Below are positions 1 to 64,000 of a stretch of DNA of 64,000 bases, one piece after another. Numbering within the stretch: the first letter of the stretch is position 1; the number at the start of each line of letters is the position of its first letter. The position numbers and the translations under genes are program-made. The notes beneath the pieces were generated by a model that saw only the letters and a list, made by a program, of their open reading frames with translations, was not told where the DNA came from and did no database searches. The stretch is from the NCBI GenBank assembly GCA_017609915.1, contig JAFCDA010000001.1, positions 5,033-69,032 on the forward strand, in the 5' to 3' direction. The stretch is from Candidatus Pacearchaeota archaeon (lineage in GTDB: Archaea; Nanobdellota; Nanobdellia; Pacearchaeales; GW2011-AR1).

Positions 1-557
1 TTCAGGGGACTAGAAATCTAATTAATGCATGTGAAAAAAATAAAGTTAAAAAAATAATTTTTATGAGTTCATTAGATATTAAATTTAATACACCTTATGG
101 AAAATCTAAATTAAAAGCAGAAGAGATTATTAAAAACTCTAAATTAAAATATGTATTTTTAAGGCCTACTGCAATATATGGTGAAGGATTTAAAACAGGA
201 GTAAACTCTCTTGTTAAACTTGTAAAAAAAACACCTGTTTTTCCAATACCTGGTTCTGGAAAAAATCTATATCAACCACTTTATGTTAAAGATCTGATTT
301 TATTAATAAAACAAATTCTTGATAAAAATAAATTTAATAATAAAGTTTATTTTTTAGGTGGAAGTAAGATTATGAATTTAAATCAATTAGTAAATTTGAT
401 AAGTTTTAATCTTGGAAAGAAAACAATTAAAATTCATTTGCCAATTAAATCTAAAAACTTTAAATTTAATAAGATCTGCAGTAATGATAAGATCAAAAAA
501 GATTTTGATTTTGATCCTCTTCCGATAACAAAGGGGGTTCAGAAGATATTATGCTAG
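1..557 (+). CDS. NAD-dependent epimerase/dehydratase family protein, 5' partial (frame open from window edge)
   Basis: Frame open from nt 3: GTRNLINACEKNKVKKIIFMSS...YGKSKLKAE resembles the SDR sugar epimerase catalytic YxxxK region; only C-terminal part present. Confidence 0.7.
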   Translation, partial: QGTRNLINACEKNKVKKIIFMSSLDIKFNTPYGKSKLKAEEIIKNSKLKYVFLRPTAIYGEGFKTGVNSLVKLVKKTPVFPIPGSGKNLYQPLYVKDLILLIKQILDKNKFNNKVYFLGGSKIMNLNQLVNLISFNLGKKTIKIHLPIKSKNFKFNKICSNDKIKKDFDFDPLPITKGVQKILC

Positions 558-2100
558 AATAATCTGATCTATCAAACCTATAAATTATCAAACTTGGTTG
601 AGAGTTTTGTGCATCTACAAAATAAATCTTAAGAGGGTTTAAATTATTTTCTTGAGGATAAGTATAAGCCCAATCTTGATGAGGTTCATATATTGAAATC
701 ATTAAAAGAGTTATATTAGGATTAGATGCTACTAATTCTTCAAATTCTTCTTTTGTATTTGGAAGCCTTAGGGCTGTTATTTCACCATAAAATTGAATAT
801 GTGGCCAACTTTTTGTTACTATTACATCTTCTGGTTGAGAATTCTCTTTTATCCATAATCCTGCTTGTTTTACTTGCAAATAAGAATCTTTCTTTAATTT
901 AATTAAATTATCTGCGTCTTGTAATTGTAAATACCCAACTGTGCCTAAAAGAACTATTAAAAACAAAACTGCTATGAATTTGCCTTTTTTCCTTATGATC
1001 TCATATAAACTTATTATAAAAGCCCCAGCCATAGCAAAAACTACTGGAAAAATATTTATGATATATCTATCTTCGTTAAAAGCAACTGAAAAACTAACCA
1101 CAAGAATTGGTATTATTATTAATAAAATTAAAAATAAATCTTTTTTTAATTTAAAATCCTTTCCTTTAATTAACATATCAACCCCTATAAATATCTTATA
1201 TAAGGAGAATAATCCTAAGATAAAAAATATTAAAAGAGGCCATGAAAGAAGGGTTGGAAACATATGGATATAAGCCTTAAGATTAGTATATCCATTTGAA
1301 AAATATTCTCCTTCTGCAGGCGCATTCCATCCTCCTGCCTGAGTTATTACAAATCCTCCAAACTCAAAATAACCCCAAATAAGATATGGTGAAAGAATCA
1401 ATGCAAAGATTAATGCAGCTATCCATAATTCCTTTTTCTTAATAAATCTTAATCTTTCTGTTATTAAAAGATAAATTAAAAGAGAAAATAAGATTGTTGC
1501 TGTTGGTAATTTAAATAAGGTTCCGATTGCAACCATTACTGCTGCCCAGTATAATGATTTAACTGAGCCATCTTTAATATACTTATAAAGAAAAAAAGCA
1601 GAAAAAGTATAAAATGCTAAGGAAGGCACTTCAACTAAAAGTCTAAAACTGTAAAAAATATTAAGGTAAAAAACAGACATTAAAAATGTAGCTACTAAAG
1701 CTGCTTTTTTGTTATACAATTCTTTTGTAAAATAATATATTCCAAAAACAGAAGCCATTGATATAATCAACAAGAATAATCTTGGTAAAAACTCATTATA
1801 AGCTAATCTTAAAAATAATGACATGATAAAAGGAAAAAAAGCAGGCCTTACTACAAGAAATTCATATTCTAAGCCTAATGCCCAGGCTCTTGCCATACTC
1901 ATATATTCTGCCCCATCCCACCATAAAGGCTGGTTTTGGGTCATTAGAAAATAATATAAACGAATTATAAGAGCAAAGGCAATGATTAATGTAAAAATCA
2001 AATTGTGTGGTTTTTTTATCCAGTTAATTATTTTATCTGTTCTTTTTTCTATTGTTTTTTCTACATCTCCTACATCTTTTAAAAGTTCTTGTGCATCCAT
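493..2100 (-). CDS. GT-C fold membrane glycosyltransferase (GT39 / ArnT / PMT-like)
   Basis: 535 aa, about 11-13 hydrophobic helices in N-terminal two thirds plus soluble C-terminal domain, architecture of dolichyl/undecaprenyl-phosphate-sugar dependent GT-C enzymes; 65-nt convergent overlap with epimerase. Confidence 0.55.
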   Translation of the reverse strand: MDAQELLKDVGDVEKTIEKRTDKIINWIKKPHNLIFTLIIAFALIIRLYYFLMTQNQPLWWDGAEYMSMARAWALGLEYEFLVVRPAFFPFIMSLFLRLAYNEFLPRLFLLIISMASVFGIYYFTKELYNKKAALVATFLMSVFYLNIFYSFRLLVEVPSLAFYTFSAFFLYKYIKDGSVKSLYWAAVMVAIGTLFKLPTATILFSLLIYLLITERLRFIKKKELWIAALIFALILSPYLIWGYFEFGGFVITQAGGWNAPAEGEYFSNGYTNLKAYIHMFPTLLSWPLLIFFILGLFSLYKIFIGVDMLIKGKDFKLKKDLFLILLIIIPILVVSFSVAFNEDRYIINIFPVVFAMAGAFIISLYEIIRKKGKFIAVLFLIVLLGTVGYLQLQDADNLIKLKKDSYLQVKQAGLWIKENSQPEDVIVTKSWPHIQFYGEITALRLPNTKEEFEELVASNPNITLLMISIYEPHQDWAYTYPQENNLNPLKIYFVDAQNSQPSLIIYRFDRSDYSSIISSEPPLLSEEDQNQNLF

Positions 2101-2158
2101 TTTTTTATTTTATTCTTTTTCTATTATCTCTATAAACATTTAAGTTTAATTATCTAGC

Positions 2159-2183
2159 AAGGGCACATCCCTTCCGTAACCCT
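2159..2183 (-). promoter_or_regulatory. conserved 5' leader hairpin motif (coding strand AGGGTTACGGAAGGGATGTGCCCTT) 60-80 nt upstream of GT-C ATG
   Basis: Near-identical 25-mer also at 34173-34197 upstream of secF; can fold as 6-bp stem with GGAAGGGAT loop. Confidence 0.5.
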
Positions 2184-2192
2184 ATCTTTAAG

Positions 2193-2237
2193 CTTATCTT
2201 CTCAGCTGAGCATCTCTCCCTATGCTTATAAGATATT
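2193..2237 (-). promoter_or_regulatory. about 44-nt conserved promoter module ending in TATA box (cttataagatatt)
   Basis: cttatcttctcagctgagcatctctccctatgcttataagatatt; homologous copies at 31501-31544, 33107-33150, 34201-34244. Confidence 0.45.
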
Positions 2238-2289
2238 GATATTCTTTTTATCTCTTAAATGAGATTCCTTTCTATTTAAAAATTATTGT

Positions 2290-2601
2290 TTAACTAAGTA
2301 AACTAAAAATTCCTTTTTGAACTAAGAAAAGAGTCACTATAATCACCATAAATCTTGGCATTATCATCATTGTACTTAAAATAATAACTCCTGCTGAAAG
2401 AATATCTAAAACACTTGTTATATTTATTTTAATTGAAAAAATAAGTCCTTTTACTAATAAGAACAAACCTAAAAATAAAATAAATTTGTCAGAAATTATA
2501 TTAAAAATACCAAATATCCAAAAACATATTGCAATAAAAATATCCATTACTCCTAATATTTTAATTATCATCTTTATTAAGAGCCTCCAAAACCTGTTCA
2601 A
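2290..2601 (-). CDS. small hydrophobic membrane protein, hypothetical
   Basis: 103 aa ORF, 3 predicted TM segments; start may be at internal Met (2550) avoiding overlap with upstream gene. Confidence 0.3.
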   Translation of the reverse strand: MNRFWRLLIKMIIKILGVMDIFIAICFWIFGIFNIISDKFILFLGLFLLVKGLIFSIKINITSVLDILSAGVIILSTMMIMPRFMVIIVTLFLVQKGIFSLLS

Positions 2602-3676
2602 TAGAAATACTTTCTTCTAACTCAGGGACATATTGATTAATAAGAAAATATTTTTCTAATAAAGGAGAAGTTAATTTTTTAAGATTATCATAATCTTCTA
2701 TTTCCCAATCAGGAGTTGAAAAAAACAAAGAAATTATTTTTTTATTTAATGCTGAAGCAAGATGTAGTGCCATTGTGTCTCCACATATAATTGTATCACA
2801 AATATTTACAACAGAAGCAAATTCTCTTAAAGAATTATTTGGGTCATTACTCATTAAAGAAATTCCTTGTTCTTTCATTTCTTTTATTAAATTTTCTTGT
2901 TTTTCAATTTCATTTGGACCTGCTAAAATAATTATCTTATTTCCTTGCAATCTTCTTATTAATTGTTTTATTTTTTCATTATTCCAAAATTTAACCCATC
3001 TATCTGAAGAACCTATATTTATCCCAATTATTTTATCATTATCAGAAAGATTATTTTGTAGTTTAAATTTTTCTGAAAACTCAATCTCTTTATTAGTTAA
3101 ATTAAAAACAGGTCTTTCTTTAGAATAATAAGATTCTAATTCACAAGCTTCTATAGTAAGTTGCTGATAAGTTTTTCTATTCTTTATCTTAACATGATTT
3201 AAAAAAGCTGTTTCTAAATAAGGTTCTGCAAATTCATTAAAATATGAGGTTGTTCCATTATCAAAAAAATAACCTAACTTTTCATTTGCTTTTACTAAAT
3301 TTGCCAATAATGTTGCAGGAGTGTCTATTTCTAGGGCAAATAAAATATCAAATTCTTCTTGTTGAATCCTTAAAATATTTTCAGGGTTATATGCAAGAAC
3401 TTTATCTACTAAAGGATTATTTTTAAGTAAATCAACAGATTCTGGATTAGTCATCCAATAAACTAAAATATCTGGCCCATATTTTTTCTTTAGAGCTGGT
3501 AAAATGCATGTTGTTCTTAAAACATCTCCCATTTCTCCAAGTTTTATAATCAAGATTTTTTTTGAGTATTCTTGTGCAAATTTGCATTCTTCACAAGACT
3601 TGTAATTTTCAGTAGATAATGTATCACAAGCATATTTTTCATTGAAAAACCTGCATTTTTTATTCCATTTTATCAT
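2561..3676 (-). CDS. GT9 family glycosyltransferase (heptosyltransferase-like) with N-terminal Cys4 motif
   Basis: ILIIKLGEMGDVLRTTCILPALKKKYP and C-terminal Rossmann half are typical of RfaF/WaaC-type GT9; N-terminus CRFFNEKYAC...CEEC Cys cluster. Confidence 0.65.
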   Translation of the reverse strand: MIKWNKKCRFFNEKYACDTLSTENYKSCEECKFAQEYSKKILIIKLGEMGDVLRTTCILPALKKKYGPDILVYWMTNPESVDLLKNNPLVDKVLAYNPENILRIQQEEFDILFALEIDTPATLLANLVKANEKLGYFFDNGTTSYFNEFAEPYLETAFLNHVKIKNRKTYQQLTIEACELESYYSKERPVFNLTNKEIEFSEKFKLQNNLSDNDKIIGINIGSSDRWVKFWNNEKIKQLIRRLQGNKIIILAGPNEIEKQENLIKEMKEQGISLMSNDPNNSLREFASVVNICDTIICGDTMALHLASALNKKIISLFFSTPDWEIEDYDNLKKLTSPLLEKYFLINQYVPELEESISIEQVLEALNKDDN

Positions 3677-4080
3677 TTTAATTTTTCTAATTCTATTTTT
3701 AACTTTTCAATTGAGTCTATGATATGAACTTTTCCAACTATTATCACACTAATATCACTAATAGATTCTTTAATATCTCTATCTGTTTTTAATCCAATTA
3801 CTTTTTTTCCTATAGCTTGTGCATAACCCATTTCCCAAGCAGTTCCTGCTCCAACATAAATTCCATTTAAAACTCCAACCATAATCTCACATTTATTTAT
3901 CTCTTCTAAATCTCTTTCAGAAATTTCTTTAATTTTGTTTAAATCTCCATCATATAATCCAGCATCTCTATGAGGTAAAAATGTTTCAAAACCTAAATCT
4001 TTACAGATTTTATCTATTTGCTCTAAAAAATTTCTGTTTTTTTGTTCACACAAAGGGCCTGCAATATAAATCTTCACCAT
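3673..4080 (-). CDS. nucleoside 2-deoxyribosyltransferase-like protein
   Basis: KIYIAGPL N-terminus and GTAWEMGYAQAIGKKV C-terminal motif of the Nuc_deoxyrib_tr/Rcl fold. Confidence 0.5.
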   Translation of the reverse strand: MVKIYIAGPLCEQKNRNFLEQIDKICKDLGFETFLPHRDAGLYDGDLNKIKEISERDLEEINKCEIMVGVLNGIYVGAGTAWEMGYAQAIGKKVIGLKTDRDIKESISDISVIIVGKVHIIDSIEKLKIELEKLK

Positions 4081-4133
4081 AATTTTAAATAATTTAGGGC
4101 TTCTTAAAGATTATTAAGGTTGGATAGGGTATC

Positions 4134-5054
4134 TTAATCCAAACTCCTAGTGCTCTTTGTTTCTTGTTTTCTCCAACCATCTACATATTTTTGTTTTTTG
4201 AACTTTAGCTCATAAAAAGCTCTTAAATAAATGTAAAATCTTGTTGAAAAAAGAGGTATTGTGAAAAAAACTTCTCGAAGGTTTTTTGGGTAAGTTAAAG
4301 CAAAAATAGCTCCTTGTTTTATTTCATTGAAAAAAGATTTGGTTCTTGGCATATCTGGAGCAATTTTATTCAAACTTTCATGTCCTTTTATGTTTCTTAT
4401 TTTTTGTATTTTAAAATCTTTCCAGTTTTGAGGATTTATAACATAAACTTCTACTTTTGGTAAATATTTTATTTTATATCCTTGCTTATGAAATAAATAA
4501 GAAATAACACCATCTTCAGAAGATTCTAAAGGGAATCCTTGTAAAACTCCGTTTCTAATCGCAAATAAATAACCTGAACATTCAAAAAACTTTTTCTGAT
4601 TTGAAAATCTTAATCTTGTTTTATGAATCCCATCAAAGGCTACATGAGAAGCATAGCCCCAAAACTTTTCTCTAGGATTTAATAAAACAGGTCTTCCAGT
4701 TATACATCCAACTTCTTTGTCTTTAAATGCTTTCATGATTTCATTTACTGTGTTTTGTGAAACATAAACATCTCCATCAGTAAGGATGATAATGTCATCT
4801 TTGTTCTGAGAATAAATTCTTTCTAAGAAAATGTTTAAAGCATAACTTTTACCTTCTCCTGGATCTAAGAAAAAGTCTATTTTGTTTTTCTTAAACTCTT
4901 TTTTATACTTTTTATTTAGAAATTCCTCTGTTTTTAGAAAAGGGTCTATTATTGTTATTTTAAATTCTTGCTTAATATTTTGATTAAGAAAACAATCAAT
5001 TGCCCTTGAAGTTGCTTTTGGTTCTCCATAAGAGGTTATAATTATGTTAATCAT
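4134..5054 (-). CDS. GT2 family glycosyltransferase
   Basis: IIITSYGEPKATSRAIDCFLNQ...ILTDGDVYV (DxD) GT-A fold signature. Confidence 0.7.
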   Translation of the reverse strand: MINIIITSYGEPKATSRAIDCFLNQNIKQEFKITIIDPFLKTEEFLNKKYKKEFKKNKIDFFLDPGEGKSYALNIFLERIYSQNKDDIIILTDGDVYVSQNTVNEIMKAFKDKEVGCITGRPVLLNPREKFWGYASHVAFDGIHKTRLRFSNQKKFFECSGYLFAIRNGVLQGFPLESSEDGVISYLFHKQGYKIKYLPKVEVYVINPQNWKDFKIQKIRNIKGHESLNKIAPDMPRTKSFFNEIKQGAIFALTYPKNLREVFFTIPLFSTRFYIYLRAFYELKFKKQKYVDGWRKQETKSTRSLD

Positions 5055-5254
5055 TCTGTTTCAATCATATCTTCTGCTAATCTTATAACAACCACTGGCT
5101 TGTTATCTTTTAGAGATTCTGCTTCTATTCTACATTTAACTCTTCCTTGTTTAATTCCTTTTCCAGAAGTCTCTATTTTTTTAACAACTGCTTTATCTCC
5201 ATAAACAAGAATTATATCACCTTGTTTTATTTCTGAAGCTTTTTTCTGTGCCAT
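5051..5254 (-). CDS. small beta-barrel protein, eIF5A N-domain-like, hypothetical
   Basis: 67 aa; GDIILVYGDKAVVKKIETSGKGIKQGRVKC resembles KOW/SH3-like N-domain of eIF5A around the hypusine loop; 4-nt overlap with upstream GT2 suggests co-translation. Confidence 0.35.
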   Translation of the reverse strand: MAQKKASEIKQGDIILVYGDKAVVKKIETSGKGIKQGRVKCRIEAESLKDNKPVVVIRLAEDMIETE

Positions 5255-5344
5255 ACAAAAATACTACAAGCTCATTATATAAAGTTTTTTATACTCCCAA
5301 CCCTTTAAAAAAGGCTTGACCTAAATTTTAAAATCATAGAAAAT

Positions 5345-6037
5345 ATGGCTAATGCAATCATATTATGTTCTGGTGGATTAGATAGTGTTGTTTTAGCACA
5401 TTATTTGAAGAAGGTTCAAAAAATTGAAAAAATTAGGTTGGTTTTCTTAGATTATAATCAAAAAGCTTTAGAAGAGGAAAAATTTTGTGTTGAGAAATTA
5501 GCTAAAGATTTGGATGCTGATTTAAAAATTATTAATGTTAAATGGCTTGGAGAAATTAGTACTTCTTTGATTAATAAAGATGCTGATAAAAATGAAATTG
5601 ATTCTGAAGAATTAATTTCATGGTATGTTCCTTGTAGGAATTCCTTGTTTTTATTAATAGGATTATCATTAGCAGAATCTGAATTTATTTCTAAAAATGA
5701 AAAATATGATGTTTATCTTGGAATAAAATATGAAGGAGAACTTCAATTTAAAGATACTACTCCTGAATTTCTTGAACAAATGAATAAAATAACCAATTTT
5801 TCAACTCAAACAGGAGATTATAAGTTTATTGCTCCTTTTTTAAACAAAGATAAAGAAAAGGTTATTGAATTAGGTTTGGAGTTAGGAGTTGATTTAAAGA
5901 ACACTTATAGTTGTTATATTGGAAAAGGTTTTGAAAATGAGGTTCCTGTTCATTGTGGAGTTTGTAGTGCTTGTAAATCAAGAAAAAAAGCTTTTAAGTT
6001 TTCAAATAATAATGATGTTAGTGTTTATGGGTGTTAA
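5345..6037 (+). CDS. queC: 7-cyano-7-deazaguanine synthase QueC
   Basis: PP-loop ILCSGGLDSVV at N-terminus and C-terminal zinc motif SCYxG...HCGVCSACKSR characteristic of QueC. Confidence 0.8.
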   Translation: MANAIILCSGGLDSVVLAHYLKKVQKIEKIRLVFLDYNQKALEEEKFCVEKLAKDLDADLKIINVKWLGEISTSLINKDADKNEIDSEELISWYVPCRNSLFLLIGLSLAESEFISKNEKYDVYLGIKYEGELQFKDTTPEFLEQMNKITNFSTQTGDYKFIAPFLNKDKEKVIELGLELGVDLKNTYSCYIGKGFENEVPVHCGVCSACKSRKKAFKFSNNNDVSVYGC

Positions 6038-6462
6038 ACAAGATCTAAGTCACCATATACACGTAAAGACCCTGGCCCCTCATTAAGAGGGTCATATTTA
6101 TTTACATGTTCTATTAAACGTCTCTTAATCTCATATAATTTTTTTATAGGAATATTTGCCCCTATTATCTGTTTAGAATCTATTAGCTGTATTGATGGTA
6201 TTGGTTTTTCTTGATAATATCTCACATACATATTTACATCATCCATTAATCCACTAATTTCTCTTTTTAAACTATTTGTTTTAATTGCTTCATCCCAATC
6301 TTTATTATATTCACATACTTGATTAGTTTTATTTTCTCTAGAATTTTCTGAAGATTTTCCAAAAATAGTAGATGAAGTAATACCTAAGGTAGCTCCTACA
6401 AGTCCTGTTCCTTTCATAAAACTTCTTCTTGTTATATTTTGTGGTTTTTTCATATTTATCAA
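6034..6462 (-). CDS. secreted protein with twin-arginine (Tat) signal, hypothetical
   Basis: N-terminus ITRRSFMKGTGLVGATLGITSST is a Tat signal; no recognisable domain. Confidence 0.45.
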   Translation of the reverse strand: MINMKKPQNITRRSFMKGTGLVGATLGITSSTIFGKSSENSRENKTNQVCEYNKDWDEAIKTNSLKREISGLMDDVNMYVRYYQEKPIPSIQLIDSKQIIGANIPIKKLYEIKRRLIEHVNKYDPLNEGPGSLRVYGDLDLV

Positions 6463-6492
6463 TGATATATTGGGTTTTTAAGGTTTATTGTT

Positions 6493-8037
6493 TTAAACCC
6501 TATACCTAACTTTATCATACCAGACTTTAAAATCTAAAGGAAGGCTTCTATAAGTTGGTTTTAATATTCTTTCTCTTATTAAATCATAAATACTCACGAA
6601 TTTTAAAATAAATAATGTATTAGAGGGGTTTGTTAGATTTTTTTTAATTCTTTCTGGTTTAAGAAGATGGTTAATCAAAGAATTTGATATTATTCCAAAT
6701 CTTTTTTCTGTTACAACTCCCCTCATTAAATTTAAAATTAAAACTAAATACATGTTTTTTCTTTTTAATAAAATATGCGCTCCTCTGTCCCAATAATTAA
6801 GAGTAACTGCTGAATCTTTTGGAGTTTTTATTATGCCTTCATTTACAGCTCTTTCATGAAGTTTAGATCCATGAAAAAAAACTAAGTTATTAACAGATAA
6901 AAAATAAGGTTTTGGAAGCTTTTGCAATAATCTTATCATATTTATTATATCTTCTGGTTTTTCATAAGGATTGCAAGTTATGACATCATACATAACAGCT
7001 AATTTGTCCTTGTACTTGTTTAAGATTTTTGCTGCATTAATTACTTCTTTATTTGTTTGATTCCTGTGATAAACTTCTTTATTAACTCTTTCTTCTCCTT
7101 GAATTCCCATAATTATATCTGTACACCCTGCATTTACAAGAAGTTTTATTTTTTCATCTGAAACAGTATGGGGATCTGTAAGACATTTAAACCTAAGATT
7201 AACTTTTTCTTTGTATTTTTTTGTGAATTCTCTTATTTGCTCAATAGGTCTTAAAGAAAAAGTGTCATCTCTTATATCAAAATAACTTAAACTTGGAAAT
7301 TTTTCTTTTAATTTTAAAATCCCTTTAATTATATAATCCACACTATGCCATCTTACTATTTTTTTTCTTTTTCCCTTGTAAAGTTCATTTAATAAACTAT
7401 TACTACAATAATCACACCCATAAGGGCATCCTCTTCCTGTTAAGAAAAATATTGCTCCATCTAAATCTTGTTCTCTAAATCTTCTTAATCTATGATTGTC
7501 AAGAATATAATGTGTTTTTGTATCATAATCTGGAAGAGGAATAGAATCTAAATTATCTATTAAAAGTCTTACAGGGTTTTTAATTATCTTTTCCGTTTCT
7601 TTGTTTTTAATCCAAAGATTTTTTATTTTTTTAATTGATTTATTTTTTTCTATTGCATTAACTAAATCAAGAATTGTTTCTTCTCCTTCTCCAACACATA
7701 CAATATTACAATATTTAATACATTCTTTTGGTGAAATTGTTGCATGAATTCCTCCCCAAACAATTGGGATTTTTACACATGTTTTTTCTAAATATTTTAT
7801 TATCTGAATAGCTCTTGGTGCAGTTGAAACAAAAGAACTAATTCCAATTAATTCTGAATCTTTGCAAATTTGATAAAGTTGTCTTAATTCCTGTCTTTTG
7901 TAAAACTTAGAATAATCTTCACTTAGGTTCATAAAAACTAATTTAACATCATGTCCTGCTTTTTTTAAAACAGCAGAAATTGTCCTTATTCCTTGATCTG
8001 AAGGATATGTTGCTGCAGAAATTAAAGTTATTTTCAT
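6493..8037 (-). CDS. B12-binding domain radical SAM protein (class B methyltransferase-like)
   Basis: N-terminal cobalamin-binding Rossmann (KITLISAATYPSDQG...GGIHAT) followed by radical SAM CPYGCDYCS motif. Confidence 0.8.
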   Translation of the reverse strand: MKITLISAATYPSDQGIRTISAVLKKAGHDVKLVFMNLSEDYSKFYKRQELRQLYQICKDSELIGISSFVSTAPRAIQIIKYLEKTCVKIPIVWGGIHATISPKECIKYCNIVCVGEGEETILDLVNAIEKNKSIKKIKNLWIKNKETEKIIKNPVRLLIDNLDSIPLPDYDTKTHYILDNHRLRRFREQDLDGAIFFLTGRGCPYGCDYCSNSLLNELYKGKRKKIVRWHSVDYIIKGILKLKEKFPSLSYFDIRDDTFSLRPIEQIREFTKKYKEKVNLRFKCLTDPHTVSDEKIKLLVNAGCTDIIMGIQGEERVNKEVYHRNQTNKEVINAAKILNKYKDKLAVMYDVITCNPYEKPEDIINMIRLLQKLPKPYFLSVNNLVFFHGSKLHERAVNEGIIKTPKDSAVTLNYWDRGAHILLKRKNMYLVLILNLMRGVVTEKRFGIISNSLINHLLKPERIKKNLTNPSNTLFILKFVSIYDLIRERILKPTYRSLPLDFKVWYDKVRYRV

Positions 8038-8146
8038 TTTATATTGTTTATCTGGAATTTGATAAGCTCAATTTAGTTTTGAAGATGATTTGTTTAACTT
8101 AATCTTATCTTCTCCAAAGCTCTAGGTTTAATAAGATATTGATATT

Positions 8147-9307
8147 TCATTTATTGTTTTTATTGTTTATTGAGGATTCATACTCTTCCATATATCTTTT
8201 TGAAATAAGATCCCAAGCATAATCTTTAGATTTTTTAAAATTGTTTTTAGATATTTGTTTTGCTAATTTTGGATTATCTAGAATTTTTAAAATGTTTTTT
8301 TCAAGGTTTTTTATATCTCCATACTTTACTAAAAATCCATTTTCAGGCTCTTTTACCTCATATGGGACACCATTTACAGGAGATGCTACAATAGGTAAAC
8401 CAGAAGCCATTGCTTCAAATAATGTTAAAGGAAGCCCTTCTCTATAACTTGGTAAAACATAAACATCTGCTGCTTGATACATTTCTGCTATTTTTTCTTT
8501 TCCTCTAATTGCTCCAAGATATTTCATATTTTTGTGCGATTTAATTAATCTTTCTACTTCTTGTGCTTTTCCTTCATCTGGACCAACCCAAATAAAAGCT
8601 ATATCTTTTCTTTTTTTAGAAATATTAATTGCTGCTAATGCTAATTTTTCTGCTCCTTTTGTTGGATTTAATCTACCAAAAAATAAAACTAATTTTTTTT
8701 CTTTTATTTTGTGTTGTTTTTTAAAATTATTTTTCTTTACTTTTTTGTAAAGAATTTTATCTGTTCCATTTGGAATAACTTTAATCTTATTTTTGTTTTT
8801 AATATATTTATTAAGAATATCTAATTCCCAAGGAGTTATTGCTATTACTTTGTCAACTAATTTAAAAGATATTTTATTAAAAATTAGATTATTTAAAAAT
8901 AAAAATGGGCGTAAGATTAATGGGCGGAATTCTGCTCCTGTCCATGAACAATGTGTTGTATGTATATGTTTACTTTTGTTTAATTTAGAGAGTATTCCTG
9001 CAAACAAAATATAAGCATGTCCTGATACATGTGTATGGATAATATCAAATTTTCCTTTAAATCTCCAAAGTAAGGAAGGCCAAATAAACGTGCTTAAAGA
9101 TAATCTAAACCAATAAGGAAACCTATGAATATGAACTCCTTGTATAATTTCTTTTTTTAATTTTATTCTTTTGTTTTTATCAGAATCACAACAAAAAACA
9201 TGAACTTCATGCCCTTGTTTAACTTGTCTTTGAGCTAGTTCATACATTACCTGCTCAACACCTCCAAAAGTTGGTAAATAAAACATATTAATGTGAGCTA
9301 TTTTCAT
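8147..9307 (-). CDS. GT4 family glycosyltransferase
   Basis: GGVEQVMYELAQRQVKQGHEVHVF N-domain and EGLPLTLFEAMASGLPIVAS GT-B retaining signature; track ORF extends to 9517 but start at Met 9307 avoids overlap with next gene. Confidence 0.8.
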   Translation of the reverse strand: MKIAHINMFYLPTFGGVEQVMYELAQRQVKQGHEVHVFCCDSDKNKRIKLKKEIIQGVHIHRFPYWFRLSLSTFIWPSLLWRFKGKFDIIHTHVSGHAYILFAGILSKLNKSKHIHTTHCSWTGAEFRPLILRPFLFLNNLIFNKISFKLVDKVIAITPWELDILNKYIKNKNKIKVIPNGTDKILYKKVKKNNFKKQHKIKEKKLVLFFGRLNPTKGAEKLALAAINISKKRKDIAFIWVGPDEGKAQEVERLIKSHKNMKYLGAIRGKEKIAEMYQAADVYVLPSYREGLPLTLFEAMASGLPIVASPVNGVPYEVKEPENGFLVKYGDIKNLEKNILKILDNPKLAKQISKNNFKKSKDYAWDLISKRYMEEYESSINNKNNK

Positions 9308-9413
9308 GATTTTTTTGAGAAGTTGATTGTTTATAAAGTTATATTGGATATACTTAATAAATTGTTTTTTTGTTCTAGTAACATTTATATAGTTTTCCAA
9401 AGGTATTTTACTT

Positions 9414-10829
9414 ATGGCTAATAAAATAAGGAAACTCATCATTATTGGGATAGATGGGGGGACCTTTAATGTTTTAAATCCTTTATTCCAAAAAGGGTTA
9501 TTGCCTAATTTAAACAAATTTAAGAATAAACTAATACTTGAATCAACAATTCCTCCTGGAACTGCTGTTTCTTGGGCAAGTTTCTCAACAGGAAATCTAC
9601 CTGATAAAACAAATATTTATGATTTTACAATTGTTAGTGAAAATTCTTGGAAAATAAATTTTGTTAATAGGAAAATAGCTAAAGGTAAAAAATTATGGAA
9701 CTATCTTGATGAGGCAGGATTAAAAAGCTGTTTTATTAATCTTCCTTTGACTTATCCTGTTGAGGAAATAAATGGGGTTATGATTTCTGGAATTGATACA
9801 CCAAGCAAATTAAGCAATTATACTTATCCTAAAGAGATTAAAGAAGAATTAAATAAAATAGGATACGAAATAGAAGTTTCTGGTTTAAAAGAAAAATCAG
9901 AAGTAAGTGATGAAGCACTTGCAGTTTTGGATAAAAGAATAATAATTGCAAGGAAATTTTTAAAAGAAAACTTTGATTTTTTTATTGTTTTATTTAGAGG
10001 AAGTGATGTTGTTCAACATTATGCTTGGGGAGAAAATCAAGTTGAAGATGCTTACAAAAAAATAGATAAATTTATTGGAGAGGTTCAAGATTATTGTGGA
10101 AAAAATAATGCTGACTTAATGGTTATATCAGATCATGGTGAAGAAAAAGTCAATAAAGCTTTTAATATAAATTCTTGGTTAGAAAAAGAAGGATATCTTA
10201 AAACTCATATAAAGAAAAAGAATGTTCTTTCTTATCTTGGAGTTAATAGGGAAAGAATTTTCAAAATTTTAGAAAAATTACAATTACAATTTTTAGTAAG
10301 AGTTATTCCAAGAAATATTGGTAAAAAAATACCTACAAAACAAATTAATTTTGAAGAAGCAATAATTACTAAACAAATAGATTTTAATCAAACAAAAGCC
10401 ATTGCTAAACGAGCTGTTAAAACAGCACAAATTTTCATAAGTAGTGAAAAAAGAAAAGGAATTGTTAAGAAAGAGGAAATAAAAGAACTTAAACAAGAAA
10501 TTAAGAACAAATTAAAAAGATTTTTTGAAAAAGAAAAATTAGATGTTATAATTAAGACTAAAGAAGAATTATATCCAAATAGTGAAAATTTTGCTCCAGA
10601 TATTAATTTATATTTTAAAGAAAAAGGTTATGATATCACTGCTTCTTTTTCATCAAATAAGGGCTTATGGAATAATCCTCGAGAAAAAGCAACTCATAAT
10701 AGTGAAGGAATTTTATTTACAGATATAAATATAAAATCAAAATCCCAAAAAATTATTGATTTAGCACCTACAATTTTGAAATATTTTAATATAAAAAAGA
10801 AAAATTTTGATGGAGAAAGTTTAATTTAA
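9414..10829 (+). CDS. alkaline-phosphatase-superfamily phosphodiesterase / nucleotide pyrophosphatase-like protein
   Basis: IIIGIDGGTFNVL metal-site N-terminus and DHGEEKV motif typical of type I phosphodiesterase/NPP (PF01663-like) fold. Confidence 0.6.
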   Translation: MANKIRKLIIIGIDGGTFNVLNPLFQKGLLPNLNKFKNKLILESTIPPGTAVSWASFSTGNLPDKTNIYDFTIVSENSWKINFVNRKIAKGKKLWNYLDEAGLKSCFINLPLTYPVEEINGVMISGIDTPSKLSNYTYPKEIKEELNKIGYEIEVSGLKEKSEVSDEALAVLDKRIIIARKFLKENFDFFIVLFRGSDVVQHYAWGENQVEDAYKKIDKFIGEVQDYCGKNNADLMVISDHGEEKVNKAFNINSWLEKEGYLKTHIKKKNVLSYLGVNRERIFKILEKLQLQFLVRVIPRNIGKKIPTKQINFEEAIITKQIDFNQTKAIAKRAVKTAQIFISSEKRKGIVKKEEIKELKQEIKNKLKRFFEKEKLDVIIKTKEELYPNSENFAPDINLYFKEKGYDITASFSSNKGLWNNPREKATHNSEGILFTDINIKSKSQKIIDLAPTILKYFNIKKKNFDGESLI

Positions 10830-10830
10830 A

Positions 10831-11592
10831 CTAAGTATATCCTAAATCTCTTAGTCTTTGCATGATTTCTTCTCTTACTATTCCTCTTCCAGCCCTTTCA
10901 TGGGCATTTGGATCATCATTTATCTCAGTACAATGGGTACATCCCAAAGAAGTATATCCTTTAGCATAAAGGGGATTACATTTTATATCAAATTCTTTAA
11001 CATAATTTAAAACATCTTCCTGTGTCCAAAATAATAAAGGATGAATTCTAAAATGTGTATCTCTTGGTGAAACAATTGTTTCTTTTGCTCTTTCTTCATG
11101 TTCTACTCCTCTAATTCCTGCCATAAATGCTGATAATTTCAAATCTTCAATAGCTTTTTTTAAAGGAGCGATTTTATGATATCCACAACAGATTTCAGTA
11201 AAATCTGGGGTTTTCCATCCAAATTTTTCTTTTATACTTTCTAATCTATTTTCAGGAGCTTTAACTTCATGGAAATTAGTTAATCCCCATCCCTTGATAA
11301 TTTCATCAATATACTTGTAAGTTTCTTCAAATTGATGTTGAGTATTAACAAAAATTATTGGTAAATCTTTAGGGATTATTGGTAAAGCTACATGCAATAA
11401 AACAACACTATCTGTTCCACCACTAAACCCTAACCCTGTAGTAGGATATCTTTCAATAGTTTCTCTTATTATTTCTTGAGATTTTCTTATTTTTTTATGC
11501 AAAGGCAATTCTGTAAGTTTTTTAATTTCTTCACTCATTAAATCTATACATCTTTGAGTTCTATTAGCTTTTGTATATTTTTCATCTACCAT
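10831..11592 (-). CDS. PAPS/APS reductase family protein (PP-loop, CC...CxxC iron-sulfur type)
   Basis: GLGFSGGTDSVVLLHVA PP-loop, EICCGYHK and C-terminal GCTHCT cysteine pairs as in thioredoxin-dependent APS reductases. Confidence 0.65.
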   Translation of the reverse strand: MVDEKYTKANRTQRCIDLMSEEIKKLTELPLHKKIRKSQEIIRETIERYPTTGLGFSGGTDSVVLLHVALPIIPKDLPIIFVNTQHQFEETYKYIDEIIKGWGLTNFHEVKAPENRLESIKEKFGWKTPDFTEICCGYHKIAPLKKAIEDLKLSAFMAGIRGVEHEERAKETIVSPRDTHFRIHPLLFWTQEDVLNYVKEFDIKCNPLYAKGYTSLGCTHCTEINDDPNAHERAGRGIVREEIMQRLRDLGYT

Positions 11593-11665
11593 TTTTTTAT
11601 TGATTAGATTTAATTAAATATAATGACTATTTAAAGATTATTATGTTTAGATATAGATGAATCAT

Positions 11666-12874
11666 CTATTCTAAAAATTTCATAAGGTAACTATCTCCAG
11701 AATAAATATTAATAGATTCTTCAGGGTCTTTTTCTAAATCATATTCTTCTATTTTCTCATGATGGCTTGCCTTACACAAATTACAAAAATTATTTTTTGC
11801 TAAAATTAATTTTCTGTTTTTGGTTCTTACAGTTTTAATATCTTCACAAAGCCCATCAAATGAAAAAATCTTATCCCTAATTGGCTGATTAGTTTTTATT
11901 AAAGGTAAAAAAGATTTTCCATCAAATTCTTCTTGTGTTTCTAATTGAAGATAATCTAAAATACTTGGGACAATATCAATGTCTTGAACAAATTCTGTTA
12001 TTTTTTTAGATTCAAGTCCTGGAAAATGCATTACAGAGGGAATATGTATTGAATCTTCATATAATCCTGAAGAACTAAAATAAATTCCCTGCTCTGTTAA
12101 ATTTGTTCCATGATCTCCTACAATTATTAATATAGTGTCTTCCCATAAATTTTGTTCTATTAAAACCTCTTTAATCCTTTTTATTTCATTATCTATATCT
12201 TTTATTGAAGTGTCATATTTATTTATCATATCTTGGATAGTGTAAAGTTTTTTTCCTTCAATTCTCTTTTTCAAATATTCTCTCTGACTTTCATCTTTAA
12301 TATTTTCTAATGTTTTTTGAAAATCTGTTTCATTATTTTCTGATTCATATTTTGTATTTGGAAAAGGAAAATGAGTATCCCATATATGCATAAACAAGAA
12401 AAAAGACTTGTCTGTGTTTTGATTTTCTTTTATTTTAGAAATAGCTAAATCTGTCATTTCGTTTATTGGAGCAAATGGTGCTGGAGATTTTTTAAAATCA
12501 AAATTTTCTCCTTCCCCATAATAATTAAATCCTCGTTTAAACCAAAGTCCAATCCAATCTACACAAATTGTCTCATATCCTTTATTTTTCAAATATTCAG
12601 GAAACCAGAATTTTACTTTTTGAACTTTATCAATTTCTTCTTGCTTAGTATATGGGAGTTGATGAATTACTCCATGATTATTTGGATATTTTCCAGTAAA
12701 TATAGAGCTTAATGCAGGAGCAGTAGAATTTGATGCTGAAAAATAATTATCAAACCAGAGATTTTCTTTTGCAATTTCTTTTATGTTTTTATCTGTTTCC
12801 TTATGATAACCATATAAACTTAGATTTTTTCTTCTAAAAGCATCTACAAGGATGATAATTATATTCTTTTTCAT
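11666..12874 (-). CDS. sulfatase-fold (alkaline phosphatase superfamily) hydrolase/transferase lacking FGly cysteine
   Basis: IIILVDAFRR metal-binding N-terminus and GDHG motif; sulfatase signature CxPxR replaced by TAPAL (Thr nucleophile as in phosphotransferases such as EptA/LtaS). Confidence 0.6.
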   Translation of the reverse strand: MKKNIIIILVDAFRRKNLSLYGYHKETDKNIKEIAKENLWFDNYFSASNSTAPALSSIFTGKYPNNHGVIHQLPYTKQEEIDKVQKVKFWFPEYLKNKGYETICVDWIGLWFKRGFNYYGEGENFDFKKSPAPFAPINEMTDLAISKIKENQNTDKSFFLFMHIWDTHFPFPNTKYESENNETDFQKTLENIKDESQREYLKKRIEGKKLYTIQDMINKYDTSIKDIDNEIKRIKEVLIEQNLWEDTILIIVGDHGTNLTEQGIYFSSSGLYEDSIHIPSVMHFPGLESKKITEFVQDIDIVPSILDYLQLETQEEFDGKSFLPLIKTNQPIRDKIFSFDGLCEDIKTVRTKNRKLILAKNNFCNLCKASHHEKIEEYDLEKDPEESINIYSGDSYLMKFLE

Positions 12875-12922
12875 TTTACTTAATTAAATTTAATTACTGT
12901 ATTTAAAGATTTATGAGTAAAA

Positions 12923-13150
12923 CTAGTCTAAATAACCTAGGGCTTTTAATCTCTTTCTTATTGCCTCTTCTTCTTCCTTAGAAAATCCTTCTCCTTTAGT
13001 TTCTGGAGATTCAGATAATAATTGCCTTAAAATAAAGGTCACATATGCTGAAGGAGAATGCATCCCAGTTCCTTTTATCTTTTCTTTTATTTTATCTACT
13101 AATTGGGTTGGTAGAGAGATTGTACTAAATTTTGATTTTTTATTTTTCAT
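12923..13150 (-). CDS. ribbon-helix-helix (CopG/Arc-like) small protein
   Basis: 75 aa; STISLPTQLVDKIKEKI beta-strand-helix pattern of RHH; C-terminal tail RKRLKALGYLD. Confidence 0.4.
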   Translation of the reverse strand: MKNKKSKFSTISLPTQLVDKIKEKIKGTGMHSPSAYVTFILRQLLSESPETKGEGFSKEEEEAIRKRLKALGYLD

Positions 13151-13229
13151 AATTTACTTAAGAATATAGAGATTTTAAAACTTTCTTAATTAAGCATATC
13201 TTTAAAAATATGAGGTAGATTTAATTAAT

Positions 13230-13346
13230 ATGACTGAAGAAAACAATAATGAAGATAATAAAGATAAAGAAGAAGATAATGCATATACTCCTGAAGAAGA
13301 ATTAGAAGTAAAAAAAAGACTTGAGAGCTTGGGGTATTTGGATTAA
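13230..13346 (+). CDS. small acidic ORF (38 aa) ending in the same KKRLESLGYLD tail, hypothetical
   Basis: Not in ORF track (short); ATG 13230 to TAA 13346; tail matches C-terminus of neighbouring RHH protein. Confidence 0.2.
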   Translation: MTEENNNEDNKDKEEDNAYTPEEELEVKKRLESLGYLD

Positions 13347-13442
13347 ATATAACTTTCTTAGTGTCTCTAATCATAATTAGGACTTAAACTTCTCTTCTTT
13401 AAAGCATTATATTTTATAATATATAGATTAGAATTTTGGTTT

Positions 13443-15155
13443 TCACATTCTCTTTTTTAACAAATTGTCTCTGATTAATAAATAATTTCTTCTCAAAAAA
13501 TCTAATTTTTCATAATGATAAACTTCTATTTTGTATAAAAAACTTGTAATCCAAAACTGCATTCCGCATTTTCTACATGGCAACATAAATTGGTAACGAA
13601 ATTTGTTTTTAATTAAACAATTTTCATACTGAATTTTTTCATGGCAAAAAGGACATTTAACCTTAACCCTGTATCTATCTTTATTTGTTTTTTTAATTTT
13701 GAGGGGAATAACATAACGAGCATATTTTCTTCTTGCATCTACTATATCTTTTTTTAATTTCAGAATTTCATTATCTGTCATTTTATCAGTCATATTTATC
13801 CAATTAGTATGGGCTATTTTGTTTTTAATAAAAGATAATTTATCTTTAATAATTCCTTTTTTAATACAATGGTGATAAATAGCACTTCCAGGATATGGTT
13901 GAATAAATCCTATTCTAATTGAAGAATCTAAAGGAATATAACCAATGCCTTTTGTTATTTTTTTCCAATAATTAAGAGTTTTATAAGCAGTTTCTTTTGT
14001 TTCAGCAACATCTCCAAAAATAAAATTTCCTTGAATACCTATACCTACTTCTCTTGAAAGTTTTATAACATTATCAATTTGTTGAGGGGTTATTGGTTTT
14101 TTCATACTTTTAAGTACTTTTTCACTATAACTTTCAAAACCAAAACCAACAACAGTACATCCTGCATCTTTTAATGTTTTTAATAATTTTTTATCTACTC
14201 CAGCCACTACTAGTTGACAAGTCCATTTAATTTTCCAAGGTGTGTTTTTAATAAGTTTTTTTATTTTTTTACAAAACTCATATACTCTTTCTTTATTAAC
14301 TGAAAATAAATCATCATAAATTTCAATAGCATTGATTTTATATTTTTTTATTGCTATTTCAAGTTCTTTAATAACTGAATCAATTTGCCTTTCCCTATAT
14401 TTTCTTCCAATACTATGATAACAAAAAGTGCATTGAAAAGCACACCCTCTGCTGGCAAGTATTGGGTAAGACCTTGGATAATCAAATTCTCCATAGAGAA
14501 AATAAGAATTACTTTGATTTTTTAATTTTTCTTCATATCCAAATCCTTCAAAATCTGGCAAAGGCAAGGAATCTAAATCCATTATAAGCTCTCTTGGTTT
14601 TGTGAAAAAAGGTTTTTTATTTTTTGGTTTTGTGAAAAAAGGTTTTTTATTTTTTATATAACCTATTCCATTTATTTTGCTTAAGTTTCTTTTTTTTTCT
14701 AAACATTTTAATAACTCGATTATTGTTGTTTCTCCTTCACCAACTACTACAAAATCTGGGTGTAATGATTTAAGCATTAATTCTGGTTCGCTTGTTATTA
14801 ATGCTCCTCCCACAATAGTTTTTGGTTTAGAAGGATGATTTTTAGCTGCTTTTAATATTTTCTCTATTACCACATAACCTATTCCAGTATGTCCTGAACA
14901 AACAATATCATATTTCTTTTTATTTAATTGTCGAAAAACTAATTCTTCTGTTTTTCCATTTAAATGATTTAAATTTAGGCAATCTACATCATATTTTGCT
15001 TTTTTTAAAACAGCAGAAATATAACCCAATCCTAAAGGAAAATTATACTGATAATTTGTTTTATTGCTCAAATTATATCTTGGAATTACAAGCAATATTT
15101 TCATATTTTCTTTTGTATTTTTTTTAGTGTGTTTTATTAATTTTTGTTTTATCAT
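13443..15155 (-). CDS. B12-binding domain radical SAM protein with C-terminal zinc ribbon
   Basis: Cobalamin-binding N-domain, ASRGCAFQCTFCYHS radical SAM motif, C-terminal CPFCHEK...CRKC; contains in-frame 30-bp tandem duplication. Confidence 0.8.
   Translation of the reverse strand: MIKQKLIKHTKKNTKENMKILLVIPRYNLSNKTNYQYNFPLGLGYISAVLKKAKYDVDCLNLNHLNGKTEELVFRQLNKKKYDIVCSGHTGIGYVVIEKILKAAKNHPSKPKTIVGGALITSEPELMLKSLHPDFVVVGEGETTIIELLKCLEKKRNLSKINGIGYIKNKKPFFTKPKNKKPFFTKPRELIMDLDSLPLPDFEGFGYEEKLKNQSNSYFLYGEFDYPRSYPILASRGCAFQCTFCYHSIGRKYRERQIDSVIKELEIAIKKYKINAIEIYDDLFSVNKERVYEFCKKIKKLIKNTPWKIKWTCQLVVAGVDKKLLKTLKDAGCTVVGFGFESYSEKVLKSMKKPITPQQIDNVIKLSREVGIGIQGNFIFGDVAETKETAYKTLNYWKKITKGIGYIPLDSSIRIGFIQPYPGSAIYHHCIKKGIIKDKLSFIKNKIAHTNWINMTDKMTDNEILKLKKDIVDARRKYARYVIPLKIKKTNKDRYRVKVKCPFCHEKIQYENCLIKNKFRYQFMLPCRKCGMQFWITSFLYKIEVYHYEKLDFLRRNYLLIRDNLLKKRM
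14596..14655 (-). repeat. perfect 2 x 30-bp tandem duplication inside CDS (encodes KKPFFTKPKN twice)
   Basis: ggttttgtgaaaaaaggttttttatttttt repeated head-to-tail at 14596-14625 and 14626-14655. Confidence 0.9.
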
Positions 15156-15241
15156 TTTATTTAGTTTAATTTAGAATATTTAAGATTTATTAATGTATAA
15201 TCATACCTTATTGCCCCCATATTTCTAAGAATTTTACTGGT

Positions 15242-15728
15242 TCACTTTATAACTCTTAATTCAACATGAACTTGAGATACTAAACCACCAAAAAACAAAG
15301 CTAATTTTTCTCTAAGTGGTTTGAATATAAATTTTCCAATTCTTGTGGGTATTAATTCTAATTTGATTATCTCAAACTTTTTTTATTTTTTTATTTTATT
15401 TGGTCCTTCTACAAATACTTTAAATGTCGCATCTGAAAAATAATGTAAATGTTCCATATCATTAAAAGCTCCTTTACTATTATAATAGGGCACTTCAATA
15501 ATAATTACTGCATTTTGCTTACATATTCGATATAACTCATTTAATACTTTTTTGGTTTTAAATAAGATAATATTTGATTCATTAAAACATAATCATAACA
15601 ATCTGCATTTAAGGGATAAGGAAATTTATTAAAATCAAAGCTCTTGAAGATTTTTGGATTTTTTGTATATCTACATTATCCCATCCTTCTCTTATATCTG
15701 GCCCACATCCAAAATTAAGTTTTCTCAT
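15242..15728 (-). pseudogene. class I SAM-dependent methyltransferase (Methyltransf_11-like) pseudogene, two frameshifts and one in-frame stop
   Basis: Minus strand reads MRKLNFGCGPDIREGWDNVDI then continues in +1 frame (FDFNKFPYPLNADCYDYVLMNQ), then another frame (LNELYRICKQNAVIIIEVPYYNSKGAFNDMEHLHYF), stop, then in-frame KKFEIIKLELIP...; breaks lie at poly-A runs. Confidence 0.6.
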
Positions 15729-15813
15729 GATTATAATCACTTCTTATTTTAAAAATTTTTTAGAGTAAAAAGAACGCAATAATGTTTAAAAAGCTTCTTA
15801 TAAAATAAAGTAT

Positions 15814-16686
15814 ATGTTAAAAAGAATAAAAAAAAGAATAAAAAAAAGAATAAGAAAGATAATGAAAGGGTCTTTTTTACATCTAATATTTGAGTATAAA
15901 TGGTATCTTATCAATAGGGCGGCATTAAGAAGATTATTAAAAAAGAATTATAAAAAAAATTTCAAACAACTTCAACCTTCTTCAAAAGTTGCTATTCTTT
16001 TTTTAGGAACCAGGACATATGTTAATCTTTTTCCAAATTATTATAAAAATATAAAAAAATATTTTTTACCAAATATAAAAAAATATTTTTTTGTTTATAC
16101 AGACCAAGTAGATTATCCTTTTTTGTCAAAAAAAGATGTTATTGTTGTTCCTATTAAACATAGAAAATATCCTTTGCCTATGCTTTATACATTTAAATCA
16201 ATAAATAAAGCAGCTGATAAATTAAAAAAATATGACCATATAATCTGGTTTGATGCAGATATGATTGTCAATAGGGTGGTTAAAGAAGAAGAGTTTTTTT
16301 GCCATGATAAACAATTATTTGGGGTCAGACATCCAAATTTTTTAGCTAGAAAAGGAACTTTTGATAATAATCCTAAATCATTAGCTTATGTTCGACCTGA
16401 AGATAATTCTTCTATTTATTATCAAGCTTGTCTTTGGGGAGGTCAATCTAAACCTTTTCTTAAACTATTAAAAGAATTAGAAAAAAGAGTAGATATTGAC
16501 TTATCAAAGAATATTCGTTCAAGAATTTTAGATGAATCTTATTTAAATAAATATTTTATAGAAAAAAAAGATATCACACATGCATATGACCCAACCTATG
16601 CTTATCCTAAAAATCAACCTATTCCCCAACCTTTTAAAAAAAAGATTTTGCATGTTGATTTTAAAAAACATAAAATAATTAAGTGA
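15814..16686 (+). CDS. GT6 family glycosyltransferase (ABO / alpha-1,3-Gal(NAc) transferase-like), DxD type
   Basis: Colinear motifs with vertebrate ABO transferases: FFVYTDQ (HYYVFTDQ), IIWFDADM (VCVDVDM), LFGVRHPNF (LFGTLHPGF), AYVRPEDNSSIYY..LWGG (AYIPKDEGDFYYLGGFFGG), LDESYLNKY (HDESHLNKY). Confidence 0.8.
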   Translation: MLKRIKKRIKKRIRKIMKGSFLHLIFEYKWYLINRAALRRLLKKNYKKNFKQLQPSSKVAILFLGTRTYVNLFPNYYKNIKKYFLPNIKKYFFVYTDQVDYPFLSKKDVIVVPIKHRKYPLPMLYTFKSINKAADKLKKYDHIIWFDADMIVNRVVKEEEFFCHDKQLFGVRHPNFLARKGTFDNNPKSLAYVRPEDNSSIYYQACLWGGQSKPFLKLLKELEKRVDIDLSKNIRSRILDESYLNKYFIEKKDITHAYDPTYAYPKNQPIPQPFKKKILHVDFKKHKIIK

Positions 16687-16749
16687 TGTGGAATTTAATA
16701 CATATTTTAACTACATAAAAGCTTTTAAATTAAAAAGATAGTCAAAAAT

Positions 16750-17823
16750 ATGGAAGAGTATGAAAAAGAGTTTGAAAATAAAAAGATTCTTATTACTGGG
16801 GGTTTGGGTTTTATAGGAAGTAATTTAGCTCATAAATTAATTCAACTAAATCCTCAAAGAATAGTTGTTGTAGATTCTCTTATTCCAGAATGTGGAGGAA
16901 ATGAGCATAATTTAGATAAAATTAAAGAGGAAATTGATATTTTTAATGTAGATATAAGACAGACTAAAACAATGGATGCTATTATAAGATCATTAAAACC
17001 TGATTTTATATTTAATTTAGCAGGATTATTAAGTCATACAGAAAGTTTAAAAGATCCAAAAAAAGATGCAGAAATAAATGCATGGGCACAATACAATATA
17101 TTAGAACCTTGTAAAATAAATAAGAATAAAGTTAAAATAATTTATGCAGGAACCAGAGGACAATATGGAAAAGATATAAAAATAATGCCTATTACTGAGA
17201 ATTTATCTACTTTAAAACCTGCAGACCCTAATGGAATAAGTAAAAATTCAGGAGAACAAAGTTGTTTATTTTATGGTGAAAAATTTGAAAATATAAGTGT
17301 CTGTTCTTTGAGAATGACTAATACTTATGGTCCAAAACATCAAATGATTTCACCTAAACAAGGATTTTTAAATTGGTTTATAAGGTTAGCTATGGATAAT
17401 AAAGAAATTTCAGTTTATGAACCTGGAAGTCAATTAAGAGATTTTAATTATGTTGATGATGTTGTTAGAGCTTTATTAATGGCTATGGCTTCTAATAAAA
17501 CAAATAATGAGGTTTACAATCTAGGAAGTTGTTTAAATGATGGATATGAACTAAAAGAGTTATGTGGGAATATAATCTCAGTAAAAGATGTTGCAAAAAA
17601 GATAACTGAAATTTGTCATGAAGAACTTGGAGAGTCTGGCAAATTAATAATGATGCCTTATCCTGAAGAAATGAAAAAAATAGAAGTGGGAAATATTAAA
17701 ATGGACTTTACAAAATTTAATAGGGACACTGGTTGGAAGCCTTTAATTAATTTAGATGAAGGATTAAGAAAAACCATAAGATTTTACAATCAAAATAAAG
17801 AAAAATACTGGGGATTAAAATGA
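16750..17823 (+). CDS. NAD-dependent sugar-nucleotide epimerase/dehydratase (SDR family)
   Basis: KILITGGLGFIGSNLAHKL Rossmann motif, YxxxK region; 4-nt overlap with downstream aminotransferase. Confidence 0.8.
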   Translation: MEEYEKEFENKKILITGGLGFIGSNLAHKLIQLNPQRIVVVDSLIPECGGNEHNLDKIKEEIDIFNVDIRQTKTMDAIIRSLKPDFIFNLAGLLSHTESLKDPKKDAEINAWAQYNILEPCKINKNKVKIIYAGTRGQYGKDIKIMPITENLSTLKPADPNGISKNSGEQSCLFYGEKFENISVCSLRMTNTYGPKHQMISPKQGFLNWFIRLAMDNKEISVYEPGSQLRDFNYVDDVVRALLMAMASNKTNNEVYNLGSCLNDGYELKELCGNIISVKDVAKKITEICHEELGESGKLIMMPYPEEMKKIEVGNIKMDFTKFNRDTGWKPLINLDEGLRKTIRFYNQNKEKYWGLK

Positions 17824-18911
17824 TTCCTTTTGGAAATTTAAAAAAACATTATAGTTTAATAAAATCTAATATTGATAAAGCTATATCTGATGTTTTGCAA
17901 GGAGGGTGGTTTATTTTAGGAGAAACATTAAAATCATTTGAAAAAGAATTTGCAGAGTATTGTGGCAAGAAATATGGGGTTGGTGTTGGAAATGGGACAG
18001 ATGCTTTATTATTAGCATTAAAAGCGTACGGAATCAAGCAAGGTGATGAGGTGATAAGTGTTCCAAATACAGCTATTCCAACAATTTCGGCTATTGTTAG
18101 TTCTGGGGCAAAGCCTGTTTTTGTAGATGTTGGTGAAGATTATTTAATAGATGTTAATAAAATAGAGGCAGCTATAACTGAAAAAACAAAAGCAATTATG
18201 CCTGTGCATTTATATGGTCAAGTTTGTGATATGGAACCTATATTAAAAATAGCTGAAAAATATAATCTTCATGTTATAGAAGATTGTGCACAATCTCATG
18301 GAGCAGAATATAAAGAAAAAAAATCTCCTATTGGAGAAACTGGATGTTTTAGTTTTTATCCAAGTAAAAACTTAGGTGCTTTTGGAGATGCAGGAATGAT
18401 TGTGACAGATAATGAAGACTTAGCAAAAAAATTAAGAATGTTAAGAGATTATGGAAAATCAGAAAGAAATAGTGCTAAACTTCATGGATATAATAGCAGA
18501 TTAGATGATATTCAAGCAGCAATATTAAGTGTTAAATTAAAATATCTTGATATGTGGAATAATGAAAGAAGAAAAATTGCTTTTATATATGATATTTTAT
18601 TAAAAAATAATTTTAAAATCCCTATAGAAAACAAAAATAACAAACATGTTTATCATTTGTATGTTATAAAAACAGATAAAAGAGATGAATTACAAAATTT
18701 TTTGAAAAATAAAGGAATTGGAAGTGTGATCCATTACCCAATACCAATCCATTTACAACCTGCTTATGAATATTTAGGATATAAAGAAGGAGATTTTCCA
18801 AAAGCTGAGCAATATGCAAGTGAAATTCTTTCATTACCTATTTTTCCTGAATTAGAAAATGAAGAAATTCAGGAAGTTGTTAAGGTAATTAAAGAGTTTT
18901 TTGAAAATTAG
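17820..18911 (+). CDS. DegT/DnrJ/EryC1/StrS family PLP-dependent sugar aminotransferase
   Basis: GGWFILGETLKSFEKEFAEYCG..GNGTDAL and PLP-lysine region SFYPSKNLGAFGDAG. Confidence 0.85.
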   Translation: MIPFGNLKKHYSLIKSNIDKAISDVLQGGWFILGETLKSFEKEFAEYCGKKYGVGVGNGTDALLLALKAYGIKQGDEVISVPNTAIPTISAIVSSGAKPVFVDVGEDYLIDVNKIEAAITEKTKAIMPVHLYGQVCDMEPILKIAEKYNLHVIEDCAQSHGAEYKEKKSPIGETGCFSFYPSKNLGAFGDAGMIVTDNEDLAKKLRMLRDYGKSERNSAKLHGYNSRLDDIQAAILSVKLKYLDMWNNERRKIAFIYDILLKNNFKIPIENKNNKHVYHLYVIKTDKRDELQNFLKNKGIGSVIHYPIPIHLQPAYEYLGYKEGDFPKAEQYASEILSLPIFPELENEEIQEVVKVIKEFFEN

Positions 18912-19023
18912 AAGGTGAATAAACTAATATCTTATAAGTATAGGAAAGATATTCAATGAGGAGCTTAAACTTATCAGATAATAAAACTTAAGATTTATAG
19001 AGATATTTAAAATAAAATATAAA

Positions 19024-19932
19024 ATGAATGGAGAAAATTTTTTTAAAAAAAGCTTAATAAAGTCTTATAAAATAGTTAGGGATAGATTTAGTAAATATGG
19101 TTTTGGGAATTTTTATTTTGTTAGAAAAATTAATGCAACTTTTTTAAAATATGTGACGCCTAATTTAATAATAATTAAAGGACATAAAATGTTTTTAGAC
19201 CCCTCAGATTCTTTAAGGCTATCAATATATGGTAATCATGAGACAAATGAAAAAGAGATTTATAAAAAATATATTAAAAAAGGAGATGTTGTTTTAGATG
19301 TTGGAGCCAATATAGGGTATGATACTTTGATTCTTGCAAAACTTGTTGGTAAAAATGGCAGGGTTTTTGCTTTTGAACCAGGCCCGATTAATTTTCAATT
19401 ACTTGAAAAGAATATTAAAATTAATGAATATAATAATGTAACTTTAGTAAATAAAGCAGTTTCAAAAGATAATAAATCGATTAAATTATATTTAAATGAA
19501 ACTAATGGGACAGGACATAAAATAGATGATATAAGTAATTTAGGTGTTAAACTTAACAGAAAATCAATCGATATAGAGTCAATTAAATTAGATGATTTTT
19601 TAAAGAATAAAAAAATTAAAAAAATTGATTTTGTTAAAATAGATGTTGAAGGTTCAGAAAGTGAAGTAATTAAGGGAATGAATAATATTTTTAAAAACAA
19701 TAAATCTTTAAAAATGATATTAGAATTTACTCCTGGTGCACTTAAAAACTATGGAAAAGACCCTAAAAAATATTTAAAAGAATTTATTTCTAAAGGATTT
19801 AAATTATATGAGATACCAGATAAAGGTTCTTTTGATAAAGATAAAATACCAATAAATAATGATAAAGATATTCATGATTTATTAAAAAGATGGGGCAAAA
19901 GTGGAACAAATCTGTTTTGTATAAGGGATTGA
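19024..19932 (+). CDS. FkbM family methyltransferase
   Basis: VLDVGANIGYDTLILAKLVGKNGRVFAFEPGPINFQLL motif of FkbM-type MTases. Confidence 0.75.
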   Translation: MNGENFFKKSLIKSYKIVRDRFSKYGFGNFYFVRKINATFLKYVTPNLIIIKGHKMFLDPSDSLRLSIYGNHETNEKEIYKKYIKKGDVVLDVGANIGYDTLILAKLVGKNGRVFAFEPGPINFQLLEKNIKINEYNNVTLVNKAVSKDNKSIKLYLNETNGTGHKIDDISNLGVKLNRKSIDIESIKLDDFLKNKKIKKIDFVKIDVEGSESEVIKGMNNIFKNNKSLKMILEFTPGALKNYGKDPKKYLKEFISKGFKLYEIPDKGSFDKDKIPINNDKDIHDLLKRWGKSGTNLFCIRD

Positions 19933-20001
19933 GATGTATAAACGAAAAACATATATTGCTCCTAAGATAAATTTTTAAACCATTATATTTACTAACTAAT
20001 C

Positions 20002-20973
20002 ATGAAAAAAAAGGAAATTCCTGTTTCATTGGTTATGCTTACTTTTGAGATAGATAAAACTGAACCAGCAATTAGAAATGCTCTTGAACAAGATTATCCT
20101 AATAAAGAAATAATTGTTGTAAATGACAATCCAAAATTAAAAATTCCTGATTCTATACTTAAATTAGAAAAACAACGTAAAATTAAAATTGTAAATAATG
20201 TAAAAAATCTTGGTATGGCAGGAAGTTTAAATGCAGGAATCAAGGCTTCAAAAACTAATACAATATTATTTACTTGTCATGATTATTTTTTTGAAAGTAA
20301 TCAATGGATTAGACATATTGTAGAAAAACTTTATTCTGATAAAAAACTAGGAACTATTGGTTCTGTTGTTAGATTGCCTATAGAAGAATGGAAAAATTAT
20401 AGTTTCTTAAACAAACTTTTTACATTTAGGCATATGCTTAAACCATCACGTAATTTACATAGTTGTTATAAAAGAGAGGTATTTAATAAATTAGGATTAT
20501 TTGATTCAAAAAATTTTAAGCGTGGTGGAGAAGATGGAGATTTTTATTCTAAGGTTATAAAAGCCGGGTATAAAACAGGGTGTATTGAAGATAGCCTAAT
20601 CCATAAACATTATAATAAAGATGATAGTTTATTAAAAATACTTAGAAAAGAATATGAGTATGGAAGATCTCATGGAGCACGTAAAAGAAAAGATGGTCTT
20701 TTTTCAAGACTGGGTTTATTTGATTTTGAAATTCGTATTTTACTTATACTAGGATTTATAATGGGTTTATTTATTCATCCTATAATAAGTTTTCTTTATT
20801 TTTTGCCTTTCTTTTTTGTAGCTTTATTTAAGTGCATTAAAGCATATCCTCAAACAAAATGGATTCCTGGATTAATTCTTTCTCCTTTTGCAGGAGTACT
20901 TATTTTATTAATCCAAACTATTGGGGCAACAAAAGAATATTTAGTCCTTCCTAAAACTAAAAGCAAAAAATAA
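20002..20973 (+). CDS. GT2 family glycosyltransferase with C-terminal membrane helices
   Basis: VSLVMLTFEIDKTEPAIRNALEQDYPNKEIIVVNDNP GT-A N-terminus; two C-terminal TM helices. Confidence 0.7.
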   Translation: MKKKEIPVSLVMLTFEIDKTEPAIRNALEQDYPNKEIIVVNDNPKLKIPDSILKLEKQRKIKIVNNVKNLGMAGSLNAGIKASKTNTILFTCHDYFFESNQWIRHIVEKLYSDKKLGTIGSVVRLPIEEWKNYSFLNKLFTFRHMLKPSRNLHSCYKREVFNKLGLFDSKNFKRGGEDGDFYSKVIKAGYKTGCIEDSLIHKHYNKDDSLLKILRKEYEYGRSHGARKRKDGLFSRLGLFDFEIRILLILGFIMGLFIHPIISFLYFLPFFFVALFKCIKAYPQTKWIPGLILSPFAGVLILLIQTIGATKEYLVLPKTKSKK

Positions 20974-21051
20974 AAGTGTTAAAATTATCTAGATCCTAGA
21001 TATAGATTTCACAACAATAAATCTTTTAAAGGGTTTAAACAAACTTAATCT

Positions 21052-22473
21052 ATGAAAAAAGTGATATTAATGTATCCTAATTGTAGGTGGAAAAAAGGGT
21101 TTGAAAATAAAACCATATGGAACCTTCATCCTTATAATCTTTGTTTACTTTCTGCAATGATAGAACAAGATTATGAAACTAAAATAGTAGATACTAATAT
21201 TGATGATATATCTAAAGAAGATTTTGTAAAGATTATAGAAGAATATAAACCAGATATAGTTGGAATTTCAGTTCTTACAAATGAATATTTAGATTCTGGT
21301 TTAATTGCTGCAGAAATAGTTAAATCAATAAATTCTGAAATAAAAACAGTTATAGGAGGGGTTGCAACTTTTGATCCTGAATCTATAATTAAAAATGAAA
21401 ACATTGATTATGTTGTAGTGGGTGAAGGAGAATTTACTTTTAAAAAATTATGTAATCATATTTTTAGTGATGGAGATTTGCCATCTAAAGGCCTTGTTTT
21501 TAAAAAAGATGGAGAAATAATAAATCTTGGTCGTTCAGATTTTATAGAAGATTTAGATAGTCTTCCTTTTCCATCATATGATAAAGTTGATTATTTAAAA
21601 TATGCTAATTCAATTCAAAGAGAAAGTGTAGATAGCCCAAGAGAAATGCCTTATGCAAACATAATAACATCAAGAGGCTGTCCTTATAATTGTTGTTTTT
21701 GCCAGGCTGGAAAAATTTCTGGTAAAAAACCAAGGTTTCGTAGTGTAGAAAATATTCTTAAGGAAATTAGTTGGTTAAAAGAAAAATATGGAATAAAAGC
21801 TCTTATTTTTGATGATGATAATCTTCTTGTTGATAAAGAAAGAGCTAAAAATTTATTTAGGGGAATGATTGATAGAGGATTTAATCTAAAATGGAATGCT
21901 ATTGCTATGGCTGCATTTAAATTAGACGAAGAAATGATAGATTTAATGAAAAAAAGTGGATGTCAATATGTAGATATTGCTATTGAATCAGGTGTTGAAA
22001 GAGTACTTCATGATATTATTCATAAACCTTTAAATTTAGAACATGCAAGAGAAGTTCGAGATTTATTAAAAAAATATGAGATTGATTTTGCTGCAAATTT
22101 TATTATGGGATTTCCAGGAGAAACCTGGGATGAAATTAGAAAAACAATTAAATTTGCAGAAGAATTTGATGCAGATTATACTAAAATATTTATTGCAACA
22201 CCTTTACCAAACACAGAATTATATGAAGTTGCCAGAGAAAAAGGTTATTTAAAAGAAAATTTTAGTTTTGATAAACACTTATGGACTGATGGATGGATAG
22301 AAACTGAAGAATTTCGTCCAGAAGATCTAAAAATCTTAAGGGCATATGAATGGGATAGGATAAATTTCTCAAGCCCAGAAAAAATAAAAAAAATTATCTC
22401 TATGATGGACATTAGTGTAGAAAGACTTAATGAGATAAGAAAAAATACACGCAAGAGGGCAAACCCTCAATAA
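21052..22473 (+). CDS. B12-binding domain radical SAM protein
   Basis: Cobalamin-binding N-domain (VILMYPN...VGISVLT..GG) then SRGCPYNCCFCQAG radical SAM motif. Confidence 0.8.
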   Translation: MKKVILMYPNCRWKKGFENKTIWNLHPYNLCLLSAMIEQDYETKIVDTNIDDISKEDFVKIIEEYKPDIVGISVLTNEYLDSGLIAAEIVKSINSEIKTVIGGVATFDPESIIKNENIDYVVVGEGEFTFKKLCNHIFSDGDLPSKGLVFKKDGEIINLGRSDFIEDLDSLPFPSYDKVDYLKYANSIQRESVDSPREMPYANIITSRGCPYNCCFCQAGKISGKKPRFRSVENILKEISWLKEKYGIKALIFDDDNLLVDKERAKNLFRGMIDRGFNLKWNAIAMAAFKLDEEMIDLMKKSGCQYVDIAIESGVERVLHDIIHKPLNLEHAREVRDLLKKYEIDFAANFIMGFPGETWDEIRKTIKFAEEFDADYTKIFIATPLPNTELYEVAREKGYLKENFSFDKHLWTDGWIETEEFRPEDLKILRAYEWDRINFSSPEKIKKIISMMDISVERLNEIRKNTRKRANPQ

Positions 22474-22483
22474 ACTTTATAAA

Positions 22484-23134
22484 ATGAGTCCAAATTTAAA
22501 AAATCTTTCAGATGAAGAAAAAGAAATTAAGATGATTGAGTTTGTAAAAGAGATTGTTGAATTATGGGAAGCTGCAAAAATACCTTATCCTATTCATTTT
22601 AGTGGGGGAAATGAAAAAGAATTAATTAAAATCTTTTCTGAAATTAAAGAAGGAGATTATGTTTTTTCTACGCATAGGGGGCATTATCATTATTTATTAA
22701 AAGGTGGAGATTTTGAAAAGTTAAAAGAATTTATTTTAAGAGGAGATAGTATGCATATTTTTGATAAAGATTTAAAATTTCTTACATCTGCTATTGTTGC
22801 TGGAACTCCCTCTATTGCTGCAGGAGTTGCTTATGCTTTAAAAAAGAAAAATAGTGAAAATAAAGTATGGTGTTTTATTGGAGATGGGGCAGAAGATGAA
22901 GGGCATTTTTATGAAGCAGTTAGGTATGTTGATGGATGGGATTTGCCATGCACATTTATTATAGAAGATAATGATCGGTCTGTTGAAACTCCAAAAAGTG
23001 AAAGATATGGAAAATCTCAAATTCAGTGGCCATCATGTGTTAGAAGATATATGTACAAGCCAAAATATCCTCATGTAGCAACTGAAAATTGGGTTGATTT
23101 TTCAGGAATGAAAGCTGGAGGTCCTTCTTTTTAA
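22484..23134 (+). CDS. thiamine-diphosphate enzyme E1-alpha-like PP-domain protein (truncated, 216 aa)
   Basis: STHRGHYHYLLKG (YRxHG-like) and TPP-binding IGDGAEDEGHFYEAV...FIIEDNDRS (GDG-x-NN-like); stop overlaps next start (TAATG). Confidence 0.6.
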   Translation: MSPNLKNLSDEEKEIKMIEFVKEIVELWEAAKIPYPIHFSGGNEKELIKIFSEIKEGDYVFSTHRGHYHYLLKGGDFEKLKEFILRGDSMHIFDKDLKFLTSAIVAGTPSIAAGVAYALKKKNSENKVWCFIGDGAEDEGHFYEAVRYVDGWDLPCTFIIEDNDRSVETPKSERYGKSQIQWPSCVRRYMYKPKYPHVATENWVDFSGMKAGGPSF

Positions 23135-24774
23135 TGAAATATAAAGAATTAATTAGTGAAGAAATGAAAAAATTAGCAAAAAATGATAAAACTGTCTTTA
23201 TAGGATATAATATTAAAAGAGGTTCAAAAGCTTATGGGACCTTAACAGATGTTCAAGATAAATGTATTGAAATGCCCCTTGCAGAAAATTTAATGACAAG
23301 TTTTGCTATTGGCATGTCTTTAGAAGGCTATAAACCAGTAGTTTTCTTTGAGAGACAAGATTTTATTTTAAATGCCTTAGACTCTATTGTTAATCATTTA
23401 GATAAAATTAAAGAAATGTCTAAAGGAGAATTTGAAACTCCTATAATAATCAGAGCCCCTGTAGGCGGCAAAAAACCTTTAGATCCTGGGATGCAGCATA
23501 CTCAAGATTTTAGTGAGGTATTGAAAAAAATTATTAAATTTCCAGTTTATGAATTAAAAACTGAAGAAGATTTTGCTAATTATTCTAAAATTATTCAAAA
23601 TATAAAAGAACCAACCCTTTTTATAGAGTATAAGGACCTTTATGGAAAAGAAATTGAGCAAAAAGAAAAAATAATTCTTGATAGTCATAAATTAATCTGG
23701 CATACAGAAAGAGTTAATGCATGGTTAAGAGGAGAAAGAATTGCTCCTATAACAATAGATTGCGCATTAACCAGGAGATGTAATTATAGATGTACTTATT
23801 GTTATGGACAATTACAAGCAAATGATGAAAAAAAGATGACTTTAGAGGTAATTCAAAGATTTTTAAAAGATGCTTCTGAAATAGGGGTAAAAGCTGTAAG
23901 TTTTGTAAGTGATGGAGAAAGTTCATGCTCTCCTCATCTTTATGATTCAATAATTTATGGGAAAAAACAAGGACTAGATATGGCTCTTGGAACAAATGGG
24001 TCTTTGCTTAAAAAAGAAGGGCTTAAAGAAGCAATAGAGTGCTTAACCTATCTTAGATTTAATATTTCTGCTGGAGAAAAAGAACGATATAAAGAAATAC
24101 ATGGATGTTCTGATTTAGATTATGATAAAACAATTGAAAATATTAAAGAATGTGTAAAAATAAAAAAAGAAAATAATTTAGATGTTACAATTGGTTTACA
24201 AATGGTTCTCATGTCTGAATTTAAAGACCAAATAATTCCTTTAACAAAATTAGGAAAAGAACTAGGAGTTGATTATTTAGTTATTAAACATTGTAGTGAT
24301 GATGAAGAAGGTAGTTTAGGAATAGATTATGATAAATATTTTGATAAAGATTTAATTGAAAAAATAAAAGAAGCTGAATCTTATTCAGATGAAAATTACT
24401 TAGTTAAAGCAAAATGGTCAAAAATCTTAAGTGGGGGAAAAAGAAATTATTCACGATGTTTTGGACCTCCTTTTATCTTACAGATGTCTGGTTCTGGATT
24501 AGTTGCTCCTTGCGGAATGTTTTTTAATGATAAATATGAAAAATATCATATTGGAAATATAGCTGAAAAATCTTTTAAAGAGATTTGGGAAAGCGATAGA
24601 TATTGGGAAGTTATGGATTTAATTGCTTCTGAAGATTTTGATGCAAAAACAATGTGTGGAACTTTATGCTTGCAGCATAAAGTAAATGAATATCTCTGGG
24701 ATTTAAAAGATAAAGGGGTAACTAATATAGATGTACCAGAAGGAGAAGCTCCAATGCATCTTAATTTTATTTGA
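23134..24774 (+). CDS. fusion protein: E1-beta/transketolase Pyr-domain-like N-terminus + radical SAM/SPASM domain
   Basis: N-terminal ~190 aa match E1-beta Pyr domain (CIEMPLAENLMTSFAIGMSLEGYKPVVFF...IIRAPVGG); then CALTRRCNYRCTYCYG radical SAM and C-terminal Cys-rich SPASM-like region (CFGPPF...APCG). Confidence 0.7.
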   Translation: MKYKELISEEMKKLAKNDKTVFIGYNIKRGSKAYGTLTDVQDKCIEMPLAENLMTSFAIGMSLEGYKPVVFFERQDFILNALDSIVNHLDKIKEMSKGEFETPIIIRAPVGGKKPLDPGMQHTQDFSEVLKKIIKFPVYELKTEEDFANYSKIIQNIKEPTLFIEYKDLYGKEIEQKEKIILDSHKLIWHTERVNAWLRGERIAPITIDCALTRRCNYRCTYCYGQLQANDEKKMTLEVIQRFLKDASEIGVKAVSFVSDGESSCSPHLYDSIIYGKKQGLDMALGTNGSLLKKEGLKEAIECLTYLRFNISAGEKERYKEIHGCSDLDYDKTIENIKECVKIKKENNLDVTIGLQMVLMSEFKDQIIPLTKLGKELGVDYLVIKHCSDDEEGSLGIDYDKYFDKDLIEKIKEAESYSDENYLVKAKWSKILSGGKRNYSRCFGPPFILQMSGSGLVAPCGMFFNDKYEKYHIGNIAEKSFKEIWESDRYWEVMDLIASEDFDAKTMCGTLCLQHKVNEYLWDLKDKGVTNIDVPEGEAPMHLNFI

Positions 24775-24938
24775 ATAAAAAATAATCTTAAAATATTAAA
24801 AGGTAACTAAATAATATCCATATCTTGATAAGAATAACGAGTGAGAAAAAGATTTGTAAAGCTTTAAAATGAGTAGAGATTCAAGATGGTTTGCATAACT
24901 TAAAGATATAATAAGATTCCAGTAAATAATATAAAAAA

Positions 24939-25997
24939 ATGGCAGTAGATAGTAAAATTGACGGGCATAAATTAATCCTGCATCCAAAAAGGGTGGCTGA
25001 ATGGAAAGAAAAAGGAGATTGTTATCCAATATATATTGAGATAGGTCCTACAAATATATGTAATCATAGATGTATTTTTTGTGCTTTAGATTATCTTGGA
25101 CATGAAGGATTTAATATAGACACAGAACTTATGATTAATACCTTAAAAGAAATCGGGGAAAAGGGTGTTAAATCTATAATGTTTGCCGGAGAAGGAGAAC
25201 CTCTTGCGCATAAAGATATTGGATTATTTGTTCAAACAGCAAAACAATCTGGAATAGATGTTTCTATTACAACAAATGGGGTATTATTTAATAAAGAAAA
25301 AGCAGAACAATTTCTTCATCATTTATCTTGGATAAGGTTTAGTATTGATGCTGGAACTTCTGAAACTTATAATAAAGTTCATAGAGGGGGAGAAAATGAT
25401 TTTAACAAAGTTATAGAAAACATAAAAAATGCTGTTGAAATTAAAAAAGCAAAAAATCTAAACACTGTGATTGGAATTCAGTTTTTAATGATTCCTGATA
25501 ATCTAAATGATGTTCTTAAACTTGCTCAAATAGCAAAAGATATTGGGGCAGATAATTTGCAAATAAAACCTTATTCTCAGCATCCAAAAAGTGAAAATAG
25601 TTTAGTACTATATTATGAAGATTATGCGCATTTAGAAAAAGAACTTGAAAAGTTTAATTCACCTGATTTTAAAATCTTCTTTAGAAAACAGACAATGCAA
25701 AGAGTTGAACAAGGAATCAATTATTCTGGATGTCATGGGCTTCCATTTTTTGCTCTAATAGATGCAAAAGGAAACATAATTCCATGCAATCTTTTTTATG
25801 ATATTCCAGAATTTACATATGGAAATTTACATGAAAACAGTTTTTCAGAAATTTGGAAAAGTGAAAAAAGACAACAAGTTTTACAAAGAATAAGAGAAAA
25901 AGGAATTGAAGATTGCAGACATGCATGTAGATTAGATGTTATTAACAGATATTTACAAAGATTAAAAAATCCTCAATCACATGATAATTTTGTGTGA
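24939..25997 (+). CDS. radical SAM/SPASM domain protein (paralog of C-terminal half of preceding gene)
   Basis: IEIGPTNICNHRCIFCALDY radical SAM motif; C-terminal GCHGLPFFALIDAKGNIIPCNLFYD..ENSFSEIWKSE parallels SPASM region of 23134..24774. Confidence 0.8.
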   Translation: MAVDSKIDGHKLILHPKRVAEWKEKGDCYPIYIEIGPTNICNHRCIFCALDYLGHEGFNIDTELMINTLKEIGEKGVKSIMFAGEGEPLAHKDIGLFVQTAKQSGIDVSITTNGVLFNKEKAEQFLHHLSWIRFSIDAGTSETYNKVHRGGENDFNKVIENIKNAVEIKKAKNLNTVIGIQFLMIPDNLNDVLKLAQIAKDIGADNLQIKPYSQHPKSENSLVLYYEDYAHLEKELEKFNSPDFKIFFRKQTMQRVEQGINYSGCHGLPFFALIDAKGNIIPCNLFYDIPEFTYGNLHENSFSEIWKSEKRQQVLQRIREKGIEDCRHACRLDVINRYLQRLKNPQSHDNFV

Positions 25998-26067
25998 TTG
26001 AGTTAACAAATCATAACTACGGAAAATTTTTAAATGAGGTATCAATTAAATAAAAATAATAAAAAAG

Positions 26068-27015
26068 ATGATGAATAAAGTATTAATTATAAAAACTGGG
26101 TATTCTGAGGTTTTAGATAGAAGAAATAATTCAAGAGTAGTAAGTTTTGGAGATGTATTAAGAACAACTCCATTATTACATCTTTATAAAGACAATCATA
26201 TAACTTGGGTCACAGATGAAAAAGCGATTCCATTACTTAAACACAACCATTTAATTAATCGTCTACTCGTTTTAGATTTTATTTCAATATCTCAATTACA
26301 AACAGAAGAATTTGATGTTGTGATAAATCTTGAAAAAATTCCTGGAATATGTGCACTTGCAGACAAAATAAGAGCAAGAAGAAATAGATATGGATTTACT
26401 TTTAATAGTCAAACTGGAGAAGCAGAAGCATATGATAAATCCCATGATATCCTTAGCCTGAGTACAAATCAAGAATTAAAAAGAAGTAATAAAAAAACTG
26501 CCCAAGAACTTTTATTTGAAATAGTTGGGGAAGAATGGAAAGGGGAAGAATATGTTCTTGGATATCAACCTAAAACAGAGGAAAAATACACTGTTGGTTT
26601 AAACAGCATTGTAGGACTTAAATGGCCAACTAAAGCCTGGCCAGCAGAAAATTGGGATGAATTAACTGAAATATTAAAAAATGGAGGGATAGTAGTAAGC
26701 AGACAAGACCAACAACCTAAAGAAACATTAACAGACCTCTTTAAGTATATGGATTGGATAAATTCTTGTAAATTAATTGTTAGCAATGATAGTCTTGGAA
26801 TGCATTTGGGAATAGCATTAAAGAAAAAAATTTTAGGATTATTTGGAGCAACATCTCCTTATGAAGTGCATTTTTATGGTGATGGAAAACCAATTATGCC
26901 AAATCCTATCCCAAGTTGTTTACCTTGTTTTAGAGGTTCTTGTGAAAGAAGAAAAAATTGTATAAATGAGATTACTCCTGAAAAAGTATATCAAGAGATT
27001 AGGAAGCTTATATAA
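26068..27015 (+). CDS. GT9 family glycosyltransferase (heptosyltransferase-like) with C-terminal Cys4 motif
   Basis: KVLIIKTGYSEVLDRR...FGDVLRTTPLLH GT9 N-terminus; C-terminal CLPCFRGSCERRKNC. Confidence 0.65.
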   Translation: MMNKVLIIKTGYSEVLDRRNNSRVVSFGDVLRTTPLLHLYKDNHITWVTDEKAIPLLKHNHLINRLLVLDFISISQLQTEEFDVVINLEKIPGICALADKIRARRNRYGFTFNSQTGEAEAYDKSHDILSLSTNQELKRSNKKTAQELLFEIVGEEWKGEEYVLGYQPKTEEKYTVGLNSIVGLKWPTKAWPAENWDELTEILKNGGIVVSRQDQQPKETLTDLFKYMDWINSCKLIVSNDSLGMHLGIALKKKILGLFGATSPYEVHFYGDGKPIMPNPIPSCLPCFRGSCERRKNCINEITPEKVYQEIRKLI

Positions 27016-27066
27016 AATATATTCAATAAGAATCATCTTTAAAAACAAATCTTTTTTGCAATAAGA

Positions 27067-28032
27067 ATGAATAAAAAAGATTTAGAAACATATGGTTCTG
27101 GTTTATTAGATTTTCATACTCATTCAACTTTCTCTGATGGGGGAGATACCCCAACACAACTTGTAGAAAGAGCTAAAAAACAGGGGGTTACTGCAATGGC
27201 TTTAACAGACCATCATGGTCATAAAGGATTACCTGAATTTATAGCTGCATGTAAGCAATATGATATATTTCCAATACCTTTTGGAGTTGAAATTGCTGCA
27301 GAACTTCCTGAAAAAGTTTTAACACCACAAGATATGTCTTCTCCTGATTTAATTATTCTTGGAAAAAATCCAAATGTAAAACCTATGAAAGGATATCAAG
27401 AAATATATTTTAATGATTTGGAAAAAAGGCATTTACCTGAAATATTAGCTGGATTAAGAAAGGTTGGTTTTGAATTACCTGTTGTAAATCTAAAAGAACA
27501 ATGTGCTTCTTTTCATGCTCCTCCAGATATACTTCATGATTTTGTTCATTATAAAAAAAATATGCAAGTTTTAAAAAATTATGTTAAAACAAAGGATTCA
27601 AATGTTAGTGATGCAGACATTGAAAAAAAACCAATAGCATTTGCTAATAGATGGTTATATGCTGTAGGTATGCCTGCTTATACAGCAAGATTTAAAGGTT
27701 TTAGCCTTGATAGTGCACTTCAATTAGTTGAAGAGATGAACTGTAAACTATTTATTGCACACCCTGGAGGAGATTATGGGTTTTTAACAGATGCTATGTT
27801 AAATTATTTTACTGAGAAGAAAATCCATGGAATTGAGATAAGAAGTTATCTTAACAGCCCTGAACAAAATGCTAAATTTGATAAATTAGCTAAAGAACAC
27901 AATCTAATAAGATCTGGAGGTTCTGATTGTCATGGTGCCAAGGGGCCTTTTAGAATGGGAATATATGATCGTCCACAAAATCAACTTCCTAAAGATGTTT
28001 TAGAAGAGCTTATGGACTGGTTGCCTTCTTAA
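27067..28032 (+). CDS. PHP domain metal-dependent phosphoesterase
   Basis: LDFHTHSTFSDGGDTPTQLVERAKKQGVTAMALTDHH PHP motif I/II. Confidence 0.7.
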   Translation: MNKKDLETYGSGLLDFHTHSTFSDGGDTPTQLVERAKKQGVTAMALTDHHGHKGLPEFIAACKQYDIFPIPFGVEIAAELPEKVLTPQDMSSPDLIILGKNPNVKPMKGYQEIYFNDLEKRHLPEILAGLRKVGFELPVVNLKEQCASFHAPPDILHDFVHYKKNMQVLKNYVKTKDSNVSDADIEKKPIAFANRWLYAVGMPAYTARFKGFSLDSALQLVEEMNCKLFIAHPGGDYGFLTDAMLNYFTEKKIHGIEIRSYLNSPEQNAKFDKLAKEHNLIRSGGSDCHGAKGPFRMGIYDRPQNQLPKDVLEELMDWLPS

Positions 28033-28224
28033 TTATTAGTTTAAATTCTTTCTTCAACATTATTCTCTAAAATATATATCTTTCCTACAATAGTTTTTTT
28101 AAAGGAGTTTTTATAATCTTTAATATCCTTAATTTAAAACTATCACATATAAAACTTAAAGTTCCACACCTCAATTGTGTATAACTTGATTATGTAAAGA
28201 TATTGAATTAATAAAATAAAAAAG

Positions 28225-29136
28225 ATGGACCCAATACAAATCCCTCAAGGTTACAATTATATATCTGCATTTTTAACAATGAGATGCAATCTTAATTGTA
28301 GTTTTTGCTTAAATTCAATTGACAAAAGCAGAGAATTTAATAGGACAAAATTTAAAGAGCTTTCTGGAGAGCAATGGGTTAAAGCATTAAATAGGATTGA
28401 ATCACGTCCAGAAGTTCCAGTAACCTTTTCAGGAGGAGAGCCTTTTTTACATCCAGATTTTCTTTATATCCTTAAGAATCTTAAAAAAGATTTAAACATA
28501 GATATTTTAACTAATTTATCTTTTGAAGTAGCTGTTGAAAAATTTTTAAAAGAAATAGACCCAGAAAGAATAAAGAGAAATGTTCCTTATGCTTGTATTC
28601 GTGTTTCTTATCATCCAGAACAAATGGGAAATGGTGCAGAACTTATTGAAACAGTTAAAAAACTAAAAGATGCTGGATTTAGTATTGGTGTATGGAGTGT
28701 TTTATATCCTTCTTTTGAAAATCTCTCTGCAATAAATCAAATGCAATTTAGATGTATAGATGCAGGAATTGATTTTAGATTAAAAGAATATACTGGAACC
28801 TATAAGGGAGACTTATATGGAGATTATTCTAAATATTCTAACTCAGTTTTATCAAATAAATTAAAAAAATGCTTATGTAAGGGCTCTGAATTATTAATAG
28901 CTCCAAATGGAAATATTTACAAATGTCACAGTGATTTATTTAGTGAAGAATTTCCTATAGGAAATATTCTTGACCCTAATTTCCAAATTAAAAACGAATT
29001 TAGAAAATGTGAGAAATATGGTCAGTGCCATCCATGTGATGTAAAACTTAAGACAAATTATAAACAAGAATTAGGGAATACCTCTGTTGAAATAAAAGAA
29101 ATAGAAGATAATTCTCAACCGAAAGTTATAGTTTAA
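28225..29136 (+). CDS. radical SAM protein with SPASM-like C-terminal Cys cluster
   Basis: ISAFLTMRCNLNCSFCLNS CxxxCxxC motif; C-terminal CKGSELLIAPNGNIYKCHSD...CEKYGQCHPCD. Confidence 0.75.
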   Translation: MDPIQIPQGYNYISAFLTMRCNLNCSFCLNSIDKSREFNRTKFKELSGEQWVKALNRIESRPEVPVTFSGGEPFLHPDFLYILKNLKKDLNIDILTNLSFEVAVEKFLKEIDPERIKRNVPYACIRVSYHPEQMGNGAELIETVKKLKDAGFSIGVWSVLYPSFENLSAINQMQFRCIDAGIDFRLKEYTGTYKGDLYGDYSKYSNSVLSNKLKKCLCKGSELLIAPNGNIYKCHSDLFSEEFPIGNILDPNFQIKNEFRKCEKYGQCHPCDVKLKTNYKQELGNTSVEIKEIEDNSQPKVIV

Positions 29137-29223
29137 ATTTTTTGGTATTTATAAAAATATGATGAGATAAAGAAGAGGGATTAAGTTATTCAGATAATAT
29201 CTCTTGATTGAGCTTATAAAATA

Positions 29224-30840
29224 TTAAAATGTTTTTTTTATAGATTTTTTAACTAATTTTAAATCCTTAAATAATTTTTTTATAACTGATTTTATCACCA
29301 TTAAATCCTCTTTATCAAGAGAATGTGAAATAATTATTAAAGACAAGTAAAGTAAAATAAACAAAGAGGTTAAAATTATAATTGAAAAAACATTAATTGT
29401 AACTTTTTCTATTAAATAAAATAAAACTCCTGTTGGGATTATTGAAACTAAGATTATAGTAAACATCTTTCTTTTTAAAGGTATAAATGAAAGATGTTTT
29501 TTTGTTTGTATAATCAAAAGGGTATTTAAAAAGATTATAGATAAAACAGTTGCAAGAGAAGCTCCGATTAAACCATTTGAATTATCTAAAGAAAACAAAA
29601 CAGGTATTGGAACTAATATTGAATTTAATATTAAATTAACAATTGCAGATATAGATATATTAAACAAGATTAACTTAGATTTACCTAACATTGAAATAAG
29701 ATTTGTTGAAATCATAAATAATGCAGAAATAAATGTTCCAATTAGCAAAAATTTAAGGGCAATTTGTGCAATAACATATTGACTTCCAAAAAGGATATTT
29801 AATGATGCTCCTGAAAAAAAGAATATTAAAATAAAAATTGGAAGAATTGCCATAAATATCCATTTATTTACTTGTTTACTAAGCTGTTTGATTAAAGCAT
29901 TATTTTTTGCAGAATATTGTCTTGTTATAAGTGGAAAAAATAACTGCATAAATAATTGTGGGACAATCATTATAAGCATTGCAATTGGCACAGCTGCATT
30001 ATAAAACCCAACTTCTACTGCAGATTTATAATAACCTAAAGAAATAGTATCAATCCAATGAAAAATAATAGATATAGCTGCAAAAAATAATAATGGCCAG
30101 GAATATTGAAAAAACTCTTTACTAATCTTTGAATAATCTTTTTTCTCATAAGAACCAAAGATTTTATTTATTTTATTTTTACAAACTAAATAAGCAGCAA
30201 ATAATGTAAGAATTGAACCAGATATGTAAGACCAAACAACAGCATTTCCTCCTGAATTAAAACCTATGAAAATAAGAATTATAAGCACACCTACACGGAC
30301 TAAATTTTGAAAAATATTAAAAATAAAAGAATACCATCCAATCTTTTCAAACCCTCTAAGCACTGTGAGAAATATACTTGCAAGCATTACAGCAAGAATT
30401 GAAAAACTCATTATTTTTAGAAAAATAGAAAGGCTTGGATTATGAAATATTTGTATTGAAATAAAATCTGATAAACCAATTAAAACTATTGAAGCAATTA
30501 TCCCAGAGATTAAATAAAATCTCAGTGTTTTTCTAAATAAATACCTCATCTCATTAATCTTTTTTCTCTCTCTTAATAATGGGACAAATCTTAATAATCC
30601 ATCTACAAAACCAAAAGAAGCAATTGTGATAAAAAGAGGGATTACAGATAAAACAAGAGAAAATAATCCATAAATTTCTGGGCCATAATAACGAGCAATA
30701 ATTATCCTATAAGCATACATTAAAACTTTTGATAAAAAAAGTCCAATAAAAACAATAAAAGAAGATTTCATAATTAGTTTAAGAGATTTATTAAGCTGAT
30801 TTTCTCTTGTAATATGTTCCTGATTTTTCAAATGTTCCAT
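29224..30840 (-). CDS. polysaccharide/oligosaccharide flippase (MOP/Wzx family)
   Basis: 538 aa, about 14 TM helices, MATE-like Wzx architecture, located in glycan locus. Confidence 0.65.
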   Translation of the reverse strand: MEHLKNQEHITRENQLNKSLKLIMKSSFIVFIGLFLSKVLMYAYRIIIARYYGPEIYGLFSLVLSVIPLFITIASFGFVDGLLRFVPLLRERKKINEMRYLFRKTLRFYLISGIIASIVLIGLSDFISIQIFHNPSLSIFLKIMSFSILAVMLASIFLTVLRGFEKIGWYSFIFNIFQNLVRVGVLIILIFIGFNSGGNAVVWSYISGSILTLFAAYLVCKNKINKIFGSYEKKDYSKISKEFFQYSWPLLFFAAISIIFHWIDTISLGYYKSAVEVGFYNAAVPIAMLIMIVPQLFMQLFFPLITRQYSAKNNALIKQLSKQVNKWIFMAILPIFILIFFFSGASLNILFGSQYVIAQIALKFLLIGTFISALFMISTNLISMLGKSKLILFNISISAIVNLILNSILVPIPVLFSLDNSNGLIGASLATVLSIIFLNTLLIIQTKKHLSFIPLKRKMFTIILVSIIPTGVLFYLIEKVTINVFSIIILTSLFILLYLSLIIISHSLDKEDLMVIKSVIKKLFKDLKLVKKSIKKTF

Positions 30841-30904
30841 AAAGAAGATAAGAATTTGTTTTTTTTAAAGCTATATGTAGGAATTATATGTTTTTTAATC
30901 TAAT

Positions 30905-31333
30905 TCAAAAATATTTGTTTGGATATTTTTCTCTTAATACTAAATGTCTTATTAAACTAAATTCCCTAACATAAAGCATATTTTTATGCCCAAAGTATAA
31001 TAAATCTAATATTGAATGAAATATCATTCCAATTAAAGCAAAATAAAATCCTCTCCAGAAAAAAGATAAAATAAAAACAAGAATTAAAAATTCTATTGTG
31101 TGGAAAACCATCATTATTGGTTTTTTTAAATTTTTACTTAGTTTTTCAAGATAATTATAAGAATTTTTTAAATCCCAATCTTTTTTTCTTGCTACATACC
31201 ATAAGTAATGGTCAAAGTCTATTAAAATAGAACTTAAAAAAACTAAAAGAGTTTGGAAGATAGTTAATGAAAATAACCAATATAATAATGCTGAAAATAT
31301 TGCTCCTAATATGATGTGGTGTTTTGGCAGCAT
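30905..31333 (-). CDS. membrane protein, possible YdjM/DUF457-like membrane-bound hydrolase
   Basis: 142 aa, 4 TM, MLPKHHIILGAIFS N-terminus with conserved His residues. Confidence 0.35.
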   Translation of the reverse strand: MLPKHHIILGAIFSALLYWLFSLTIFQTLLVFLSSILIDFDHYLWYVARKKDWDLKNSYNYLEKLSKNLKKPIMMVFHTIEFLILVFILSFFWRGFYFALIGMIFHSILDLLYFGHKNMLYVREFSLIRHLVLREKYPNKYF

Positions 31334-31500
31334 TTTTACCTCTTTTTTATGTTTCTTTTTTTATCTCTATAATCTTAGGTTTAATTATCTGAGTTTTTCT
31401 TAATCCCAGTAGAACAAATCTCCCTATACTTATAAATTATTTGTATAAAATATTTATATTCTTATTGTATTTTTAAGCTATGCTCTTCTTTTCTTTAAAT

Positions 31501-31544
31501 CTTAATCTCATCATAACATCTTTTCTTATGCTTATAAGATATTT
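31501..31544 (-). promoter_or_regulatory. copy of 44-nt promoter module
   Basis: cttaatctcatcataacatcttttcttatgcttataagatattt. Confidence 0.4.
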
Positions 31545-31556
31545 GTTTTTAATAGA

Positions 31557-33062
31557 TTAATCTCTCAAAATCTTTTTTACCATTTCTGAGAATGCAGGAC
31601 GAGTAATAAATACTCCTGCTGAGATTCCAATTATTGTTGTGATTGCAAATCCTTTTAATAAACCTGCTCCTGCCCACATAAGAGGAAGCAAAGCAAATAA
31701 TGTAGTTACATATGTTCCTAAAATAATAAACAAAGCTCTTTTAATTCTCTGTTTTAATGAAAGAATATGACTCATTTGAGATTCATCTAAGATAATTATT
31801 TGTGAATCAACCCCTGTTCCAATTGCTGCTATAATTCCTGCAATTGCTGGTAAATCTAAATTTCTTTTAAATAATGCTGAAATTCCTAAAATTATTAAAA
31901 CTTCACACAAACTTGTTAATAAAACTGCTAAAGATAATTTTATTTTTCTATATCTTAAAAAAATCATTAAACCTACTGCAAGAATTGCAGCAGCTCCTGC
32001 AATTAAAATTGTGTTAATAAATTTTTTCCCAAGTAATGGAGAAATTGTATCTAATTTTTCTATTTGTAATTTAAAAGGTAGAGAGCCTGTTTTTAGAACT
32101 GTTTGTAATCTATTCATCTCAATTTTAGTATTTTCTATTGCTTCATTCCTTGTTTCTCCAGACCCAGATCCGCTAATTTGAATCTGAGTTGTTGTACTCC
32201 CCCTCAATCCTTCAGAAATAGATAAAGAACTAAATAATTCATCATCTAAATATAAATCTATTTTTTTATCTAATGATTGTGGATTTTCAGGGTCTAATCC
32301 CAACCCTTTTGTTATCTTTGCAAATCTTTCTGCAGCTTCTGGGCTTAAGGTTATTCCAAATCTAAAGTTACAAAATTCTTCTTCTTGAGTGGTTCTACAA
32401 TCATAAATTCCTGCCTGTTCTCCTGTTTTTGCAACATAAGTTATATCCCTATTCCCACCAATAAATACAGTTTTGTTTCCGATTTTTGCTTCAAATTTTC
32501 CTTGTTGAGAAATTAAATTTCCAAGTTCTTCACGGGTTGAACCAGCTATTTCAATTAACATATAATTATTTCCAGAAAGGTCTGTAACAGGCCTAATTAT
32601 AATATCTTTTAGTCCATAAACATTTAATCTCTGGCTTGTTATGTCTATAAGATCTTGCAACTCCTGAACATTTAATTTTTTATCCTTAGCTACAACTAAT
32701 GCTCTTGATCCACCTGATAAATCTAATCCTGTTTTGATTCTTGTTTTATCTATATTTGCAACACTTATTTGTGGAGCTTTATTTGTAAATAAAATAAATT
32801 CTCCTTTTTTAGTTGTTATTGTTATTTTTTGATTTTCACTTAAAAAAACTTTTGAATTAATTATTTCTTTATAATCTTCAAAACTTAATATTTTTTGCCC
32901 ATCAATATGGGTAATTATCTGTCCTTGCCTTAATCCTTGTTCATAAGCTGTTGAATTTTGTTCTATTGAAATAATTTCAACTCCTTTTTCAAAATTTAAA
33001 GGAACCATAGCTAATATAGAACCTAAAACTACAAATATTAATAACCAAATTTTCCAGTTCAT
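31557..33062 (-). CDS. secD: protein-export membrane protein SecD
   Basis: N-terminal TM, large periplasmic-type domain, C-terminal six-TM SecD/SecF domain (LAVLLTSLCEVLIILGISALF...IAGIIAAIGTGVDSQIII). Confidence 0.8.
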   Translation of the reverse strand: MNWKIWLLIFVVLGSILAMVPLNFEKGVEIISIEQNSTAYEQGLRQGQIITHIDGQKILSFEDYKEIINSKVFLSENQKITITTKKGEFILFTNKAPQISVANIDKTRIKTGLDLSGGSRALVVAKDKKLNVQELQDLIDITSQRLNVYGLKDIIIRPVTDLSGNNYMLIEIAGSTREELGNLISQQGKFEAKIGNKTVFIGGNRDITYVAKTGEQAGIYDCRTTQEEEFCNFRFGITLSPEAAERFAKITKGLGLDPENPQSLDKKIDLYLDDELFSSLSISEGLRGSTTTQIQISGSGSGETRNEAIENTKIEMNRLQTVLKTGSLPFKLQIEKLDTISPLLGKKFINTILIAGAAAILAVGLMIFLRYRKIKLSLAVLLTSLCEVLIILGISALFKRNLDLPAIAGIIAAIGTGVDSQIIILDESQMSHILSLKQRIKRALFIILGTYVTTLFALLPLMWAGAGLLKGFAITTIIGISAGVFITRPAFSEMVKKILRD

Positions 33063-33106
33063 TTTTTGTTTTTCATTTTTATTTAATTTTTAATTATCTT
33101 ATATCC

Positions 33107-33150
33107 TTAATCTTCTCATCTGAATCTCGTTCTATGCTTATAAGATATTA
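33107..33150 (-). promoter_or_regulatory. copy of 44-nt promoter module upstream of secD
   Basis: cttaatcttctcatctgaatctcgttctatgcttataagatatt. Confidence 0.45.
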
Positions 33151-33168
33151 ATTATTTTCCTCCATAAT

Positions 33169-34122
33169 TTAATCCCTCTCCTTCTTTTCCAAATACCATT
33201 TTAATATTGAAGCATTTGTAATCCATGTATTAAGAATATCAAAACCTAAACCAATTAACAAGATAGTGAATATTTGTTTTAAAACAGGTGAAAATGATTG
33301 AGTGATAATTAAAGCTACACTAAGTGCAATTATAGAAGTTAGAGTCATTGTTATCCCTGTTTTAAATGCATCTTTAAGTTTTGTGTTTATTTGCCCTTGT
33401 CTTTTTAATAGACGTGTTGTAAGCATAATATCAGTATCTACACTATAACCAATTAACATTAAAAATGCAATAATTCCTGCACTTGAAACTCTTATTCCTA
33501 ATATATTTACTAAAGCTAAAGTCATCATAATATCTGCAAAAGCAGAAAGAACAACTGCCATACTTGGTGCAAAAGTTCTAAAAATAATAAAAACAACTAT
33601 TGCCATTAAAATAAAAGATATTAAAATTGCAAATTGTAATTGTTTGTAAAAAGACTCTCCTAAAGTTGAGCCTGTTGAGACCACGCTTGAATTTTCACTT
33701 GTTAAGTCATAACCTAAGAAATCTTCTATTGAAGAAGTTATGGTTTTATACTCTTCAGAAGTTGATTCTATTGGAATTTCAATAATAATTGCTTCTTGTT
33801 TTCCTGTTCTAAAATTAGATAGTTCTCTGATATTAAAATCATCTATTTTCTGAGATAATCTGTTTGTTAAATCATTTATATTTATTTCTTCTTGTTCAGA
33901 AAAAATAGTTATTGTTGTTCCTCCTGTTAAAGAAACATCTCTTTTTATGAAGTCGTTGTTTTGCTGGTGGAAATATGCTATATAACCTAATGATAGGATT
34001 AATAAAATTAAGGGGATTAAAAGTAGTAACTTATAGTTTTTATTATAAAATTTTAGGGCTTTTCTTCCTAATTTCTTTTCTTCTTGTTCTATTTCATTGA
34101 GGATGTTGTTTTCTTGTTCCAT
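33169..34122 (-). CDS. secF: protein-export membrane protein SecF
   Basis: VSLTGGTTITIF motif and C-terminal SecD/SecF TM bundle; start set at MEQENN (34122) rather than track start 34182, which would overlap the conserved leader motif. Confidence 0.75.
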   Translation of the reverse strand: MEQENNILNEIEQEEKKLGRKALKFYNKNYKLLLLIPLILLILSLGYIAYFHQQNNDFIKRDVSLTGGTTITIFSEQEEININDLTNRLSQKIDDFNIRELSNFRTGKQEAIIIEIPIESTSEEYKTITSSIEDFLGYDLTSENSSVVSTGSTLGESFYKQLQFAILISFILMAIVVFIIFRTFAPSMAVVLSAFADIMMTLALVNILGIRVSSAGIIAFLMLIGYSVDTDIMLTTRLLKRQGQINTKLKDAFKTGITMTLTSIIALSVALIITQSFSPVLKQIFTILLIGLGFDILNTWITNASILKWYLEKKERD

Positions 34123-34172
34123 ATTTTGTTTTATCTGGTATCTTAATATCTTAAGCTGAATTGATGAGTGGC

Positions 34173-34197
34173 AAGGGTACATCCCTTCCGTAACCCT
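34173..34197 (-). promoter_or_regulatory. second copy of conserved 5' leader hairpin motif, upstream of secF
   Basis: aagggtacatcccttccgtaaccct versus aagggcacatcccttccgtaaccct at 2159-2183. Confidence 0.5.
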
Positions 34198-34200
34198 TTT

Positions 34201-34244
34201 CTTAATCTTCTCATCTGAGTATCTCTCTATGCTTATAAAATATT
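34201..34244 (-). promoter_or_regulatory. copy of 44-nt promoter module upstream of secF leader
   Basis: cttaatcttctcatctgagtatctctctatgcttataaaatatt. Confidence 0.45.
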
Positions 34245-34272
34245 AGTTTTTTATTTGATTTTTATTATTAAA

Positions 34273-34343
34273 TGCGCGGACTGGGAATCGAACCCAGGTT
34301 TTCTGGTTGGAAGCCAGAAGTTCTACCACTAAACTATCCACGC
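34273..34343 (-). tRNA. tRNA-Gly (anticodon TCC)
   Basis: Cloverleaf GCGTGGA-TA-GTTT-AGTGGTA-GAAC-T-TCTGG-CTTCCAA-CCAGA-AAAC-CTGGG-TTCGATT-CCCAG-TCCGCGC-A; no encoded CCA. Confidence 0.85.
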
Positions 34344-34392
34344 ATGATTTCACTAATTTCTAAGGGTTTTTAAAGATTATTAAGCCTTATGA

Positions 34393-34466
34393 TGCTCCTG
34401 ACAGGACTCGAACCTGCGACCCCTTCCTTAGGAGGGAAGTGCTCTATCCAACTGAGCTACAGGAGC
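34393..34466 (-). tRNA. tRNA-Arg (anticodon CCT)
   Basis: GCTCCTG-TA-GCTC-AGTTGGATA-GAGC-A-CTTCC-CTCCTAA-GGAAG-GGGTC-GCAGG-TTCGAGT-CCTGT-CAGGAGC-A. Confidence 0.85.
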
Positions 34467-34539
34467 TTACTTGAGTAATACATTACATTATACCAATTAT
34501 CTTTATAAACTTTAAATATTCGGATAATATATTACAAAA

Positions 34540-35223
34540 ATGGCGGCACAAACAAAATGGCAAAGTTTTGAGGAATTTTTAGTTAATCAACCAATCCAAG
34601 TAGATTATTTTTATTTGATAATTGCTTTACTAATAGCTGCATTACTTTCATTTATATTAGGTAAACTTTATGTGAAATATGGGACTTCTATTTCAAATAG
34701 GAGAAAATTTTCATCTAATTTTGTCTTGGTTACAACTACTACTACTTTAATTATAATGATTGTTAAATCATCTCTTGCACTTTCATTAGGGCTTGTTGGA
34801 GCATTATCAATTGTAAGATTTAGGGCAGCAATAAAAGAACCTGAAGAACTAGCTTTCTTGTTTCTCACAATTTCAATTGGATTAGGATTAGGTGCAGGAC
34901 AATTATTAACAACAATTATAGCTTTTTTTATAATTTCTTTATTAATTTGTGGGCGTCATTTTTATTATAAAAAAGAAGAAAATCAAAATCTATATTTAAC
35001 TGTTTCTGGAAAAAATATTAAACTAAAAGATATAGTTGATGCATTAAACAAACATTGCTCATCTGTTCATTTAAAACGTTTTGACCAATTAGAAGAAGGA
35101 TTAGAAGCCTCTTTTTTAGTTGATTTTGATTCTTTCCAAAAATTAGAAAAAACAAAAAGAGAGTTAAATTCTCTTTCAAAAGAAGTTAATATAACATACC
35201 TTGATAAATCGGGCTTAGATTAA
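34540..35223 (+). CDS. membrane protein, DUF4956-like (N-terminal TM helices, soluble C-terminal domain)
   Basis: 227 aa; 3-4 TM helices then soluble tail; placement immediately 5' of CotH and VTC genes mirrors bacterial DUF4956-VTC-CotH neighbourhoods. Confidence 0.4.
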   Translation: MAAQTKWQSFEEFLVNQPIQVDYFYLIIALLIAALLSFILGKLYVKYGTSISNRRKFSSNFVLVTTTTTLIIMIVKSSLALSLGLVGALSIVRFRAAIKEPEELAFLFLTISIGLGLGAGQLLTTIIAFFIISLLICGRHFYYKKEENQNLYLTVSGKNIKLKDIVDALNKHCSSVHLKRFDQLEEGLEASFLVDFDSFQKLEKTKRELNSLSKEVNITYLDKSGLD

Positions 35224-35225
35224 AA

Positions 35226-37982
35226 ATGAAATTAAAAGAAAGGAAAGAAGGTAATTTTTTTTATTATTTAAAGAAAAGTTTAAAATTTATTTCTAGAGGT
35301 ATATTTAATAAAAAAACAAAAATCATTTTCTGGATTTTAATTCTGATTGTTCTTTTTTCAATGGGAACGCTTTTTGGATTATTAATTTCTGGTTTTTTTG
35401 GGACATTTGATGAGCCCTCACAAAGAGTTATAGATTTATTGCATTCTAAAGGCATAATAGGGCTTAAAAATATTAAACGCCAAATGGAAGGGGTTATTAG
35501 TGAAAATTTCAAGATTCCAATTAATTACATAGCAGGCCAATTTTCAAAACCTAAGAAAATCTTTATTGATATTGGTCTTGATAATTATAAAAGAATAGAG
35601 TATAAACGTGAACAAGCATTAGATATTGGGGTGCTTGTTACTTCTGGAGAAGATTATGTTCCTGCAGAGATTAGATATAAAGACCAGGTAGTTAATGTAA
35701 ACTTAAGATTAAAAGGAGATTGGGTGGATCATCTTGAAGGAGATAAATGGTCTTTTAGAATTAAAACAAAAGGAGATACGCTTTTTGGAATGAAAACTTT
35801 TTCAATACAAGACCCAAAAACTAGAAATTATTTAAATGAATGGTTGTATCATCAGGCTCTTGAAAGAGAAGATGTCTTATCTCTTAAGTATGATTTTGTA
35901 GAGGTTGTTATAAATGGAGAAAATAAAGGCATATATGCTTTAGAAGAACATTTTGAAAAACAATTAATTGAACGAAATAATAGGAGAGAAGGATTGATTA
36001 TTAAATTTAATGAAGATCCTATGTGGGATGAAATTGTAAAAATAAATAATTATTATACTCATCCTCTTGAATTAATTAGTGCTTTAGATAATAAATCTTT
36101 AGATTGGTTTTATAGTAGCAGTATAGAAACTTTTACTAATGAAAAATCTTTAAAAGATCCTTATTTAGCTAAACAATTTGAAGAAGCTAGTAGTTTATTA
36201 GAATCTTTTAGAAGAGGTTCATTAGGAGTTTCAGAAGTTTTTGATACAGATAAACTTGCAAAATATTTTGCTATTAATACATTAATGGGAACTGGACATG
36301 CTTCTACATGGAATAATATTAGATTTTATTATAATCCTATAACTTCCCGTTTAGAACCAATTGGTTTTGATGCAAATTGTGATGTTGAGGCCCCATATAA
36401 TGTTATCGGAGATTATATTCCTCCTTGTTTATCTAATGAAAACAATTGTTCTCAAAAAATAGAATCTTTTTCTGATTTATTTCTCAGGGATAAAGAATTT
36501 TTTGAAAAATATATGAAAGAATTAGATAAATTTTCTCAAAAATCTTATTTAGATAGCTTATTTTTAGATTTGGGTGATGACCTTGAAAAAAATTTAAACA
36601 TTATTCATAAGAATTATCCCTTTTATTGTTTTTCCATCCAATCTTTTTATGAAAGACAGAAACGAATAAGAGAAGGATTAACCCCTTTGAAAAGTATAAA
36701 TGCATATTTTCAGAAAAGTTTACCTTCTCAAAATGAACTTGTTTTATATATTGGAAATGTGAAGTTCATCCCTTTAGAAATTGAAAATTTAGTTTATAAT
36801 GATTCTGTTATCTTTCACTTAATTGAAGGTGATAAACTTCTTCAACCAAAAATAGCTTCTGAGCCTGTAGATTATCAAAAGTTTAATTTTAAAATTCCTG
36901 CTGGTTTTTCATGGAATGACAGCTTTGCTTCAGATTTAAAGATTAATTATAAAATCTTGGGAATTGAGGGGATAAAAGAAGAGATTGTTTCTCCCTGGTC
37001 TTATGTTGAAGAAAACTTCTTAGAAGAAGATTTTATAAGGCAAGAAACAAATATTAGTTCTTTTGAATTATTAATAATAGAAGAAGATACTAAATCAATA
37101 TTTATTCAAAAAGGGTCGTGGATTTTAAATCAAAGTATGACTATTCCTCCAGGATTTAGTGTGTATTGTAATGAAGGAACAAGTATTAATCTTATGAATG
37201 GTGCAACAATACTTTCTTATTCAGACTTACAATTTTCTGGATCAGACGAAAATCCAATTAAAATCTTTTCATCTGATAGAACTGGGCAAGGCCTTACATT
37301 ATTAAATGTCGAACGTGTTTCTAATCTTAAACATGTTATTTTTAATGATTTGACAAGTCCAATTAAAAAAGGCTGGGAACTTTCTGGAGCAATCAACTTT
37401 TATAAATCTCCTGTTAAATTAGAGAATATTATTATCAAAGATATTAATTCAGAAGATGGTTTAAATATAATTGACTCTGAATTTGAAATTAGAGATTCTC
37501 ATTTTGAAAATTGTATTTCAGATTGTTTTGATGGTGATTTTGTAGAAGGTCCTATAAAATCTTCTTCATTTATTGGTTGTGGAAATGATGGTTTAGATTT
37601 TTCAGGAAGTTTTGTTGATATAGAAAATATTGATATTTTAAATGTAGGAGACAAAGGGATAAGTGTTGGAGAAGATAGTAATGTAACAATAGAGAATGCA
37701 AAGATAAATGGAGATAAGTTAAATAAAGGTTATATTGGAATTGCAAGTAAGGATAAATCACAAGTTTTTATTAAAAATAGTGAAATTTCAAATGTTGAGT
37801 ATGGTCTTGCAGTTTATGAAAAAAAATCTGAATTTGGAGCTGCTTCAATAAATGCTATCAATATTAATTTTTCTAATATAAATAATAGTTATATTATTGA
37901 AAAAGAATCATCTCTTTTAATTGATGATGTTATGATGCTTAATAAAGAAGAAGAAGTTTATAAAAAATTATATGAATTATGA
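35226..37982 (+). CDS. CotH kinase-like domain protein with C-terminal right-handed parallel beta-helix repeats
   Basis: N-terminal TM anchor; CotH-like block LRLKGDWVDHLEGDKWSFRIKTKGD...FVEVVINGENKGIYALEEHF...WNNIRFYYNPITSRLEPIGFDAN; C-terminus with GxDG/NxxI beta-helix repeats. Confidence 0.6.
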   Translation: MKLKERKEGNFFYYLKKSLKFISRGIFNKKTKIIFWILILIVLFSMGTLFGLLISGFFGTFDEPSQRVIDLLHSKGIIGLKNIKRQMEGVISENFKIPINYIAGQFSKPKKIFIDIGLDNYKRIEYKREQALDIGVLVTSGEDYVPAEIRYKDQVVNVNLRLKGDWVDHLEGDKWSFRIKTKGDTLFGMKTFSIQDPKTRNYLNEWLYHQALEREDVLSLKYDFVEVVINGENKGIYALEEHFEKQLIERNNRREGLIIKFNEDPMWDEIVKINNYYTHPLELISALDNKSLDWFYSSSIETFTNEKSLKDPYLAKQFEEASSLLESFRRGSLGVSEVFDTDKLAKYFAINTLMGTGHASTWNNIRFYYNPITSRLEPIGFDANCDVEAPYNVIGDYIPPCLSNENNCSQKIESFSDLFLRDKEFFEKYMKELDKFSQKSYLDSLFLDLGDDLEKNLNIIHKNYPFYCFSIQSFYERQKRIREGLTPLKSINAYFQKSLPSQNELVLYIGNVKFIPLEIENLVYNDSVIFHLIEGDKLLQPKIASEPVDYQKFNFKIPAGFSWNDSFASDLKINYKILGIEGIKEEIVSPWSYVEENFLEEDFIRQETNISSFELLIIEEDTKSIFIQKGSWILNQSMTIPPGFSVYCNEGTSINLMNGATILSYSDLQFSGSDENPIKIFSSDRTGQGLTLLNVERVSNLKHVIFNDLTSPIKKGWELSGAINFYKSPVKLENIIIKDINSEDGLNIIDSEFEIRDSHFENCISDCFDGDFVEGPIKSSSFIGCGNDGLDFSGSFVDIENIDILNVGDKGISVGEDSNVTIENAKINGDKLNKGYIGIASKDKSQVFIKNSEISNVEYGLAVYEKKSEFGAASINAININFSNINNSYIIEKESSLLIDDVMMLNKEEEVYKKLYEL

Positions 37983-38014
37983 AATATCAGATTAAAAACT
38001 AATATCTTGATTGA

Positions 38015-38028
38015 GCTTATAAAATATA
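38015..38028 (+). promoter_or_regulatory. TATA box 22 nt upstream of VTC gene ATG
   Basis: gcttataaaatata; 23-nt block tcttgattgagcttataaaatat duplicated at 29202-29224. Confidence 0.4.
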
Positions 38029-38049
38029 GGTTAATAGAATAACACAAAA

Positions 38050-38736
38050 ATGAAAAATAATGATTTAAAGAGATTTAGATATGAAAGAAAATTTGTTATA
38101 TCTGAATTAAATTCTTATGAAATAGAACATTTAATCAGACATAATCCTGCAATTTTTTCTGAAATATTTTATGAAAGAATGGTTAATAATATTTATTTAG
38201 ATTCTATAGATTTGAAAAATTATAATGAAAATTTAATTGGAATTTCTAATAGAATAAAAATTAGAATTAGATGGTATGGGGGTGTTTTTGGAATTATTAA
38301 AAAGCCTGTATTAGAATTAAAAGTAAAAAATAATGAATTAGGGAGAAAACTATCTTTTCCATTAAAGGGATTTATTTTAGATAAAAAATTTTCCTTAAAT
38401 TTATTACAAAAAGTTTTCTCAAAATCAAATCTTCCAAAGTGGTTAGTTGAAAGATTAAAATTATATTCTCCAAGTCTTCTTAATTCTTATAAGAGAAAAT
38501 ATTTTATTTCTGCTAATAAAAAATATAGGATTACTTTAGATAAAGATCAAATTTTTTATAAAATAAAAAATAGAAATAATTTCTTTAAGGAAAAAATTAC
38601 AAATAAAAAAATCTGTATTTTAGAAATAAAATATGCTTTAGAAGATTATAAAAGAGCAGCCAATATAACTAGATATTTTCCATTTAGATTAATAGCAAAC
38701 TCCAAATATGTTAATGGAATGGATTTGTTTGGTTAG
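38050..38736 (+). CDS. VTC domain (polyphosphate polymerase / CYTH-like) protein
   Basis: FRYERKFVISELNSYEIEHLIRHNPAIFSEIFYERMVNNIYLDS...IKIRIRWYG pattern of VTC domain. Confidence 0.55.
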   Translation: MKNNDLKRFRYERKFVISELNSYEIEHLIRHNPAIFSEIFYERMVNNIYLDSIDLKNYNENLIGISNRIKIRIRWYGGVFGIIKKPVLELKVKNNELGRKLSFPLKGFILDKKFSLNLLQKVFSKSNLPKWLVERLKLYSPSLLNSYKRKYFISANKKYRITLDKDQIFYKIKNRNNFFKEKITNKKICILEIKYALEDYKRAANITRYFPFRLIANSKYVNGMDLFG

Positions 38737-38764
38737 TTTGTTTAATCACTAAGGTAGATTTCAT

Positions 38765-39592
38765 TTAACTTAAATTTATTCTCATTTTAGAGAGGCCTAA
38801 TCTTAAAGCAAAATAAAATGCGTGTTTTGTAAAACCACTATAAGAAATTTCTTGTTTATCATTTAACCAATCGTTGTGTTCTCTAATTTTTTCATCAAGA
38901 GATTTATTTAGTTTTTCAGGATTTTGATTACAATCAATTTCAGATAAAACAGAATAAGAACGTCCAATTTCAAAAGGAGAATGAGCATCAGAAGATGAAA
39001 GGGCCCCAATATTTTTATTTTCACAGAATTTTTTATAAAATTTCTGGGCTTTTTTATTTCCTACAATAGCTTCTCCATCATGAACCATTATTGCAGAAAA
39101 AAAATCTAATATTTCTGGATTTTTTAATAAATAATCTCCAAGTTTTGACATAAAAAAGATGTGACTTGCTTCAGCAGGGCACCCTTTAGCTTTTGTTTCT
39201 CTAAGAGACTCTGTTATTTTTCTTTGTTTAAGATTTGTTCCATAAGGAAGTCCTAAAACTAAAATATGTCCTTCAGGAAATTCCATTTCCTGGGTTTTTA
39301 ATATATGAACTCCATAGGGATTAACATGAAACATATTGCTTTTATCAATAGAAGGTCCATTAACTTCAATTTTTCTATATCCAAATTCTTTTAAGCAAGT
39401 TTTAAAAAATAATTCATATCTATAATCATAATCTGGTTTTCTATCAAAAGTTTTTCCCCATTGACTATTTGCAATTCCAAAAACCCCATTAGGCCCTAAC
39501 CTTTGTTCAGCAATTTCTAAAATATGCTTGGCACTAGTTGGGCAATGTTGTCTTTCATATGCATGATTATGTAAATCTGCTCTTATTTCCAT
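38765..39592 (-). CDS. PHP family metal-dependent phosphoesterase
   Basis: MEIRADLHNHAYE (DLHxH) N-terminus and later His/Asp metal ligands. Confidence 0.6.
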   Translation of the reverse strand: MEIRADLHNHAYERQHCPTSAKHILEIAEQRLGPNGVFGIANSQWGKTFDRKPDYDYRYELFFKTCLKEFGYRKIEVNGPSIDKSNMFHVNPYGVHILKTQEMEFPEGHILVLGLPYGTNLKQRKITESLRETKAKGCPAEASHIFFMSKLGDYLLKNPEILDFFSAIMVHDGEAIVGNKKAQKFYKKFCENKNIGALSSSDAHSPFEIGRSYSVLSEIDCNQNPEKLNKSLDEKIREHNDWLNDKQEISYSGFTKHAFYFALRLGLSKMRINLS

Positions 39593-39625
39593 TTTAATTT
39601 ATTATCAGAACTCTTTTTAAATTTA

Positions 39626-39709
39626 TGCAGAGGATAGGATTCGAACCTATGAAGGCACTAAGCCACAAGATCTTGAGTCTTGCCCGTTTGACCACTCCGG
39701 AACCTCTGC
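39626..39709 (-). tRNA. tRNA-Leu (anticodon CAA), type II with long variable arm
   Basis: GCAGAGG-TT-CCG-GAGTGGTCAAA-CGG-G-CAAGA-CTCAAGA-TCTTG-TGGCTTAGTGCCTTCA-TAGGT-TCGAATC-CTATC-CTCTGC-A. Confidence 0.8.
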
Positions 39710-39780
39710 TTAAATATTATGAAAAAGCCAATAATTGTTTATATAAAAACCTTTATAAAGAGTTATTTTTAAGTTATATT

Positions 39781-39894
39781 GGAGACGACCATAATAATCT
39801 GGTCACACCTGATCCGATTTCCAACTCAGAAGTTAAGCAGATTATGTTTAAGGTATTAGTTTCAGAGATGAAGTGAAGCCATAAAGTTGTCTTC
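39781..39894 (+). rRNA. 5S ribosomal RNA (stand-alone)
   Basis: GGAGACGACC...CCGATTTCCAACTCAGAAGTTAAGC (loop B / helix III signature) ...GTTGTCTTC closing helix pairs with 5' end; 114 nt. Confidence 0.7.
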
Positions 39895-39931
39895 TTTATA
39901 TTCCAAACAACTTTATATAAAAAGCCAGTAT

Positions 39932-39944
39932 CTTATAAAATATA
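39932..39944 (+). promoter_or_regulatory. TATA box (cttataaaatata) 21 nt upstream of rpoN ATG, leaderless-type promoter
   Basis: Matches recurring cTTATAArATAT element found 20-25 nt upstream of many ATGs in this window. Confidence 0.4.
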
Positions 39945-39964
39945 AATAAACATAAAAATAAAAA

Positions 39965-40162
39965 ATGATAATACCTCTTCGTTGCATATCTTGTGGAAAG
40001 CCAATTGGTCATTTGTGGCAGGATTTTAAAGAAAGAACTGAAAAAGGAGAAGATTCTAAAAAAGTCTTAGATGAATTAGGTTTAGAAAGATATTGCTGCA
40101 GAGCTATGTTTTTAGGGCAAGTTGATATATTAGAGTTAGTTAATAAGTTTAAGAAGTTCTGA
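39965..40162 (+). CDS. rpoN: DNA-directed RNA polymerase subunit N (Rpo10)
   Basis: MIIPLRCISCGKPIGHLW...ERYCCRAMF zinc-binding motif of RpoN/Rpb10. Confidence 0.85.
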   Translation: MIIPLRCISCGKPIGHLWQDFKERTEKGEDSKKVLDELGLERYCCRAMFLGQVDILELVNKFKKF

Positions 40163-40332
40163 TATTTCATTATATTAATAGCCTATAAGCTTAATTAAGA
40201 GATTATCTGAGTAGCTTAAAAAACTCCTCTTCTAAACTTCAAATTTTATAGAGATATTAATATATTGTATTAACTCCTTAGAAGTAACAAACAAGAAACA
40301 TTTATAAGGGGGTTTTTCTTGGGGAAATTAAG

Positions 40333-40659
40333 ATGAAAACAAAGAAACATATCCAAAAAGTTAGAAATGCAATCAATAAATTTGATATAGTTACTACTGA
40401 TTTATTTGCTCAAAGCGTGATACAAAGAGCTAAGGCCTTAGAGGAATCTGTGGATGAGGGTTGGTTTATACCTTTTCTTAAAATATCTGAGGTAACTGGA
40501 GCAAGCGTAGCTACCTATGGAGCTTTAACAAATAAACCTTATGTGATTGGGGCTGGGGCAGGATTTGCTTTAATGGCAGGAATTTATCATTTATTAATAA
40601 ATAGAGTTGTGAAAAAACAAAATGAAACAGACAATAATTCAATTAAAAAACGTACATAA
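40333..40659 (+). CDS. hypothetical protein with C-terminal hydrophobic segment
   Basis: 108 aa ORF leading the ABC-transporter cluster; no recognisable domain. Confidence 0.35.
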   Translation: MKTKKHIQKVRNAINKFDIVTTDLFAQSVIQRAKALEESVDEGWFIPFLKISEVTGASVATYGALTNKPYVIGAGAGFALMAGIYHLLINRVVKKQNETDNNSIKKRT

Positions 40660-41296
40660 AGACTATAAAATAGGGGATACTATAATCCCTGCTGTTGATG
40701 GTGTAGATTTAGAAATAAAACAAGGAGATTTTATTGCTATTGTTGGACCTTCTGGAAGTGGTAAAAGTACCATGATGAATCTTGTTGGGGCATTAGATTT
40801 AGCTACAAAAGGAGATATTTTTCTAGATGATGTTAATATTGAACATTTACATGAATCTGAATTAGCTCAACTAAGAGGAAAGAAAATAGGATTTGTATTT
40901 CAAACATTTAATTTAATTCCTACACTTACAGCACTTGAAAATGTTATGTTACCTATGATTTTTCAAAATGTTGAATTAGAAGAAAGAAAAGAAAGAGCTA
41001 CTAAGCTTTTAGCAGATTTGGGATTAGGTGAAAGATTAAAACACCTTCCAAGTGAATTATCAGGTGGAGAAAGACAAAGAGTTGCACTTGCTCGTGCACT
41101 TGCAAATGATCCTGAAGTTATTTTAGCTGATGAACCTACAGGTAATCTTGATTCAAAAAGAAGCAAAGAAATTGCTGAAATGTTTGTTAAATTAAGCAAA
41201 CAAGGAAAGACAATAATCCTTGTTACACATGATTTAGATATAGCAAAGTATGCTAGTAAAGTTTATAAACTAAAAGATGGGAGGATAAGTAAGTAA
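40622..41296 (+). CDS. ABC transporter ATP-binding protein (MacB/LolD/FtsE-like)
   Basis: Walker A GPSGSGKST, signature LSGGERQRVALARAL, Walker B ILADEPTGNLD. Confidence 0.9.
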   Translation: MKQTIIQLKNVHKDYKIGDTIIPAVDGVDLEIKQGDFIAIVGPSGSGKSTMMNLVGALDLATKGDIFLDDVNIEHLHESELAQLRGKKIGFVFQTFNLIPTLTALENVMLPMIFQNVELEERKERATKLLADLGLGERLKHLPSELSGGERQRVALARALANDPEVILADEPTGNLDSKRSKEIAEMFVKLSKQGKTIILVTHDLDIAKYASKVYKLKDGRISK

Positions 41297-41297
41297 A

Positions 41298-41501
41298 ATG
41301 GAATATAGACAAAATAAATTAGGATCTTTGTTAACTACAATGGGATTACTTATGGTAGTTGCTTTTGGAACAGTGAGGGGTTATAAAAGATGCCAAAGAG
41401 AATGCGAACAAATTACAAGAAATTTTGAAGTATCAGATATAAATGTTAAAGATATTGATAAAGGTGGTTTAAACGATATTATTAAATTTGGAAATAGATA
41501 A
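41298..41501 (+). CDS. small membrane protein, hypothetical
   Basis: 67 aa, one N-terminal TM helix. Confidence 0.3.
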   Translation: MEYRQNKLGSLLTTMGLLMVVAFGTVRGYKRCQRECEQITRNFEVSDINVKDIDKGGLNDIIKFGNR

Positions 41502-41721
41502 AATGACAGAAAAATTAACTGAAAAATTGAACTTTTCATTTACAACAGATCATAATGGGAAAACATATGGAGTTATACCTAAAGGCAATGAAGGACATCT
41601 TGATTGGAGCAAGAGTGATGTTTATGAAATAATTAATGAAAAAACAAACCAGTATGTTGAAGTAATGGGCCCTATAAAATCTCAAATAATGGAAAAATTT
41701 GATAATGCAAGGAAAAAATAA
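41488..41721 (+). CDS. small hypothetical protein
   Basis: 77 aa ORF in ABC cluster. Confidence 0.3.
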   Translation: MEIDKMTEKLTEKLNFSFTTDHNGKTYGVIPKGNEGHLDWSKSDVYEIINEKTNQYVEVMGPIKSQIMEKFDNARKK

Positions 41722-41766
41722 AATGAAAACTAAAATAATTGTTAAATTGGATGATAAGTAAGTAAA

Positions 41767-42117
41767 ATGGGAATAAAAACAGTAAAAAACTTTTTAAATC
41801 CTATATATCATATGATCAATTATATTGATCTTGACAATAGAGGGTTGTCTGATGCAAAATTTGTTGTAAAAGGCTGTGCATCTATTTTATTAGGGGGTTT
41901 AGAATCTGTATTATACGGAAGTTTATTAGGTGGAGTAAGTGTAGCTGTTTTTGGTGGAGATTCTAAAAAAATAATTATAGGCTCTGCTGTGGGGGCAGTT
42001 GCTGGGGTCGGTGCTTGGGCAACTAAAGGAATACAATTAGGAATCATGGAAAATGAAAATCCTAAGAAATATAAACAATATTTAGCAAAAATAAAATACA
42101 AAACAAAATTAAAATGA
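41767..42117 (+). CDS. glycine-zipper membrane protein, hypothetical
   Basis: GGxxxG/AxxxG rich hydrophobic core (LLGGLESVLYGSLLGGVSVAVFGG...GSAVGAVAGVGAWA). Confidence 0.35.
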   Translation: MGIKTVKNFLNPIYHMINYIDLDNRGLSDAKFVVKGCASILLGGLESVLYGSLLGGVSVAVFGGDSKKIIIGSAVGAVAGVGAWATKGIQLGIMENENPKKYKQYLAKIKYKTKLK

Positions 42118-43031
42118 AAACTCAAACACTAACACTAATAACCGCATTATTCATCATTCTTAGTTTAGCAAGTATTCAAGCTTTAGTAATTGATTCTGTA
42201 AAAATGTATCCTAGTGAAATAGCACCTGGTGAAACAGCTGTTATAACTGTGGGTATTGAAAATGATGGAGATGAAGATGTTACAAATGTTGCAGTTATTT
42301 TAGATTTAACAGGGATTATTGAATCAGACATTCCTGGAGCACCTTTAACAGCTTTAGATATCCCTTTTGCGCCTTATGAATCAAGTTCAGAACATAGTTT
42401 TGATGAAATTGAAGAAGATGAAACAGATTATGCTGAATTTGAAATCATAGCATTAGGTGATGCTAAATCAGGAGTATATAAAATTCCTTTAAGAATAAGT
42501 TATACAGAAGATGATGAATTAAAAACTAGAAATTCTTTAATTGGGGTTACTGTTAATTCAAAACCTATAATTGGAGTTAATATTGAAGATGGCTTATTGT
42601 TAAAACCTCAAGAAAATGAAATAGATATTAAAGTAATAAATAAAGGATTATCAGATGTAAGATTTTTAGAAGTTGAAATTGGAAGCTCTACTTATTTTGA
42701 TGTATTATCTAATAAACAAGTTTATATTGGAGATATTGATAGTGATGATTTTGATACTGCTGATTTTAAGATTTATTTTAAGAGCAATGCTCCAAGTACT
42801 TTAACTCTTCCTATAAGTATTACATATAAAGATGCTGTTAATAATGAATATAATGAAGATTTTGATATACAAGTAAAAGTTTATACAAGAGATAAAGCTA
42901 TTGAGCTTGGTTTATTGGAAAGAAGTTATACTAGTATATATGTGGGTGTTGTTGTTGGTGTTATAATCCTTTGGATAATTTATAGGAAAATAAAGAAAAG
43001 AAGAAAGTTGAAAAAGAGGAAGGAGGGTTAA
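42114..43031 (+). CDS. cell-surface protein with signal peptide, beta-rich ectodomain (CARDB/DUF11-like) and C-terminal TM anchor with basic tail
   Basis: Signal peptide LITALFIILSLASIQA; C-terminal TM + RKIKKRRKLKKRKEG, typical archaeal surface anchor. Confidence 0.5.
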   Translation: MKTQTLTLITALFIILSLASIQALVIDSVKMYPSEIAPGETAVITVGIENDGDEDVTNVAVILDLTGIIESDIPGAPLTALDIPFAPYESSSEHSFDEIEEDETDYAEFEIIALGDAKSGVYKIPLRISYTEDDELKTRNSLIGVTVNSKPIIGVNIEDGLLLKPQENEIDIKVINKGLSDVRFLEVEIGSSTYFDVLSNKQVYIGDIDSDDFDTADFKIYFKSNAPSTLTLPISITYKDAVNNEYNEDFDIQVKVYTRDKAIELGLLERSYTSIYVGVVVGVIILWIIYRKIKKRRKLKKRKEG

Positions 43032-43034
43032 AAG

Positions 43035-43307
43035 ATGGGATTCGATTGTTATATTACCATTTTAAGAGATAATAGAGGTTTAATTGATTGGTTGAGAAAG
43101 GATTATAATCAAGAAGAAATAGATAAATTTGGTGATTTGGATGTTATCGAAATATTTAGAGGTGATTTAAAGAGTGTTCAAGAAAAAGCACATGATTATA
43201 TAGAACAACATAAAGGAAAAGAGAAAGATTTAAAGGCATTAAATAGAATAGAAATTTCAAGTAGATTAGAACAATTATCTAAAACGCAAGCAGAAGTGTC
43301 TGCTTAG
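43035..43307 (+). CDS. hypothetical protein
   Basis: 90 aa ORF. Confidence 0.3.
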   Translation: MGFDCYITILRDNRGLIDWLRKDYNQEEIDKFGDLDVIEIFRGDLKSVQEKAHDYIEQHKGKEKDLKALNRIEISSRLEQLSKTQAEVSA

Positions 43308-43316
43308 GAGCTCAAA

Positions 43317-43568
43317 ATGAAAGATGAAAAATATATAGATCATATAAAAAAATTTGTCGCTGAAAAACAAGGAGGATATAATAAAATAGGCTTAGTTAAA
43401 GAATTAAGAACCTATGGATTAATAAAAGATTCAAGAGATCCAGGACTTATACCTGCTAAAAATATTGTAGAAAGAATGATTCAAGAGGGGATATTAGAAA
43501 TGAAAACTCAAGAAGTAGGGGCATTTTTACAAATGAATTTACCTAAAAGGGCATTTGTTGGGTGGTAA
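43317..43568 (+). CDS. hypothetical protein (possible winged-helix)
   Basis: 83 aa ORF. Confidence 0.3.
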   Translation: MKDEKYIDHIKKFVAEKQGGYNKIGLVKELRTYGLIKDSRDPGLIPAKNIVERMIQEGILEMKTQEVGAFLQMNLPKRAFVGW

Positions 43569-44785
43569 TCAAAATGATTAAAGATTTCTTTGTATTGGGT
43601 TTAAACAATTTGAAAAGGCGTAGACTTAGAAGCTGGCTTACTATGATTGGAATTTTTATTGGAATTGCTGCTGTTGTTGCGCTGATATCATTAGGGCAAG
43701 GACTTCAAGATTATATTTCAGAGGAATTTGAAAAATTAGGTGCTGATAAAATAATTATTCAACCAAGAGGTATGGGGCCTCCTGGAACAGCAGGACCCAG
43801 CTTAATTTTGACGAGTGATGATTTAGAAACTATTGAAAAAGTTCGGGGTGTTAAATGGGCTATAGGTTTCTTAATTAAACAAGGACAAGCTATGTATAAA
43901 GATGAAGCAGGAATTGGTTTTGCAATTGGTTCTAATCCAGAAGATTTAGAACTTATGTCTGAAATACAAAGTTTTGAAATCTTTGATGGAAGAGATTTAA
44001 AACATGGAGACAAGTACAAATTAGTTGTAGGTTATAATCATATTTATGGAGATATTTGGGAAAAACCAATGCAAATAGGAAGCACAATAGAGGTTGAAGG
44101 TTATGATTTTAAAGTTATTGGAGTTTTAGATAAAATAGGAAATCCTATTGATGATAGTTCTCTTTATATGTCAAAAGATGTTTTAAAAGAAATTTTAGAC
44201 ATAGAAGATGAGGAAAGTCAAATTATGGTTAAAACAGCAGAAGGATTTAATCCTGAAGAAGTTGCAGATACAATTGAAAGAAAATTAAGAAAATCAAGAG
44301 GAGAAAAAGAAGATCAAGAAACATTTAATGTTCAAACTTCTGAACAATTATTAGAAACTTTTCAAAGTATTTTTGCTGTTGTTCAAGGAGTTTTAGTTGG
44401 AATAGCTGCTATTTCTCTTTTAGTTGGAGGAATAGGGATTATGAATACAATGTATACTTCTGTAATAGAAAGAACAAAAGAGATTGGAACTATGAAAGCT
44501 ATTGGTGCTAAAAATTCTCATGTTTTATTATTATTCTTATTAGAATCAGGATTATTAGGATTAGTAGGGGGTTTAATTGGTGTTGGAATAGGTGTAGGTT
44601 TAGCTAAAAGTGCAGAATACTTGGCAGCAGTTGCAATTGGAACAGATTTATTACAAGCATCTATGAGTCCTGTAATATTAGGTGGAGCATTAGCATTTTC
44701 ATTTGTAATAGGAACATTATCAGGAATCTTACCTGCATTACAAGCATCAAAACTTAAACCTGCTGATGCATTGAGATTTGAGTGA
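43562..44785 (+). CDS. ABC transporter permease, FtsX/MacB family with MacB-type periplasmic core domain
   Basis: N-terminal TM, large extracytoplasmic domain, C-terminal FtsX 3-TM bundle (GIAAISLLVGGIGIMNTMYTSVIERTKEIGTMKAIGA). Confidence 0.85.
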   Translation: MVIKMIKDFFVLGLNNLKRRRLRSWLTMIGIFIGIAAVVALISLGQGLQDYISEEFEKLGADKIIIQPRGMGPPGTAGPSLILTSDDLETIEKVRGVKWAIGFLIKQGQAMYKDEAGIGFAIGSNPEDLELMSEIQSFEIFDGRDLKHGDKYKLVVGYNHIYGDIWEKPMQIGSTIEVEGYDFKVIGVLDKIGNPIDDSSLYMSKDVLKEILDIEDEESQIMVKTAEGFNPEEVADTIERKLRKSRGEKEDQETFNVQTSEQLLETFQSIFAVVQGVLVGIAAISLLVGGIGIMNTMYTSVIERTKEIGTMKAIGAKNSHVLLLFLLESGLLGLVGGLIGVGIGVGLAKSAEYLAAVAIGTDLLQASMSPVILGGALAFSFVIGTLSGILPALQASKLKPADALRFE

Positions 44786-44833
44786 ATTTTTTAGAAAAAT
44801 ATTTAAACCAAAGTAATTGTATATTATTTTAAA

Positions 44834-44989
44834 ATGAAGCGGTGTATTTATTGTAAATGTGGTTTATCTGAAGAATCTGTTATTGATTTTTGTGAAAGAT
44901 GTGGACATGGTGCTTTTGGAGAAAAAATGTTTAAGGTGATTGTTCAAAACATGAAAGACGCCAAGGAAAGAGGGGACTTACATCAATAA
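44834..44989 (+). CDS. small zinc-ribbon protein (51 aa), not in ORF track
   Basis: MKRCIYCKCG...DFCERCGHG two CxxC pairs. Confidence 0.35.
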   Translation: MKRCIYCKCGLSEESVIDFCERCGHGAFGEKMFKVIVQNMKDAKERGDLHQ

Positions 44990-45164
44990 GAAACCTTTTT
45001 AAAGCTCTTATTTTTAAGGATTTTATATTAAACTAAACTAATACCCAAAAAAATCAAATAGATTTTTTGGGCCTAGAAAACCATAAAAATTTTCTTAGGT
45101 CTTATAAAACTTTAAGTTATGCCCCATTAAGATTTAACTACTCAGATAATCAAAATCTCATGAG

Positions 45165-45177
45165 CTTATAAGATATA
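45165..45177 (+). promoter_or_regulatory. TATA box (cttataagatata) 23 nt upstream of rpl21e ATG
   Basis: Consensus cTTATAArATAT element; spacing implies leaderless transcript. Confidence 0.4.
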
Positions 45178-45199
45178 GATAAACAAATTAAAACAAAAA

Positions 45200-45463
45200 A
45201 TGATAAAAAGAAAAAGACAAAGAGAACACGGGAAAATTAAACTTGGAAGATATTTTCAAGATTTTAAAAAAGGAGACAAAGTAGGTGTTATAAGAGAATT
45301 ATCTGTTCAACCTAAGTTCCCTAAACAGCTCCAAGGGAGATCTGGAGTTATAGAAGGTAAAAGAGGGAATAGTTATGTTGTTAAAATAAAGGATTTAAAT
45401 AAGGAAAAGACTTATATAATACATCCTGTACACTTAAAAAGATTAAAACAAACTAAAAAATGA
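45200..45463 (+). CDS. rpl21e: 50S ribosomal protein L21e
   Basis: GDKVGVIREL...QGRSGVIEGKRGNSYVVKI...IIHPVHLKRL pattern of L21e. Confidence 0.75.
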   Translation: MIKRKRQREHGKIKLGRYFQDFKKGDKVGVIRELSVQPKFPKQLQGRSGVIEGKRGNSYVVKIKDLNKEKTYIIHPVHLKRLKQTKK

Positions 45464-45762
45464 TATTAGAAAGAACGCCCTTAAATTTAGAAGAAGTAAA
45501 AGAAATACTTGAGAGTATTGAAGATAGTGATAAAAAAGAAGAAATGAAAACATACTTGAAGAAGTTTTTAAAAACCAAACCAGAAAAAGTAAAAAAGATT
45601 AAAGAAGAACTAAGAAAATTAGATTTATTAAAAATGAAAAGGGAACACCTAGTCAAAATTGTTGATTTAGTCCCAGAAGATGCAACAGATTTAAATAAAA
45701 TTTTTACTGATGTTAGTTTAAACGAAGAAGAAACTAATAAAATACTCAATGTCGTTAAATAG
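45460..45762 (+). CDS. DNA-directed RNA polymerase subunit F/Rpo4-like (Rpb4 family)
   Basis: 100 aa helical protein immediately after L21e (conserved archaeal L21e-RpoF-DUF655 order); EEVKEILESIED...EHLVKIVDLVPED. Confidence 0.55.
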   Translation: MILERTPLNLEEVKEILESIEDSDKKEEMKTYLKKFLKTKPEKVKKIKEELRKLDLLKMKREHLVKIVDLVPEDATDLNKIFTDVSLNEEETNKILNVVK

Positions 45763-45770
45763 GAAAAACA

Positions 45771-46310
45771 ATGGAAAAAGAAGAATATTCAATAATCTTA
45801 GATTCCCTGCCTTATGGTTATCCTTTAGAACAGAAAATGATGCCTATAGCTCAAGCTATAGGGCTTAAGAATTTTACATTGCTTCAATTAGTTCCTAGGA
45901 GGGGGATAAAACTAGAAGTTGGAGAAAAAGTATATATTGGAGAAGGTAAAAGGGATAAAATATATTATATTCTTGGAAAACTTCAGGAAGAAAAGCTTAC
46001 TGAAACTACAAAAGAACAATTACAAGAATTTATTAGGGAACAGATTAAAGAAACCGAAGAAAAATTCATTGATTTTTTTAATAAAGCAGAAGCGATAAAT
46101 ACTAGATTACATCAATTTGAACTTCTTCCAGGATTTGGAAAAAGACATACAGAAGCAATTTTAGAAGAAAGAAATAAAACACTTTTTAAATCTTTGGAAG
46201 ATTTAAAGAAAAGAGTTTCTAACCTTCCAGACCCTAAAAAAGCAATTGAAAAAAGAATTTTTGATGAAATAATTGGTAAGGAAAGATATTATTTATTTAT
46301 AAATAAATAA
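45771..46310 (+). CDS. DUF655-family RNA-binding protein (S1-like + helix-hairpin-helix)
   Basis: PIAQAIGLKNFTLLQLVPRRGIKLEVGEKVYIGEG and HQFELLPGFGKRHTEAILEERN HhH motif. Confidence 0.6.
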   Translation: MEKEEYSIILDSLPYGYPLEQKMMPIAQAIGLKNFTLLQLVPRRGIKLEVGEKVYIGEGKRDKIYYILGKLQEEKLTETTKEQLQEFIREQIKETEEKFIDFFNKAEAINTRLHQFELLPGFGKRHTEAILEERNKTLFKSLEDLKKRVSNLPDPKKAIEKRIFDEIIGKERYYLFINK

Positions 46311-46387
46311 AATGTGTTATCAGAACCAAATATCTAAAAAAATAAAGATTTAAAAACCCAATTATTGATTATTTAATAAGCTCAATG

Positions 46388-46402
46388 CCTTATAAAATAT
46401 TA
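46388..46402 (+). promoter_or_regulatory. TATA box upstream of rps13
   Basis: ccttataaaatatta about 14-28 nt upstream of ATG 46416. Confidence 0.35.
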
Positions 46403-46415
46403 TATAGATAAAAAA

Positions 46416-46958
46416 ATGCAAGAACAAACACAAGAAATCAAAGAAAATAACATTTCTTCTTTAGAAAAGAAGACAAGATTGAACAAAGAAGAAACTAAGG
46501 AAGAATACTTTTCTATAATTAGGATTCTACAAACAGATATTCCTGGGAATAAAAAAACTTTGGTTGGTTTAACATATATTAAAGGAGTTTCTTGGGCTAT
46601 TTCTAATGCTTTATGTAAAATTCTTAATTTAGATCCTGAAAAAAAAATTCTAGATTTAGATAAAAAAGAAATAAAAATAATAGAGGATTTTTTAAAAAAT
46701 CCTCAAAACTTGCCTGAATTTTTAAAAAATAGAAGAAATGAATTTGAAACAGGAGAAGATTCTCATTTAGTTGGAGCTGAACTTGATATGAAAAAAGAGT
46801 TTGATATTAGAAGATTAAAAAAAATAAGATCTTACAGGGGATTAAGACATGCTTTTGGACATCCTACAAGAGGGCAAAGAACAAGAAGCCATTTTAGGGC
46901 TAAAGGAAAGAAAAAAGCAATTGGAGTTAAAACAAAGAAAGTAGGAAAGAAAGGATAA
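46416..46958 (+). CDS. rps13: 30S ribosomal protein S13 (uS13) with about 30-aa N-terminal extension
   Basis: IRILQTDIPGNKKTLVGLTYIKGV...RGLRHAFGHPTRGQRTRS. Confidence 0.9.
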   Translation: MQEQTQEIKENNISSLEKKTRLNKEETKEEYFSIIRILQTDIPGNKKTLVGLTYIKGVSWAISNALCKILNLDPEKKILDLDKKEIKIIEDFLKNPQNLPEFLKNRRNEFETGEDSHLVGAELDMKKEFDIRRLKKIRSYRGLRHAFGHPTRGQRTRSHFRAKGKKKAIGVKTKKVGKKG

Positions 46959-47020
46959 AAACAACCCCTTAAAAAAGGCTTGACCCAAACCAATAAAAAT
47001 AAACCATCAAAATATTAAAA

Positions 47021-47668
47021 ATGCCAAAAAGAAAACGTAAAAAATATTCAAGACCGCAAAGGCCTTTTGATAAAGCAAGAATACAAGAAGAAAATCTTCT
47101 TAGAGACAAATATGGACTTAAAAATAAAAAAGAAATATGGAAAGCAGATGCTGCAATAGCAAGGATTAGAAATCTTGTAAAACAATTAATTACAAAACCT
47201 GAAGAAGAGAAAAAAGCATTTGTTAAAAAACTCCAAACAAAAGGATTTAAAGTTAATAATATTGCAGATTCTTTAGCTTTAGATAAAGAAGATTGGTTAA
47301 AAAGAAGATTACAAACAATAGTGTTTAGTAAAAAATTAGCAAGAACACCTAAACAAGCAAGACAATTAGTTGCTCATAAACAAGTATCTATTGGAAATAA
47401 AACAATTAATATTCCTTCATACCAAGTTAGTTTAGAACAAGAGCCTGAAATAAAATTAAATATTGTATTAAAAAAACCTAAAAATTCTAAAAAAGATTCT
47501 AAAGAAAAAATAGAAGAAGCTAAAAGTGAAGAGATTAAACCTGTTGAAGAGATTGCTGAAAAAACTGAAACTAAAGAACAAACCCCTAAACCTATAGAAA
47601 AACAACCTGAACAACCAATAACAAATACTAATAAAATAGAAAAAGTTAAAGAGAAAGAAAATGCCTAA
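47021..47668 (+). CDS. rps4: 30S ribosomal protein S4 (uS4) with K/E-rich C-terminal extension
   Basis: MPKRKRKKYSRPQRPFDKARI...LARTPKQARQLVAHKQVSIGNK; low-complexity tail after residue about 160. Confidence 0.9.
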   Translation: MPKRKRKKYSRPQRPFDKARIQEENLLRDKYGLKNKKEIWKADAAIARIRNLVKQLITKPEEEKKAFVKKLQTKGFKVNNIADSLALDKEDWLKRRLQTIVFSKKLARTPKQARQLVAHKQVSIGNKTINIPSYQVSLEQEPEIKLNIVLKKPKNSKKDSKEKIEEAKSEEIKPVEEIAEKTETKEQTPKPIEKQPEQPITNTNKIEKVKEKENA

Positions 47669-47897
47669 AAATCTTAAAAAAATAATCGGAACAGGAATAC
47701 TCTTATTAGCTTTAGGTGGAAATATGAATAAAAACCTTAATCCTATTCAAACAGGGGTTGCTCAAAAAAGATATATTAAACAACCAAATAATGTTGAAAA
47801 AGCAATCTATATGGGGGCTTTTGTAGGAACTTCCCTATTAGCAACTTTAGGAATTCATAAACTTCTAACTAAATATAGAACTAATGAAAATGCCTAA
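47661..47897 (+). CDS. small two-TM ORF between rps4 and rps11, hypothetical
   Basis: 78 aa, two hydrophobic helices; sits in a position normally without genes in archaeal S13-S4-S11 operons. Confidence 0.2.
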   Translation: MPKNLKKIIGTGILLLALGGNMNKNLNPIQTGVAQKRYIKQPNNVEKAIYMGAFVGTSLLATLGIHKLLTKYRTNENA

Positions 47898-48444
47898 AAA
47901 AGAAACTAAAGAAAAAATTGAGAAAGAAAAACCAAAGGTAGAAGTTAAAAAAAATAAATCAACTAATATCTCTCAAAAATCTGAAGAAAAGCCTATTGAA
48001 GATAAAAAATTAATGGGTAAAGATCCTGAAGAGAAAAAAGAGACAAAAATTGAAAAAAGAAAAGAGAAAAAAGATAGAATAGGTATTCTTAATATTTATA
48101 CTACTTTTAATAATACAATTATGAATCTAACAGACTTATCTGGAAAAAGTATTGCTAAATTTGGTGGAGGACAATCAACAAAACAAGATAGATTAAAAGC
48201 TAATCCAACAATAGCAATGTTTGTTTCTCAAAGAATAGCTGAAGAAGCAAGAGACAATGGAATAACAGGGTTTTATGTTAAAGTAAGGGCTAAAACAGGG
48301 CAAAACAACCCTGGACCAGGAGCTCATGCAGCAATTAAATCACTTACAAGAGCAGGGTTTAGAATTTTAAGTATTATGGATACTACAAAGATTCCTAGAG
48401 GAGGGCCTAAAAAGAAAGGAGGAAGAAGAGGAAGAAGACCATAA
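47884..48444 (+). CDS. rps11: 30S ribosomal protein S11 (uS11) with K/E-rich N-terminal extension
   Basis: GILNIYTTFNNTIMNLTDLSGK...GPGAHAAIKSLTRAGFRI; real start may be internal Met (about 48013). Confidence 0.85.
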   Translation: MKMPKKETKEKIEKEKPKVEVKKNKSTNISQKSEEKPIEDKKLMGKDPEEKKETKIEKRKEKKDRIGILNIYTTFNNTIMNLTDLSGKSIAKFGGGQSTKQDRLKANPTIAMFVSQRIAEEARDNGITGFYVKVRAKTGQNNPGPGAHAAIKSLTRAGFRILSIMDTTKIPRGGPKKKGGRRGRRP

Positions 48445-48478
48445 ATAGGTTTAAAAATGATAAAAATTACTCAATAAA

Positions 48479-49144
48479 ATGATAAAAATACAAAATTATG
48501 ATAAAGAAAAGCAAAAGATGGGTTTTATAACAGACATGTCTTTTAATCTAGCTAATGCTATTAGGCGGAGTGTTTTAGAAATTCCAACCATGGCAATTGA
48601 TGAAGTTCAAATCTCTAAAAATGATTCTGCATTATATGATGAAATAATCGCTCATAGAATTGGTTTGGTTCCCATAAAAACAAATAAAATATCTAAAGAA
48701 ACAAAATTCAAATTAAAAGAAAAAGGACCAAAAACAGTTTATTCAACAGATATAAGCCCATCTATAGGTGTAGATTATAAATTGCCTATTGTGATTTTAG
48801 ATGAAGGGCAAGAAATTGAGATGGTTATAAATGCAAAATTAGGTAAGGGAATTGAACATATTAAATATTCTCCTGGCTTACTTTATTATTCTTATAATTT
48901 AGAACCTGAAGTTTTAGATTTCACTAATGTGAATGAAAAAGGGAAAATTAGTTATGATGAAAAAGAAATAAGAAAAGATAAATTATCAGAAGAGCAAATA
49001 AATAAAATAAAAAAATTAGATAATGTTAAAGAATTAATCATAAATATTGAATCTTGGAAACAAATAGAAGTTAAGGATATTTTTCTAAGAGCTATTGAAG
49101 TTTTAGATAGTAATTTAAGTGAATTAGGTAAGGCTGTAAAATAG
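48479..49144 (+). CDS. rpoD: DNA-directed RNA polymerase subunit D (Rpo3)
   Basis: ANAIRRSVLEIPTMAIDEVQI...IIAHRIGLVPI dimerisation motif; short form without Fe-S domain. Confidence 0.8.
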   Translation: MIKIQNYDKEKQKMGFITDMSFNLANAIRRSVLEIPTMAIDEVQISKNDSALYDEIIAHRIGLVPIKTNKISKETKFKLKEKGPKTVYSTDISPSIGVDYKLPIVILDEGQEIEMVINAKLGKGIEHIKYSPGLLYYSYNLEPEVLDFTNVNEKGKISYDEKEIRKDKLSEEQINKIKKLDNVKELIINIESWKQIEVKDIFLRAIEVLDSNLSELGKAVK

Positions 49145-49191
49145 TAAAATAATAACAATTATAAACCAAATTCTCTGCTTAATTCATATAA

Positions 49192-49275
49192 GCGGAGATG
49201 CCGGAGCGGTCAAACGGGCTTGGTTAAGGTCCAAGTGGCTTAGTGCCTACGAGGGTTCGAATCCTTCTCTCCGCA
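49192..49275 (+). tRNA. tRNA-Leu, type II; anticodon loop TTAAGGT gives apparent anticodon AAG
   Basis: GCGGAGA-TG-CCG-GAGCGGTCAAA-CGG-G-CTTGG-TTAAGGT-CCAAG-TGGCTTAGTGCCTAC-GAGGG-TTCGAAT-CCTTC-TCTCCGC-A. Confidence 0.75.
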
Positions 49276-49281
49276 TAAAAA

Positions 49282-49644
49282 ATGAGAATCACAAAAACAC
49301 AACTCAGCAAAAGAATAAAGAAAAAAACAAATCCAGAATTAGTTGAAACTATTAAATTAGCTAAGAAAAATAATCTTTTAGAATTAGGAAAAAGACTTTC
49401 TAAACCTACAAGATTACAAAAAAAAATCAATTTAGATGAACTTAATAAATTAAAAGAAGAAAAAGTTCTTATTGTTGGCAAAGTTCTTAGTAAAGGAGAG
49501 ATTAATAAAAAAATGAAGATTGCTGCATTGGGTTTTTCAGAAAAAGCTAAAGAAAAACTAGAAAAAGCAGGATGTAAAATATTTACAATAAAACATGCAA
49601 TTGAAAAAAATAATAATTTAGATGGTGTTAAAATATTAGATTAA
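49282..49644 (+). CDS. rpl18e: 50S ribosomal protein L18e
   Basis: TNPELVETIKLAKKNN...KVLIVGKVLSKGEI pattern of L18e. Confidence 0.8.
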   Translation: MRITKTQLSKRIKKKTNPELVETIKLAKKNNLLELGKRLSKPTRLQKKINLDELNKLKEEKVLIVGKVLSKGEINKKMKIAALGFSEKAKEKLEKAGCKIFTIKHAIEKNNNLDGVKILD

Positions 49645-49645
49645 A

Positions 49646-50056
49646 ATGGCAGACAAAAAAATAATAATTGATGGAAATGGAGCAATTTTTGGAAGAATAT
49701 GTAGTTTTGCTGCTAAAAAAGCATTAGAAGGAAATGAGATAGTGATTATTAATTCTGAAAAAGTTATTATTAGTGGGAATAAAAAAGATGTTCTTAAAAA
49801 ACACAAGAGAATTAGAGAGGTTGGAGGACATTCTTTAAAGGGCCCAAAATATTCAACAATTGCTTATAAAATATTAAAAAGAGGAGTAAAAGGCATGCTC
49901 CCTGATTTTAGAAAAGGAATTGGAAAACAAACTCTTTTAAGAATCAAATGTTATAATGGAGTTCCTAAAGAATTTGAAAATGAAAAAATGATTAAATCAA
50001 AAAAAACAAAACCTGGAAAATATATTAGATTAAAAGAATTAAGTGAAAAGCTTTAA
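49646..50056 (+). CDS. rpl13: 50S ribosomal protein L13 (uL13)
   Basis: IIIDGNGAIFGRICSFAAKKALEGNEIVIIN...GMLP. Confidence 0.9.
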   Translation: MADKKIIIDGNGAIFGRICSFAAKKALEGNEIVIINSEKVIISGNKKDVLKKHKRIREVGGHSLKGPKYSTIAYKILKRGVKGMLPDFRKGIGKQTLLRIKCYNGVPKEFENEKMIKSKKTKPGKYIRLKELSEKL

Positions 50057-50193
50057 AAATAAATAATAATATAAACCCATATCTTATAAGGCCGTCTTTT
50101 AGAAAAAGATGGTGACAAAAATTATAGAGATGTTATGAGAAGATTAAGTAATTCATCTTCAAAACTCAAGATTAAGAGATATCAAATAAAAAA

Positions 50194-50607
50194 ATGCCGA
50201 AAATTGATAAAAATTTAACAGTAAGTGGAAAAAGAAAAACAGCAATAGCAAAAGCTACAATAAAAAAAGGTGAAGGGAAAATTTTGGTTAATAAAAAACC
50301 TTATGAAAACTTAGATTTTTTTAAAAAATTGACAATAAAAGAACCTATTGAAATTGCTAAAAAGGTTTTAGGAGTGTTTGATTTTGATATTAGTATTAAT
50401 ATTAAAGGAGGGGGAAGTGAAAGTCAAATTTTTGCTGCAAGATTAGCTCTTGCTAGAGCTTTAGTTAAATTTACAAAATCTGATGAATTAAAAACAGCTT
50501 TTACTAAATATGATAAAAACCTATTAGTTGCCGATACTAGAAGAAAAGAACCTAATAAGCCAGGAGATAGTAAGGCTAGAAAAAAGAGACAAAAAAGTTT
50601 TAGATAA
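50194..50607 (+). CDS. rps9: 30S ribosomal protein S9 (uS9)
   Basis: SGKRKTAIAKATIKKGEGKILVN...DTRRKEPNKPGDSKARKKRQKSFR. Confidence 0.9.
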   Translation: MPKIDKNLTVSGKRKTAIAKATIKKGEGKILVNKKPYENLDFFKKLTIKEPIEIAKKVLGVFDFDISINIKGGGSESQIFAARLALARALVKFTKSDELKTAFTKYDKNLLVADTRRKEPNKPGDSKARKKRQKSFR

Positions 50608-50774
50608 AAGTATATTTTATTTTTTAGTATCTTATTGTATTTTTAAGATATGCTAAACTGTTCTTTATCTCTCATCTTCAAAACTTAATATTTTACAAGA
50701 TATGGAGAAAATCCATAACATTTATTAATTCTTAATTATAATCATTAATATAAAAAGAGGTAAAGTTTTGTAAA

Positions 50775-51431
50775 ATGCTATTTGAATCAGTTGTAAGTTT
50801 TTTTGAAGGATTAATAAATTCAGTTCCTACAGAATATCGAATATTAGTGAGTCTTTTTATTTACACCTTTTTTATTGCAATATATGCTATCTTTATTTGG
50901 AAATTTTATAAATTTCTTGCAAGTAGAGATATTATTGAACTAAATCTAAAACAATATAATCATTCAAAATATCCTGGATTAGAGAAATTTTTTGCAGTTC
51001 TTCTTTATACTGTTGAATATATGATTATTTTGCCTTTTTTAGTATTATTTTGGTTTGCAATCTTTTCTATGTTTTTATTAATCTTATCTGAATCACAAAG
51101 TGCTCAACAAATACTTTTAATTTCTGCAGCAATTATTGCCTCAACAAGAATAAGTGCTTATATTAGTGAAGATTTATCAAAAGATATTGCAAAAATTCTT
51201 CCATTTACTGTTTTAGCAATGTTTATTTTAGGTAATCAATTTTTTAATTTAGAAACTATCTTCTTAAAAATCTATCAAATTCCTTCATTGTTTAATAATG
51301 TTGTAATGTTTATTATATTTATTTTTATAACAGAGTTTGTTCTTAGAGGAATTCATTCTATTATTCAATTAATTTATTCTTCTTCAGGAAGCTCTGGAAC
51401 TGGTGGAGGAACTTCAGTTAAGGAAGGTTGA
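50775..51431 (+). CDS. polytopic membrane protein, hypothetical
   Basis: 218 aa, about 6 TM helices, Gly/Ser-rich C-terminus. Confidence 0.4.
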   Translation: MLFESVVSFFEGLINSVPTEYRILVSLFIYTFFIAIYAIFIWKFYKFLASRDIIELNLKQYNHSKYPGLEKFFAVLLYTVEYMIILPFLVLFWFAIFSMFLLILSESQSAQQILLISAAIIASTRISAYISEDLSKDIAKILPFTVLAMFILGNQFFNLETIFLKIYQIPSLFNNVVMFIIFIFITEFVLRGIHSIIQLIYSSSGSSGTGGGTSVKEG

Positions 51432-52210
51432 GAATTAAATAAATCACAATTACTTCTAAATTCACACCATTTACATAATTTACTTGGTGTTGGAGGAAAC
51501 TCTGTTGTAGATTCAATTTTATCAATTAACCTTATGATTTCTTGTTTTAAGTTTTCAAGCTCTTGCTCTGTTCTTTTTGAGACTATTTTCTTATTAAAAG
51601 CAAGAAAATGCCAAACCAGATGCACATCATTAACATTATCAAAACTGTTTTTTATACCAATTGCATATAATGCTAATTGCCTATCTTTATCTAATTCTTC
51701 TTGAGATTTTAGAAATCCTCCTGTCTTATAGTCATGAATCTCATAAATGTTGTTATCTTTATTGTGAACTAATCTATCAATATATCCTTGAAGTTTATAT
51801 TTTCCTTCAGAATCTAAATTAATAATTATTCTTTTTTCTGTTGCAATAGTATTATCTTTGAATGGGGAATGTTTTAAAAAATAATCTATTAAAAACTTGA
51901 TTCCTTGATTAAAATAATGTTCTGCATTATATTCTTTTTTTGTTATTTGGATTTTATTATTAAAATCTTTATTCCAAAGATCAATAAAATATCTAAGAAC
52001 ATCATCTAACTGGAAGATTCTTCCTATAATAACTTGGTCATAAATAAATCTTAGAGTTTCATGGACTTTGTGCCCAAGAAAAGCTTCTATTGTCTCTTCT
52101 ATATCTGGTCTAATTCTATCAATATATCTAAATTTAAATTTAAGAGCACATTGTTCAAATGAAGCTAATCTTGAATGAGAGTAAATCACCATTTTTAAGT
52201 ATAAACTCAA
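51374..52210 (-). CDS. Cas4-like PD-(D/E)XK nuclease with four-Cys cluster (RecB-family, DUF83-like), stand-alone
   Basis: N-terminal Cys (SFEQCALKF), PD-(D/E)XK core IHDYKTG, C-terminal CKWCEFRSNC triad as in Cas4/AddB Fe-S nucleases; no cas genes or CRISPR nearby. Confidence 0.6.
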   Translation of the reverse strand: MSLYLKMVIYSHSRLASFEQCALKFKFRYIDRIRPDIEETIEAFLGHKVHETLRFIYDQVIIGRIFQLDDVLRYFIDLWNKDFNNKIQITKKEYNAEHYFNQGIKFLIDYFLKHSPFKDNTIATEKRIIINLDSEGKYKLQGYIDRLVHNKDNNIYEIHDYKTGGFLKSQEELDKDRQLALYAIGIKNSFDNVNDVHLVWHFLAFNKKIVSKRTEQELENLKQEIIRLIDKIESTTEFPPTPSKLCKWCEFRSNCDLFNSQPSLTEVPPPVPELPEEE

Positions 52211-52323
52211 ATAAATAGTCTATTAAAAAGATTTCTGTGGTGGAAATCGAGAAATCTTTTTTGTTTTTTTAGTATCTAAAAATTTTCAGTTAAGTTTTTA
52301 AAAATCATTTTCCTAATCCTTGT

Positions 52324-52590
52324 ATGGTAAATTTTGTTATGTTAAAAAATGGGTTAGGTTTTGGTCTTAAAGGATTTGGATTTTTTTGGGGGATTGCAGA
52401 TAGGTTTTTATGTAATTGGTTATGTATTGGAAATTCTTGCTCAACAAATCAGCCAGGAACATGTTCATTTTTATTTCTTCTTGTAGCTATTATTTTTGTT
52501 GTATGTGGATATGCAATAGTCCATTTACCTAAGAAAGAAAGAGAAAAAGTACAAAAAGTTGTAGAAACAGACATAGAAAAAGAGAAGTGA
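52324..52590 (+). CDS. small Cys-rich membrane protein, hypothetical
   Basis: 88 aa, two hydrophobic helices. Confidence 0.3.
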   Translation: MVNFVMLKNGLGFGLKGFGFFWGIADRFLCNWLCIGNSCSTNQPGTCSFLFLLVAIIFVVCGYAIVHLPKKEREKVQKVVETDIEKEK

Positions 52591-52599
52591 ACATAATCT

Positions 52600-53343
52600 T
52601 TACTCATTTTTAATATCTAAAATATCTGCATAAGTTACTATCTCCTTATTTTGCCTTAGCTCATTAATAGCATTTAAGGTTAATTGAAAAAATCCAGATT
52701 CTATGTCTTGAGGGTGGATTGCAACACGTGCGATTCTTTGATTTTTAAATTTTCTTTTGATTAAGTGTTGATTATACCATTCAAATCCTTTATTAATCAA
52801 ACCGCCTCCAGAAGTAAAAACAACTATATTTGAAGATTCTTTTTTGTATGGTGAAAAAAATTCAATATTACTAAAACTTGTAGTATATTGAAAATCTTCT
52901 TTTAATGCTTTTTCTGATTCTGGGTTTAATAACCAGGCAGGTGCAACAAAACCTACTGCTCCAAATCCATTAGCTTTAAAAATTTCTTTTCCTTTCCAAA
53001 TTTTTTCTTTTGCTTCTTTATAAGAAATATTTTGAAATTCCCCACAACCCTGAGCTATTTGTTCTCCAATAAATTTTTCTAAAAAAGAAGGATAATTATG
53101 ATTTGTTGAAATATGCTCAAGCCCATGTTGAACAATTTCATTTCCTTTATCTTGCAAAGAATGCAACCATTCAATAAATTCACCAGATTGGGAAATACTG
53201 TTTTTTCCAAGATAATCTGGAATAACTAAAATACTTTTTTTATTTACTCCTATTTTATCTAACTCAGATATAATTTTTGTTAATTGACTATTGAAATTAG
53301 GTGTAACATCATGAATTGAAACCACTAAATATTTATTTTTCAT
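52600..53343 (-). CDS. DUF2334-like predicted polysaccharide deacetylase-fold protein
   Basis: YLVVSIHDVTPNFNS N-terminus typical of DUF2334; start set at internal Met (53343) to avoid overlap. Confidence 0.5.
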   Translation of the reverse strand: MKNKYLVVSIHDVTPNFNSQLTKIISELDKIGVNKKSILVIPDYLGKNSISQSGEFIEWLHSLQDKGNEIVQHGLEHISTNHNYPSFLEKFIGEQIAQGCGEFQNISYKEAKEKIWKGKEIFKANGFGAVGFVAPAWLLNPESEKALKEDFQYTTSFSNIEFFSPYKKESSNIVVFTSGGGLINKGFEWYNQHLIKRKFKNQRIARVAIHPQDIESGFFQLTLNAINELRQNKEIVTYADILDIKNE

Positions 53344-53344
53344 T

Positions 53345-54058
53345 TTATTGAACTTTTTCCCCAATATATAAGAATTGTTTTGGATTTTTTCCCCAAGGAG
53401 TTTGAATTTCATAAGATACTAAGTCTAATTCTTTTAACCCTAAGCTCTCAAAAATTTCAAGGTAATCTTTTCTTCCAAGGGCTGTGTGATTTTTTATACA
53501 GTTCACTTCAATCACAGTATTATCTCTTTTATTTTTTATTAAATCTATTCCATTTTCCATTCCTAAAACTGCACACTCATTATCTTCTATAAATAAATAC
53601 TTTGAGAAATTTTCTCTAATAGTTGAAACGTTCCAATTTTTTTCCTTAGCTAAATCTAAAAACCAAGGCAAATCATAATCTACACAACAAAACTTTCCTC
53701 CAACACTTACTTTTTCAAGTGATTTCCTTAGGCTTCTTTTTGGACCTTTTAGTTCATGTAATGTGAAAAGAGCAAGTGCAAAATCGTAAGGAGGCCTTAA
53801 TTTTTTATGTGAAGTAATAACATCTAAATTATTAATTCTTTCTACTTCTGGACTTACTTTATCAATCCTAATACTATCTTCTCTAAAATGATCAAATTGT
53901 GAATTTGGATACCACTTAGCAAGTCTTTCAACAGCTTTTGGAGGTTTGTATCCTGCAAGATCTAAAACATTATTTGGTTCAGAACCTAAACGAAATCTAA
54001 CTATTTTTATCATATCTAATAAACTTTCTCCTTTTCTACCATATTTTTTAGTTTTCAT
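53345..54058 (-). CDS. putative class I SAM-dependent methyltransferase-like protein (degenerate motif I)
   Basis: VLDLAGYKPP (motif I-like), DFALALFTLHEL, GGKFCCVDYD (motif III-like). Confidence 0.35.
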   Translation of the reverse strand: MKTKKYGRKGESLLDMIKIVRFRLGSEPNNVLDLAGYKPPKAVERLAKWYPNSQFDHFREDSIRIDKVSPEVERINNLDVITSHKKLRPPYDFALALFTLHELKGPKRSLRKSLEKVSVGGKFCCVDYDLPWFLDLAKEKNWNVSTIRENFSKYLFIEDNECAVLGMENGIDLIKNKRDNTVIEVNCIKNHTALGRKDYLEIFESLGLKELDLVSYEIQTPWGKNPKQFLYIGEKVQ

Positions 54059-54109
54059 CCTAATGTAATTTTTAAAACTTATTTAATAAATTTAATCATG
54101 ATGGGATAG

Positions 54110-54877
54110 TTATTTTTTATTGTTTTTTGAGAGCTCAGGGTATAGATTAACCATATAAATTTCATAGTCTTTTAAAACATTTCTTTTTATTTTATCTAAT
54201 ATTCCTCTTCCAAAAAGCCATTCAAAAGGTCCAAGAGTTCCTTTTAATGAACCATAGTATGCTGTTATGGCCTTACAATGTTTGTCATGATATTCTTTAT
54301 ATTCTTTAGATGAAAAAGTATTTTTAACTAAACTATTAACAGATTGCTCTACATTTATTGTTGGATAAGTCTTTAAATTATTTTTTAATAATTTAATGTA
54401 ATATAGTGTGTTTGTTTTAATAATTTCTGCTTGTGTTTTAAGAACTTTTTTTGCTGTAGGGTTTACTGCGCTTTTATCAAATTTTTTACTTTCTGTACCT
54501 AATTTCTTTGCAATAGTAAGATAATTTTTATTTGAAATTAACTCTGGTTTTTGTGTTTTCAGATATTTTTGAGCTAAATCAATACAATATAATCTTTCTG
54601 TTATATTATGTTCAAGAGTTTTTTGAAATCCGTGTTTTTTAATTTGCTCTTTAAATGGTGTTCCTGACTTATGTTTTTTTATAAAACTTGAGGTTGATCT
54701 TAAAATATCTAATTTAAAAAGTTCTGAAGCAGAAACTTTTTGTTCTAAAGAAACTTGTTTTGTAAGGGTAGATTTTTTAGGGGCTTCTTGTGCTTTTGAA
54801 ATAGCATTTAAATTTTGAAATGTTAAACTAGTAACTAATAAACTTGTCAACAATTTATATTTAAATTTTGATTTCAT
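54110..54877 (-). CDS. secreted protein with signal peptide, hypothetical
   Basis: N-terminal signal peptide LLTSLLVTSLTFQNLNA; helical K-rich body. Confidence 0.45.
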   Translation of the reverse strand: MKSKFKYKLLTSLLVTSLTFQNLNAISKAQEAPKKSTLTKQVSLEQKVSASELFKLDILRSTSSFIKKHKSGTPFKEQIKKHGFQKTLEHNITERLYCIDLAQKYLKTQKPELISNKNYLTIAKKLGTESKKFDKSAVNPTAKKVLKTQAEIIKTNTLYYIKLLKNNLKTYPTINVEQSVNSLVKNTFSSKEYKEYHDKHCKAITAYYGSLKGTLGPFEWLFGRGILDKIKRNVLKDYEIYMVNLYPELSKNNKK

Positions 54878-55707
54878 CTTTTATTTAAAATTTGATTTAT
54901 ACTTCTAATATATTGTGGGGCAAATCTATTTTCAAGAGGGGTTAAATGATGACCTCTAAGATGATGATTTCTAAACGTTGTTTTAAAATTAGCAAAATCA
55001 CTTTTCCTAAGTTTTCTCCCTTCATAAGGTCCATCTGTGACATAGTTTTCAACATGAATAACATTAGAAGGAATTGTAAAATTATTAAACAATCCATCAA
55101 CAATTGGGGGGAAATATTCTTCTGATTTCAAGTGGGTTGAATCAACAAGCATAAGCCCAACAGGCACATTTACTTTTTCTAAAACTTTTGTTGCTTTAAT
55201 TGCATTACTTCCTCCACCACTATGACCTATTAAAATTATTGGACTTTGTTTAAAATATTGGTGTTTAATTTTTTCCAAAGAATCCCTCCAATCCTCAAAA
55301 TTAAAAACCTGATAATCTGAATGTTCTATGTTTAAGGCTATATTATCTGTCATTCTAAAAATTTGATTGTTATTATTTAAATCCCATCCTCCAAAACAAT
55401 AAAAAGCAGGATTAAAATCAAAATTATTAATTTGAGGTTGTAAATTATGAAAATTTCTTTGGTACGCTTGCCAATTAAAGTTTGTTGGGCTTTGAGAAGG
55501 TTTAGCACCTAATGCAGAAAAGAGTACTATAAAGATGTCTTCAACTGGAGAAGACCCTTTTACCACTTTTTGGTCTTGAGGTGTCTTTAAAAGTCTAGGA
55601 TTTCTTTGGTAAACTGGAGCACAGCCTGTAACAGCCATTAATGCTACTAATCCCATTACTTTTGCTTTATTTTTAAATCTAATTTTTTCCATGTCTAAAA
55701 CTTTCAA
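54874..55707 (-). CDS. alpha/beta hydrolase (lipase/esterase-like) lipoprotein
   Basis: Lipobox-like LMAVTGC signal; nucleophile elbow IGHSGGG. Confidence 0.55.
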   Translation of the reverse strand: MKVLDMEKIRFKNKAKVMGLVALMAVTGCAPVYQRNPRLLKTPQDQKVVKGSSPVEDIFIVLFSALGAKPSQSPTNFNWQAYQRNFHNLQPQINNFDFNPAFYCFGGWDLNNNNQIFRMTDNIALNIEHSDYQVFNFEDWRDSLEKIKHQYFKQSPIILIGHSGGGSNAIKATKVLEKVNVPVGLMLVDSTHLKSEEYFPPIVDGLFNNFTIPSNVIHVENYVTDGPYEGRKLRKSDFANFKTTFRNHHLRGHHLTPLENRFAPQYIRSINQILNKR

Positions 55708-56923
55708 ATCCTTTTTTAATATATTTAACTGCTGTTTCTATAGGGTCTGGCTCTGCATTTATTTGTTCTGAAATTCTTTTTGTAACCTTTTTAAACTTGG
55801 GGTCAATTAATAATCTGTAAACTTGTTCCCTAAGTGTTTGTGGATTTCTTTGACTTTTAGATAAACTTAAACCTGCACTTAATCTTTCAAGGGTTATACA
55901 AGTAGCAGCTTGTTCAAGATGGTTAGCCATGCCTAAAATAGGTTTTCCTGCTTTTAATGAAAAATAAGTAGACCCTAAACCCCCTTGAATTACTACTGCA
56001 TCAACTAAAGGCAACACGCTATTAAAATTAAAATAATTTCCACCATAGAAATTTTCAGGCATTTCTTTTGGGATGTTTTTAGTATGCAATGCTACTGCTA
56101 ATCCACTATCTTTAAATGTTTTTATAAAAAAATCAGATTTACTATACTTTCCAGTTGACCCTTCTGAAATAAGAACTTTTTTTTGATTATCATTTTTAAA
56201 ATCTAAAATCCAATCTGGAGCAGCCCCATTATTAGGGATTAATAAGGGACCCATATATTTGTAACTTTCAGGTTTTTCTTTTAATTTAAAGACACTTTCT
56301 GAATCACATAAAAGTGTTAAGTCAGGAGCAACCCCTTCATAACTCCTTTCATTTACCCCTAAACCAAGGTTTCTACATTCAGTATAAAGATTTTTAGATG
56401 TAGATCTCCTAATATTTTTCTCTAAGCTTCCGATTCTATTTAAAATCGATTCAGGTAATCTTTCAAAAAAATTTGCGATTATACTAGGGACATTAGGAGG
56501 GATAAAATCAAATTCAAAAAAAGGGCAAACATTAACTTGACCTAAAAAAACATCAAAAATTCCTTGTTTTTTCGCATGTATTCCTGCTAAATCTCTAAAA
56601 TTATCTCTGATAATTATGTCTGGTTTTTGTGTTTTTAAAAGCTCCTCTTCTATTTTTGAGAAATATTCCACCATTTTTGGAGTATATAATCTTGGGATAA
56701 ATGTGCTCATAGATTTTGAAATAAGTTCTGGTTTAACCCCTGGAGTATAAATAAATTCAAATCCCTGATTCCTTATTAATCCTTCATGATGATTTTCTCC
56801 TGCTATGGTGATATCATGCTCCCCTGTATTTTTTAATCCTTCACAAATTGCAAGAACCCTTACTAAATGGCTTGTCCCTAAATTTCCACTATAAGGCAAA
56901 CCTAAAACTTTCTGTTTTTCCAT
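55679..56923 (-). CDS. GT1/GT28-like UDP-glycosyltransferase (MGT/MurG-like GT-B)
   Basis: C-terminal GGLGSTYFSLKAGKPILGMANHLEQ nucleotide-sugar binding motif; N-terminal acceptor domain. Confidence 0.65.
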   Translation of the reverse strand: MEKQKVLGLPYSGNLGTSHLVRVLAICEGLKNTGEHDITIAGENHHEGLIRNQGFEFIYTPGVKPELISKSMSTFIPRLYTPKMVEYFSKIEEELLKTQKPDIIIRDNFRDLAGIHAKKQGIFDVFLGQVNVCPFFEFDFIPPNVPSIIANFFERLPESILNRIGSLEKNIRRSTSKNLYTECRNLGLGVNERSYEGVAPDLTLLCDSESVFKLKEKPESYKYMGPLLIPNNGAAPDWILDFKNDNQKKVLISEGSTGKYSKSDFFIKTFKDSGLAVALHTKNIPKEMPENFYGGNYFNFNSVLPLVDAVVIQGGLGSTYFSLKAGKPILGMANHLEQAATCITLERLSAGLSLSKSQRNPQTLREQVYRLLIDPKFKKVTKRISEQINAEPDPIETAVKYIKKGFESFRHGKN

Positions 56924-56981
56924 TTTACTAGACTAAACTAATTAAAATTTAGCATATATAAAGACAATACACATTAGATAA

Positions 56982-57425
56982 GTGTTAATAAAAAATATAT
57001 CTACAAAAACATATATCTCTAAGAATAGATTTATTTTTAAACCATGGGATAATTTAAGACATATGAATAAACTAAAAAGAGAATTGATTTGGATTACTTT
57101 ATCCCTTCTTGCCATTTCTGGATGTGAAAATTCAATGATTGGGGGGAAAAATTATGTTTGTTTATGTAAGTCTCGTCATGCAGATTCTTATCTTAAAAAA
57201 TCAAAATTAATTGAGAAAAAATTAGAAGATTTTCCCACTTTAGAAGATAAAAAAGAAGCAGTCCATATTTATGGGCTTTTAGGAAAAACAGAATTAATGG
57301 ATAAATACATTAAAGAAATAATTGAAGAATCAAAGGTTTTAGATGGAGAGCTTTATGATTGGATAGGAGAACAATATCGTAAAGCACACAAGAAATGCGA
57401 TAGTCAAATAAGATTTTTAAGATAA
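56982..57425 (+). CDS. hypothetical protein with N-terminal hydrophobic segment and possible lipobox (ISGC)
   Basis: 147 aa ORF. Confidence 0.35.
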   Translation: MLIKNISTKTYISKNRFIFKPWDNLRHMNKLKRELIWITLSLLAISGCENSMIGGKNYVCLCKSRHADSYLKKSKLIEKKLEDFPTLEDKKEAVHIYGLLGKTELMDKYIKEIIEESKVLDGELYDWIGEQYRKAHKKCDSQIRFLR

Positions 57426-57579
57426 ATTCTAAAAATAACTATCACCACTTTGAAATTACTTGTAACTACTTTTAAGATTTGCAGTATTTAAACACTATCA
57501 GACTAAAATATATATTTTAGTATATAAGTTTATATTTAAAAGAATTTTTGCTATTTTTAATGTAAAGTGGTGAAAGACA

Positions 57580-57744
57580 ATGATAATTGAGATATCTTTT
57601 GGATTAGTAGGGGGATTAAATTTTGGATTAGAAAAATCTTTAGGATTAATAAAAAATTTAACTATAAAATATCCTCATGCTGTTTGGAAAAAAGTTGTAG
57701 ATGTAAGACGAGGAATTGGTAAATATATTGTAGAGATTGATTAG
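57580..57744 (+). CDS. small ORF (54 aa), hypothetical, not in ORF track
   Basis: ATG 57580 to TAG 57744; Gly/Leu-rich N-terminus. Confidence 0.15.
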   Translation: MIIEISFGLVGGLNFGLEKSLGLIKNLTIKYPHAVWKKVVDVRRGIGKYIVEID

Positions 57745-57804
57745 TTCTTAATAGAATATTCCTAAAAACAAAAAATCTAAAAACCCTTAGAATTTATATA
57801 TAAA

Positions 57805-58326
57805 ATGGTAAAACTTTATGTTTGTAAAATATGCGGAGAACCTTATATTGGAGGAGAAGCCCCAGATGACTGCCCTTTTTGTGGAGCCCCTAAAAATTAT
57901 TTAAGGCCTGTAGAGGAATTTAATGAATTGTGGAAACAAGAATTAAATGAACAAGAAAAAAAAGATATGCAAGAAACTCTTGATTTAGAGATTAATGCTA
58001 CAGCATATTATCAAAAAGTAAGCGACAATCATGAAAAATATTCAAAACAAAATAGGTTATTTAAACAACTAACTAGGGTTGAAAAAGAACATGCAGAAAT
58101 AGCAGCAAAATTTCTTAATATAGAAATGCCTGAAATTAAAGGAGAAGATCCAAAAGGTTCTGTTGAAAAAGATTTAGAAAGAACAAAAGAACTTGAAAAA
58201 GGATCTATTGAAAAATATCAACAATTTCTTAAAAATGCAGATAATAGTGAGGTGAAAAACCTTTATGTTGCATTAATACATGCAGAGCAAGGGCATCATG
58301 ATATTGCTTCAAAAGAACTTGAATAA
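57805..58326 (+). CDS. rubrerythrin-family protein with N-terminal rubredoxin-like zinc ribbon
   Basis: CKICGEPY...CPFCGAP then ferritin-like EKEHAEIAAKF and HAEQGHHD diiron ligands. Confidence 0.65.
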   Translation: MVKLYVCKICGEPYIGGEAPDDCPFCGAPKNYLRPVEEFNELWKQELNEQEKKDMQETLDLEINATAYYQKVSDNHEKYSKQNRLFKQLTRVEKEHAEIAAKFLNIEMPEIKGEDPKGSVEKDLERTKELEKGSIEKYQQFLKNADNSEVKNLYVALIHAEQGHHDIASKELE

Positions 58327-58331
58327 CTTAT

Positions 58332-59150
58332 TTATAAATCATCTAATGGATTTTTAATAGATTTAAGTTGTTCATGACTTATATGAGTATAAATCTGAGT
58401 TGTTGCAATACTTGAATGCCCAAGTAATTCTTGGATTTTTCTTAAATCTGTTCCCTTATCTAAAAGATGTGTGGCAAAAGAATGGCGTAAGGTGTGTGGA
58501 TGGACTGATTTATCAATACCTGCTCTTTGAGCTGTTTTTTGAACAATTTTTTGAATATTTCTTGTAGTCAAGGGTTTATTTTTTGAAAAAACATATATCC
58601 AATCTGAATTTTTTTTAATAAATTTATCAAGTTTTTTTGATAGTTTTTTTGATAAAATAAGCATCCTATCTTTTCCCCCTTTACCAGAACGAACCCAACC
58701 AATATTTTCATTAAAATCTAAATTTGTTGGTTTTAAATTAACTATTTCAGAAACCCTAAGTCCAGAAGAATATAATAATTGAATAATTAATTTGCTTTTT
58801 AGATTATTTGAACTTTCAATTAAGTCAGTTGTTTCTTGTCTAGTTAAAACAATTGGTATTTTATTTTCTTTTTTTGGGCGTTTAACTCCTGCTGTAGGAT
58901 CTTTTCCTAAAACATTAGAATATGCAAATTTAATTGAAGCTAAAAATAAAATAATTGAACTTGAAGCCCTATCTGTCATTTTATCTGCAAGAAAATATTT
59001 TACATCTTGTTGCTCAATTTGTTCTGGTTGTTTTTTTGCATGATTTAATAATTGATTATTAAGTTCTAAATAGTTTTTCAAAGTATAAGGTGATAATTTA
59101 GAAATTTTAATTTCTGTTTCAAGATGTTTTAGAAATTCTTGCTTATCCAT
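58332..59150 (-). CDS. xerA: tyrosine recombinase XerA/XerC/XerD family
   Basis: LRVSEIVNL (R), HTLRHSFATHLL (HxxR), LLGHSSIATTQIYTH (catalytic Tyr); start set at Met 59150 not track start 59216. Confidence 0.85.
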   Translation of the reverse strand: MDKQEFLKHLETEIKISKLSPYTLKNYLELNNQLLNHAKKQPEQIEQQDVKYFLADKMTDRASSSIILFLASIKFAYSNVLGKDPTAGVKRPKKENKIPIVLTRQETTDLIESSNNLKSKLIIQLLYSSGLRVSEIVNLKPTNLDFNENIGWVRSGKGGKDRMLILSKKLSKKLDKFIKKNSDWIYVFSKNKPLTTRNIQKIVQKTAQRAGIDKSVHPHTLRHSFATHLLDKGTDLRKIQELLGHSSIATTQIYTHISHEQLKSIKNPLDDL

Positions 59151-59191
59151 GATATAGATAGTGCGAACTTCTTTAAAAGGTTTTTTATAAT

Positions 59192-59671
59192 TTAAGAAAA
59201 AATACTTGCTATCCAAATTCCAGTATAATGTGTTGCAAAAATAACCAAAACAGTTATAACCAAATGCTCTGAAATAGCCTTAAAAGCAGAGGTTTTTTTC
59301 CATTTAGAAGTATAATAACTTAAGATAGTTATTAATAATAATCCCCAGATTATACTAATAATTATTGCGCTTCTTAGATTTAAAAATATAAATGGAATTA
59401 AAAAAGTTAAGGAAAATAAAAGTTTAGATAAAAAAGTTGCACCTGTTGATTCCCAAATTTCTTTTTTAGTTGTTTTCCTATTTCCTGATTCTTCAGAAAT
59501 ATGAATCCCTAATGAATCTGAAAAAGCATCTGCAATTGCAATTGTTAAAATTCCTCCAAGAATAATCATTTTAGAATGTGTGCTTGAATTTAACCCTATA
59601 ATTAATCCAAGAGTTGTTATTATTCCAGAAGTTAATCCAAAGCTCATCCCTTTTCTTATTGATATCTTCAT
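59192..59671 (-). CDS. VIT1/CCC1-family-like membrane protein (TM half only)
   Basis: GMSFGLTSGIITTLGLIIGL and DAFSDSLG motifs resemble VIT1 TM core; only 159 aa. Confidence 0.45.
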   Translation of the reverse strand: MKISIRKGMSFGLTSGIITTLGLIIGLNSSTHSKMIILGGILTIAIADAFSDSLGIHISEESGNRKTTKKEIWESTGATFLSKLLFSLTFLIPFIFLNLRSAIIISIIWGLLLITILSYYTSKWKKTSAFKAISEHLVITVLVIFATHYTGIWIASIFS

Positions 59672-59790
59672 AAGTTCTTTAAGGTTTTTTATATTATAAA
59701 CCTATTTAATCTAACTAGTATCTTATAAAATATAGATAAAAATAAGTTTAAAAACAAAAACTTAATAAATATTACTTCCTTTTATATGAA

Positions 59791-60018
59791 ATGGTAAAAA
59801 GGTGGATTCAAAAAACTAAAATTAAAAAAGGAGCATTACATAAACAATTAGGGGTTCCTGAAGAGAGAAAAATTCCCATTACATTATTAAACAAAATTAT
59901 ATCTGCAGAAGTAGGAAAGGTTATTAAAAACTCTTCTAAATCAAGTAAAAAAATGATTAAGGTTACATCTTTACTTAAAAAAAGAGCTAATTTAGCTAAA
60001 AACTTAAAGAAGATATAA
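59791..60018 (+). CDS. small basic protein, hypothetical
   Basis: 75 aa, KGALHKQLGVPEERKIP motif, lysine-rich. Confidence 0.3.
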   Translation: MVKRWIQKTKIKKGALHKQLGVPEERKIPITLLNKIISAEVGKVIKNSSKSSKKMIKVTSLLKKRANLAKNLKKI

Positions 60019-60430
60019 CTAGGCCCTATTGAAGTTATGGACTGCCTTAAACCATTATAAATAGCATCCTATCCAATAAAGGCCTAGTTTAATTCTTCCT
60101 ATCTGTTAGGGAGGGTCTTGATCTTTCATTTTACAGCGGTTTAATTTTAATGTTTTTGAATAATGGATTAGTTTTGGAAAAAGAGTTTTAAAGGGAAGTT
60201 ATCAGCAAGATATTTGAAAAATCAGCCATCATATTGTGATAACCTTTTTGCATTATCAAAAACAAAAAATATGAAATTGGGTTCCTCCTTTTTTATTATT
60301 AAATTTATAAATATATTAAAGAAAAGTTATTTATAAACAGTCAGAAGTAAACATAAATATATTAGATATATAGCAATCCTCTATATTATTGAATATAAAA
60401 CCTTAAATAAACAAAAAAAATTCCAATAAT

Positions 60431-61102
60431 ATGTACTCTGAAATATATACCTTCCTCTCACAAAATAGAGAATTATTTAGATTCTTATACTCTATTTTAA
60501 TAGCATTTATTTGCCTTATTATTGTGTTAAAAACAGATAGATTATTTAGAATTAGTTCTCATCAAGGGATTAGGTATTTTAGAAATGCTTTCTTTTTTTA
60601 TGGTATTGCATTTGTTTTTAGATATCTTCTTGGGAACCCTATTTATTTTAATGAAATGCGGGTAGTATTTGAATTTTTCATGATTATTGGAGGATTTTGT
60701 TTATTTTATAGTTTAATATGGAAAAAATTTGAAAAATTTAATGAAACAAGTTCATTGTTTAATCCTAGAATAATCATCCTTTATGTTTTAGCATTTATAA
60801 TTGCTTTTTTAGATTATTTATGGATTTGTTATAATTTTCTATTTTTCTCACAGATTATCATATTCTTTTTTGCAACTATAATAAGCTATAATAATTATAA
60901 AAAAGGCGGGAAACAGCATAAATTCTTAAAACTATATTTTGTTATAATGTTGTTAAATCTTATTGCGTGGGTCCTAAATTATGCTTTTGTGCTCTTCTTA
61001 GACTGGAGATTAAGATGGGTAGCAAATATTTATATTATTAATGTTGTTGTATTCTTAATCTTTTTATATGGGGTTGTTAAATTAACAAAAAGAGGCAGAT
61101 AA
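60431..61102 (+). CDS. polytopic membrane protein (about 7 TM), hypothetical
   Basis: 223 aa, hydrophobic throughout, preceded by 410-bp non-coding region. Confidence 0.4.
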   Translation: MYSEIYTFLSQNRELFRFLYSILIAFICLIIVLKTDRLFRISSHQGIRYFRNAFFFYGIAFVFRYLLGNPIYFNEMRVVFEFFMIIGGFCLFYSLIWKKFEKFNETSSLFNPRIIILYVLAFIIAFLDYLWICYNFLFFSQIIIFFFATIISYNNYKKGGKQHKFLKLYFVIMLLNLIAWVLNYAFVLFLDWRLRWVANIYIINVVVFLIFLYGVVKLTKRGR

Positions 61103-61113
61103 TAAAATAAAAA

Positions 61114-61386
61114 ATGGCTAAAAAAAGAGAAAGATTAAAGGTAATAAAAGATATTCTTAATTCAATTAAAGATAATAGAAATATTAAACCTACAAGATTA
61201 TTATATGCTTCTAATCTGTCTCCTCAAATGTTTAAAGATTATATTAATGAACTAATCTCTAAAGGATTTATTAGTTTAGATATTGATAAAAAAGATAAAA
61301 AAACTTTTTCATTGACTTCAAAAGGTTATGAGTTTTTAGAAGAATATAAAGTAATTGAAAACTTTGTTGAAAACTTTGGGTTATAA
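61114..61386 (+). CDS. small winged-helix DNA-binding protein, hypothetical
   Basis: 90 aa, LKVIKDILNSIKDN...LSPQMFKDYINELISKGFISL pattern of wHTH regulators. Confidence 0.4.
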   Translation: MAKKRERLKVIKDILNSIKDNRNIKPTRLLYASNLSPQMFKDYINELISKGFISLDIDKKDKKTFSLTSKGYEFLEEYKVIENFVENFGL

Positions 61387-61521
61387 CACAAAACTTTGAA
61401 CAGTGTAATTCTATTTTAATAAATAATATCGCTATCTTATTAAGAATTCAGCTACACAATAAAAGACTAATCTCCTCATAGCAAAGCTTAAGATTTATCA
61501 AGATATTAAAAGACATTAAAA

Positions 61522-61623
61522 AAGCCTTATTTGAGTTTTACAGCAGTACCATATGCTAACATCTCTTCTCGATGCACATAAGCCTTATTTGAGTTTTACA
61601 GCAGTACCATATGCTAACATCTC
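61522..61623. repeat. 44-bp direct repeat, two copies 58 bp apart; second copy is the 3' end of the YbjQ-like gene
   Basis: aagccttatttgagttttacagcagtaccatatgctaacatctc at 61522-61565 and 61580-61623. Confidence 0.9.
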
Positions 61624-61908
61624 GGCTGCACCTTGCATTATCATTGATGTTGCAAATCTTATAGTGATAATTGCATCTGCCTTAAGTTCAATAGCTTGAT
61701 TAACCATTCTATTAAATGCTTCTTCTCTTGCATGAGTAGTCATATCTGTATAGCTTTTTATTTCTCCACCAACAATGTTTTTGAATCCTGCTGCAATATC
61801 TCTTCCAACATGTCGTGCTCTTATTGTGTTTCCTTTTACAACCCCTAAAATCTCTACTACTTTTTTTCCAGGTATTTCAGATGTTGTACTGGTTATTATT
61901 TCTACCAT
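61585..61908 (-). CDS. YbjQ/UPF0145 (DUF74) family protein
   Basis: IPGKKVVEILGVVKGNTIRARHVGRDIAAGFKNIVGGE...ADAIITIRF matches YbjQ fold signature. Confidence 0.7.
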   Translation of the reverse strand: MVEIITSTTSEIPGKKVVEILGVVKGNTIRARHVGRDIAAGFKNIVGGEIKSYTDMTTHAREEAFNRMVNQAIELKADAIITIRFATSMIMQGAAEMLAYGTAVKLK

Positions 61909-61909
61909 G

Positions 61910-62119
61910 TTATTTCTTTGATTTCTTTTCTTTTAAATCTTTTCTTTGTTCAATTTTATCTTCTGCCTTATACATAAGAACTAATGCAATTCCAATTCCT
62001 ATTGAGAATAAAGGATAAATTAATACCCAAATAGGAGTTTCTGAAGAAAGTGTTTTAAAAATGCCCCAAGCACCTAATAAAATAAGTGCTATTCCAATAT
62101 AAATTGCGCCTTTTCCCAT
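61910..62119 (-). CDS. small two-TM membrane protein, hypothetical
   Basis: 69 aa. Confidence 0.3.
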   Translation of the reverse strand: MGKGAIYIGIALILLGAWGIFKTLSSETPIWVLIYPLFSIGIGIALVLMYKAEDKIEQRKDLKEKKSKK

Positions 62120-62125
62120 TTTGAT

Positions 62126-62287
62126 TTATTCCTCACATTCATCTGCAGTTATCAGATAAATTTTTTCATATTCTTTTTTTCTCTGAGCAGAACATTTCTC
62201 ACAATATTTTCTAGGATATCTTGTATTTGTTTTTGCTTCAAACCCTTTTCCACAGTCCTTACATTTTTTTTTGATTGTTTTAGGCAT
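62126..62287 (-). CDS. small zinc-ribbon protein
   Basis: CKDCGKGF...CEKCSAQ two CxxC pairs; start set at MPKT (62287) rather than track start 62335. Confidence 0.4.
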   Translation of the reverse strand: MPKTIKKKCKDCGKGFEAKTNTRYPRKYCEKCSAQRKKEYEKIYLITADECEE

Positions 62288-62475
62288 AATTAAAATAAAT
62301 ATAAGCACTTTATAAGATTTTCTCCATCTCTTCAAACAACAAAGTTATAGCCCTGTTCTTTAAAGCTATACTCGCCTCATCTTCAAAAGCTATTATTGAG
62401 CTTTTAAGATAATATTAAACTTATTAAAAAAATAAAAAATAAAAAAATAAGGCTAAAGCCAATTATATTGCTTTA

Positions 62476-62880
62476 TTAAAATTCTTCGTTAGATTCATCA
62501 GAATTATCTTCTTTAGGTTTTTCAGATCCTCCAAAGTTTCCTTGTTTTTGGTCTTGAAAACATTCATTACAAAAAACATCTCTGCCTTCTGTTGGTCTAA
62601 AAGGAACCTCGCAATCTTTCTTACATTTAGCACAAACTGCTTTATGCTTTTCTTGCGGTCTTCTATCAAATCTTCGTCCACCAAAACCTCCTCTATTAAA
62701 GCCTCCTCTATTGCTTCTTTGAGGTCTGTTTTTTCTAAAACAATCTTGACATCTGACATCTTTACCTGGTGTTGGCTTAAAGGGAACTGTACATTCAGCT
62801 CCACAATCAGAACAAATTGCTTTATGCTTTTCTCTATCGTCCATATTATCGTCCATATTCTCGCTGTTCTTATCCTCCAT
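62476..62880 (-). CDS. tandem zinc-ribbon protein with central RGG/RGGF repeat and acidic termini (putative RNA-binding)
   Basis: Two copies of EKHKA[IV]C..C...C.VPF.PT.G.DV.C..CF separated by RGGFNRGGFGGRRF. Confidence 0.5.
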   Translation of the reverse strand: MEDKNSENMDDNMDDREKHKAICSDCGAECTVPFKPTPGKDVRCQDCFRKNRPQRSNRGGFNRGGFGGRRFDRRPQEKHKAVCAKCKKDCEVPFRPTEGRDVFCNECFQDQKQGNFGGSEKPKEDNSDESNEEF

Positions 62881-62923
62881 TCTACTATTCTTCTTTCCTA
62901 ATTTCTAGGTAAATTGAGGAGAT

Positions 62924-63403
62924 TTAGAAGGTATTTAAAGGTATGTTTTTACCAGGAATAAATCTTATTAGCATGGGTTTCCCTTTACTCATAACAACTT
63001 CTCCAAGAAATGGTTGTTCAGAATTTGCTACTTTTATCAAAACATTGCAAATACGTATTGCTTCTTTTCTTGCTTTTGCTAAAGCATAAGTTTTTCCTAA
63101 AGTATTTCCACTTTCAGGCAGAGGTTTTCCTGCATTTTTTTTATTACAAATTATTTTAATTAATTTAGAAGTTCTTGGGCCTCCTCCAAAAGTATGCTTA
63201 GTTACAGTATAATGATGTGGTTGTTTTAATTTATTTTCTTCTGATCCATAAAGAGCGTCTGTTGCATAAGATACCTCCCATGTAGCACCCATAACCCCGT
63301 TTTGATGATATTGAACTTCATAATCACCACTAATAGACGCTTCTGGAGAAAATAATAAAAGTCCTGTTTCTTTTTCTCTTGTTGTAGTAACTAGTTCTTC
63401 CAT
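62924..63403 (-). CDS. hypothetical protein
   Basis: 159 aa ORF, no domain recognised by eye. Confidence 0.4.
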   Translation of the reverse strand: MEELVTTTREKETGLLLFSPEASISGDYEVQYHQNGVMGATWEVSYATDALYGSEENKLKQPHHYTVTKHTFGGGPRTSKLIKIICNKKNAGKPLPESGNTLGKTYALAKARKEAIRICNVLIKVANSEQPFLGEVVMSKGKPMLIRFIPGKNIPLNTF

Positions 63404-63489
63404 AGTAAATCAAAATTTGATGCCTATTTAAGGTTTATGATGATTAAATAAATAAATTTAAAATAAAGAGATGTATAAAATTATAGAAA

Positions 63490-63696
63490 ATGAGTGTAAT
63501 TCAAATAGGGAAAGGTTTAAGTGTTAGACTTTTTTATAATTTTTTTGATTGTCCTTTGAGGGGGAATTGTGATGGTCAAGAAGCTAGGGAGGCTGGGTTA
63601 ATGAAACATCGTTGCTCTTTTAATCCTAGTATATATAAATGTAAATACTACCCAGAATTTAATTCAAAAAAAATGCTTCAAAAGTTTATTCCTTAA
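63490..63696 (+). CDS. hypothetical small Cys-containing protein
   Basis: 68 aa ORF. Confidence 0.2.
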   Translation: MSVIQIGKGLSVRLFYNFFDCPLRGNCDGQEAREAGLMKHRCSFNPSIYKCKYYPEFNSKKMLQKFIP

Positions 63697-63756
63697 ATTG
63701 TTTATAGATTGTTTATTAAAAGATAAATTTAAATAAGTTTTTTTCTTAAGTTAAAA

Positions 63757-64000
63757 ATGAAATTCACAACATTAATCTTAATAATTCTTTTAATTTCTTT
63801 TGGGGCTGTGTTAATTGTTTATACTTTAGAAGGCAAACCTAAACAAACAGCATGTACAGAAGAAGCTAAATTATGTCCTGATGGTTCTGCTGTTGGTAGA
63901 ACAGGGCCTGATTGTGAATTTGAACCCTGCCCTGTTAGCAAGAGATGTATTAGAAATAGCGATTGTGTTGTTTTTGGACAAGATGGGGATTGTAATTGTG
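63757..64000 (+). CDS. secreted Cys-rich protein, 3' partial
   Basis: Signal/TM LILIILLISFGAVLIVYT then CTEEAKLCPDG...CEFEPC...CIRNSDC Cys-rich modules; runs off window. Confidence 0.4.
   Translation, partial: MKFTTLILIILLISFGAVLIVYTLEGKPKQTACTEEAKLCPDGSAVGRTGPDCEFEPCPVSKRCIRNSDCVVFGQDGDCNC

Follow-up and report, generated by a model that had tools for sequence, protein, structure and literature searches.

Why do two unrelated genes of a tiny archaeon carry nearly the same upstream sequence? The question is raised by secF (33169 to 34122, minus strand), which encodes a SecF protein of 317 residues (PF02355), and by a gene for a GT-C fold glycosyltransferase (PMT_2/GT39-like; 493 to 2100, minus strand, ATG at 2100; here GT39). 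Both are located in the 64,000-nt stretch of DNA that was analyzed and that we refer to as the window; its host is a Pacearchaeota-like (DPANN) archaeon with 27% GC. DPANN archaea are uncultivated and the organization of their transcription is almost unknown. The first-pass annotation had noted that a common 44-nt module and a near-identical 25-mer precede the two genes, and it proposed an RNA regulatory element or protein-binding site that co-regulates secretion and glycosylation. As discussed below, the two upstream regions are most likely two copies of a modular promoter-plus-leader cassette, ~90 to 140 bp long, that belongs to a lineage-specific family.

Promoters of ordinary genes

The earlier impression that the other genes are leaderless was borne out. 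With a TATA matrix derived from 25 other genes, the box (site start) is found at a near-fixed 35 to 37 nt from the ATG in 12 of the 25. Most ordinary genes carry the TATA box AATAATCTTTAAATA at this fixed distance and no leader, and the TATA-to-ATG spacing in leaderless genes is 29 nt. The locus shows a very regular leaderless promoter grammar. Scored with the same matrix, none of the cassette genes has a canonical box at the leaderless position. The distal box of the cassette is a variant of AATAATCTTTAAATA that resembles the boxes of the 5S rRNA gene and rpoN, and boxes of the cassette type are the only promoter-like element ahead of these two genes in the window. At rpoN, the promoter consists of one ATCTTATAAAATAT box, 32 nt from the ATG (39928 to 39964, plus strand), and it represents an "empty site" in the comparison with relatives (see below).

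Anatomy of the secF and GT39 cassettes

The cassette has two conserved ends, boxA and boxC, and a variable middle. BoxA comprises a BRE/TATA-type box, ATATCTTATAAG(C/T)ATAG, a gap of ~10 nt, and the element CAGATGAGAAGATTAAG, which spans the predicted transcription start. The middle is either empty or holds one of several hairpins. BoxC, of which there are two to three sub-types, includes a second TATA-like box as well as an A-rich stretch that extends to the ATG; the second box lies 28 to 40 nt before many ATGs, with a spacing of 22 to 49 nt across copies.

In the secF copy (minus strand throughout), tRNA-Arg(CCT) and tRNA-Gly(TCC) lie directly upstream of the cassette (34272 to 34466). The first part of boxA is the BRE/TATA-type box CTAATATTTTATAAGCATAG (34227 to 34246), which resembles the general box, and the second part is CAGATGAGAAGATTAAGAAA (34198 to 34217), which spans the start predicted at ~34209 to 34210 from the 29-nt spacing. 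The 27-nt hairpin unit AGGGTTACGGAAGGGATGTACCCTTGC (34171 to 34197) follows and includes the 25-mer, and boxC is of type I (CACTCATCAATTCAGCTTAAGATATTAAGATACCAGATAAAACAAAAT; 34123 to 34170), in which the second TATA-like box, CTTAAGATAT, is 33 nt away from the ATG. A mechanical call placed the start of the secF ORF at 34182, inside the hairpin; this is an artefact, and the ATG is at 34122. The GT39 copy, also on the minus strand, has the box TCAATATCTTATAAGCATAG followed by GGGAGAGAT (2211 to 2239), a variant of the boxA core, GCTCAGCTGAGAAGATAAGCTTAAAGAT (2184 to 2210), a second copy of the 27-nt unit in its G variant (2157 to 2183), and a boxC of type II that begins with TAGATAATTAAACTTAAATGTTTATAGAGATA and continues as an A-rich run to the ATG (2101 to 2156). 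Aligned by blastn, the two regions are 88% identical over 42 nt in the upstream module and 96% identical over 27 nt in the hairpin unit, with an indel between the two segments. If the TATA-type box far from the ATG is used, with the start placed by spacing alone and thus predicted near 2202 in the GT39 copy, the mRNA leaders would be ~87 nt for secF and ~102 nt for GT39, in keeping with the unusually long leaders proposed earlier.

The 25-mer, AGGGTTACGGAAGGGATGTRCCCTT, is present in the window only at 2159 to 2183 and 34173 to 34197 (both on the minus strand), even with three mismatches allowed, and 100 shuffles gave no match, so that none is expected by chance. The observation of a common module and a near-identical 25-mer at both loci is confirmed. 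It lies 51 to 75 nt before the secF ATG and 59 to 83 nt before that of GT39. The 27-nt unit is common to two cassette sub-types with unrelated flanks, and in the alignment of the secF leader with its ortholog in the related contig L014, the 25-mer corresponds to a 25-nt gap. The 25-mer belongs to a precisely inserted unit of 25 to 27 nt that only two of the cassettes in the window carry in their variable middle.

A family of cassettes in the window

At least nine cassette copies are found in the window, ahead of GT39, secF, secD, a gene for a 142-aa membrane protein (two copies), the genes for an FkbM methyltransferase and two radical-SAM enzymes, and the gene for ribosomal protein S9. A boxA profile (nhmmer) gave 13 matches, all in sequence free of ORFs and RNA genes, which makes up 14.5% of the window. 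Six of the matches are strong (E < 0.001); these six and three copies found by eye are all directed toward the ATG of the following gene. Four weaker, cassette-like matches are not positioned to drive a gene, and some of these point away from any gene. The Pfam assignments of the downstream genes (PMT_2, SecD_SecF_C, FkbM, radical SAM, and ribosomal S9) are functionally unrelated; secD and secF are distant paralogs, and the remaining downstream genes are unrelated to each other.

The sequence TTATAAGCATAG occurs exactly three times in the window, at 2220 to 2231, 34227 to 34238, and 33132 to 33143. The third site, which was missed in the first-pass annotation, belongs to the secD cassette (33063 to 33151, minus strand). 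This copy has the best boxA match in the window, is 89% identical to the secF cassette over 45 nt (blastn), is without a hairpin, has a partly deleted boxC, and terminates in a 5-codon uORF (33076 to 33059, minus strand). Two tandem cassettes precede the 142-aa membrane-protein gene (31334 to 31543, minus strand; distal copy at 31441 to 31543, proximal copy at 31334 to 31442). Other copies precede the FkbM-type methyltransferase gene (18924 to 19023, plus strand), the B12-binding radical-SAM gene (8038 to 8142, minus strand), and the ribosomal protein S9 gene (50079 to 50193, plus strand), the last with an extra insert after the box. A degenerate copy, weak and found by eye, lies ahead of a radical-SAM/SPASM gene (24820 to 24938, plus strand), and a weak orphan copy (E = 1.8; 29148 to 29239, plus strand) is located in a convergent intergenic gap and ends in T8.

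The length of the middle varies between copies, from empty (secD in the window) to 2 nt (L001 secD), 27 nt (secF in the window), and 47 to 50 nt (secD in L003 and L005).

Distribution and probable propagation among relatives

The family is confined to contigs with a SecF at least 80% identical to that of the window; ~0.8 Mb of more distant relatives gave three marginal matches. In the relatives, copies are also found ahead of rpoN and the S13 operon. At the same sites, cassettes are present, absent, or doubled in genomes with SecF 80 to 94% identical. The site between tRNA-Gly and secF carries 0, 1, or 2 copies among genomes with SecF 90 to 94% identical, and in cassette-free relatives secF begins 12 to 27 nt past tRNA-Gly; no target-site duplication is visible at this site. 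In relatives with SecD 66 to 72% identical (L013 being the exception) and in L118, secF and secD are directly adjacent or no more than ~25 nt apart. The rpoN site, empty in the window, is filled in L001 and L003 with a cassette body of 61 to 75 nt. The insert lies between ...AAAATAT and ...GAGATAT, and the ATG-proximal part together with its spacing is the conserved portion.

The boxA of secF in the window is 85 to 87% identical to its paralogous copies and 70% identical to its L014 ortholog, but orthology holds for the 3' half of the leader, and so these leaders are mosaics. At four-fold sites, the compared genomes are 67 to 87% identical, and thus conservation of orthologous leaders alone is not evidence of selection. 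The orthologous secF and GT39 leaders in L014, L001, L095, and L096 are without the 25-mer. A hairpin of different sequence occupies this slot in both the secF and the GT39 leader of GCA_004196315.1, and a diverged form of that hairpin also precedes a cut RNA polymerase subunit gene (RNA_pol_L/RNA_pol_A_bac) on contig L003.

The 27-nt unit as a probable sense-strand hairpin

The first-pass annotation held that the 25-mer can form a stem-loop, and folding agrees. On the sense strand, an interrupted stem of 9 bp (AAGGGU/ACCCUU plus ACG/UGU; -8.5 kcal/mol) is predicted to display GGAAGGGAU (GGAAGRGAU); relative to composition this energy is unexceptional for a G-rich sequence (z = -1.0). In a strain variant of the 25-mer, an A-to-G change converts U-A to U.G and the pair is kept. 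The best non-self match of a covariance model is located on the sense strand of the cassette leader of the 142-aa gene in L001/L003. Here the loop, GGAAGAGAU, is conserved, 8 of the 9 pairs are kept, four of them changed on both sides, and 94% of cells pair. This degree of pairing was reached by only 3 of 500 shuffles, for what is one independent sequence with an alignment fitted to the model. The match is borderline (E = 0.013 to 0.12, depending on the search space), and similar-scoring matches fell in coding sequence. The covariation in relatives that the earlier annotation asked about is suggested at four pairs, in a single borderline homolog. Several of the L001/L003 pairs are G.U and would be mismatched on the opposite strand; such G.U-rich, strand-specific hairpins argue for a sense RNA. 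Judged from the sequences, these data support the view that the 25-mer behaves like a sense-strand hairpin.

Searches beyond these copies gave little. The 25-mer is absent from ~1 Mb of relatives and gave 0 matches in viral contigs, where the 19 matches of boxA all encode "DEKIK" in unrelated phage contigs and were discarded. New matches of a second-round covariance model fell in coding sequence and were taken as noise, and GAAGRG-loop hairpins were dropped as a generic signature since purine-rich coding DNA contains many of them by chance. A trans-acting antisense partner for the loop was not found in the window beyond chance. The 27-mer is also unlike a REP/REPIN-type palindrome. Such palindromes are extragenic, present in high copy number, often arranged as inverted pairs, and accompanied by a RAYT gene, whereas the 64 kb hold only two copies of the 27-mer, and both have the same orientation within their cassettes.

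Two types of bacterial mRNA element bear some likeness to the hairpin. CsrA/RsmA, known from bacteria, bind hairpins with GGA in the loop, with RUACARGGAUGU as the SELEX consensus. The 25-mer reads UUAC-GGAAG-GGAUGU-A, i.e., UAC...GGAUGU with GGA in the loop of a 5'-leader hairpin, but its loop is longer than the consensus, and tblastn with E. coli CsrA gave no homolog in the window or the compared loci; we take the likeness as a lead only. The ompA, ermC, and aprE leaders carry 5'-terminal stem-loops that stabilize bacterial mRNAs. If transcription starts ~29 nt after the box, several cassettes would place a hairpin 2 to 20 nt from the 5' end; however, many copies are without a stable hairpin at the 5' end, and mRNA decay in archaea relies on different machinery.

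Folding of the leaders and other RNA classes

The proposal of an RNA regulatory element thus holds in part: the 25-mer has the traits of a sense hairpin, but the leaders as a class are not significantly structured. Both reported leaders fold with z = -0.9, which is not significant, and the cassette leaders have a mean z of -0.7, with 4 of 21 below -1.64. Sense and antisense folding show no bias (11 copies each way). Individual leaders do better, i.e., slot hairpins of other sequence in relatives (z = -5.7, -3.6, and -2.75) and the leader of the 142-aa gene in L001 (z = -3.7). MAFFT/RNAalifold on the differing slot hairpins predicted no pairs, the alignment having ignored structure. A GAUGAG/CUCAUC stem that closes the variable region gives z = -2 to -4.8 when included. 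It lies ~5 nt upstream of the predicted start and has almost no covariation; its complementarity beats mononucleotide shuffles, while the duplex energies are no better than those of a reversed-sequence control, and we do not claim it.

At gathering scores, Rfam 15 recognized only tRNAs and 5S rRNA in the window, and nothing credible came up when the two leaders and the L001 leader were scanned permissively. A leader peptide was rejected: the mini-ORFs (MRRL...) at a conserved ATGAG span 2 to 27 codons, the peptide is not conserved, the frame is lost across inserts, and the ATG is changed to CTG, GTG, or TTG in some copies. A box C/D sRNA was rejected as well, a C box (RUGAUGA) being present, as AUGAUGA, in two copies only, with no consistent D box (CUGA) and with Rfam snoRNA matches at chance level.

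A probable propagated cassette and its alternatives

In our view, the probable explanation is a promoter-plus-leader cassette that has been propagated to many intergenic sites within one narrow Pacearchaeota-like clade and that has an RNA hairpin as an optional module. The cassette would give the downstream gene its own promoter; in relatives, the gene is either co-transcribed with its upstream neighbor or leaderless. The inserted unit would fold in the sense RNA and display GGAAGRGAU, either as a putative factor-binding site or as a 5'-proximal stabilizing hairpin. The genes served by this copied unit, which is gained and lost between near-identical genomes, form a class of their own that includes ribosomal, RNA polymerase, Sec, and envelope-glycosylation genes. 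If active, the cassette would show how promoters propagate naturally in Archaea and how operons are broken up (tRNA-secF-secD, with secF and secD as separate units). It would then also represent a small promoter-plus-leader part in which a defined slot accommodates hairpin inserts, and the GGAAGRGAU hairpin would offer a candidate handle in the search for an RNA-binding regulator. If inactive, the cassette is simply a lineage-specific intergenic repeat.

One alternative operates at the level of DNA: the TATA-like box in boxC, at leaderless distance from the ATG, is the real promoter, boxA with its surroundings is bound upstream by a global transcription factor (as operator or activator site) or acts as another promoter in divergent or tandem arrangement, and the hairpin is never part of the mRNA. 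Proximal boxes 28 to 33 nt before the ATG in secF, secD (uORF), the radical-SAM/B12 gene, L001 rpoN, and L096 GT39 fit this model, as do the weak structure of the leaders and the conserved ATG-proximal part of the rpoN site with its spacing. However, the proximal boxes score poorly with the genome's promoter matrix, are without the AATAAT upstream part, and have a spacing of 22 to 49 nt compared to the tight 35 to 37 nt of ordinary genes. Moreover, it is the distal box that is like those of the 5S rRNA gene and rpoN, and the strand-specific G.U pairs favor a sense RNA. We regard this model as unlikely, though credible enough to be kept in mind. Quite unlikely is a selfish repeat of the MITE or BOX type that serves no function for the host, in which the TATA-like palindromes are termini and the placement reflects tolerated insertion sites. 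Such a repeat would be expected to differ at orthologous sites between closely related genomes (present, absent, or in tandem), as is seen, and would fit the modular anatomy with a variable middle, the orphan copies, the narrow distribution, and the inverted 10-nt arms that bracket the secF copy. Yet every strong copy runs in the direction of the gene that follows it, consistent terminal inverted repeats and a target-site duplication at tRNA-Gly/secF are lacking, no linked transposase is present in the sequence examined, and copies sit where a promoter is needed, e.g., at secD once separated from secF.

The original proposal, a module plus 25-mer dedicated to the joint control of secF and GT39 as cis-regulatory RNA or protein-binding site, is improbable. 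It draws on the restriction of the 27-nt unit to these two genes in 64 kb, on the stem kept in the strain variant, on the sole candidate homolog preceding yet another integral membrane protein gene, and on GCA_004196315.1, where the same two genes again have a common slot hairpin. But the 44-nt module heads at least nine copies, and because the cassette precedes many unrelated genes it is not a dedicated secretion/glycosylation switch. In addition, secD, the partner of secF, has a cassette without the hairpin, the orthologous leaders in L014, L001, L095, and L096 lack the 25-mer, a diverged form of the GCA_004196315.1 hairpin also precedes the RNA polymerase subunit gene in L003, and three membrane-protein genes are too few for significance. 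Finally, each cassette could be a small RNA gene of ~70 to 100 nt with its own promoter, read-through into the next gene being incidental. The orphan copy at 29148 to 29239 with its T8 end, other weak copies that point away from genes, and the tandem arrangements are in line with this idea. It is very improbable given that no oligo-T terminator separates the cassette from the ATG in gene-associated copies, that Rfam gave no match, and that the content of the middle is not conserved.

Relation to known intergenic elements

Correia repeat-enclosed elements of Neisseria are ~100 to 150 bp long, intergenic, strain-variable, and co-transcribed, and they create promoters for adjacent genes (PMC2649163). 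They have 26-nt terminal inverted repeats, a TA target duplication, IHF sites, and RNase III processing (PMC2649163). The cassettes share their presence/absence polymorphism between close genomes; none of the four latter hallmarks was found in them. Terminal inverted repeats of the MITE/Correia kind are lacking: only the secF copy has 10-nt end arms, and those of other copies are different or internal. The apparent symmetry of the cassette arises because the box CTTATAAG is palindromic.

Pneumococcal BOX elements (boxA-boxB(n)-boxC) are not promoter cassettes. They are probably parasitic, co-transcribed with neighboring genes, and slow to transpose (PMC3049150). Like them, the cassettes are modular intergenic repeats of a narrow lineage, with conserved A and C ends and a middle that varies, a likeness in architecture only and not in homology. 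Unlike BOX, with which they have no sequence relation and which belongs to another domain of life, the cassettes have a uniform orientation toward genes and a promoter-like 5' module.

A further parallel is with putative mobile promoters, i.e., similar 5' regions before non-homologous genes without a recognizable mobile element, which may carry RNA motifs (Matus-Garcia, Nijveen, van Passel 2012; PMC3575422). That survey found no promoter family common to Archaea and Bacteria, and its threshold was at least 80% identity over at least 50 nt of upstream region. The cassettes are likewise highly similar 5' regions before non-homologous genes of one genome, the distant paralogs secD and secF excepted, and their conserved segments (for GT39 and secF, 42 nt at 88% identity and, beyond an indel, 27 nt at 96%; for secD and secF, 45 nt at 89%) fall singly just under 50 nt. 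That the cassette is an archaeal counterpart of all three element types, spreading in a DPANN lineage and rewiring operons so that leaderless or tRNA-co-transcribed genes become leadered and independently transcribed, with the conserved GGAAGRGAU stem-loop in its exchangeable slot as operator for a putative RNA-binding regulator of membrane-protein mRNAs (SecF, GT39, and the 142-aa protein), is a long shot. Compared to putative mobile promoters, the cassette is modular, has a BRE/TATA box and an exchangeable hairpin slot, and would turn leaderless or co-transcribed genes into leadered ones.

Cassette family upstream of secF, GT39 and other genes

On the minus (coding) strand, the regions upstream of secF and of the GT39 glycosyltransferase gene carry, in the same order, a TATA-type box, a common module, a 25-mer and the ATG. 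The 25-mer, AGGGTTACGGAAGGGATGTRCCCTT, has its sole matches in the window (≤3 mismatches) at 2159-2183 and 34173-34197, and the genes behind these two copies encode SecF and a PMT_2/GT39-type glycosyltransferase. In a blastn comparison of the two upstream regions, the module is 88% identical over 42 nt and the hairpin unit that contains the 25-mer 96% over 27 nt; TTATAAGCATAG occurs exactly three times in the window, the third copy (33132-33143) preceding secD. With the 25-mer at these two sites and no match in shuffled sequence, the first-pass annotation was correct, far beyond chance, in reporting shared sequence before both genes. An ATG within the 25-mer (GGGATGTAC; 34122-34182, minus strand) is in frame with secF and yields a mechanical ORF of 337 aa; this extension is present solely in hairpin-bearing copies and is an artefact.

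The same architecture precedes many other window genes. At the DNA level the family, as seen in pattern scans, in an alignment of 13 sequences and with nhmmer profiles, is modular: boxA is (A/T)AATATCTTATAAG(C/T)ATAG followed, after ~10 nt, by CAGATGAGAAGATTAAG; the middle part is variable; and boxC, of sub-type ACTCATCAAYTCAGCTTAAAGATAT..., ..CAGATAATTAAACTTAAGATTTATAGAGATA.. or ..ATCTTCAAAACT..., is linked to the ATG by an A-rich run. With downstream genes assigned by Pfam, cassettes are found before GT39 (2101-2239), a radical-SAM/B12 gene (8038-8142), an FkbM methyltransferase gene (18924-19023), a radical-SAM/SPASM gene (24820-24938, degenerate), secD (33063-33151), secF (34123-34246) and the ribosomal protein S9 gene (50079-50193), and two in tandem precede a gene for a 142-aa membrane protein (31334-31543). 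To these genes, related contigs add rpoN and the S13-S4-S11 operon, together with genes for a nucleoside deoxyribosyltransferase and for an RNA polymerase subunit, the latter cut (Pfam RNA_pol_L/RNA_pol_A_bac). The reported feature is thus real and non-random, but its boundaries were drawn too narrowly.

All 13 boxA profile matches in the window fall outside ORFs and RNA genes, that is, within 14.5% of the sequence. Six strong profile matches and three copies recognized by eye all point toward the next ATG, and four weaker matches (13419, 50703 and 61508, minus strand; 29149, plus strand) have no gene to drive. Two stretches, 59672-60430 and 43032-43561, hold no ORF of at least 100 aa and no Rfam match; the former opens with a box of the cassette type (CTAGTATCTTATAAAATATAG, 59715), with no gene behind it. 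The conserved 142-aa protein (30905-31333, minus strand) passes the membrane several times, contains an IDFDH motif and matches nothing in Pfam or NCBIfam; in the close relatives examined, its gene comes after secD.

Promoter context and predicted transcription start

The window has a G+C content of 27%, and named SecF homologues are annotated as Candidatus Pacearchaeota or just "archaeon". A promoter matrix trained on 25 other window genes has the consensus AAAAATCTTTAAAAAAAC, with typical sites AATAATCTTTAAATA. In 12 of the 25 genes such a site starts 35-37 nt upstream of the ATG, which puts TTTAAA ~29 nt from it. Such a rigid distance is a signature of leaderless mRNA, so the earlier premise that other genes look leaderless holds; over these 25 gene starts, it implies a transcriptome that is almost wholly leaderless, cassette genes excepted. 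A TTTATAAAG box lies 28 nt upstream of the 5′ end of the 5S rRNA gene, and rpoN has a single ATCTTATAAAATAT box, 32 nt from the start codon; boxes of the TTATAA type thus seem to act as promoters in this genome. The 5S rRNA gene (39781-39895, plus strand; region 39626-40162) is isolated between divergent tRNA-Leu(CAA) and rpoN, and no 16S or 23S rRNA gene lies near it within the window.

Collectively, we consider it probable that the cassette gives the downstream gene an independent BRE/TATA promoter. Transcription would start ~29 nt past the first T of TTATAA, at ~34209 for secF and ~2202 for GT39, resulting in leaders of ~87 and ~102 nt, respectively. The 27-nt unit would then be a hairpin module of the sense RNA, optional and close to the 5′ end, possibly a binding site or stabilizer.

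The hairpin unit and leader structure

The 25-mer is an insertion, corresponding to a clean 25-nt gap in the orthologous secF leader of the related contig L014. The unit common to both window copies is 27 nt long (34171-34197 and 2157-2183), its flanks are unrelated on either side, and the two host cassettes differ in boxC sub-type. Strain L094 excepted, the 25-mer is absent from ~1 Mb of related DNA (≤6 mismatches); the L094 secF copy has G for A, which changes a U-A pair to U.G. The predicted fold pairs AAGGGU with ACCCUU and ACG with UGU around a GAAGGGA loop (-8.5 kcal/mol, z = -1.0). Around the loop, UAC..GGAUGU is similar to the SELEX consensus of CsrA, which is a lead only; no CsrA homologue was found in the window or the related contigs examined.

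A covariance model built from three hairpin copies has as its best non-self match a sense-strand hairpin, AAUUGGUUUAAGGAAGAGAUUAAGCCGAGCAAU, from the L001/L003 leader of the 142-aa gene (17.5 bits; E = 0.013-0.12, varying with search space). In this model-fitted alignment of a single independent sequence, 94% of the cells pair, with both sides altered in four of the nine pairs. The pairing was equalled by 3/500 shuffles, slid controls gave 19-50%, and the several G.U pairs fit a sense-strand RNA. Other matches of 15-19 bits lie inside coding DNA; the L001/L003 match carries weight because of its location, as cassette leaders amount to far less than 1% of the sequence searched. Unrelated hairpins fill this slot in relatives. 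One of them, UUAAGUUAUAC...GUGUAACUUAA, stands before secF (z = -5.7); the genome that carries it has a paralogue before GT39, and L003 has a diverged third copy upstream of its cut RNA polymerase subunit gene. The slot is thus a general site for hairpin modules, not one specific to secF and GT39.

The leaders as a class are not significantly structured, contrary to the "structured leader" first proposed: z is -0.9 for both secF and GT39, and for 21 copies, folding from the predicted start onward gives a mean z of -0.7, with 4/21 below -1.64. Leader energies show no systematic difference between sense and antisense. A candidate GAUGAG...CUCAUC stem enclosing the variable middle is placed ~5 nt before the predicted start and fails a reversed-sequence control. 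Individual leaders can nevertheless be elaborate. In GCA_004196315.1, the 142-aa gene has a 230-nt leader (L001 12640-12846, plus strand) with a multi-branched predicted fold (-29.6 kcal/mol, z = -3.7; antisense, -15.0 kcal/mol) that none of 200 shuffles equalled in stability, and the first hairpin of this fold is the candidate 25-mer homologue.

Alternative explanations and known systems

The main rival, which we regard as unlikely, places the true leaderless promoter at a TATA-like box in boxC, 28-40 nt from the ATG of many genes, and treats boxA as regulatory DNA farther upstream. However, the genome's own matrix gives these boxes poor scores, and they are without the upstream AATAAT part and vary in spacing to the ATG from 22 to 49 nt. 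A functionless MITE- or BOX-like repeat is improbable; consistent terminal inverted repeats or target duplications were not found among the cassette copies. The proposed dedicated regulator of secretion and glycosylation, suggested by the two genes that share the 25-mer, is decidedly improbable, since the same 44-nt module also heads the ribosomal S9, radical-SAM, FkbM and other cassettes and is thus not a secretion/glycosylation signal. Stand-alone sRNA genes are very improbable: no Rfam family matched the cassette leaders (window, both reported leaders or the L001 leader).

The favored independent promoter finds its closest concept in "putative mobile promoters" (PMC3575422). The cassette precedes non-paralogous genes, as that concept demands, and its matches, taken as single segments, fall narrowly short of the cut-off of 50 nt at 80% identity. 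The boxA/variable middle/boxC layout recalls pneumococcal BOX elements (PMC3049150), and promoter donation would recall Correia elements (PMC2649163), although the cassette has no sequence relation to either. It is not a new class of system but probably a propagated promoter/leader repeat of a known kind, here in a DPANN archaeon and with a modular hairpin slot. It is informative on how transcription is organized and operons are rewired in a lineage not in culture, and provides a single candidate RNA operator.

Gain, loss and mosaicism among relatives

The family is confined to contigs with a SecF at least 80% identical to that of the window (L001/L095 of GCA_004196315.1, L003, L004, L005, L014, L094, L096 and L117); ~0.8 Mb of more distantly related sequence contained three marginal matches. 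In most members of the close clade a cassette sits between secF and secD. These genes abut or lie ≤ ~25 nt apart in relatives with a 66-72% identical SecD (L013 being the exception) and in L118.

The tRNA-Gly/secF junction holds one cassette with the hairpin in the window and L094 (a 99% strain), one without it in L014, two in tandem in L001, a degenerate spacer in L003 and a plain 38-nt spacer in L018. L117, L118, L119, L004 and L017 have no cassette there. As SecF identity among L014, L001, L003 and L117 is 90-94%, these gains and losses are recent. Likewise, rpoN is an empty site in the window, and L001/L003 carry a 61-75-nt cassette body between its box and the ATG-proximal stretch. The window secF boxA is 85-87% identical to paralogous copies and only 70% to its L014 orthologue, whereas the 3′ half of the leader is clearly orthologous to L014; the leaders are thus recombinant mosaics. 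Four-fold-site identity between the compared genomes is 67-87%, so conservation of orthologous leaders alone is no proof of selection.

In the cassette-less relatives the secF ATG lies 12-27 nt past the 3′ end of tRNA-Gly(TCC) (L004 735-781; L117 1075-1127; L118 1905-1955; likewise L119 966-1004 and L017 7940-7960). At this distance tRNA-Arg, tRNA-Gly, secF and secD are probably co-transcribed, the mRNA 5′ end being generated by tRNA 3′ processing.

At secD, a five-codon uORF, ATGAAAAACAAAAAATGA (MKNKK*; 33059-33076, minus strand), has a stop overlapping the secD ATG (ATGA). The arrangement recurs in L001, L003, L004 and L117, is absent from L005, and suggests termination-reinitiation coupling or the leftover of an N-terminal extension. 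Elsewhere in the window, two convergent small ORFs with no family assigned, 12923-13150 (minus strand, 75 aa) and 13230-13346 (plus strand, 38 aa), have a common C-terminal KRL(K/E)(A/S)LGYLD.

Follow-up and report, generated by a model that had tools for sequence, protein, structure and literature searches.

A conserved operon of DUF4956, CotH/beta-helix and VTC genes in archaea and bacteria and its possible role in moving polyphosphate to the cell surface

Described counterparts of the module

Pel loci of Gram-positive bacteria carry accessory genes for CotH, a polyphosphate polymerase and DUF4956 (and DUF4832), as in S. intermedius SIR_1594-1592 (Whitfield 2020, PMC7112168; mBio 2025, PMC12345266), and the NELoc-2 locus of C. 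perfringens holds similar genes (PMC2879425). In S. intermedius, mutants deleted for DUF4956 and CotH are altered in Pel level and in aggregation, and deletion of the VTC gene has no reported phenotype. The authors of the mBio study report that they did not find the trio outside Pel loci (PMC12345266). Individual members also have better-known relatives: Bacillus CotH (PDB 5JD9/5JDA) is a Ser/Thr spore-coat kinase of the mother-cell cytoplasm, the eukaryotic VTC complex (Vtc4/Vtc3/Vtc1) is a coupled polymerase and translocase, and MgtC, the nearest relative of DUF4956, is known as a regulator rather than a channel and is described as regulating phosphate and ATP metabolism (PMC12345266).

We analysed a window of 64,000 nucleotides from a Candidatus Pacearchaeota contig, in which genes for DUF4956, CotH and VTC proteins lie side by side (Table 1). 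As at the Pel loci, the same families are adjacent, with an exported CotH protein, a soluble VTC protein, a membrane DUF4956 protein with an ACT-like tail and a link to exopolysaccharide. The gene order is DUF4956-CotH-VTC in the window, whereas it is CotH-VTC-DUF4956 at Pel loci; the CotH protein of the window has a predicted membrane anchor and continues into a beta-sandwich and a beta-helix, whereas the Pel-locus CotH carries FN3; and the family of the window spans archaea and many non-Firmicute phyla, in contrast to the Gram-positive Pel-locus trio. Neither Pel genes nor DUF4832 were found near the trio of the window. The trio was previously noted beside bacterial Pel loci, which bears out the bacterial precedent claimed in the sequence-only reading, and the beta-helix form is new and much wider.

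Table 1. Features of the trio and its upstream context in the window
Feature	Position	Strand	Size or residues	Basis or remark
Surface-glycan biosynthesis cluster (context)	15814..30840	.		Pfam matches; context only
Wzx-type flippase, end of glycan cluster	29224-30840	-		3.7 kb upstream of trio
DUF4956 membrane protein	34540..35223	+	227 aa	ORF, Pfam
DUF4956 predicted helices			23-47, 54-75, 78-96, 101-118, 122-146	AF2 model, pLDDT 77
DUF4956 C-terminal ACT/PII-like domain			149-222	AF2 model; beta-alpha-beta-beta-alpha-beta
CotH/beta-helix membrane-anchored surface protein (predicted)	35226..37982	+	918 aa	ORF, Pfam, AF2 (pLDDT 91), Foldseek
Signal-anchor TM helix	35322..35393	+	~33-56	Hydropathy peak 2.6; AF2 helix 29-55
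CotH kinase-like domain	35553..36680	+	~110-485	Foldseek, hhalign, Pfam
Beta-sandwich linker domain	36693..37025	+	~490-600	AF2 secondary structure
Right-handed parallel beta-helix	37068..37940	+	~615-905	AF2 model, Pfam
VTC domain protein, stand-alone	38050..38736	+	228 aa	ORF, Pfam

A conserved operon and its neighbours

The three open reading frames were found with the coordinates, lengths and family assignments that the sequence-only reading had given them (all three Pfam profile scores above cut-offs), and the gaps of 2 bp between DUF4956 and CotH (35224-35225) and 67 bp between CotH and VTC (37983-38049) are exact. The archaeal setting, probably within DPANN, is also supported: besides a DUF655 gene, the window contains an S13-S4-S11-RpoD(Rpb3) cluster and a 5S rRNA that is unlinked, and among named relatives the closest belong to Pacearchaeota, Nanoarchaeota and Woesearchaeota. 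The suggestion that the VTC gene has a TATA box of its own found no support. The motif TTATAAA exists at 38017-38023 and is uninformative because it occurs 96 times in the window versus 98 expected from shuffles, and a separate promoter is likewise unsupported.

Full-length versions of this ~900-aa CotH/beta-helix protein occur in at least 564 species genomes, and we inspected 81 loci, the window's own and 80 others. In 46 of the 81, genes for DUF4956, CotH/beta-helix and VTC were strictly adjacent in this order, and all three families were present in about 60 of the ~70 loci having enough flank. Median gaps were 2 bp (DUF4956 to CotH) and 0 bp (CotH to VTC), with many overlaps. Methanosarcina sp. 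Mfa9, which like the trio carrier Methanogenium marinum is cultivable, has the identical trio order at 44% identity, RefSeq annotates the trio as such on a Pseudobutyrivibrio plasmid, and three loci (L003, L034, L038) have a second, divergent trio with the three families and the beta-helix in a different gene order. DUF4956 is the best conserved member (63-82% identity versus 40-60% for CotH). The trio is a conserved operon in bacteria and archaea, and this synteny strongly supports the proposed functional link among its genes. A coincidence of unrelated genes, for which the 67-bp gap ahead of the VTC gene and nothing further could be cited, has a negligible chance of being correct: the arrangement is met again in different phyla and in both domains, with the same spacing, which puts the adjacency far beyond chance and rules this explanation out.

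Recurrent neighbours of the trio were GT2, GT4, epimerase, DegT, NTP-transferase, Wzx flippase and Wzy_C genes, at least one of which was present in 35 of 74 loci; Pel genes are not among these recurrent neighbours. A flippase lies immediately upstream of the trio on a Nanoarchaeota contig, the Methanosarcina trio adjoins a deacetylase and glycosyltransferase cluster, and a glycan cluster surrounds the trio on the Pseudobutyrivibrio plasmid. Surface-glycan neighbours are frequent, not universal; in the window, secDF and two tRNA genes separate the glycan cluster from the trio. In 14 loci, the gene for a metallophosphoesterase with a Sec/Tat signal sits within the trio or next to it, and this enzyme could trim the product in some genomes.

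Properties of the three proteins

The VTC protein matches the Pfam VTC family over its full length (E=3.8e-24, 86 bits versus a cut-off of 23), and a hydropathy search of it found no TM segment, signal or hydrophobic stretch. Its invariant residues are K14, R72, R74, K91, Y147, R149, R160, E192, K194, S218 and K219. In a profile alignment with yeast Vtc4, K14, R72, R74, K91, Y147, R149, S218 and K219 correspond to K200, R264, R266, K281, Y359, R361, S457 and K458, so that all eight triphosphate-binding residues of Vtc4, whose mutation in yeast lowers polyphosphate, are invariant in the prokaryotic VTC proteins. K219 is equivalent to Lys458, by which active Vtc4 can be told from the inactive Vtc3 and Vtc2, where Leu or Ile takes its place (Vtc3 reads 'FSL'); E192 resembles the Mn-binding E426 of Vtc4, an equivalence by pattern only. 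The claimed membership of the polyphosphate-polymerase family is borne out by these residues, and we predict from sequence that the protein is a cytoplasmic polyphosphate polymerase. It shares with the eukaryotic complex the triphosphate-binding residues and a membrane partner encoded alongside; it differs in that the tunnel domain is a separate 228-aa protein without SPX and without a fused TM domain, and in that the partner is the MgtC-like DUF4956 rather than a three-helix DUF202 domain.

The VTC protein could instead have a different triphosphate-tunnel activity, for example that of a tripolyphosphatase or nucleotide cyclase, with a product or substrate serving as a signal that the ACT-like domain of DUF4956 would read in order to control the surface enzyme. 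An invariant Glu (E12) occupies the position of Vtc4 Thr198 in the prokaryotic proteins, reminiscent of ExExK, the motif of hydrolytic triphosphate-tunnel members, and small ligands are bound by ACT domains. The superfamily includes hydrolases and cyclases besides Vtc4 (PMC4641920). However, the full-length Pfam match is to VTC and not to CYTH, the eight Vtc4 residues are present, including the Lys458 equivalent, and RefSeq names a bacterial orthologue 'polyphosphate polymerase domain-containing protein'; a different tunnel activity is therefore very improbable.

DUF4956 (Pfam E=2.2e-16, 60.5 bits versus a cut-off of 30.6) is modelled with five helices followed by a C-terminal domain that has weak Foldseek matches to ACT and PII-like SbtB domains. 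Helix 3 carries at its cytoplasmic end an invariant motif, R93-F-R95-A-A-I-K99-E-P-E-E103. We infer an N-out/C-in topology from some 15 of the best 150 representative relatives, in which a signal peptide and a 3-keto-disaccharide-hydrolase/lectin-like domain are fused to the N-terminus; this topology places the ACT-like domain on the cytoplasmic side. MgtC/YhiD/SapB proteins likewise have several helices and then a cytoplasmic ACT-like domain, with weak sequence similarity: divergent DUF4956 members give weak MgtC matches (E=4e-4), and JGI gives the YhiD name to some members. Nevertheless, DUF4956 scores far under Pfam's threshold for MgtC, the RFRAAIKEPEEL motif sets DUF4956 apart, and MgtC is not known to have linked VTC or CotH partners.

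The 918-aa protein has 2476 homologues at E<1e-5; the best 120, at 40-60% identity, mostly approach its full length (692-957 aa). The N-terminal TM segment noted earlier is present and follows a Lys/Arg-rich cytoplasmic tail (11 K/R in residues 1-32), and the protein is predicted to have a positive-inside signal anchor that leaves its CotH domain and beta-helix on the outer side of the membrane. Export applies to other trio-linked CotH proteins as well (PMC12345266). CotH family and fold are supported by Pfam (E=1.3e-11, 45.1 bits versus 23.8, residues 160-433), by the top Foldseek matches to B. cereus CotH (5jda and 5jd9; E=6e-12, TM(target) 0.68) and by hhalign against canonical CotH (92.5% probability). 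The domain shares the catalytic-loop Asn and metal-binding Asp with Bacillus CotH, at an identity of only 15-20%, and is predicted to be extracytoplasmic and fused to a beta-helix, in contrast to the cytoplasmic spore enzyme. Its catalytic-loop motif is H358-[GAS]-x-x-W-x-N364 (H358 codon 36297-36299), in a loop one residue longer, followed by a DFG-like G-F-D382 (D382 codon 36369-36371). Asn364 and Asp382 are kept (98 and 96 of 103 sequences), but H358 (102 of 103) aligns with the catalytic Asp, which is D228 in B. subtilis and D223 in B. cereus and which a bacterial trio-linked CotH protein without a beta-helix retains. The family and fold assignments stand, but the replaced residue speaks against a plain atypical-kinase reading of this protein, and the domain may be inactive or have a different role. 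The conserved His suggests a chemistry unlike that of the spore-coat Ser kinase, and H358 could serve as a general base or phospho-His intermediate.

The beta-sandwich linker gave no Pfam family match. The C-terminal beta-helix proposed earlier is supported by the AF2 model and by a Pfam match of 28.9 bits on the isolated C-terminus (with a weak GH28 match too); on the whole protein, Pfam Beta_helix is slightly under the cut-off (E=2.3e-5, 24.5 bits versus 25.9). Two ladders of conserved residues are stacked along it (D744/D766/D788/D809-K810/K842-D843/K866-K867 and D769-D771/D791/S813/S845/E869). Foldseek matches were alginate lyase, AlgE4 and AlgG epimerases, polygalacturonases and tailspike depolymerases, all polysaccharide-acting, and these share the fold and a groove with stacked conserved charges. 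The 918-aa protein differs in lacking any complete catalytic signature of such families, pectate lyases included: the NTD motif of GH28 aligns with its GNDG, but G/QDD is replaced by GDK, and GHG and RIK motifs are lacking. Conservation at ≥90% of 76 CotH-domain and 54 beta-helix positions suggests that both extracellular domains are functional.

Polyphosphate export and competing explanations

Our preferred reading, to which we give a probability of roughly 0.4, is that the trio forms a membrane-spanning module in which cytoplasmic polyphosphate would be passed through DUF4956 and used or attached on a surface glycan by the 918-aa protein. The soluble VTC protein would make polyphosphate from ATP, and DUF4956 would take the nascent chain and pass it across the membrane or gate its passage, so that the two jointly might do the job of the single eukaryotic VTC complex, with synthesis at the cytoplasmic face coupled to membrane passage. 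Outside the cell, where ATP is absent, the 918-aa protein would use exported polyphosphate as phosphoryl donor, or the polyphosphate would be attached or held; we know of no protein-kinase-fold kinase with polyphosphate as donor. The target may be a linear surface polymer in the beta-helix groove, most likely a glycan from neighbouring Wzx/Wzy-type clusters, and the secreted metallophosphoesterase of some genomes might act on the product. Against the glycan link counts the position of the window's own glycan genes, 3.7 kb off and behind secDF and the tRNA genes.

Several observations that count against export would fit a module held together by shared control of surface remodelling and phosphate economy. 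Polyphosphate would then stay in the cytoplasm as a phosphate or energy store, DUF4956 would be an MgtC-like regulator sensing a metabolite via its ACT-like domain, and the surface enzyme would modify glycan by its own chemistry or another donor. DUF4956 appears unlike the DUF202 channel (no similarity was found to the DUF202 transmembrane domains of yeast VTC) and resembles MgtC/YhiD in its weak Pfam matches, JGI name and modelled architecture; a VTC-DUF4956 fusion turned up in none of the top representatives, and the S. intermedius VTC deletion is without reported phenotype. However, co-regulation leaves unexplained the strict adjacency in dozens of phyla, with stop codons that overlap the next start codon, the standing of DUF4956 as the best conserved member, the extracytoplasmic location of every trio-linked CotH while VTC is cytoplasmic, and the secreted phosphoesterase, and we regard it as rather unlikely.

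The replaced catalytic Asp also raises the question of which extracellular domain is the catalyst. The CotH-like domain could be a pseudo-kinase or binding module, as proposed for fungal CotH surface proteins, and the beta-helix the real catalyst, working as a lyase, epimerase or hydrolase on a surface polysaccharide that bears charge, with exported polyphosphate as counter-ion, cross-linker or cation chelator. The stacked invariant Asp, Lys and Glu, the partial GH28-like motifs GNDG and GDKG and the fold neighbours (alginate lyases, C5-epimerases, polygalacturonases) are in line with this, and the Methanosarcina deacetylase genes and the bacterial Pel association point to cationic, partly deacetylated polymers that polyphosphate could bind. 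Yet the CotH domain is conserved like the beta-helix, which is unexpected for a degenerate pseudo-enzyme, and keeps Asn364, Asp382, R161-x-K163 and E240-E241, whereas the GH28 catalytic set is incomplete (no DD or HG motif). Moreover, because trio-linked CotH proteins without a beta-helix exist (PMC12345266), CotH and not the beta-helix is the constant partner, and we find a catalytic beta-helix beside an inert CotH domain quite unlikely. If the export reading is correct, hundreds of bacterial and archaeal genomes would encode a module that sends polyphosphate outward for modification of the cell surface.

Conservation and spread of the three-gene operon

The three linked ORFs proposed in the sequence-only reading were recovered with the same coordinates and lengths and with spacings of 2 bp and 67 bp (see table below). 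Pfam matched each to its expected family above the cut-off: DUF4956 (PF16316; E=2.2e-16, 60.5 bits, cut-off 30.6), CotH (PF08757; E=1.3e-11, 45.1 bits, cut-off 23.8, residues 160-433 of the 918-aa protein) and VTC (PF09359; E=3.8e-24, 86 bits, cut-off 23), while NCBIfam gave no match for any of the three proteins. The TATA box that had been assigned to the third gene did not hold up, as the window contains 96 copies of TTATAAA versus 98 expected, which is chance frequency. A scan of 34200-39000 for sigma-70 promoters and terminators gave 31 sites versus 30.7 expected and is uninformative in this AT-rich archaeon (window ~27% G+C). The window is archaeal, on account of a DUF655 gene, an S13-S4-S11-RpoD cluster and the unlinked 5S rRNA gene (no 16S or 23S gene was found in the 64 kb), and the named relatives nearest to the 918-aa protein among the matches listed belong to Pacearchaeota, Nanoarchaeota and Woesearchaeota. 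On its 3' side the trio is followed by a convergent PHP-family ORF, tRNA-Leu and 5S rRNA. Further along, an ABC ATPase, a MacB/FtsX-type permease and the CARDB-domain protein between them may form a surface-protein export system. The SecD encoded upstream carries an N-terminal PDZ domain, of which we know no description.

Coordinates of the trio, its surroundings in the window, and features at related loci (L-numbers) from other genomes
Feature	Location	Strand	Details
Surface-glycan cluster	15814-30840		15 kb; ends in flippase 3.7 kb upstream of trio
Radical SAM/SPASM protein fused to transketolase pyrimidine-binding domain	23134-24774
Second PHP-domain ORF	27067-28032
SecD and SecF genes	31557-34182	-
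Two tRNA genes	34272-34466	-	Upstream bound of trio
DUF4956 ORF	34540-35223	+	227 aa
CotH/beta-helix ORF	35226-37982	+	918 aa
VTC ORF	38050-38736	+	228 aa
PHP / CehA-McbA-like metallohydrolase ORF	38765-39592	-	275 aa, without signal peptide; convergent with VTC gene
tRNA-Leu(CAA)	39626-39709	-	Beside 5S rRNA gene
Stand-alone 5S rRNA gene	39781-39895	+	62 bits
ABC ATPase and MacB/FtsX-type permease	40622-44785
CARDB-domain protein	42114-43031		Between ABC ATPase and permease
Divergent trio	L003:11108-14597	-	~1000-aa CotH + beta-helix/NosD; VTC; DUF4956 with weak MgtC match
Divergent trio	L034:5963-8414		Same three families as L003 copy
Divergent trio	L038:6243-11025		Same three families as L003 copy
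Glycan genes with PEP mutase and flippase, upstream of trio, Nanoarchaeota contig	L082:941-9255		Flippase directly upstream of trio
Trio on Pseudobutyrivibrio xylanivorans plasmid pNP95	L083:6545-9684		CotH, polyP-polymerase-domain protein, DUF4956
Metallophosphoesterase at trio	L017:8611-9705
Metallophosphoesterase at trio	L032:9435-10328

For the 918-aa protein, 2476 homologues reach E<1e-5; of the best 120, most approach full length (692-957 aa), with 40-60% identity. With each species represented by a single genome, at least 564 genomes encode a protein of this type. Archaeal carriers include DPANN, Methanosarcina, Methanogenium marinum and Methanolobus; bacterial carriers include KSB1, Poribacteria, Planctomycetota, Omnitrophota, Krumholzibacteriia, Ignavibacteriales, Rhodothermales and Patescibacteria. 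Profiles built from the three window proteins were run against every ORF of 80 fetched loci, and strict DUF4956-CotH/beta-helix-VTC adjacency was found in 46 of the 81 inspected loci (window included). Of the ~70 loci whose flanks are long enough, about 60 contain the full trio, the exceptions being mostly contig ends. The median gap is 2 bp between DUF4956 and CotH and 0 bp between CotH and VTC, where overlaps of 1-4 bp are numerous. Chance adjacency is excluded by the recurrence of the identical order in 46 loci, and the trio is thus a conserved operon of both archaea and bacteria. Among archaea, for which a survey had been suggested from the sequence, the order of the window recurs in Methanosarcina sp. 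Mfa9 (identity 44%), and DPANN and other methanogens encode the 918-aa-type protein.

In a rough neighbour-joining tree, the DPANN copies fall together and adjoin those of CPR bacteria, while the methanogen copies lie apart and are mixed with bacteria. This separation indicates at least two transfers into archaea, and the archaeal copies are likely of horizontal origin. Three loci (L003, L034 and L038) carry a second, divergent trio of CotH with beta-helix, VTC and DUF4956 in a different gene order. A tblastn search of plasmids with the window CotH domain gave no match, and a plasmid search with B. cereus CotH as query gave one useful divergent trio, from Pseudobutyrivibrio.

Predicted properties of the three proteins

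Single-sequence PDB searches of the trio proteins returned marginal matches only, and profile searches were needed. With the VTC protein, of which residues 9-226 cover positions 1-233 of the 235 in PF09359, the PDB profile search matched Vtc2, Vtc4 (the yeast polyphosphate (polyP) polymerase subunit) and Vtc3. Among 25 orthologues E12, K14, R72, R74, E89, K91, K100, Y147, R149, R160, E192, K194, S218 and K219 are invariant, and in the PDB profile alignment K14, R72, R74, K91, Y147, R149, R160, S218 and K219 correspond to Vtc4 K200, R264, R266, K281, Y359, R361, R373, S457 and K458, respectively. All of these Vtc4 residues except R373 coordinate triphosphate, and yeast polyP falls when they are mutated; R373 is listed with the positively charged residues close to the triphosphate, and K458 is the single position changed in the inactive Vtc2 and Vtc3 (bioRxiv 10.1101/2023.01.27.525886). 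In our alignment Vtc3 has Leu at this position. The invariant E192-x-K194 fits the Mn2+-binding E426-x-K428 of Vtc4 by pattern, in a strand that HMMER left unaligned, with a C-terminal sub-profile included. The protein has no hydrophobic segment, and it is probably a cytoplasmic Vtc4-type polymerase domain, predicted to be active. Eukaryotic VTC subunits have SPX and C-terminal transmembrane (DUF202) domains fused to this domain, whereas the window protein consists of the VTC domain only. In the literature searched, no prokaryotic VTC-domain protein has been studied functionally.

The AF2 model of the 918-aa protein (pLDDT 91) contains both the N-terminal transmembrane helix and the C-terminal beta-helix noticed from the sequence, in the order basic N-terminal tail, one transmembrane helix, kinase-like domain (~110-485), beta-sandwich (~490-600) and beta-helix (~615-905). 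Charge distribution predicts that the part beyond the transmembrane helix lies outside the cell. The best Foldseek matches are the B. cereus CotH structures 5jda and 5jd9 (E=6e-12, TM(target) 0.68), and hhalign of a profile of canonical CotH proteins against our 103-sequence family alignment gave a probability of 92.5%. The suggestion that CotH here is an atypical kinase therefore stands for fold and family but not for the catalytic Asp, since H358 (His in 102 of 103 members, followed by Gly, Ala or Ser) aligns by hhalign with B. cereus D223, the counterpart of D228 in B. subtilis, where a D228Q mutant lacks activity (PMC7821199). H358 is equated with this Asp through profile alignment and anchoring to the preceding helix. 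Other CotH catalytic residues (PMC7821199) were mapped by spacing: the catalytic-loop Asn is kept as N364 in 98/103 members and the metal-binding Asp as D382 (B. subtilis D251) in 96/103. The N364-D382 spacing of 18 residues equals that of B. cereus N228-D246, with hhalign placing D382 two residues off, on D248, so that the register is slightly uncertain. As judged from these alignments, the window domain is a CotH fold with an altered catalytic loop. The divergent CotH/beta-helix protein at L038 also has His at the catalytic-Asp position, and the trio-linked Pseudobutyrivibrio plasmid CotH, which is without a beta-helix, keeps Asp. Positions conserved at 90% or more number 76 in the CotH domain and 54 in the beta-helix. 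A juxtamembrane motif conserved in 22 sequences was dropped, as it was not robust in 103.

The Pfam Beta_helix score falls just under the threshold for the whole protein and above it for the isolated C-terminus, and Foldseek matched this part to alginate lyase, the AlgE4 and AlgG epimerases, polygalacturonases and tailspike depolymerases. Along the beta-helix, invariant Asp, Lys, Ser and Glu residues recur at one-coil intervals in two ladders, which suggest a groove for a linear charged polymer. Although the fold is shared with GH28 polygalacturonases, whose catalytic motifs are NTD, G/QDD, G/SHG and RIK, the signature is incomplete here, with GNDG aligning with NTD and GDK in place of QDD, and the Pfam GH28 profile scores 13 bits (E=0.056) versus a cut-off of 22.9.

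DUF4956 is the most conserved protein of the trio (63-82% identity in the best 120 matches). In its AF2 model (pLDDT 77), five helices precede a C-terminal beta-alpha-beta-beta-alpha-beta domain, an architecture that matches what is described for the streptococcal homologue. Foldseek gave weak ACT and PII-like matches to the C-terminal domain and none to the membrane part, and the only PDB profile matches, to cholera-toxin B, were rejected as spurious. The MgtC profile (PF02308, cut-off 31.4) stays below its cut-off with both the window protein (9.1 bits, E=2.1) and the divergent paralogues (21 bits, E=4e-4); DUF4956 resembles MgtC/YhiD in weak sequence similarity and like architecture, and membership in the MgtC family is not established. 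A search of 1.84 billion representative proteins yielded 4933 DUF4956 representative clusters (50% identity, E<=1e-3). About 15 of the best 150 relatives are 440-500 aa long, and in the four to five of these scanned the N-terminal half is a signal peptide with a 3-keto-disaccharide-hydrolase (concanavalin/lectin-like) domain, joined by a Pro/Glu-rich linker in four representatives (P0373, P0386, P0389 and P0401). Such fusions place the N-terminus of the membrane domain outside. We infer an N-out topology with a cytoplasmic ACT-like tail, which fits the five modelled helices and the positive-inside distribution and would have the invariant R93-F-R95-A-A-I-K99-E-P-E-E motif face the cytoplasm. 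The Rosetta-stone search of the long proteins found these lectin-like fusions and no VTC-DUF4956 fusion; they inform topology and do not support VTC-DUF4956 coupling. In the literature searched, DUF4956 appears in five papers only.

Glycan neighbourhoods and relation to Pel loci

When flanking ORFs of related loci were clustered, none beyond the trio proved universal. Every neighbour that recurs is of surface-glycan type (GT2, GT4, NAD-epimerase/dehydratase, DegT aminotransferase, nucleotidyltransferase, Wzx flippase and Wzy_C), and 35/74 loci have one or more of them. The Methanosarcina trio is flanked by deacetylases and glycosyltransferases. In the window, the upstream cluster encodes GT6, NAD-epimerase/dehydratase, DegT aminotransferase, FkbM methyltransferase, GT2, GT9, PHP phosphoesterase, a B12-binding radical SAM enzyme, radical SAM/SPASM proteins and a Wzx-type flippase (- strand). 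The cluster of the Nanoarchaeota contig contains a PEP mutase-cytidylyltransferase fusion, a phosphonopyruvate-decarboxylase-like TPP enzyme, an aldehyde dehydrogenase and a CDP-alcohol phosphatidyltransferase, and these genes upstream of the trio suggest a phosphonate-decorated glycan. The plasmid trio lies in a non-Pel glycan cluster, and its CotH (593 aa) has a C-terminal transmembrane segment. In 14/80 loci (L002, L015, L016, L017, L019, L021, L023, L026, L032, L034, L038, L044, L046 and L048), a calcineurin-like metallophosphoesterase that bears a Sec or twin-arginine signal lies within or beside the trio; it is absent from the window.

The bacterial precedent named in the sequence-only reading, in which the same three families neighbour each other, proved correct: they form an accessory group of Gram-positive loci for the exopolysaccharide Pel (PMC7112168) and were noted in C. 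perfringens NELoc-2 (PMC2879425). In S. intermedius, both Pel level and aggregation changed on deletion of the DUF4956 and CotH genes, and deletion of the VTC gene had no reported effect; the authors reported no trio outside Pel loci (PMC12345266). The Gram-positive module and the window share adjacent CotH, VTC and DUF4956 genes; however, the former is contiguous with pelDEADAFG and DUF4832, whereas the window trio is neighboured by SecD/SecF, tRNAs, a PHP hydrolase and the Wzx-type glycan cluster. Neither Pel nor DUF4832 families were reported in the window or at the Methanosarcina, Nanoarchaeota and Pseudobutyrivibrio loci. While the module was already known as uncharacterised Pel accessory genes, its family breadth and independence from Pel, the archaeal copies with their likely horizontal origin, the His-for-Asp change in CotH, the predicted N-out topology of DUF4956 and the optional secreted phosphoesterase are new here.

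A possible route for polyphosphate to the cell surface

The putative polyP-linked surface phosphorylation system of the sequence-only reading is reasonable. We favour, tentatively and with a probability of about 0.4, a reading in which DUF4956 lets polyP through, or gates it, in a step coupled to synthesis, and the surface enzyme uses the polymer on a glycan. Its strongest argument is topological: the polymerase is predicted to be in the cytoplasm and the kinase-like enzyme on the exterior, which lacks ATP. It also draws on DUF4956 being the sole membrane-spanning partner, the most conserved, and translationally coupled to both other genes. That the genes are merely co-regulated, with no polyP export, is a weaker candidate; the VTC deletion without reported effect in S. 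intermedius would suit it, and the tight, recurrent gene order speaks against it. Less likely still, the CotH domain would be a non-kinase, the beta-helix the catalyst and polyP a counter-ion, which would accommodate the lost catalytic Asp and the lyase and epimerase matches and sits less easily with the retained Asn and metal-binding Asp and the incomplete GH28 signature. Least probable is that the VTC protein is a non-polymerase tunnel enzyme generating a signal; the invariant E12, reminiscent of the ExExK motif of hydrolytic members of the superfamily, would suit this, and the invariant counterpart of K458 points to a polymerase.

A fuller version of the polyP-export reading, which as a whole we regard as unlikely, is a prokaryotic export machine with a polyP-driven surface enzyme acting on glycan and spread by horizontal transfer. 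In it, an oligomer of DUF4956 would be the docking site of a free-standing Vtc4-like polymerase, and polyP would be threaded out of the cell, where the CotH-like enzyme would take polyP, not ATP, as phosphoryl donor, possibly via phospho-His358. The glycan in the beta-helix groove would then be phosphorylated, or polyP attached to it. Horizontal transfer would have carried the system into many bacterial phyla as well as into CPR bacteria, DPANN archaea and methanogens.

If true, this would be the first polyP-driven enzyme with a protein-kinase fold and the first dedicated extracellular polyP route. The module may bear on how extracellular enzymes are supplied with phosphoryl donors and on how polyP arrives at the cell surface. 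As a tight operon for Vtc4-like polymerase, membrane protein and exported kinase-like enzyme, it is a concrete, testable candidate for both problems. If the polyP hypothesis fails, a conserved and well-delimited module remains, with clear residues for mutation, and it is present in cultivable methanogens. The streptococcal 'Pel accessory' genes belong to a much broader glycan-associated system, and its recurrence in the very small genomes of DPANN and CPR organisms suggests that it may be important for their cell surface.

Follow-up and report, generated by a model that had tools for sequence, protein, structure and literature searches.

The window under analysis, a 64-kb stretch of DNA with a GC content of 25-30%, carries a tRNA gene in the spacer between the genes for RNA polymerase subunit D (rpoD) and ribosomal protein L18e (Table 1). 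This gene, GCGGAGATGCCGGAGCGGTCAAACGGGCTTGGTTAAGGTCCAAGTGGCTTAGTGCCTACGAGGGTTCGAATCCTTCTCTCCGCA, is called as tRNA-Leu(aag) by ARAGORN and is matched end to end by the Rfam tRNA model RF00005 (51.0 bits against a gathering score of 29, E=5.5e-8, model positions 1-71 of 71), the two callers being concordant. The Rfam alignment assigns UUAAGGU to the 7-nt anticodon loop, and the anticodon stem is formed by the pairing of CTTGG (49219-49223) with CCAAG (49231-49235). G37 and the discriminator base A73 are present, CCA is not encoded, and a long variable arm with its own stem-loop, together with A73 and an NAG anticodon, places the product among the class II leucine tRNAs. An earlier note on this DNA had proposed the same coordinates, AAG anticodon, five-base-pair stem and seven-nucleotide loop, all of which match ARAGORN, Rfam and the sequence; its placement of the gene between rpoD and rpl18e is likewise borne out by the Pfam domains of the flanking genes.

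Table 1. Features of the window discussed in the text
Feature	Position	Strand	Evidence
tRNA-Leu(AAG), class II, 84 nt	49192-49275	+	ARAGORN, Rfam RF00005, covariation in 51 orthologues
Anticodon AAG (A34 = 49226, G37 = 49229)	49226-49228	+	Rfam alignment
Anticodon arm, 7-nt loop TTAAGGT (49224-49230)	49219-49235	+	Sequence, covariation
TTATAAA, putative archaeal TATA box, -33 to -27 from tRNA 5' end	49159-49165	+	Sequence
rpoD (RNA polymerase subunit D), upstream neighbour	48479-49144	+	Pfam PF01193, PF01000
L18e gene, downstream neighbour	49282-49644	+	Pfam PF00828/PF17135
L13 gene, after L18e	49646-50056		Pfam PF00572
S9 gene, after L13	50194-50607		Pfam PF00380
tRNA-Leu(CAA), sole other Leu isoacceptor in the window	39626-39709	-	ARAGORN, Rfam
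5S rRNA gene	39781-39895	+	Rfam, 62 bits
S13 gene	46416-46958		Pfam
S4 gene	47021-47668		Pfam
78-aa ORF between the S4 and S11 genes	47661-47897	+	
S11 gene	47884-48444		Pfam
278-aa ORF	51374-52210	-	

The tRNA gene lies within a Pfam-confirmed archaeal gene order consisting of Rpb4-like, DUF655, S13, S4, the 78-aa ORF, S11, RpoD, the tRNA, L18e, L13 and S9. The RpoD of the window has 1602 homologues, the named ones being DPANN 'Nanoarchaeia/archaeon' MAG proteins, and the closest genome records are titled Candidatus Pacearchaeota, Woesearchaeota or Nanoarchaeota. The other RNA genes detected in the window by ARAGORN and Rfam are tRNA-Gly(UCC), tRNA-Arg(CCU), tRNA-Leu(CAA) and 5S rRNA, and the Rfam scan of all 64 kb found no 16S or 23S rRNA gene. 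The 5S rRNA gene and tRNA-Leu(CAA) stand back to back, approximately 70 nt apart. Within the ribosomal protein genes, S13 and S11 possess K/E-rich N-terminal extensions reaching approximately 35 and 65 aa beyond their Pfam domains, and S4 a K/E-rich C-terminal extension of approximately 75 aa. The 78-aa ORF is without a Pfam match, as is a 142-aa ORF found at its site in relatives (for example, L201 8729-9157). The 278-aa ORF bears the cysteine cluster CKWCEFRSNC at its end and is, from its appearance, a candidate Cas4/RecB-type PD-(D/E)XK nuclease.

Upstream of the tRNA, the TTATAAA element is preceded by an A-rich, BRE-like stretch. A positional profile upstream of 93 AAG genes is A-rich at -38 to -33, T-rich at -32 to -29, and has A at -28 to -26. 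This profile fits an archaeal BRE/TATA element and is suggestive of a promoter belonging to the tRNA gene itself, a signal that is weak alone, and graded as suggestive only, because of the AT-rich background of this 27% GC DNA. In the same 93 loci, positions -3 to -1 are mostly T-A-T and the base following A73 is almost always T, as a result of which ARAGORN often extends the tRNA by a spurious T-A pair, giving a length of 86 nt where 84 is correct.

Fold, covariation and sequence diversity of the tRNA gene

Folded as a single sequence, the tRNA does not adopt a cloverleaf at minimum free energy (z=-2.1), and a register-shifted hairpin leaves a 5-nt loop at the anticodon region. The comparative evidence rests on a gap-free alignment of 51 distinct orthologues. 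The cloverleaf accounts for this alignment with 99.7% of cells forming standard pairs, whereas slid registers are only 44-51% paired. Both-sided changes occur in 20 of the 23 cloverleaf pairs, a covariation score that was matched by 0 of 500 shuffles; the anticodon stem covaries in all five of its pairs and is 100% paired in relatives. The 3-bp stem of the variable arm also covaries (columns 46-48 with 54-56), and the A at column 84 is invariant. Covariation and the low pairing of slid registers exclude both a pseudogene and the shifted minimum-energy fold. With its four cloverleaf helices and the variable-arm helix maintained by compensatory substitutions, as in a functional gene, the locus has the comparative signature of a structurally intact tRNA under purifying selection.

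Position 34 of the tRNA (alignment column 35) is A in 44 of the 51 orthologues and G in the remaining 7, and the alignment bases A36, G37 and G38, corresponding to tRNA positions 35, 36 and 37, are invariant. Over all loci, AAG is represented by 88 distinct sequences and GAG by 13. No GAG sequence has fewer than 7 differences from its nearest AAG sequence, and none of the 13 differs from any of the 88 at position 34 alone; the two forms thus represent separate lineages and are neither sequencing errors nor cDNA read-outs of inosine. The AAG tRNA is identical to the tRNA-Leu(CAA) of the window at 62 of 84 positions, with the D-arm and variable-arm backbone common to both, and the AAG and GAG forms of the clade are identical at 69-77 of 84. 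This common backbone points to a native archaeal leucine tRNA, a paralogue of tRNA-Leu(CAA), in which position 34 was changed in place. A foreign or bacterial origin was considered and ruled out on the match of the backbone to tRNA-Leu(CAA) and to the clade's GAG forms. The earlier note had offered three readings of the gene. Its mis-fold option fails against ARAGORN, Rfam and the contrast in pairing between cloverleaf and slid registers, and its pseudo-tRNA option is refuted by two tRNA callers, covariation, and conservation of both synteny and the promoter-like element. The third option, a genuinely unusual decoding tRNA, is the one that the callers, the covariation and the conserved synteny support.

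Conservation of A34 at the rpoD-L18e site

The rpoD regions of 80 GTDB species-representative genomes were scanned with ARAGORN. Downstream of rpoD, 46 loci carry AAG, 2 an intron-bearing AAG, 8 GAG, 3 UAG and 3 CAA; the other 18 are without a tRNA in the available sequence, which for several of them extends less than 1.7 kb beyond rpoD. A34 is thus present in 48 and G34 in 8 of the 62 tRNA-bearing loci, in most of which 1-980 nt separate the tRNA from rpoD upstream of it. Conservation of A34 in relatives, which the earlier note had left to be checked, accordingly extends to 48 of the 80 species-level genomes at this site. In a neighbour-joining tree of RpoD, none of the three deep clades is without AAG, which extends to lineages whose RpoD is 41-49% identical to that of the window; GAG turns up sporadically, nested among AAG lineages. 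For one species, P0053, eight assemblies made independently from different samples contain AAG. Sequence taken 10 kb to either side of RpoD homologues covered the same syntenic region and yielded no new tRNA types.

The two intron-bearing orthologues (L048 3802-3898 and L051 3802-3899) contain a 12-nt insert, CAGCTTGTAGAA, directly after G37, at the 37/38 position where archaeal tRNA introns canonically lie; ARAGORN wrongly reports these genes as undetermined, Pro or Phe. Among the 8 genomic GAG orthologues, 4 (L016, L032, L038 and L062) have A32 in a loop of the form AUGAGGN, and position 32 is U or C in every AAG form, so positions 32 and 34 may co-vary between the two. Two contigs with bacterial titles, L002 (JAFCCB010000007.1, 'Candidatus Dojkabacteria bacterium') and L005 (JAUUWR010000035.1, 'MAG: bacterium'), carry the archaeal rpoD-tRNA-Leu(AAG)-L18e arrangement and are probably mislabelled or mis-binned.

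The window gene shares both synteny and backbone with the archaeal tRNA-Leu(GAG) orthologue group of the rpoD-L18e spacer, and departs from that group in having A34 in place of G34. On these grounds tRNA-Leu(AAG) is best read as a genuine and probably expressed tRNA, orthologous to the tRNA-Leu(GAG) usual in archaea but changed from G34 to A34, and AAG as the majority state in a deep DPANN clade of Pacearchaeota/Woesearchaeota-like archaea with small, AT-rich genomes.

Leucine tRNA set and codon use of the clade

Metagenome contigs were scanned with a leucine backbone pattern in which the anticodon arm was left free (GGTCAAAYGG-N18-TGGCTTAGTGCC), which returned at least 120 loci. Among the 122 matches listed, the anticodons are AAG (48), CAA (31), UAG (23), UAA (13) and GAG (7), and CAG is absent. 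These counts indicate that CUN codons are read by UAG together with AAG or, rarely, GAG, and among the matches listed the leucine set of the clade is completed by CAA and UAA, without CAG. The earlier note's expectation of a GAG/UAG set for archaeal CUN codons therefore holds for UAG; the place of GAG is mostly taken by AAG, both in the pattern scan and at the rpoD loci. AAG and GAG were never found on one contig among the genome loci and the metagenome loci listed. Other family-box tRNAs in the metagenome loci listed have G34, U34 or C34 (Val-GAC three times, Thr-GGT and Gly-GCC), and no ANN anticodon other than AAG was seen in the genome and metagenome loci examined. Viral contigs scanned with the tRNA backbone pattern gave no matches. 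The scan and the rpoD loci together indicate that, in these AT-rich DPANN archaea, AAG has for the most part taken over from GAG and shares the CUN codons with UAG.

Codon counts for the window cover 63 ORFs and 17,572 codons. Leucine is encoded by CUU 397 times, CUC 27, CUA 97, CUG 14, UUA 1104 and UUG 145; CUU thus makes up 74% of CUN codons, and A34 is Watson-Crick complementary to this same 74%. In 81 rpoD genes, 213 of 254 CUU codons occupy conserved leucine columns, a share similar to that of UUA (345 of 389). Reassignment of CUU was ruled out by this placement, and comparison of these genes establishes that CUN is still leucine. The state of position 34 follows base composition: GC is 0.315 in AAG versus 0.375 in GAG genome loci (p=6e-4) and 0.328 versus 0.417 in the metagenome loci listed (p=6e-5), in tests that ignore phylogeny. 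In pooled counts, AAG loci use less CUC than GAG loci when other NNC/NNU boxes serve as the reference (ratio of odds ratios 0.50, z=-4.8); taken per locus, the depletion is not significant (p=0.33), and codon-anticodon co-adaptation is for this reason suggestive only. CUC codons persist, with 27 in the window and 238 in the pooled AAG loci.

Discussion

In eukaryotes tRNA-Leu(AAG) is standard and its A34 is converted to I34 by ADAT2/3, and in some Firmicutes the same conversion is carried out by TadA. Archaea, by comparison, have been described in reviews and surveys as late as 2026 as lacking ANN anticodons and wobble inosine (PMC8007984, PMC11066159, PMC8266599, bioRxiv 10.64898/2026.05.15.725136) as well as an A34 deaminase (PMC8007984), and a survey of 10,517 archaeal tRNAs from 220 genomes contained only 3 tRNA_ANN (bioRxiv 10.64898/2026.05.15.725136). 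The premise of the earlier note, a near-complete absence of A34 tRNAs from archaea, agrees with this literature and does not hold for the present lineage, where AAG predominates among dozens of species. The open-access papers and preprints searched contained no report that connects Pacearchaeota, Woesearchaeota or DPANN with A34 or TadA; an earlier report elsewhere is possible. What appears to be new is an otherwise ordinary tRNA-Leu with an anticodon class thought nonexistent in Archaea. The conservation and covariation described above make it very probable that this tRNA is functional and clade-wide.

We lean towards the view that A34 remains an unmodified adenosine. Archaeal LeuRS would ignore the anticodon and would thus charge tRNA-Leu(AAG) with leucine. 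A34 would form a Watson-Crick pair with the U of the dominant CUU codon, replacing the G.U wobble made by the GAG tRNA; CUA and CUG would be read by tRNA-Leu(UAG), and the rare CUC weakly, by A34.C pairing or by U34. The adenosine would stay plain, as in Mycoplasma tRNA-Thr(AGU), and the switch from G34 to A34 may have been driven by AT mutation pressure together with selection for CUU decoding. Several considerations favour unmodified A34. No archaeal A34 deaminase has been reported in the literature, and A34 is limited to the leucine box among the tRNAs sampled. The genomes are small and AT-rich, and the A/G state tracks GC content; an AT-rich, reduced genome with a dominant U-ending codon is also the setting of the unmodified A34 in Mycoplasma tRNA-Thr(AGU), which provides a precedent (PMC11066159). 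Furthermore, A34 tRNAs of family boxes have been tolerated or beneficial in experiments (bioRxiv 10.64898/2026.05.15.725136).

Deamination of A34 to inosine, by a laterally acquired TadA-like enzyme or an unrecognised archaeal deaminase, is a genuine possibility, albeit one that we consider somewhat improbable. IAG would then read CUU, CUC and CUA, leaving CUG to UAG. The gene has the form of an I34 substrate, with a genomically encoded A34 in a three- or four-codon box. The AT-rich Lactobacillales present the same pattern, AAG having replaced GAG, and their A34 leucine tRNAs carry inosine where tested, made by TadA in Oenococcus and Streptococcus (bioRxiv 10.64898/2026.05.15.725136, PMC8266599), which counts against an unmodified A34. 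So do the persisting CUC codons, which need a decoder and whose reading without a G34 tRNA inosine would explain, and the acquisition by DPANN of bacterial wobble modification, such as the queuosine pathway, another modification of position 34, in a survey that mentions no deaminase (PMC8204110). The alternation of AAG and GAG at one locus, never together on one contig examined, is likewise expected of I34 tRNAs. Against inosine, archaea are described in the literature as being without I34 and its enzyme, and the bacterial systems reported for DPANN do not include TadA. A34 was seen in leucine tRNAs alone, and tRNA-Arg(ACG), the canonical TadA substrate, was not encountered, but neither was any CGN-reading arginine tRNA among those sampled. 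A search for the enzyme itself used the regular expression [HC]AE..PCxxC on all ORFs of the window, 80 genome loci and 120 metagenome loci, and tblastn with E. coli and S. aureus TadA sequences against 1.23 Mb of clade DNA. No CDA/TadA-like ORF was detected by motif or by tblastn; the 1.23 Mb consist of few syntenic neighbourhoods, roughly 10% of a genome, so this absence weighs little. K11991/tadA is also absent from Woesearchaeota comparative-genomics supplements and orthogroup tables, and DPANN genomics supplements searched for K11991, tadA and adenosine deaminase contained dCMP deaminase and cytidine deaminase entries only.

It is unlikely that A34 is otherwise modified, or that it reads all four CUN codons by superwobble with UAG partly redundant. 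In Mycoplasma, as in test systems of E. coli, unmodified A34 can read several or all family-box codons (PMC11066159), and all AAG loops have C32 or U32 where several GAG orthologues have A32, but the clade retains tRNA-Leu(UAG), which makes up 23 of the 122 pattern matches listed. Hardly credible at all is a pseudogene, a mis-folded call or a sequencing or assembly artefact whose A34 has no decoding role: the shifted hairpin of the single-sequence fold, with its z of only -2.1, stands against an Rfam score well above the cut-off, 20 covarying pairs in a cloverleaf that no shifted register approaches, A34 in 88 distinct sequences and independent assemblies, and conserved synteny with a TATA-like element.

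A species-rich archaeal clade with tRNA-Leu(AAG) as its probable standard CUY reader contradicts the published rule that archaea have no ANN anticodons, and this rule, together with the absence of I34, has been used in reconstructing the evolution of the genetic code and of decoding. If A34 is unmodified, as we favour, no other natural group with an unmodified A-starting anticodon would come near the clade in size, and the clade would offer a test of why such anticodons are otherwise avoided. If A34 is instead inosine, decoding by wobble inosine would be on record for Archaea for the first time, with its enzyme awaiting discovery; the deamination would call for either a TadA obtained by lateral transfer and active on archaeal tRNA, or a tRNA adenosine deaminase of a new kind. 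In either case, tRNA annotation filters and codon-adaptation models for DPANN should not treat tRNA-Leu(AAG) as an error.

Among known systems, the nearest relative is the archaeal tRNA-Leu(GAG), the canonical CUY reader, which occupies the same slot downstream of rpoD and shares the class II backbone, G37 and A73. It differs in having G34 in place of A34, and A32 in half of its genomic forms (4 of 8) where the AAG forms have U32 or C32. The closest parallel in another domain is the tRNA-Leu(AAG) of Lactobacillales (Streptococcus, Lactococcus, Lactobacillus and Oenococcus/Leuconostoc), in which AAG replaces GAG lineage-wide in AT-rich genomes dominated by U-ending codons (bioRxiv 10.64898/2026.05.15.725136). 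That system would be of independent origin, since the archaeal tRNA is built on an archaeal backbone, and its I34 is made by TadA in Oenococcus and Streptococcus. Eukaryotic tRNA-Leu(IAG), the product of ADAT2/ADAT3, is similar in having a gene-encoded A34 for the CUN box, with suppression of the G34 isoacceptor; eukaryotes, however, have A34 in up to eight boxes and an essential heterodimeric deaminase, whereas A34 in the archaeal clade is confined to the leucine box among the tRNAs sampled. Finally, the unmodified A34 of Mycoplasma capricolum tRNA-Thr(AGU) and of yeast mitochondrial tRNA-Arg(ACG) resembles the archaeal case in serving a four-codon box in a reduced, AT-rich genome (PMC11066159). 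These systems work with minimal tRNA sets, whereas the archaeal clade keeps a separate UAG isoacceptor beside tRNA-Leu(AAG).
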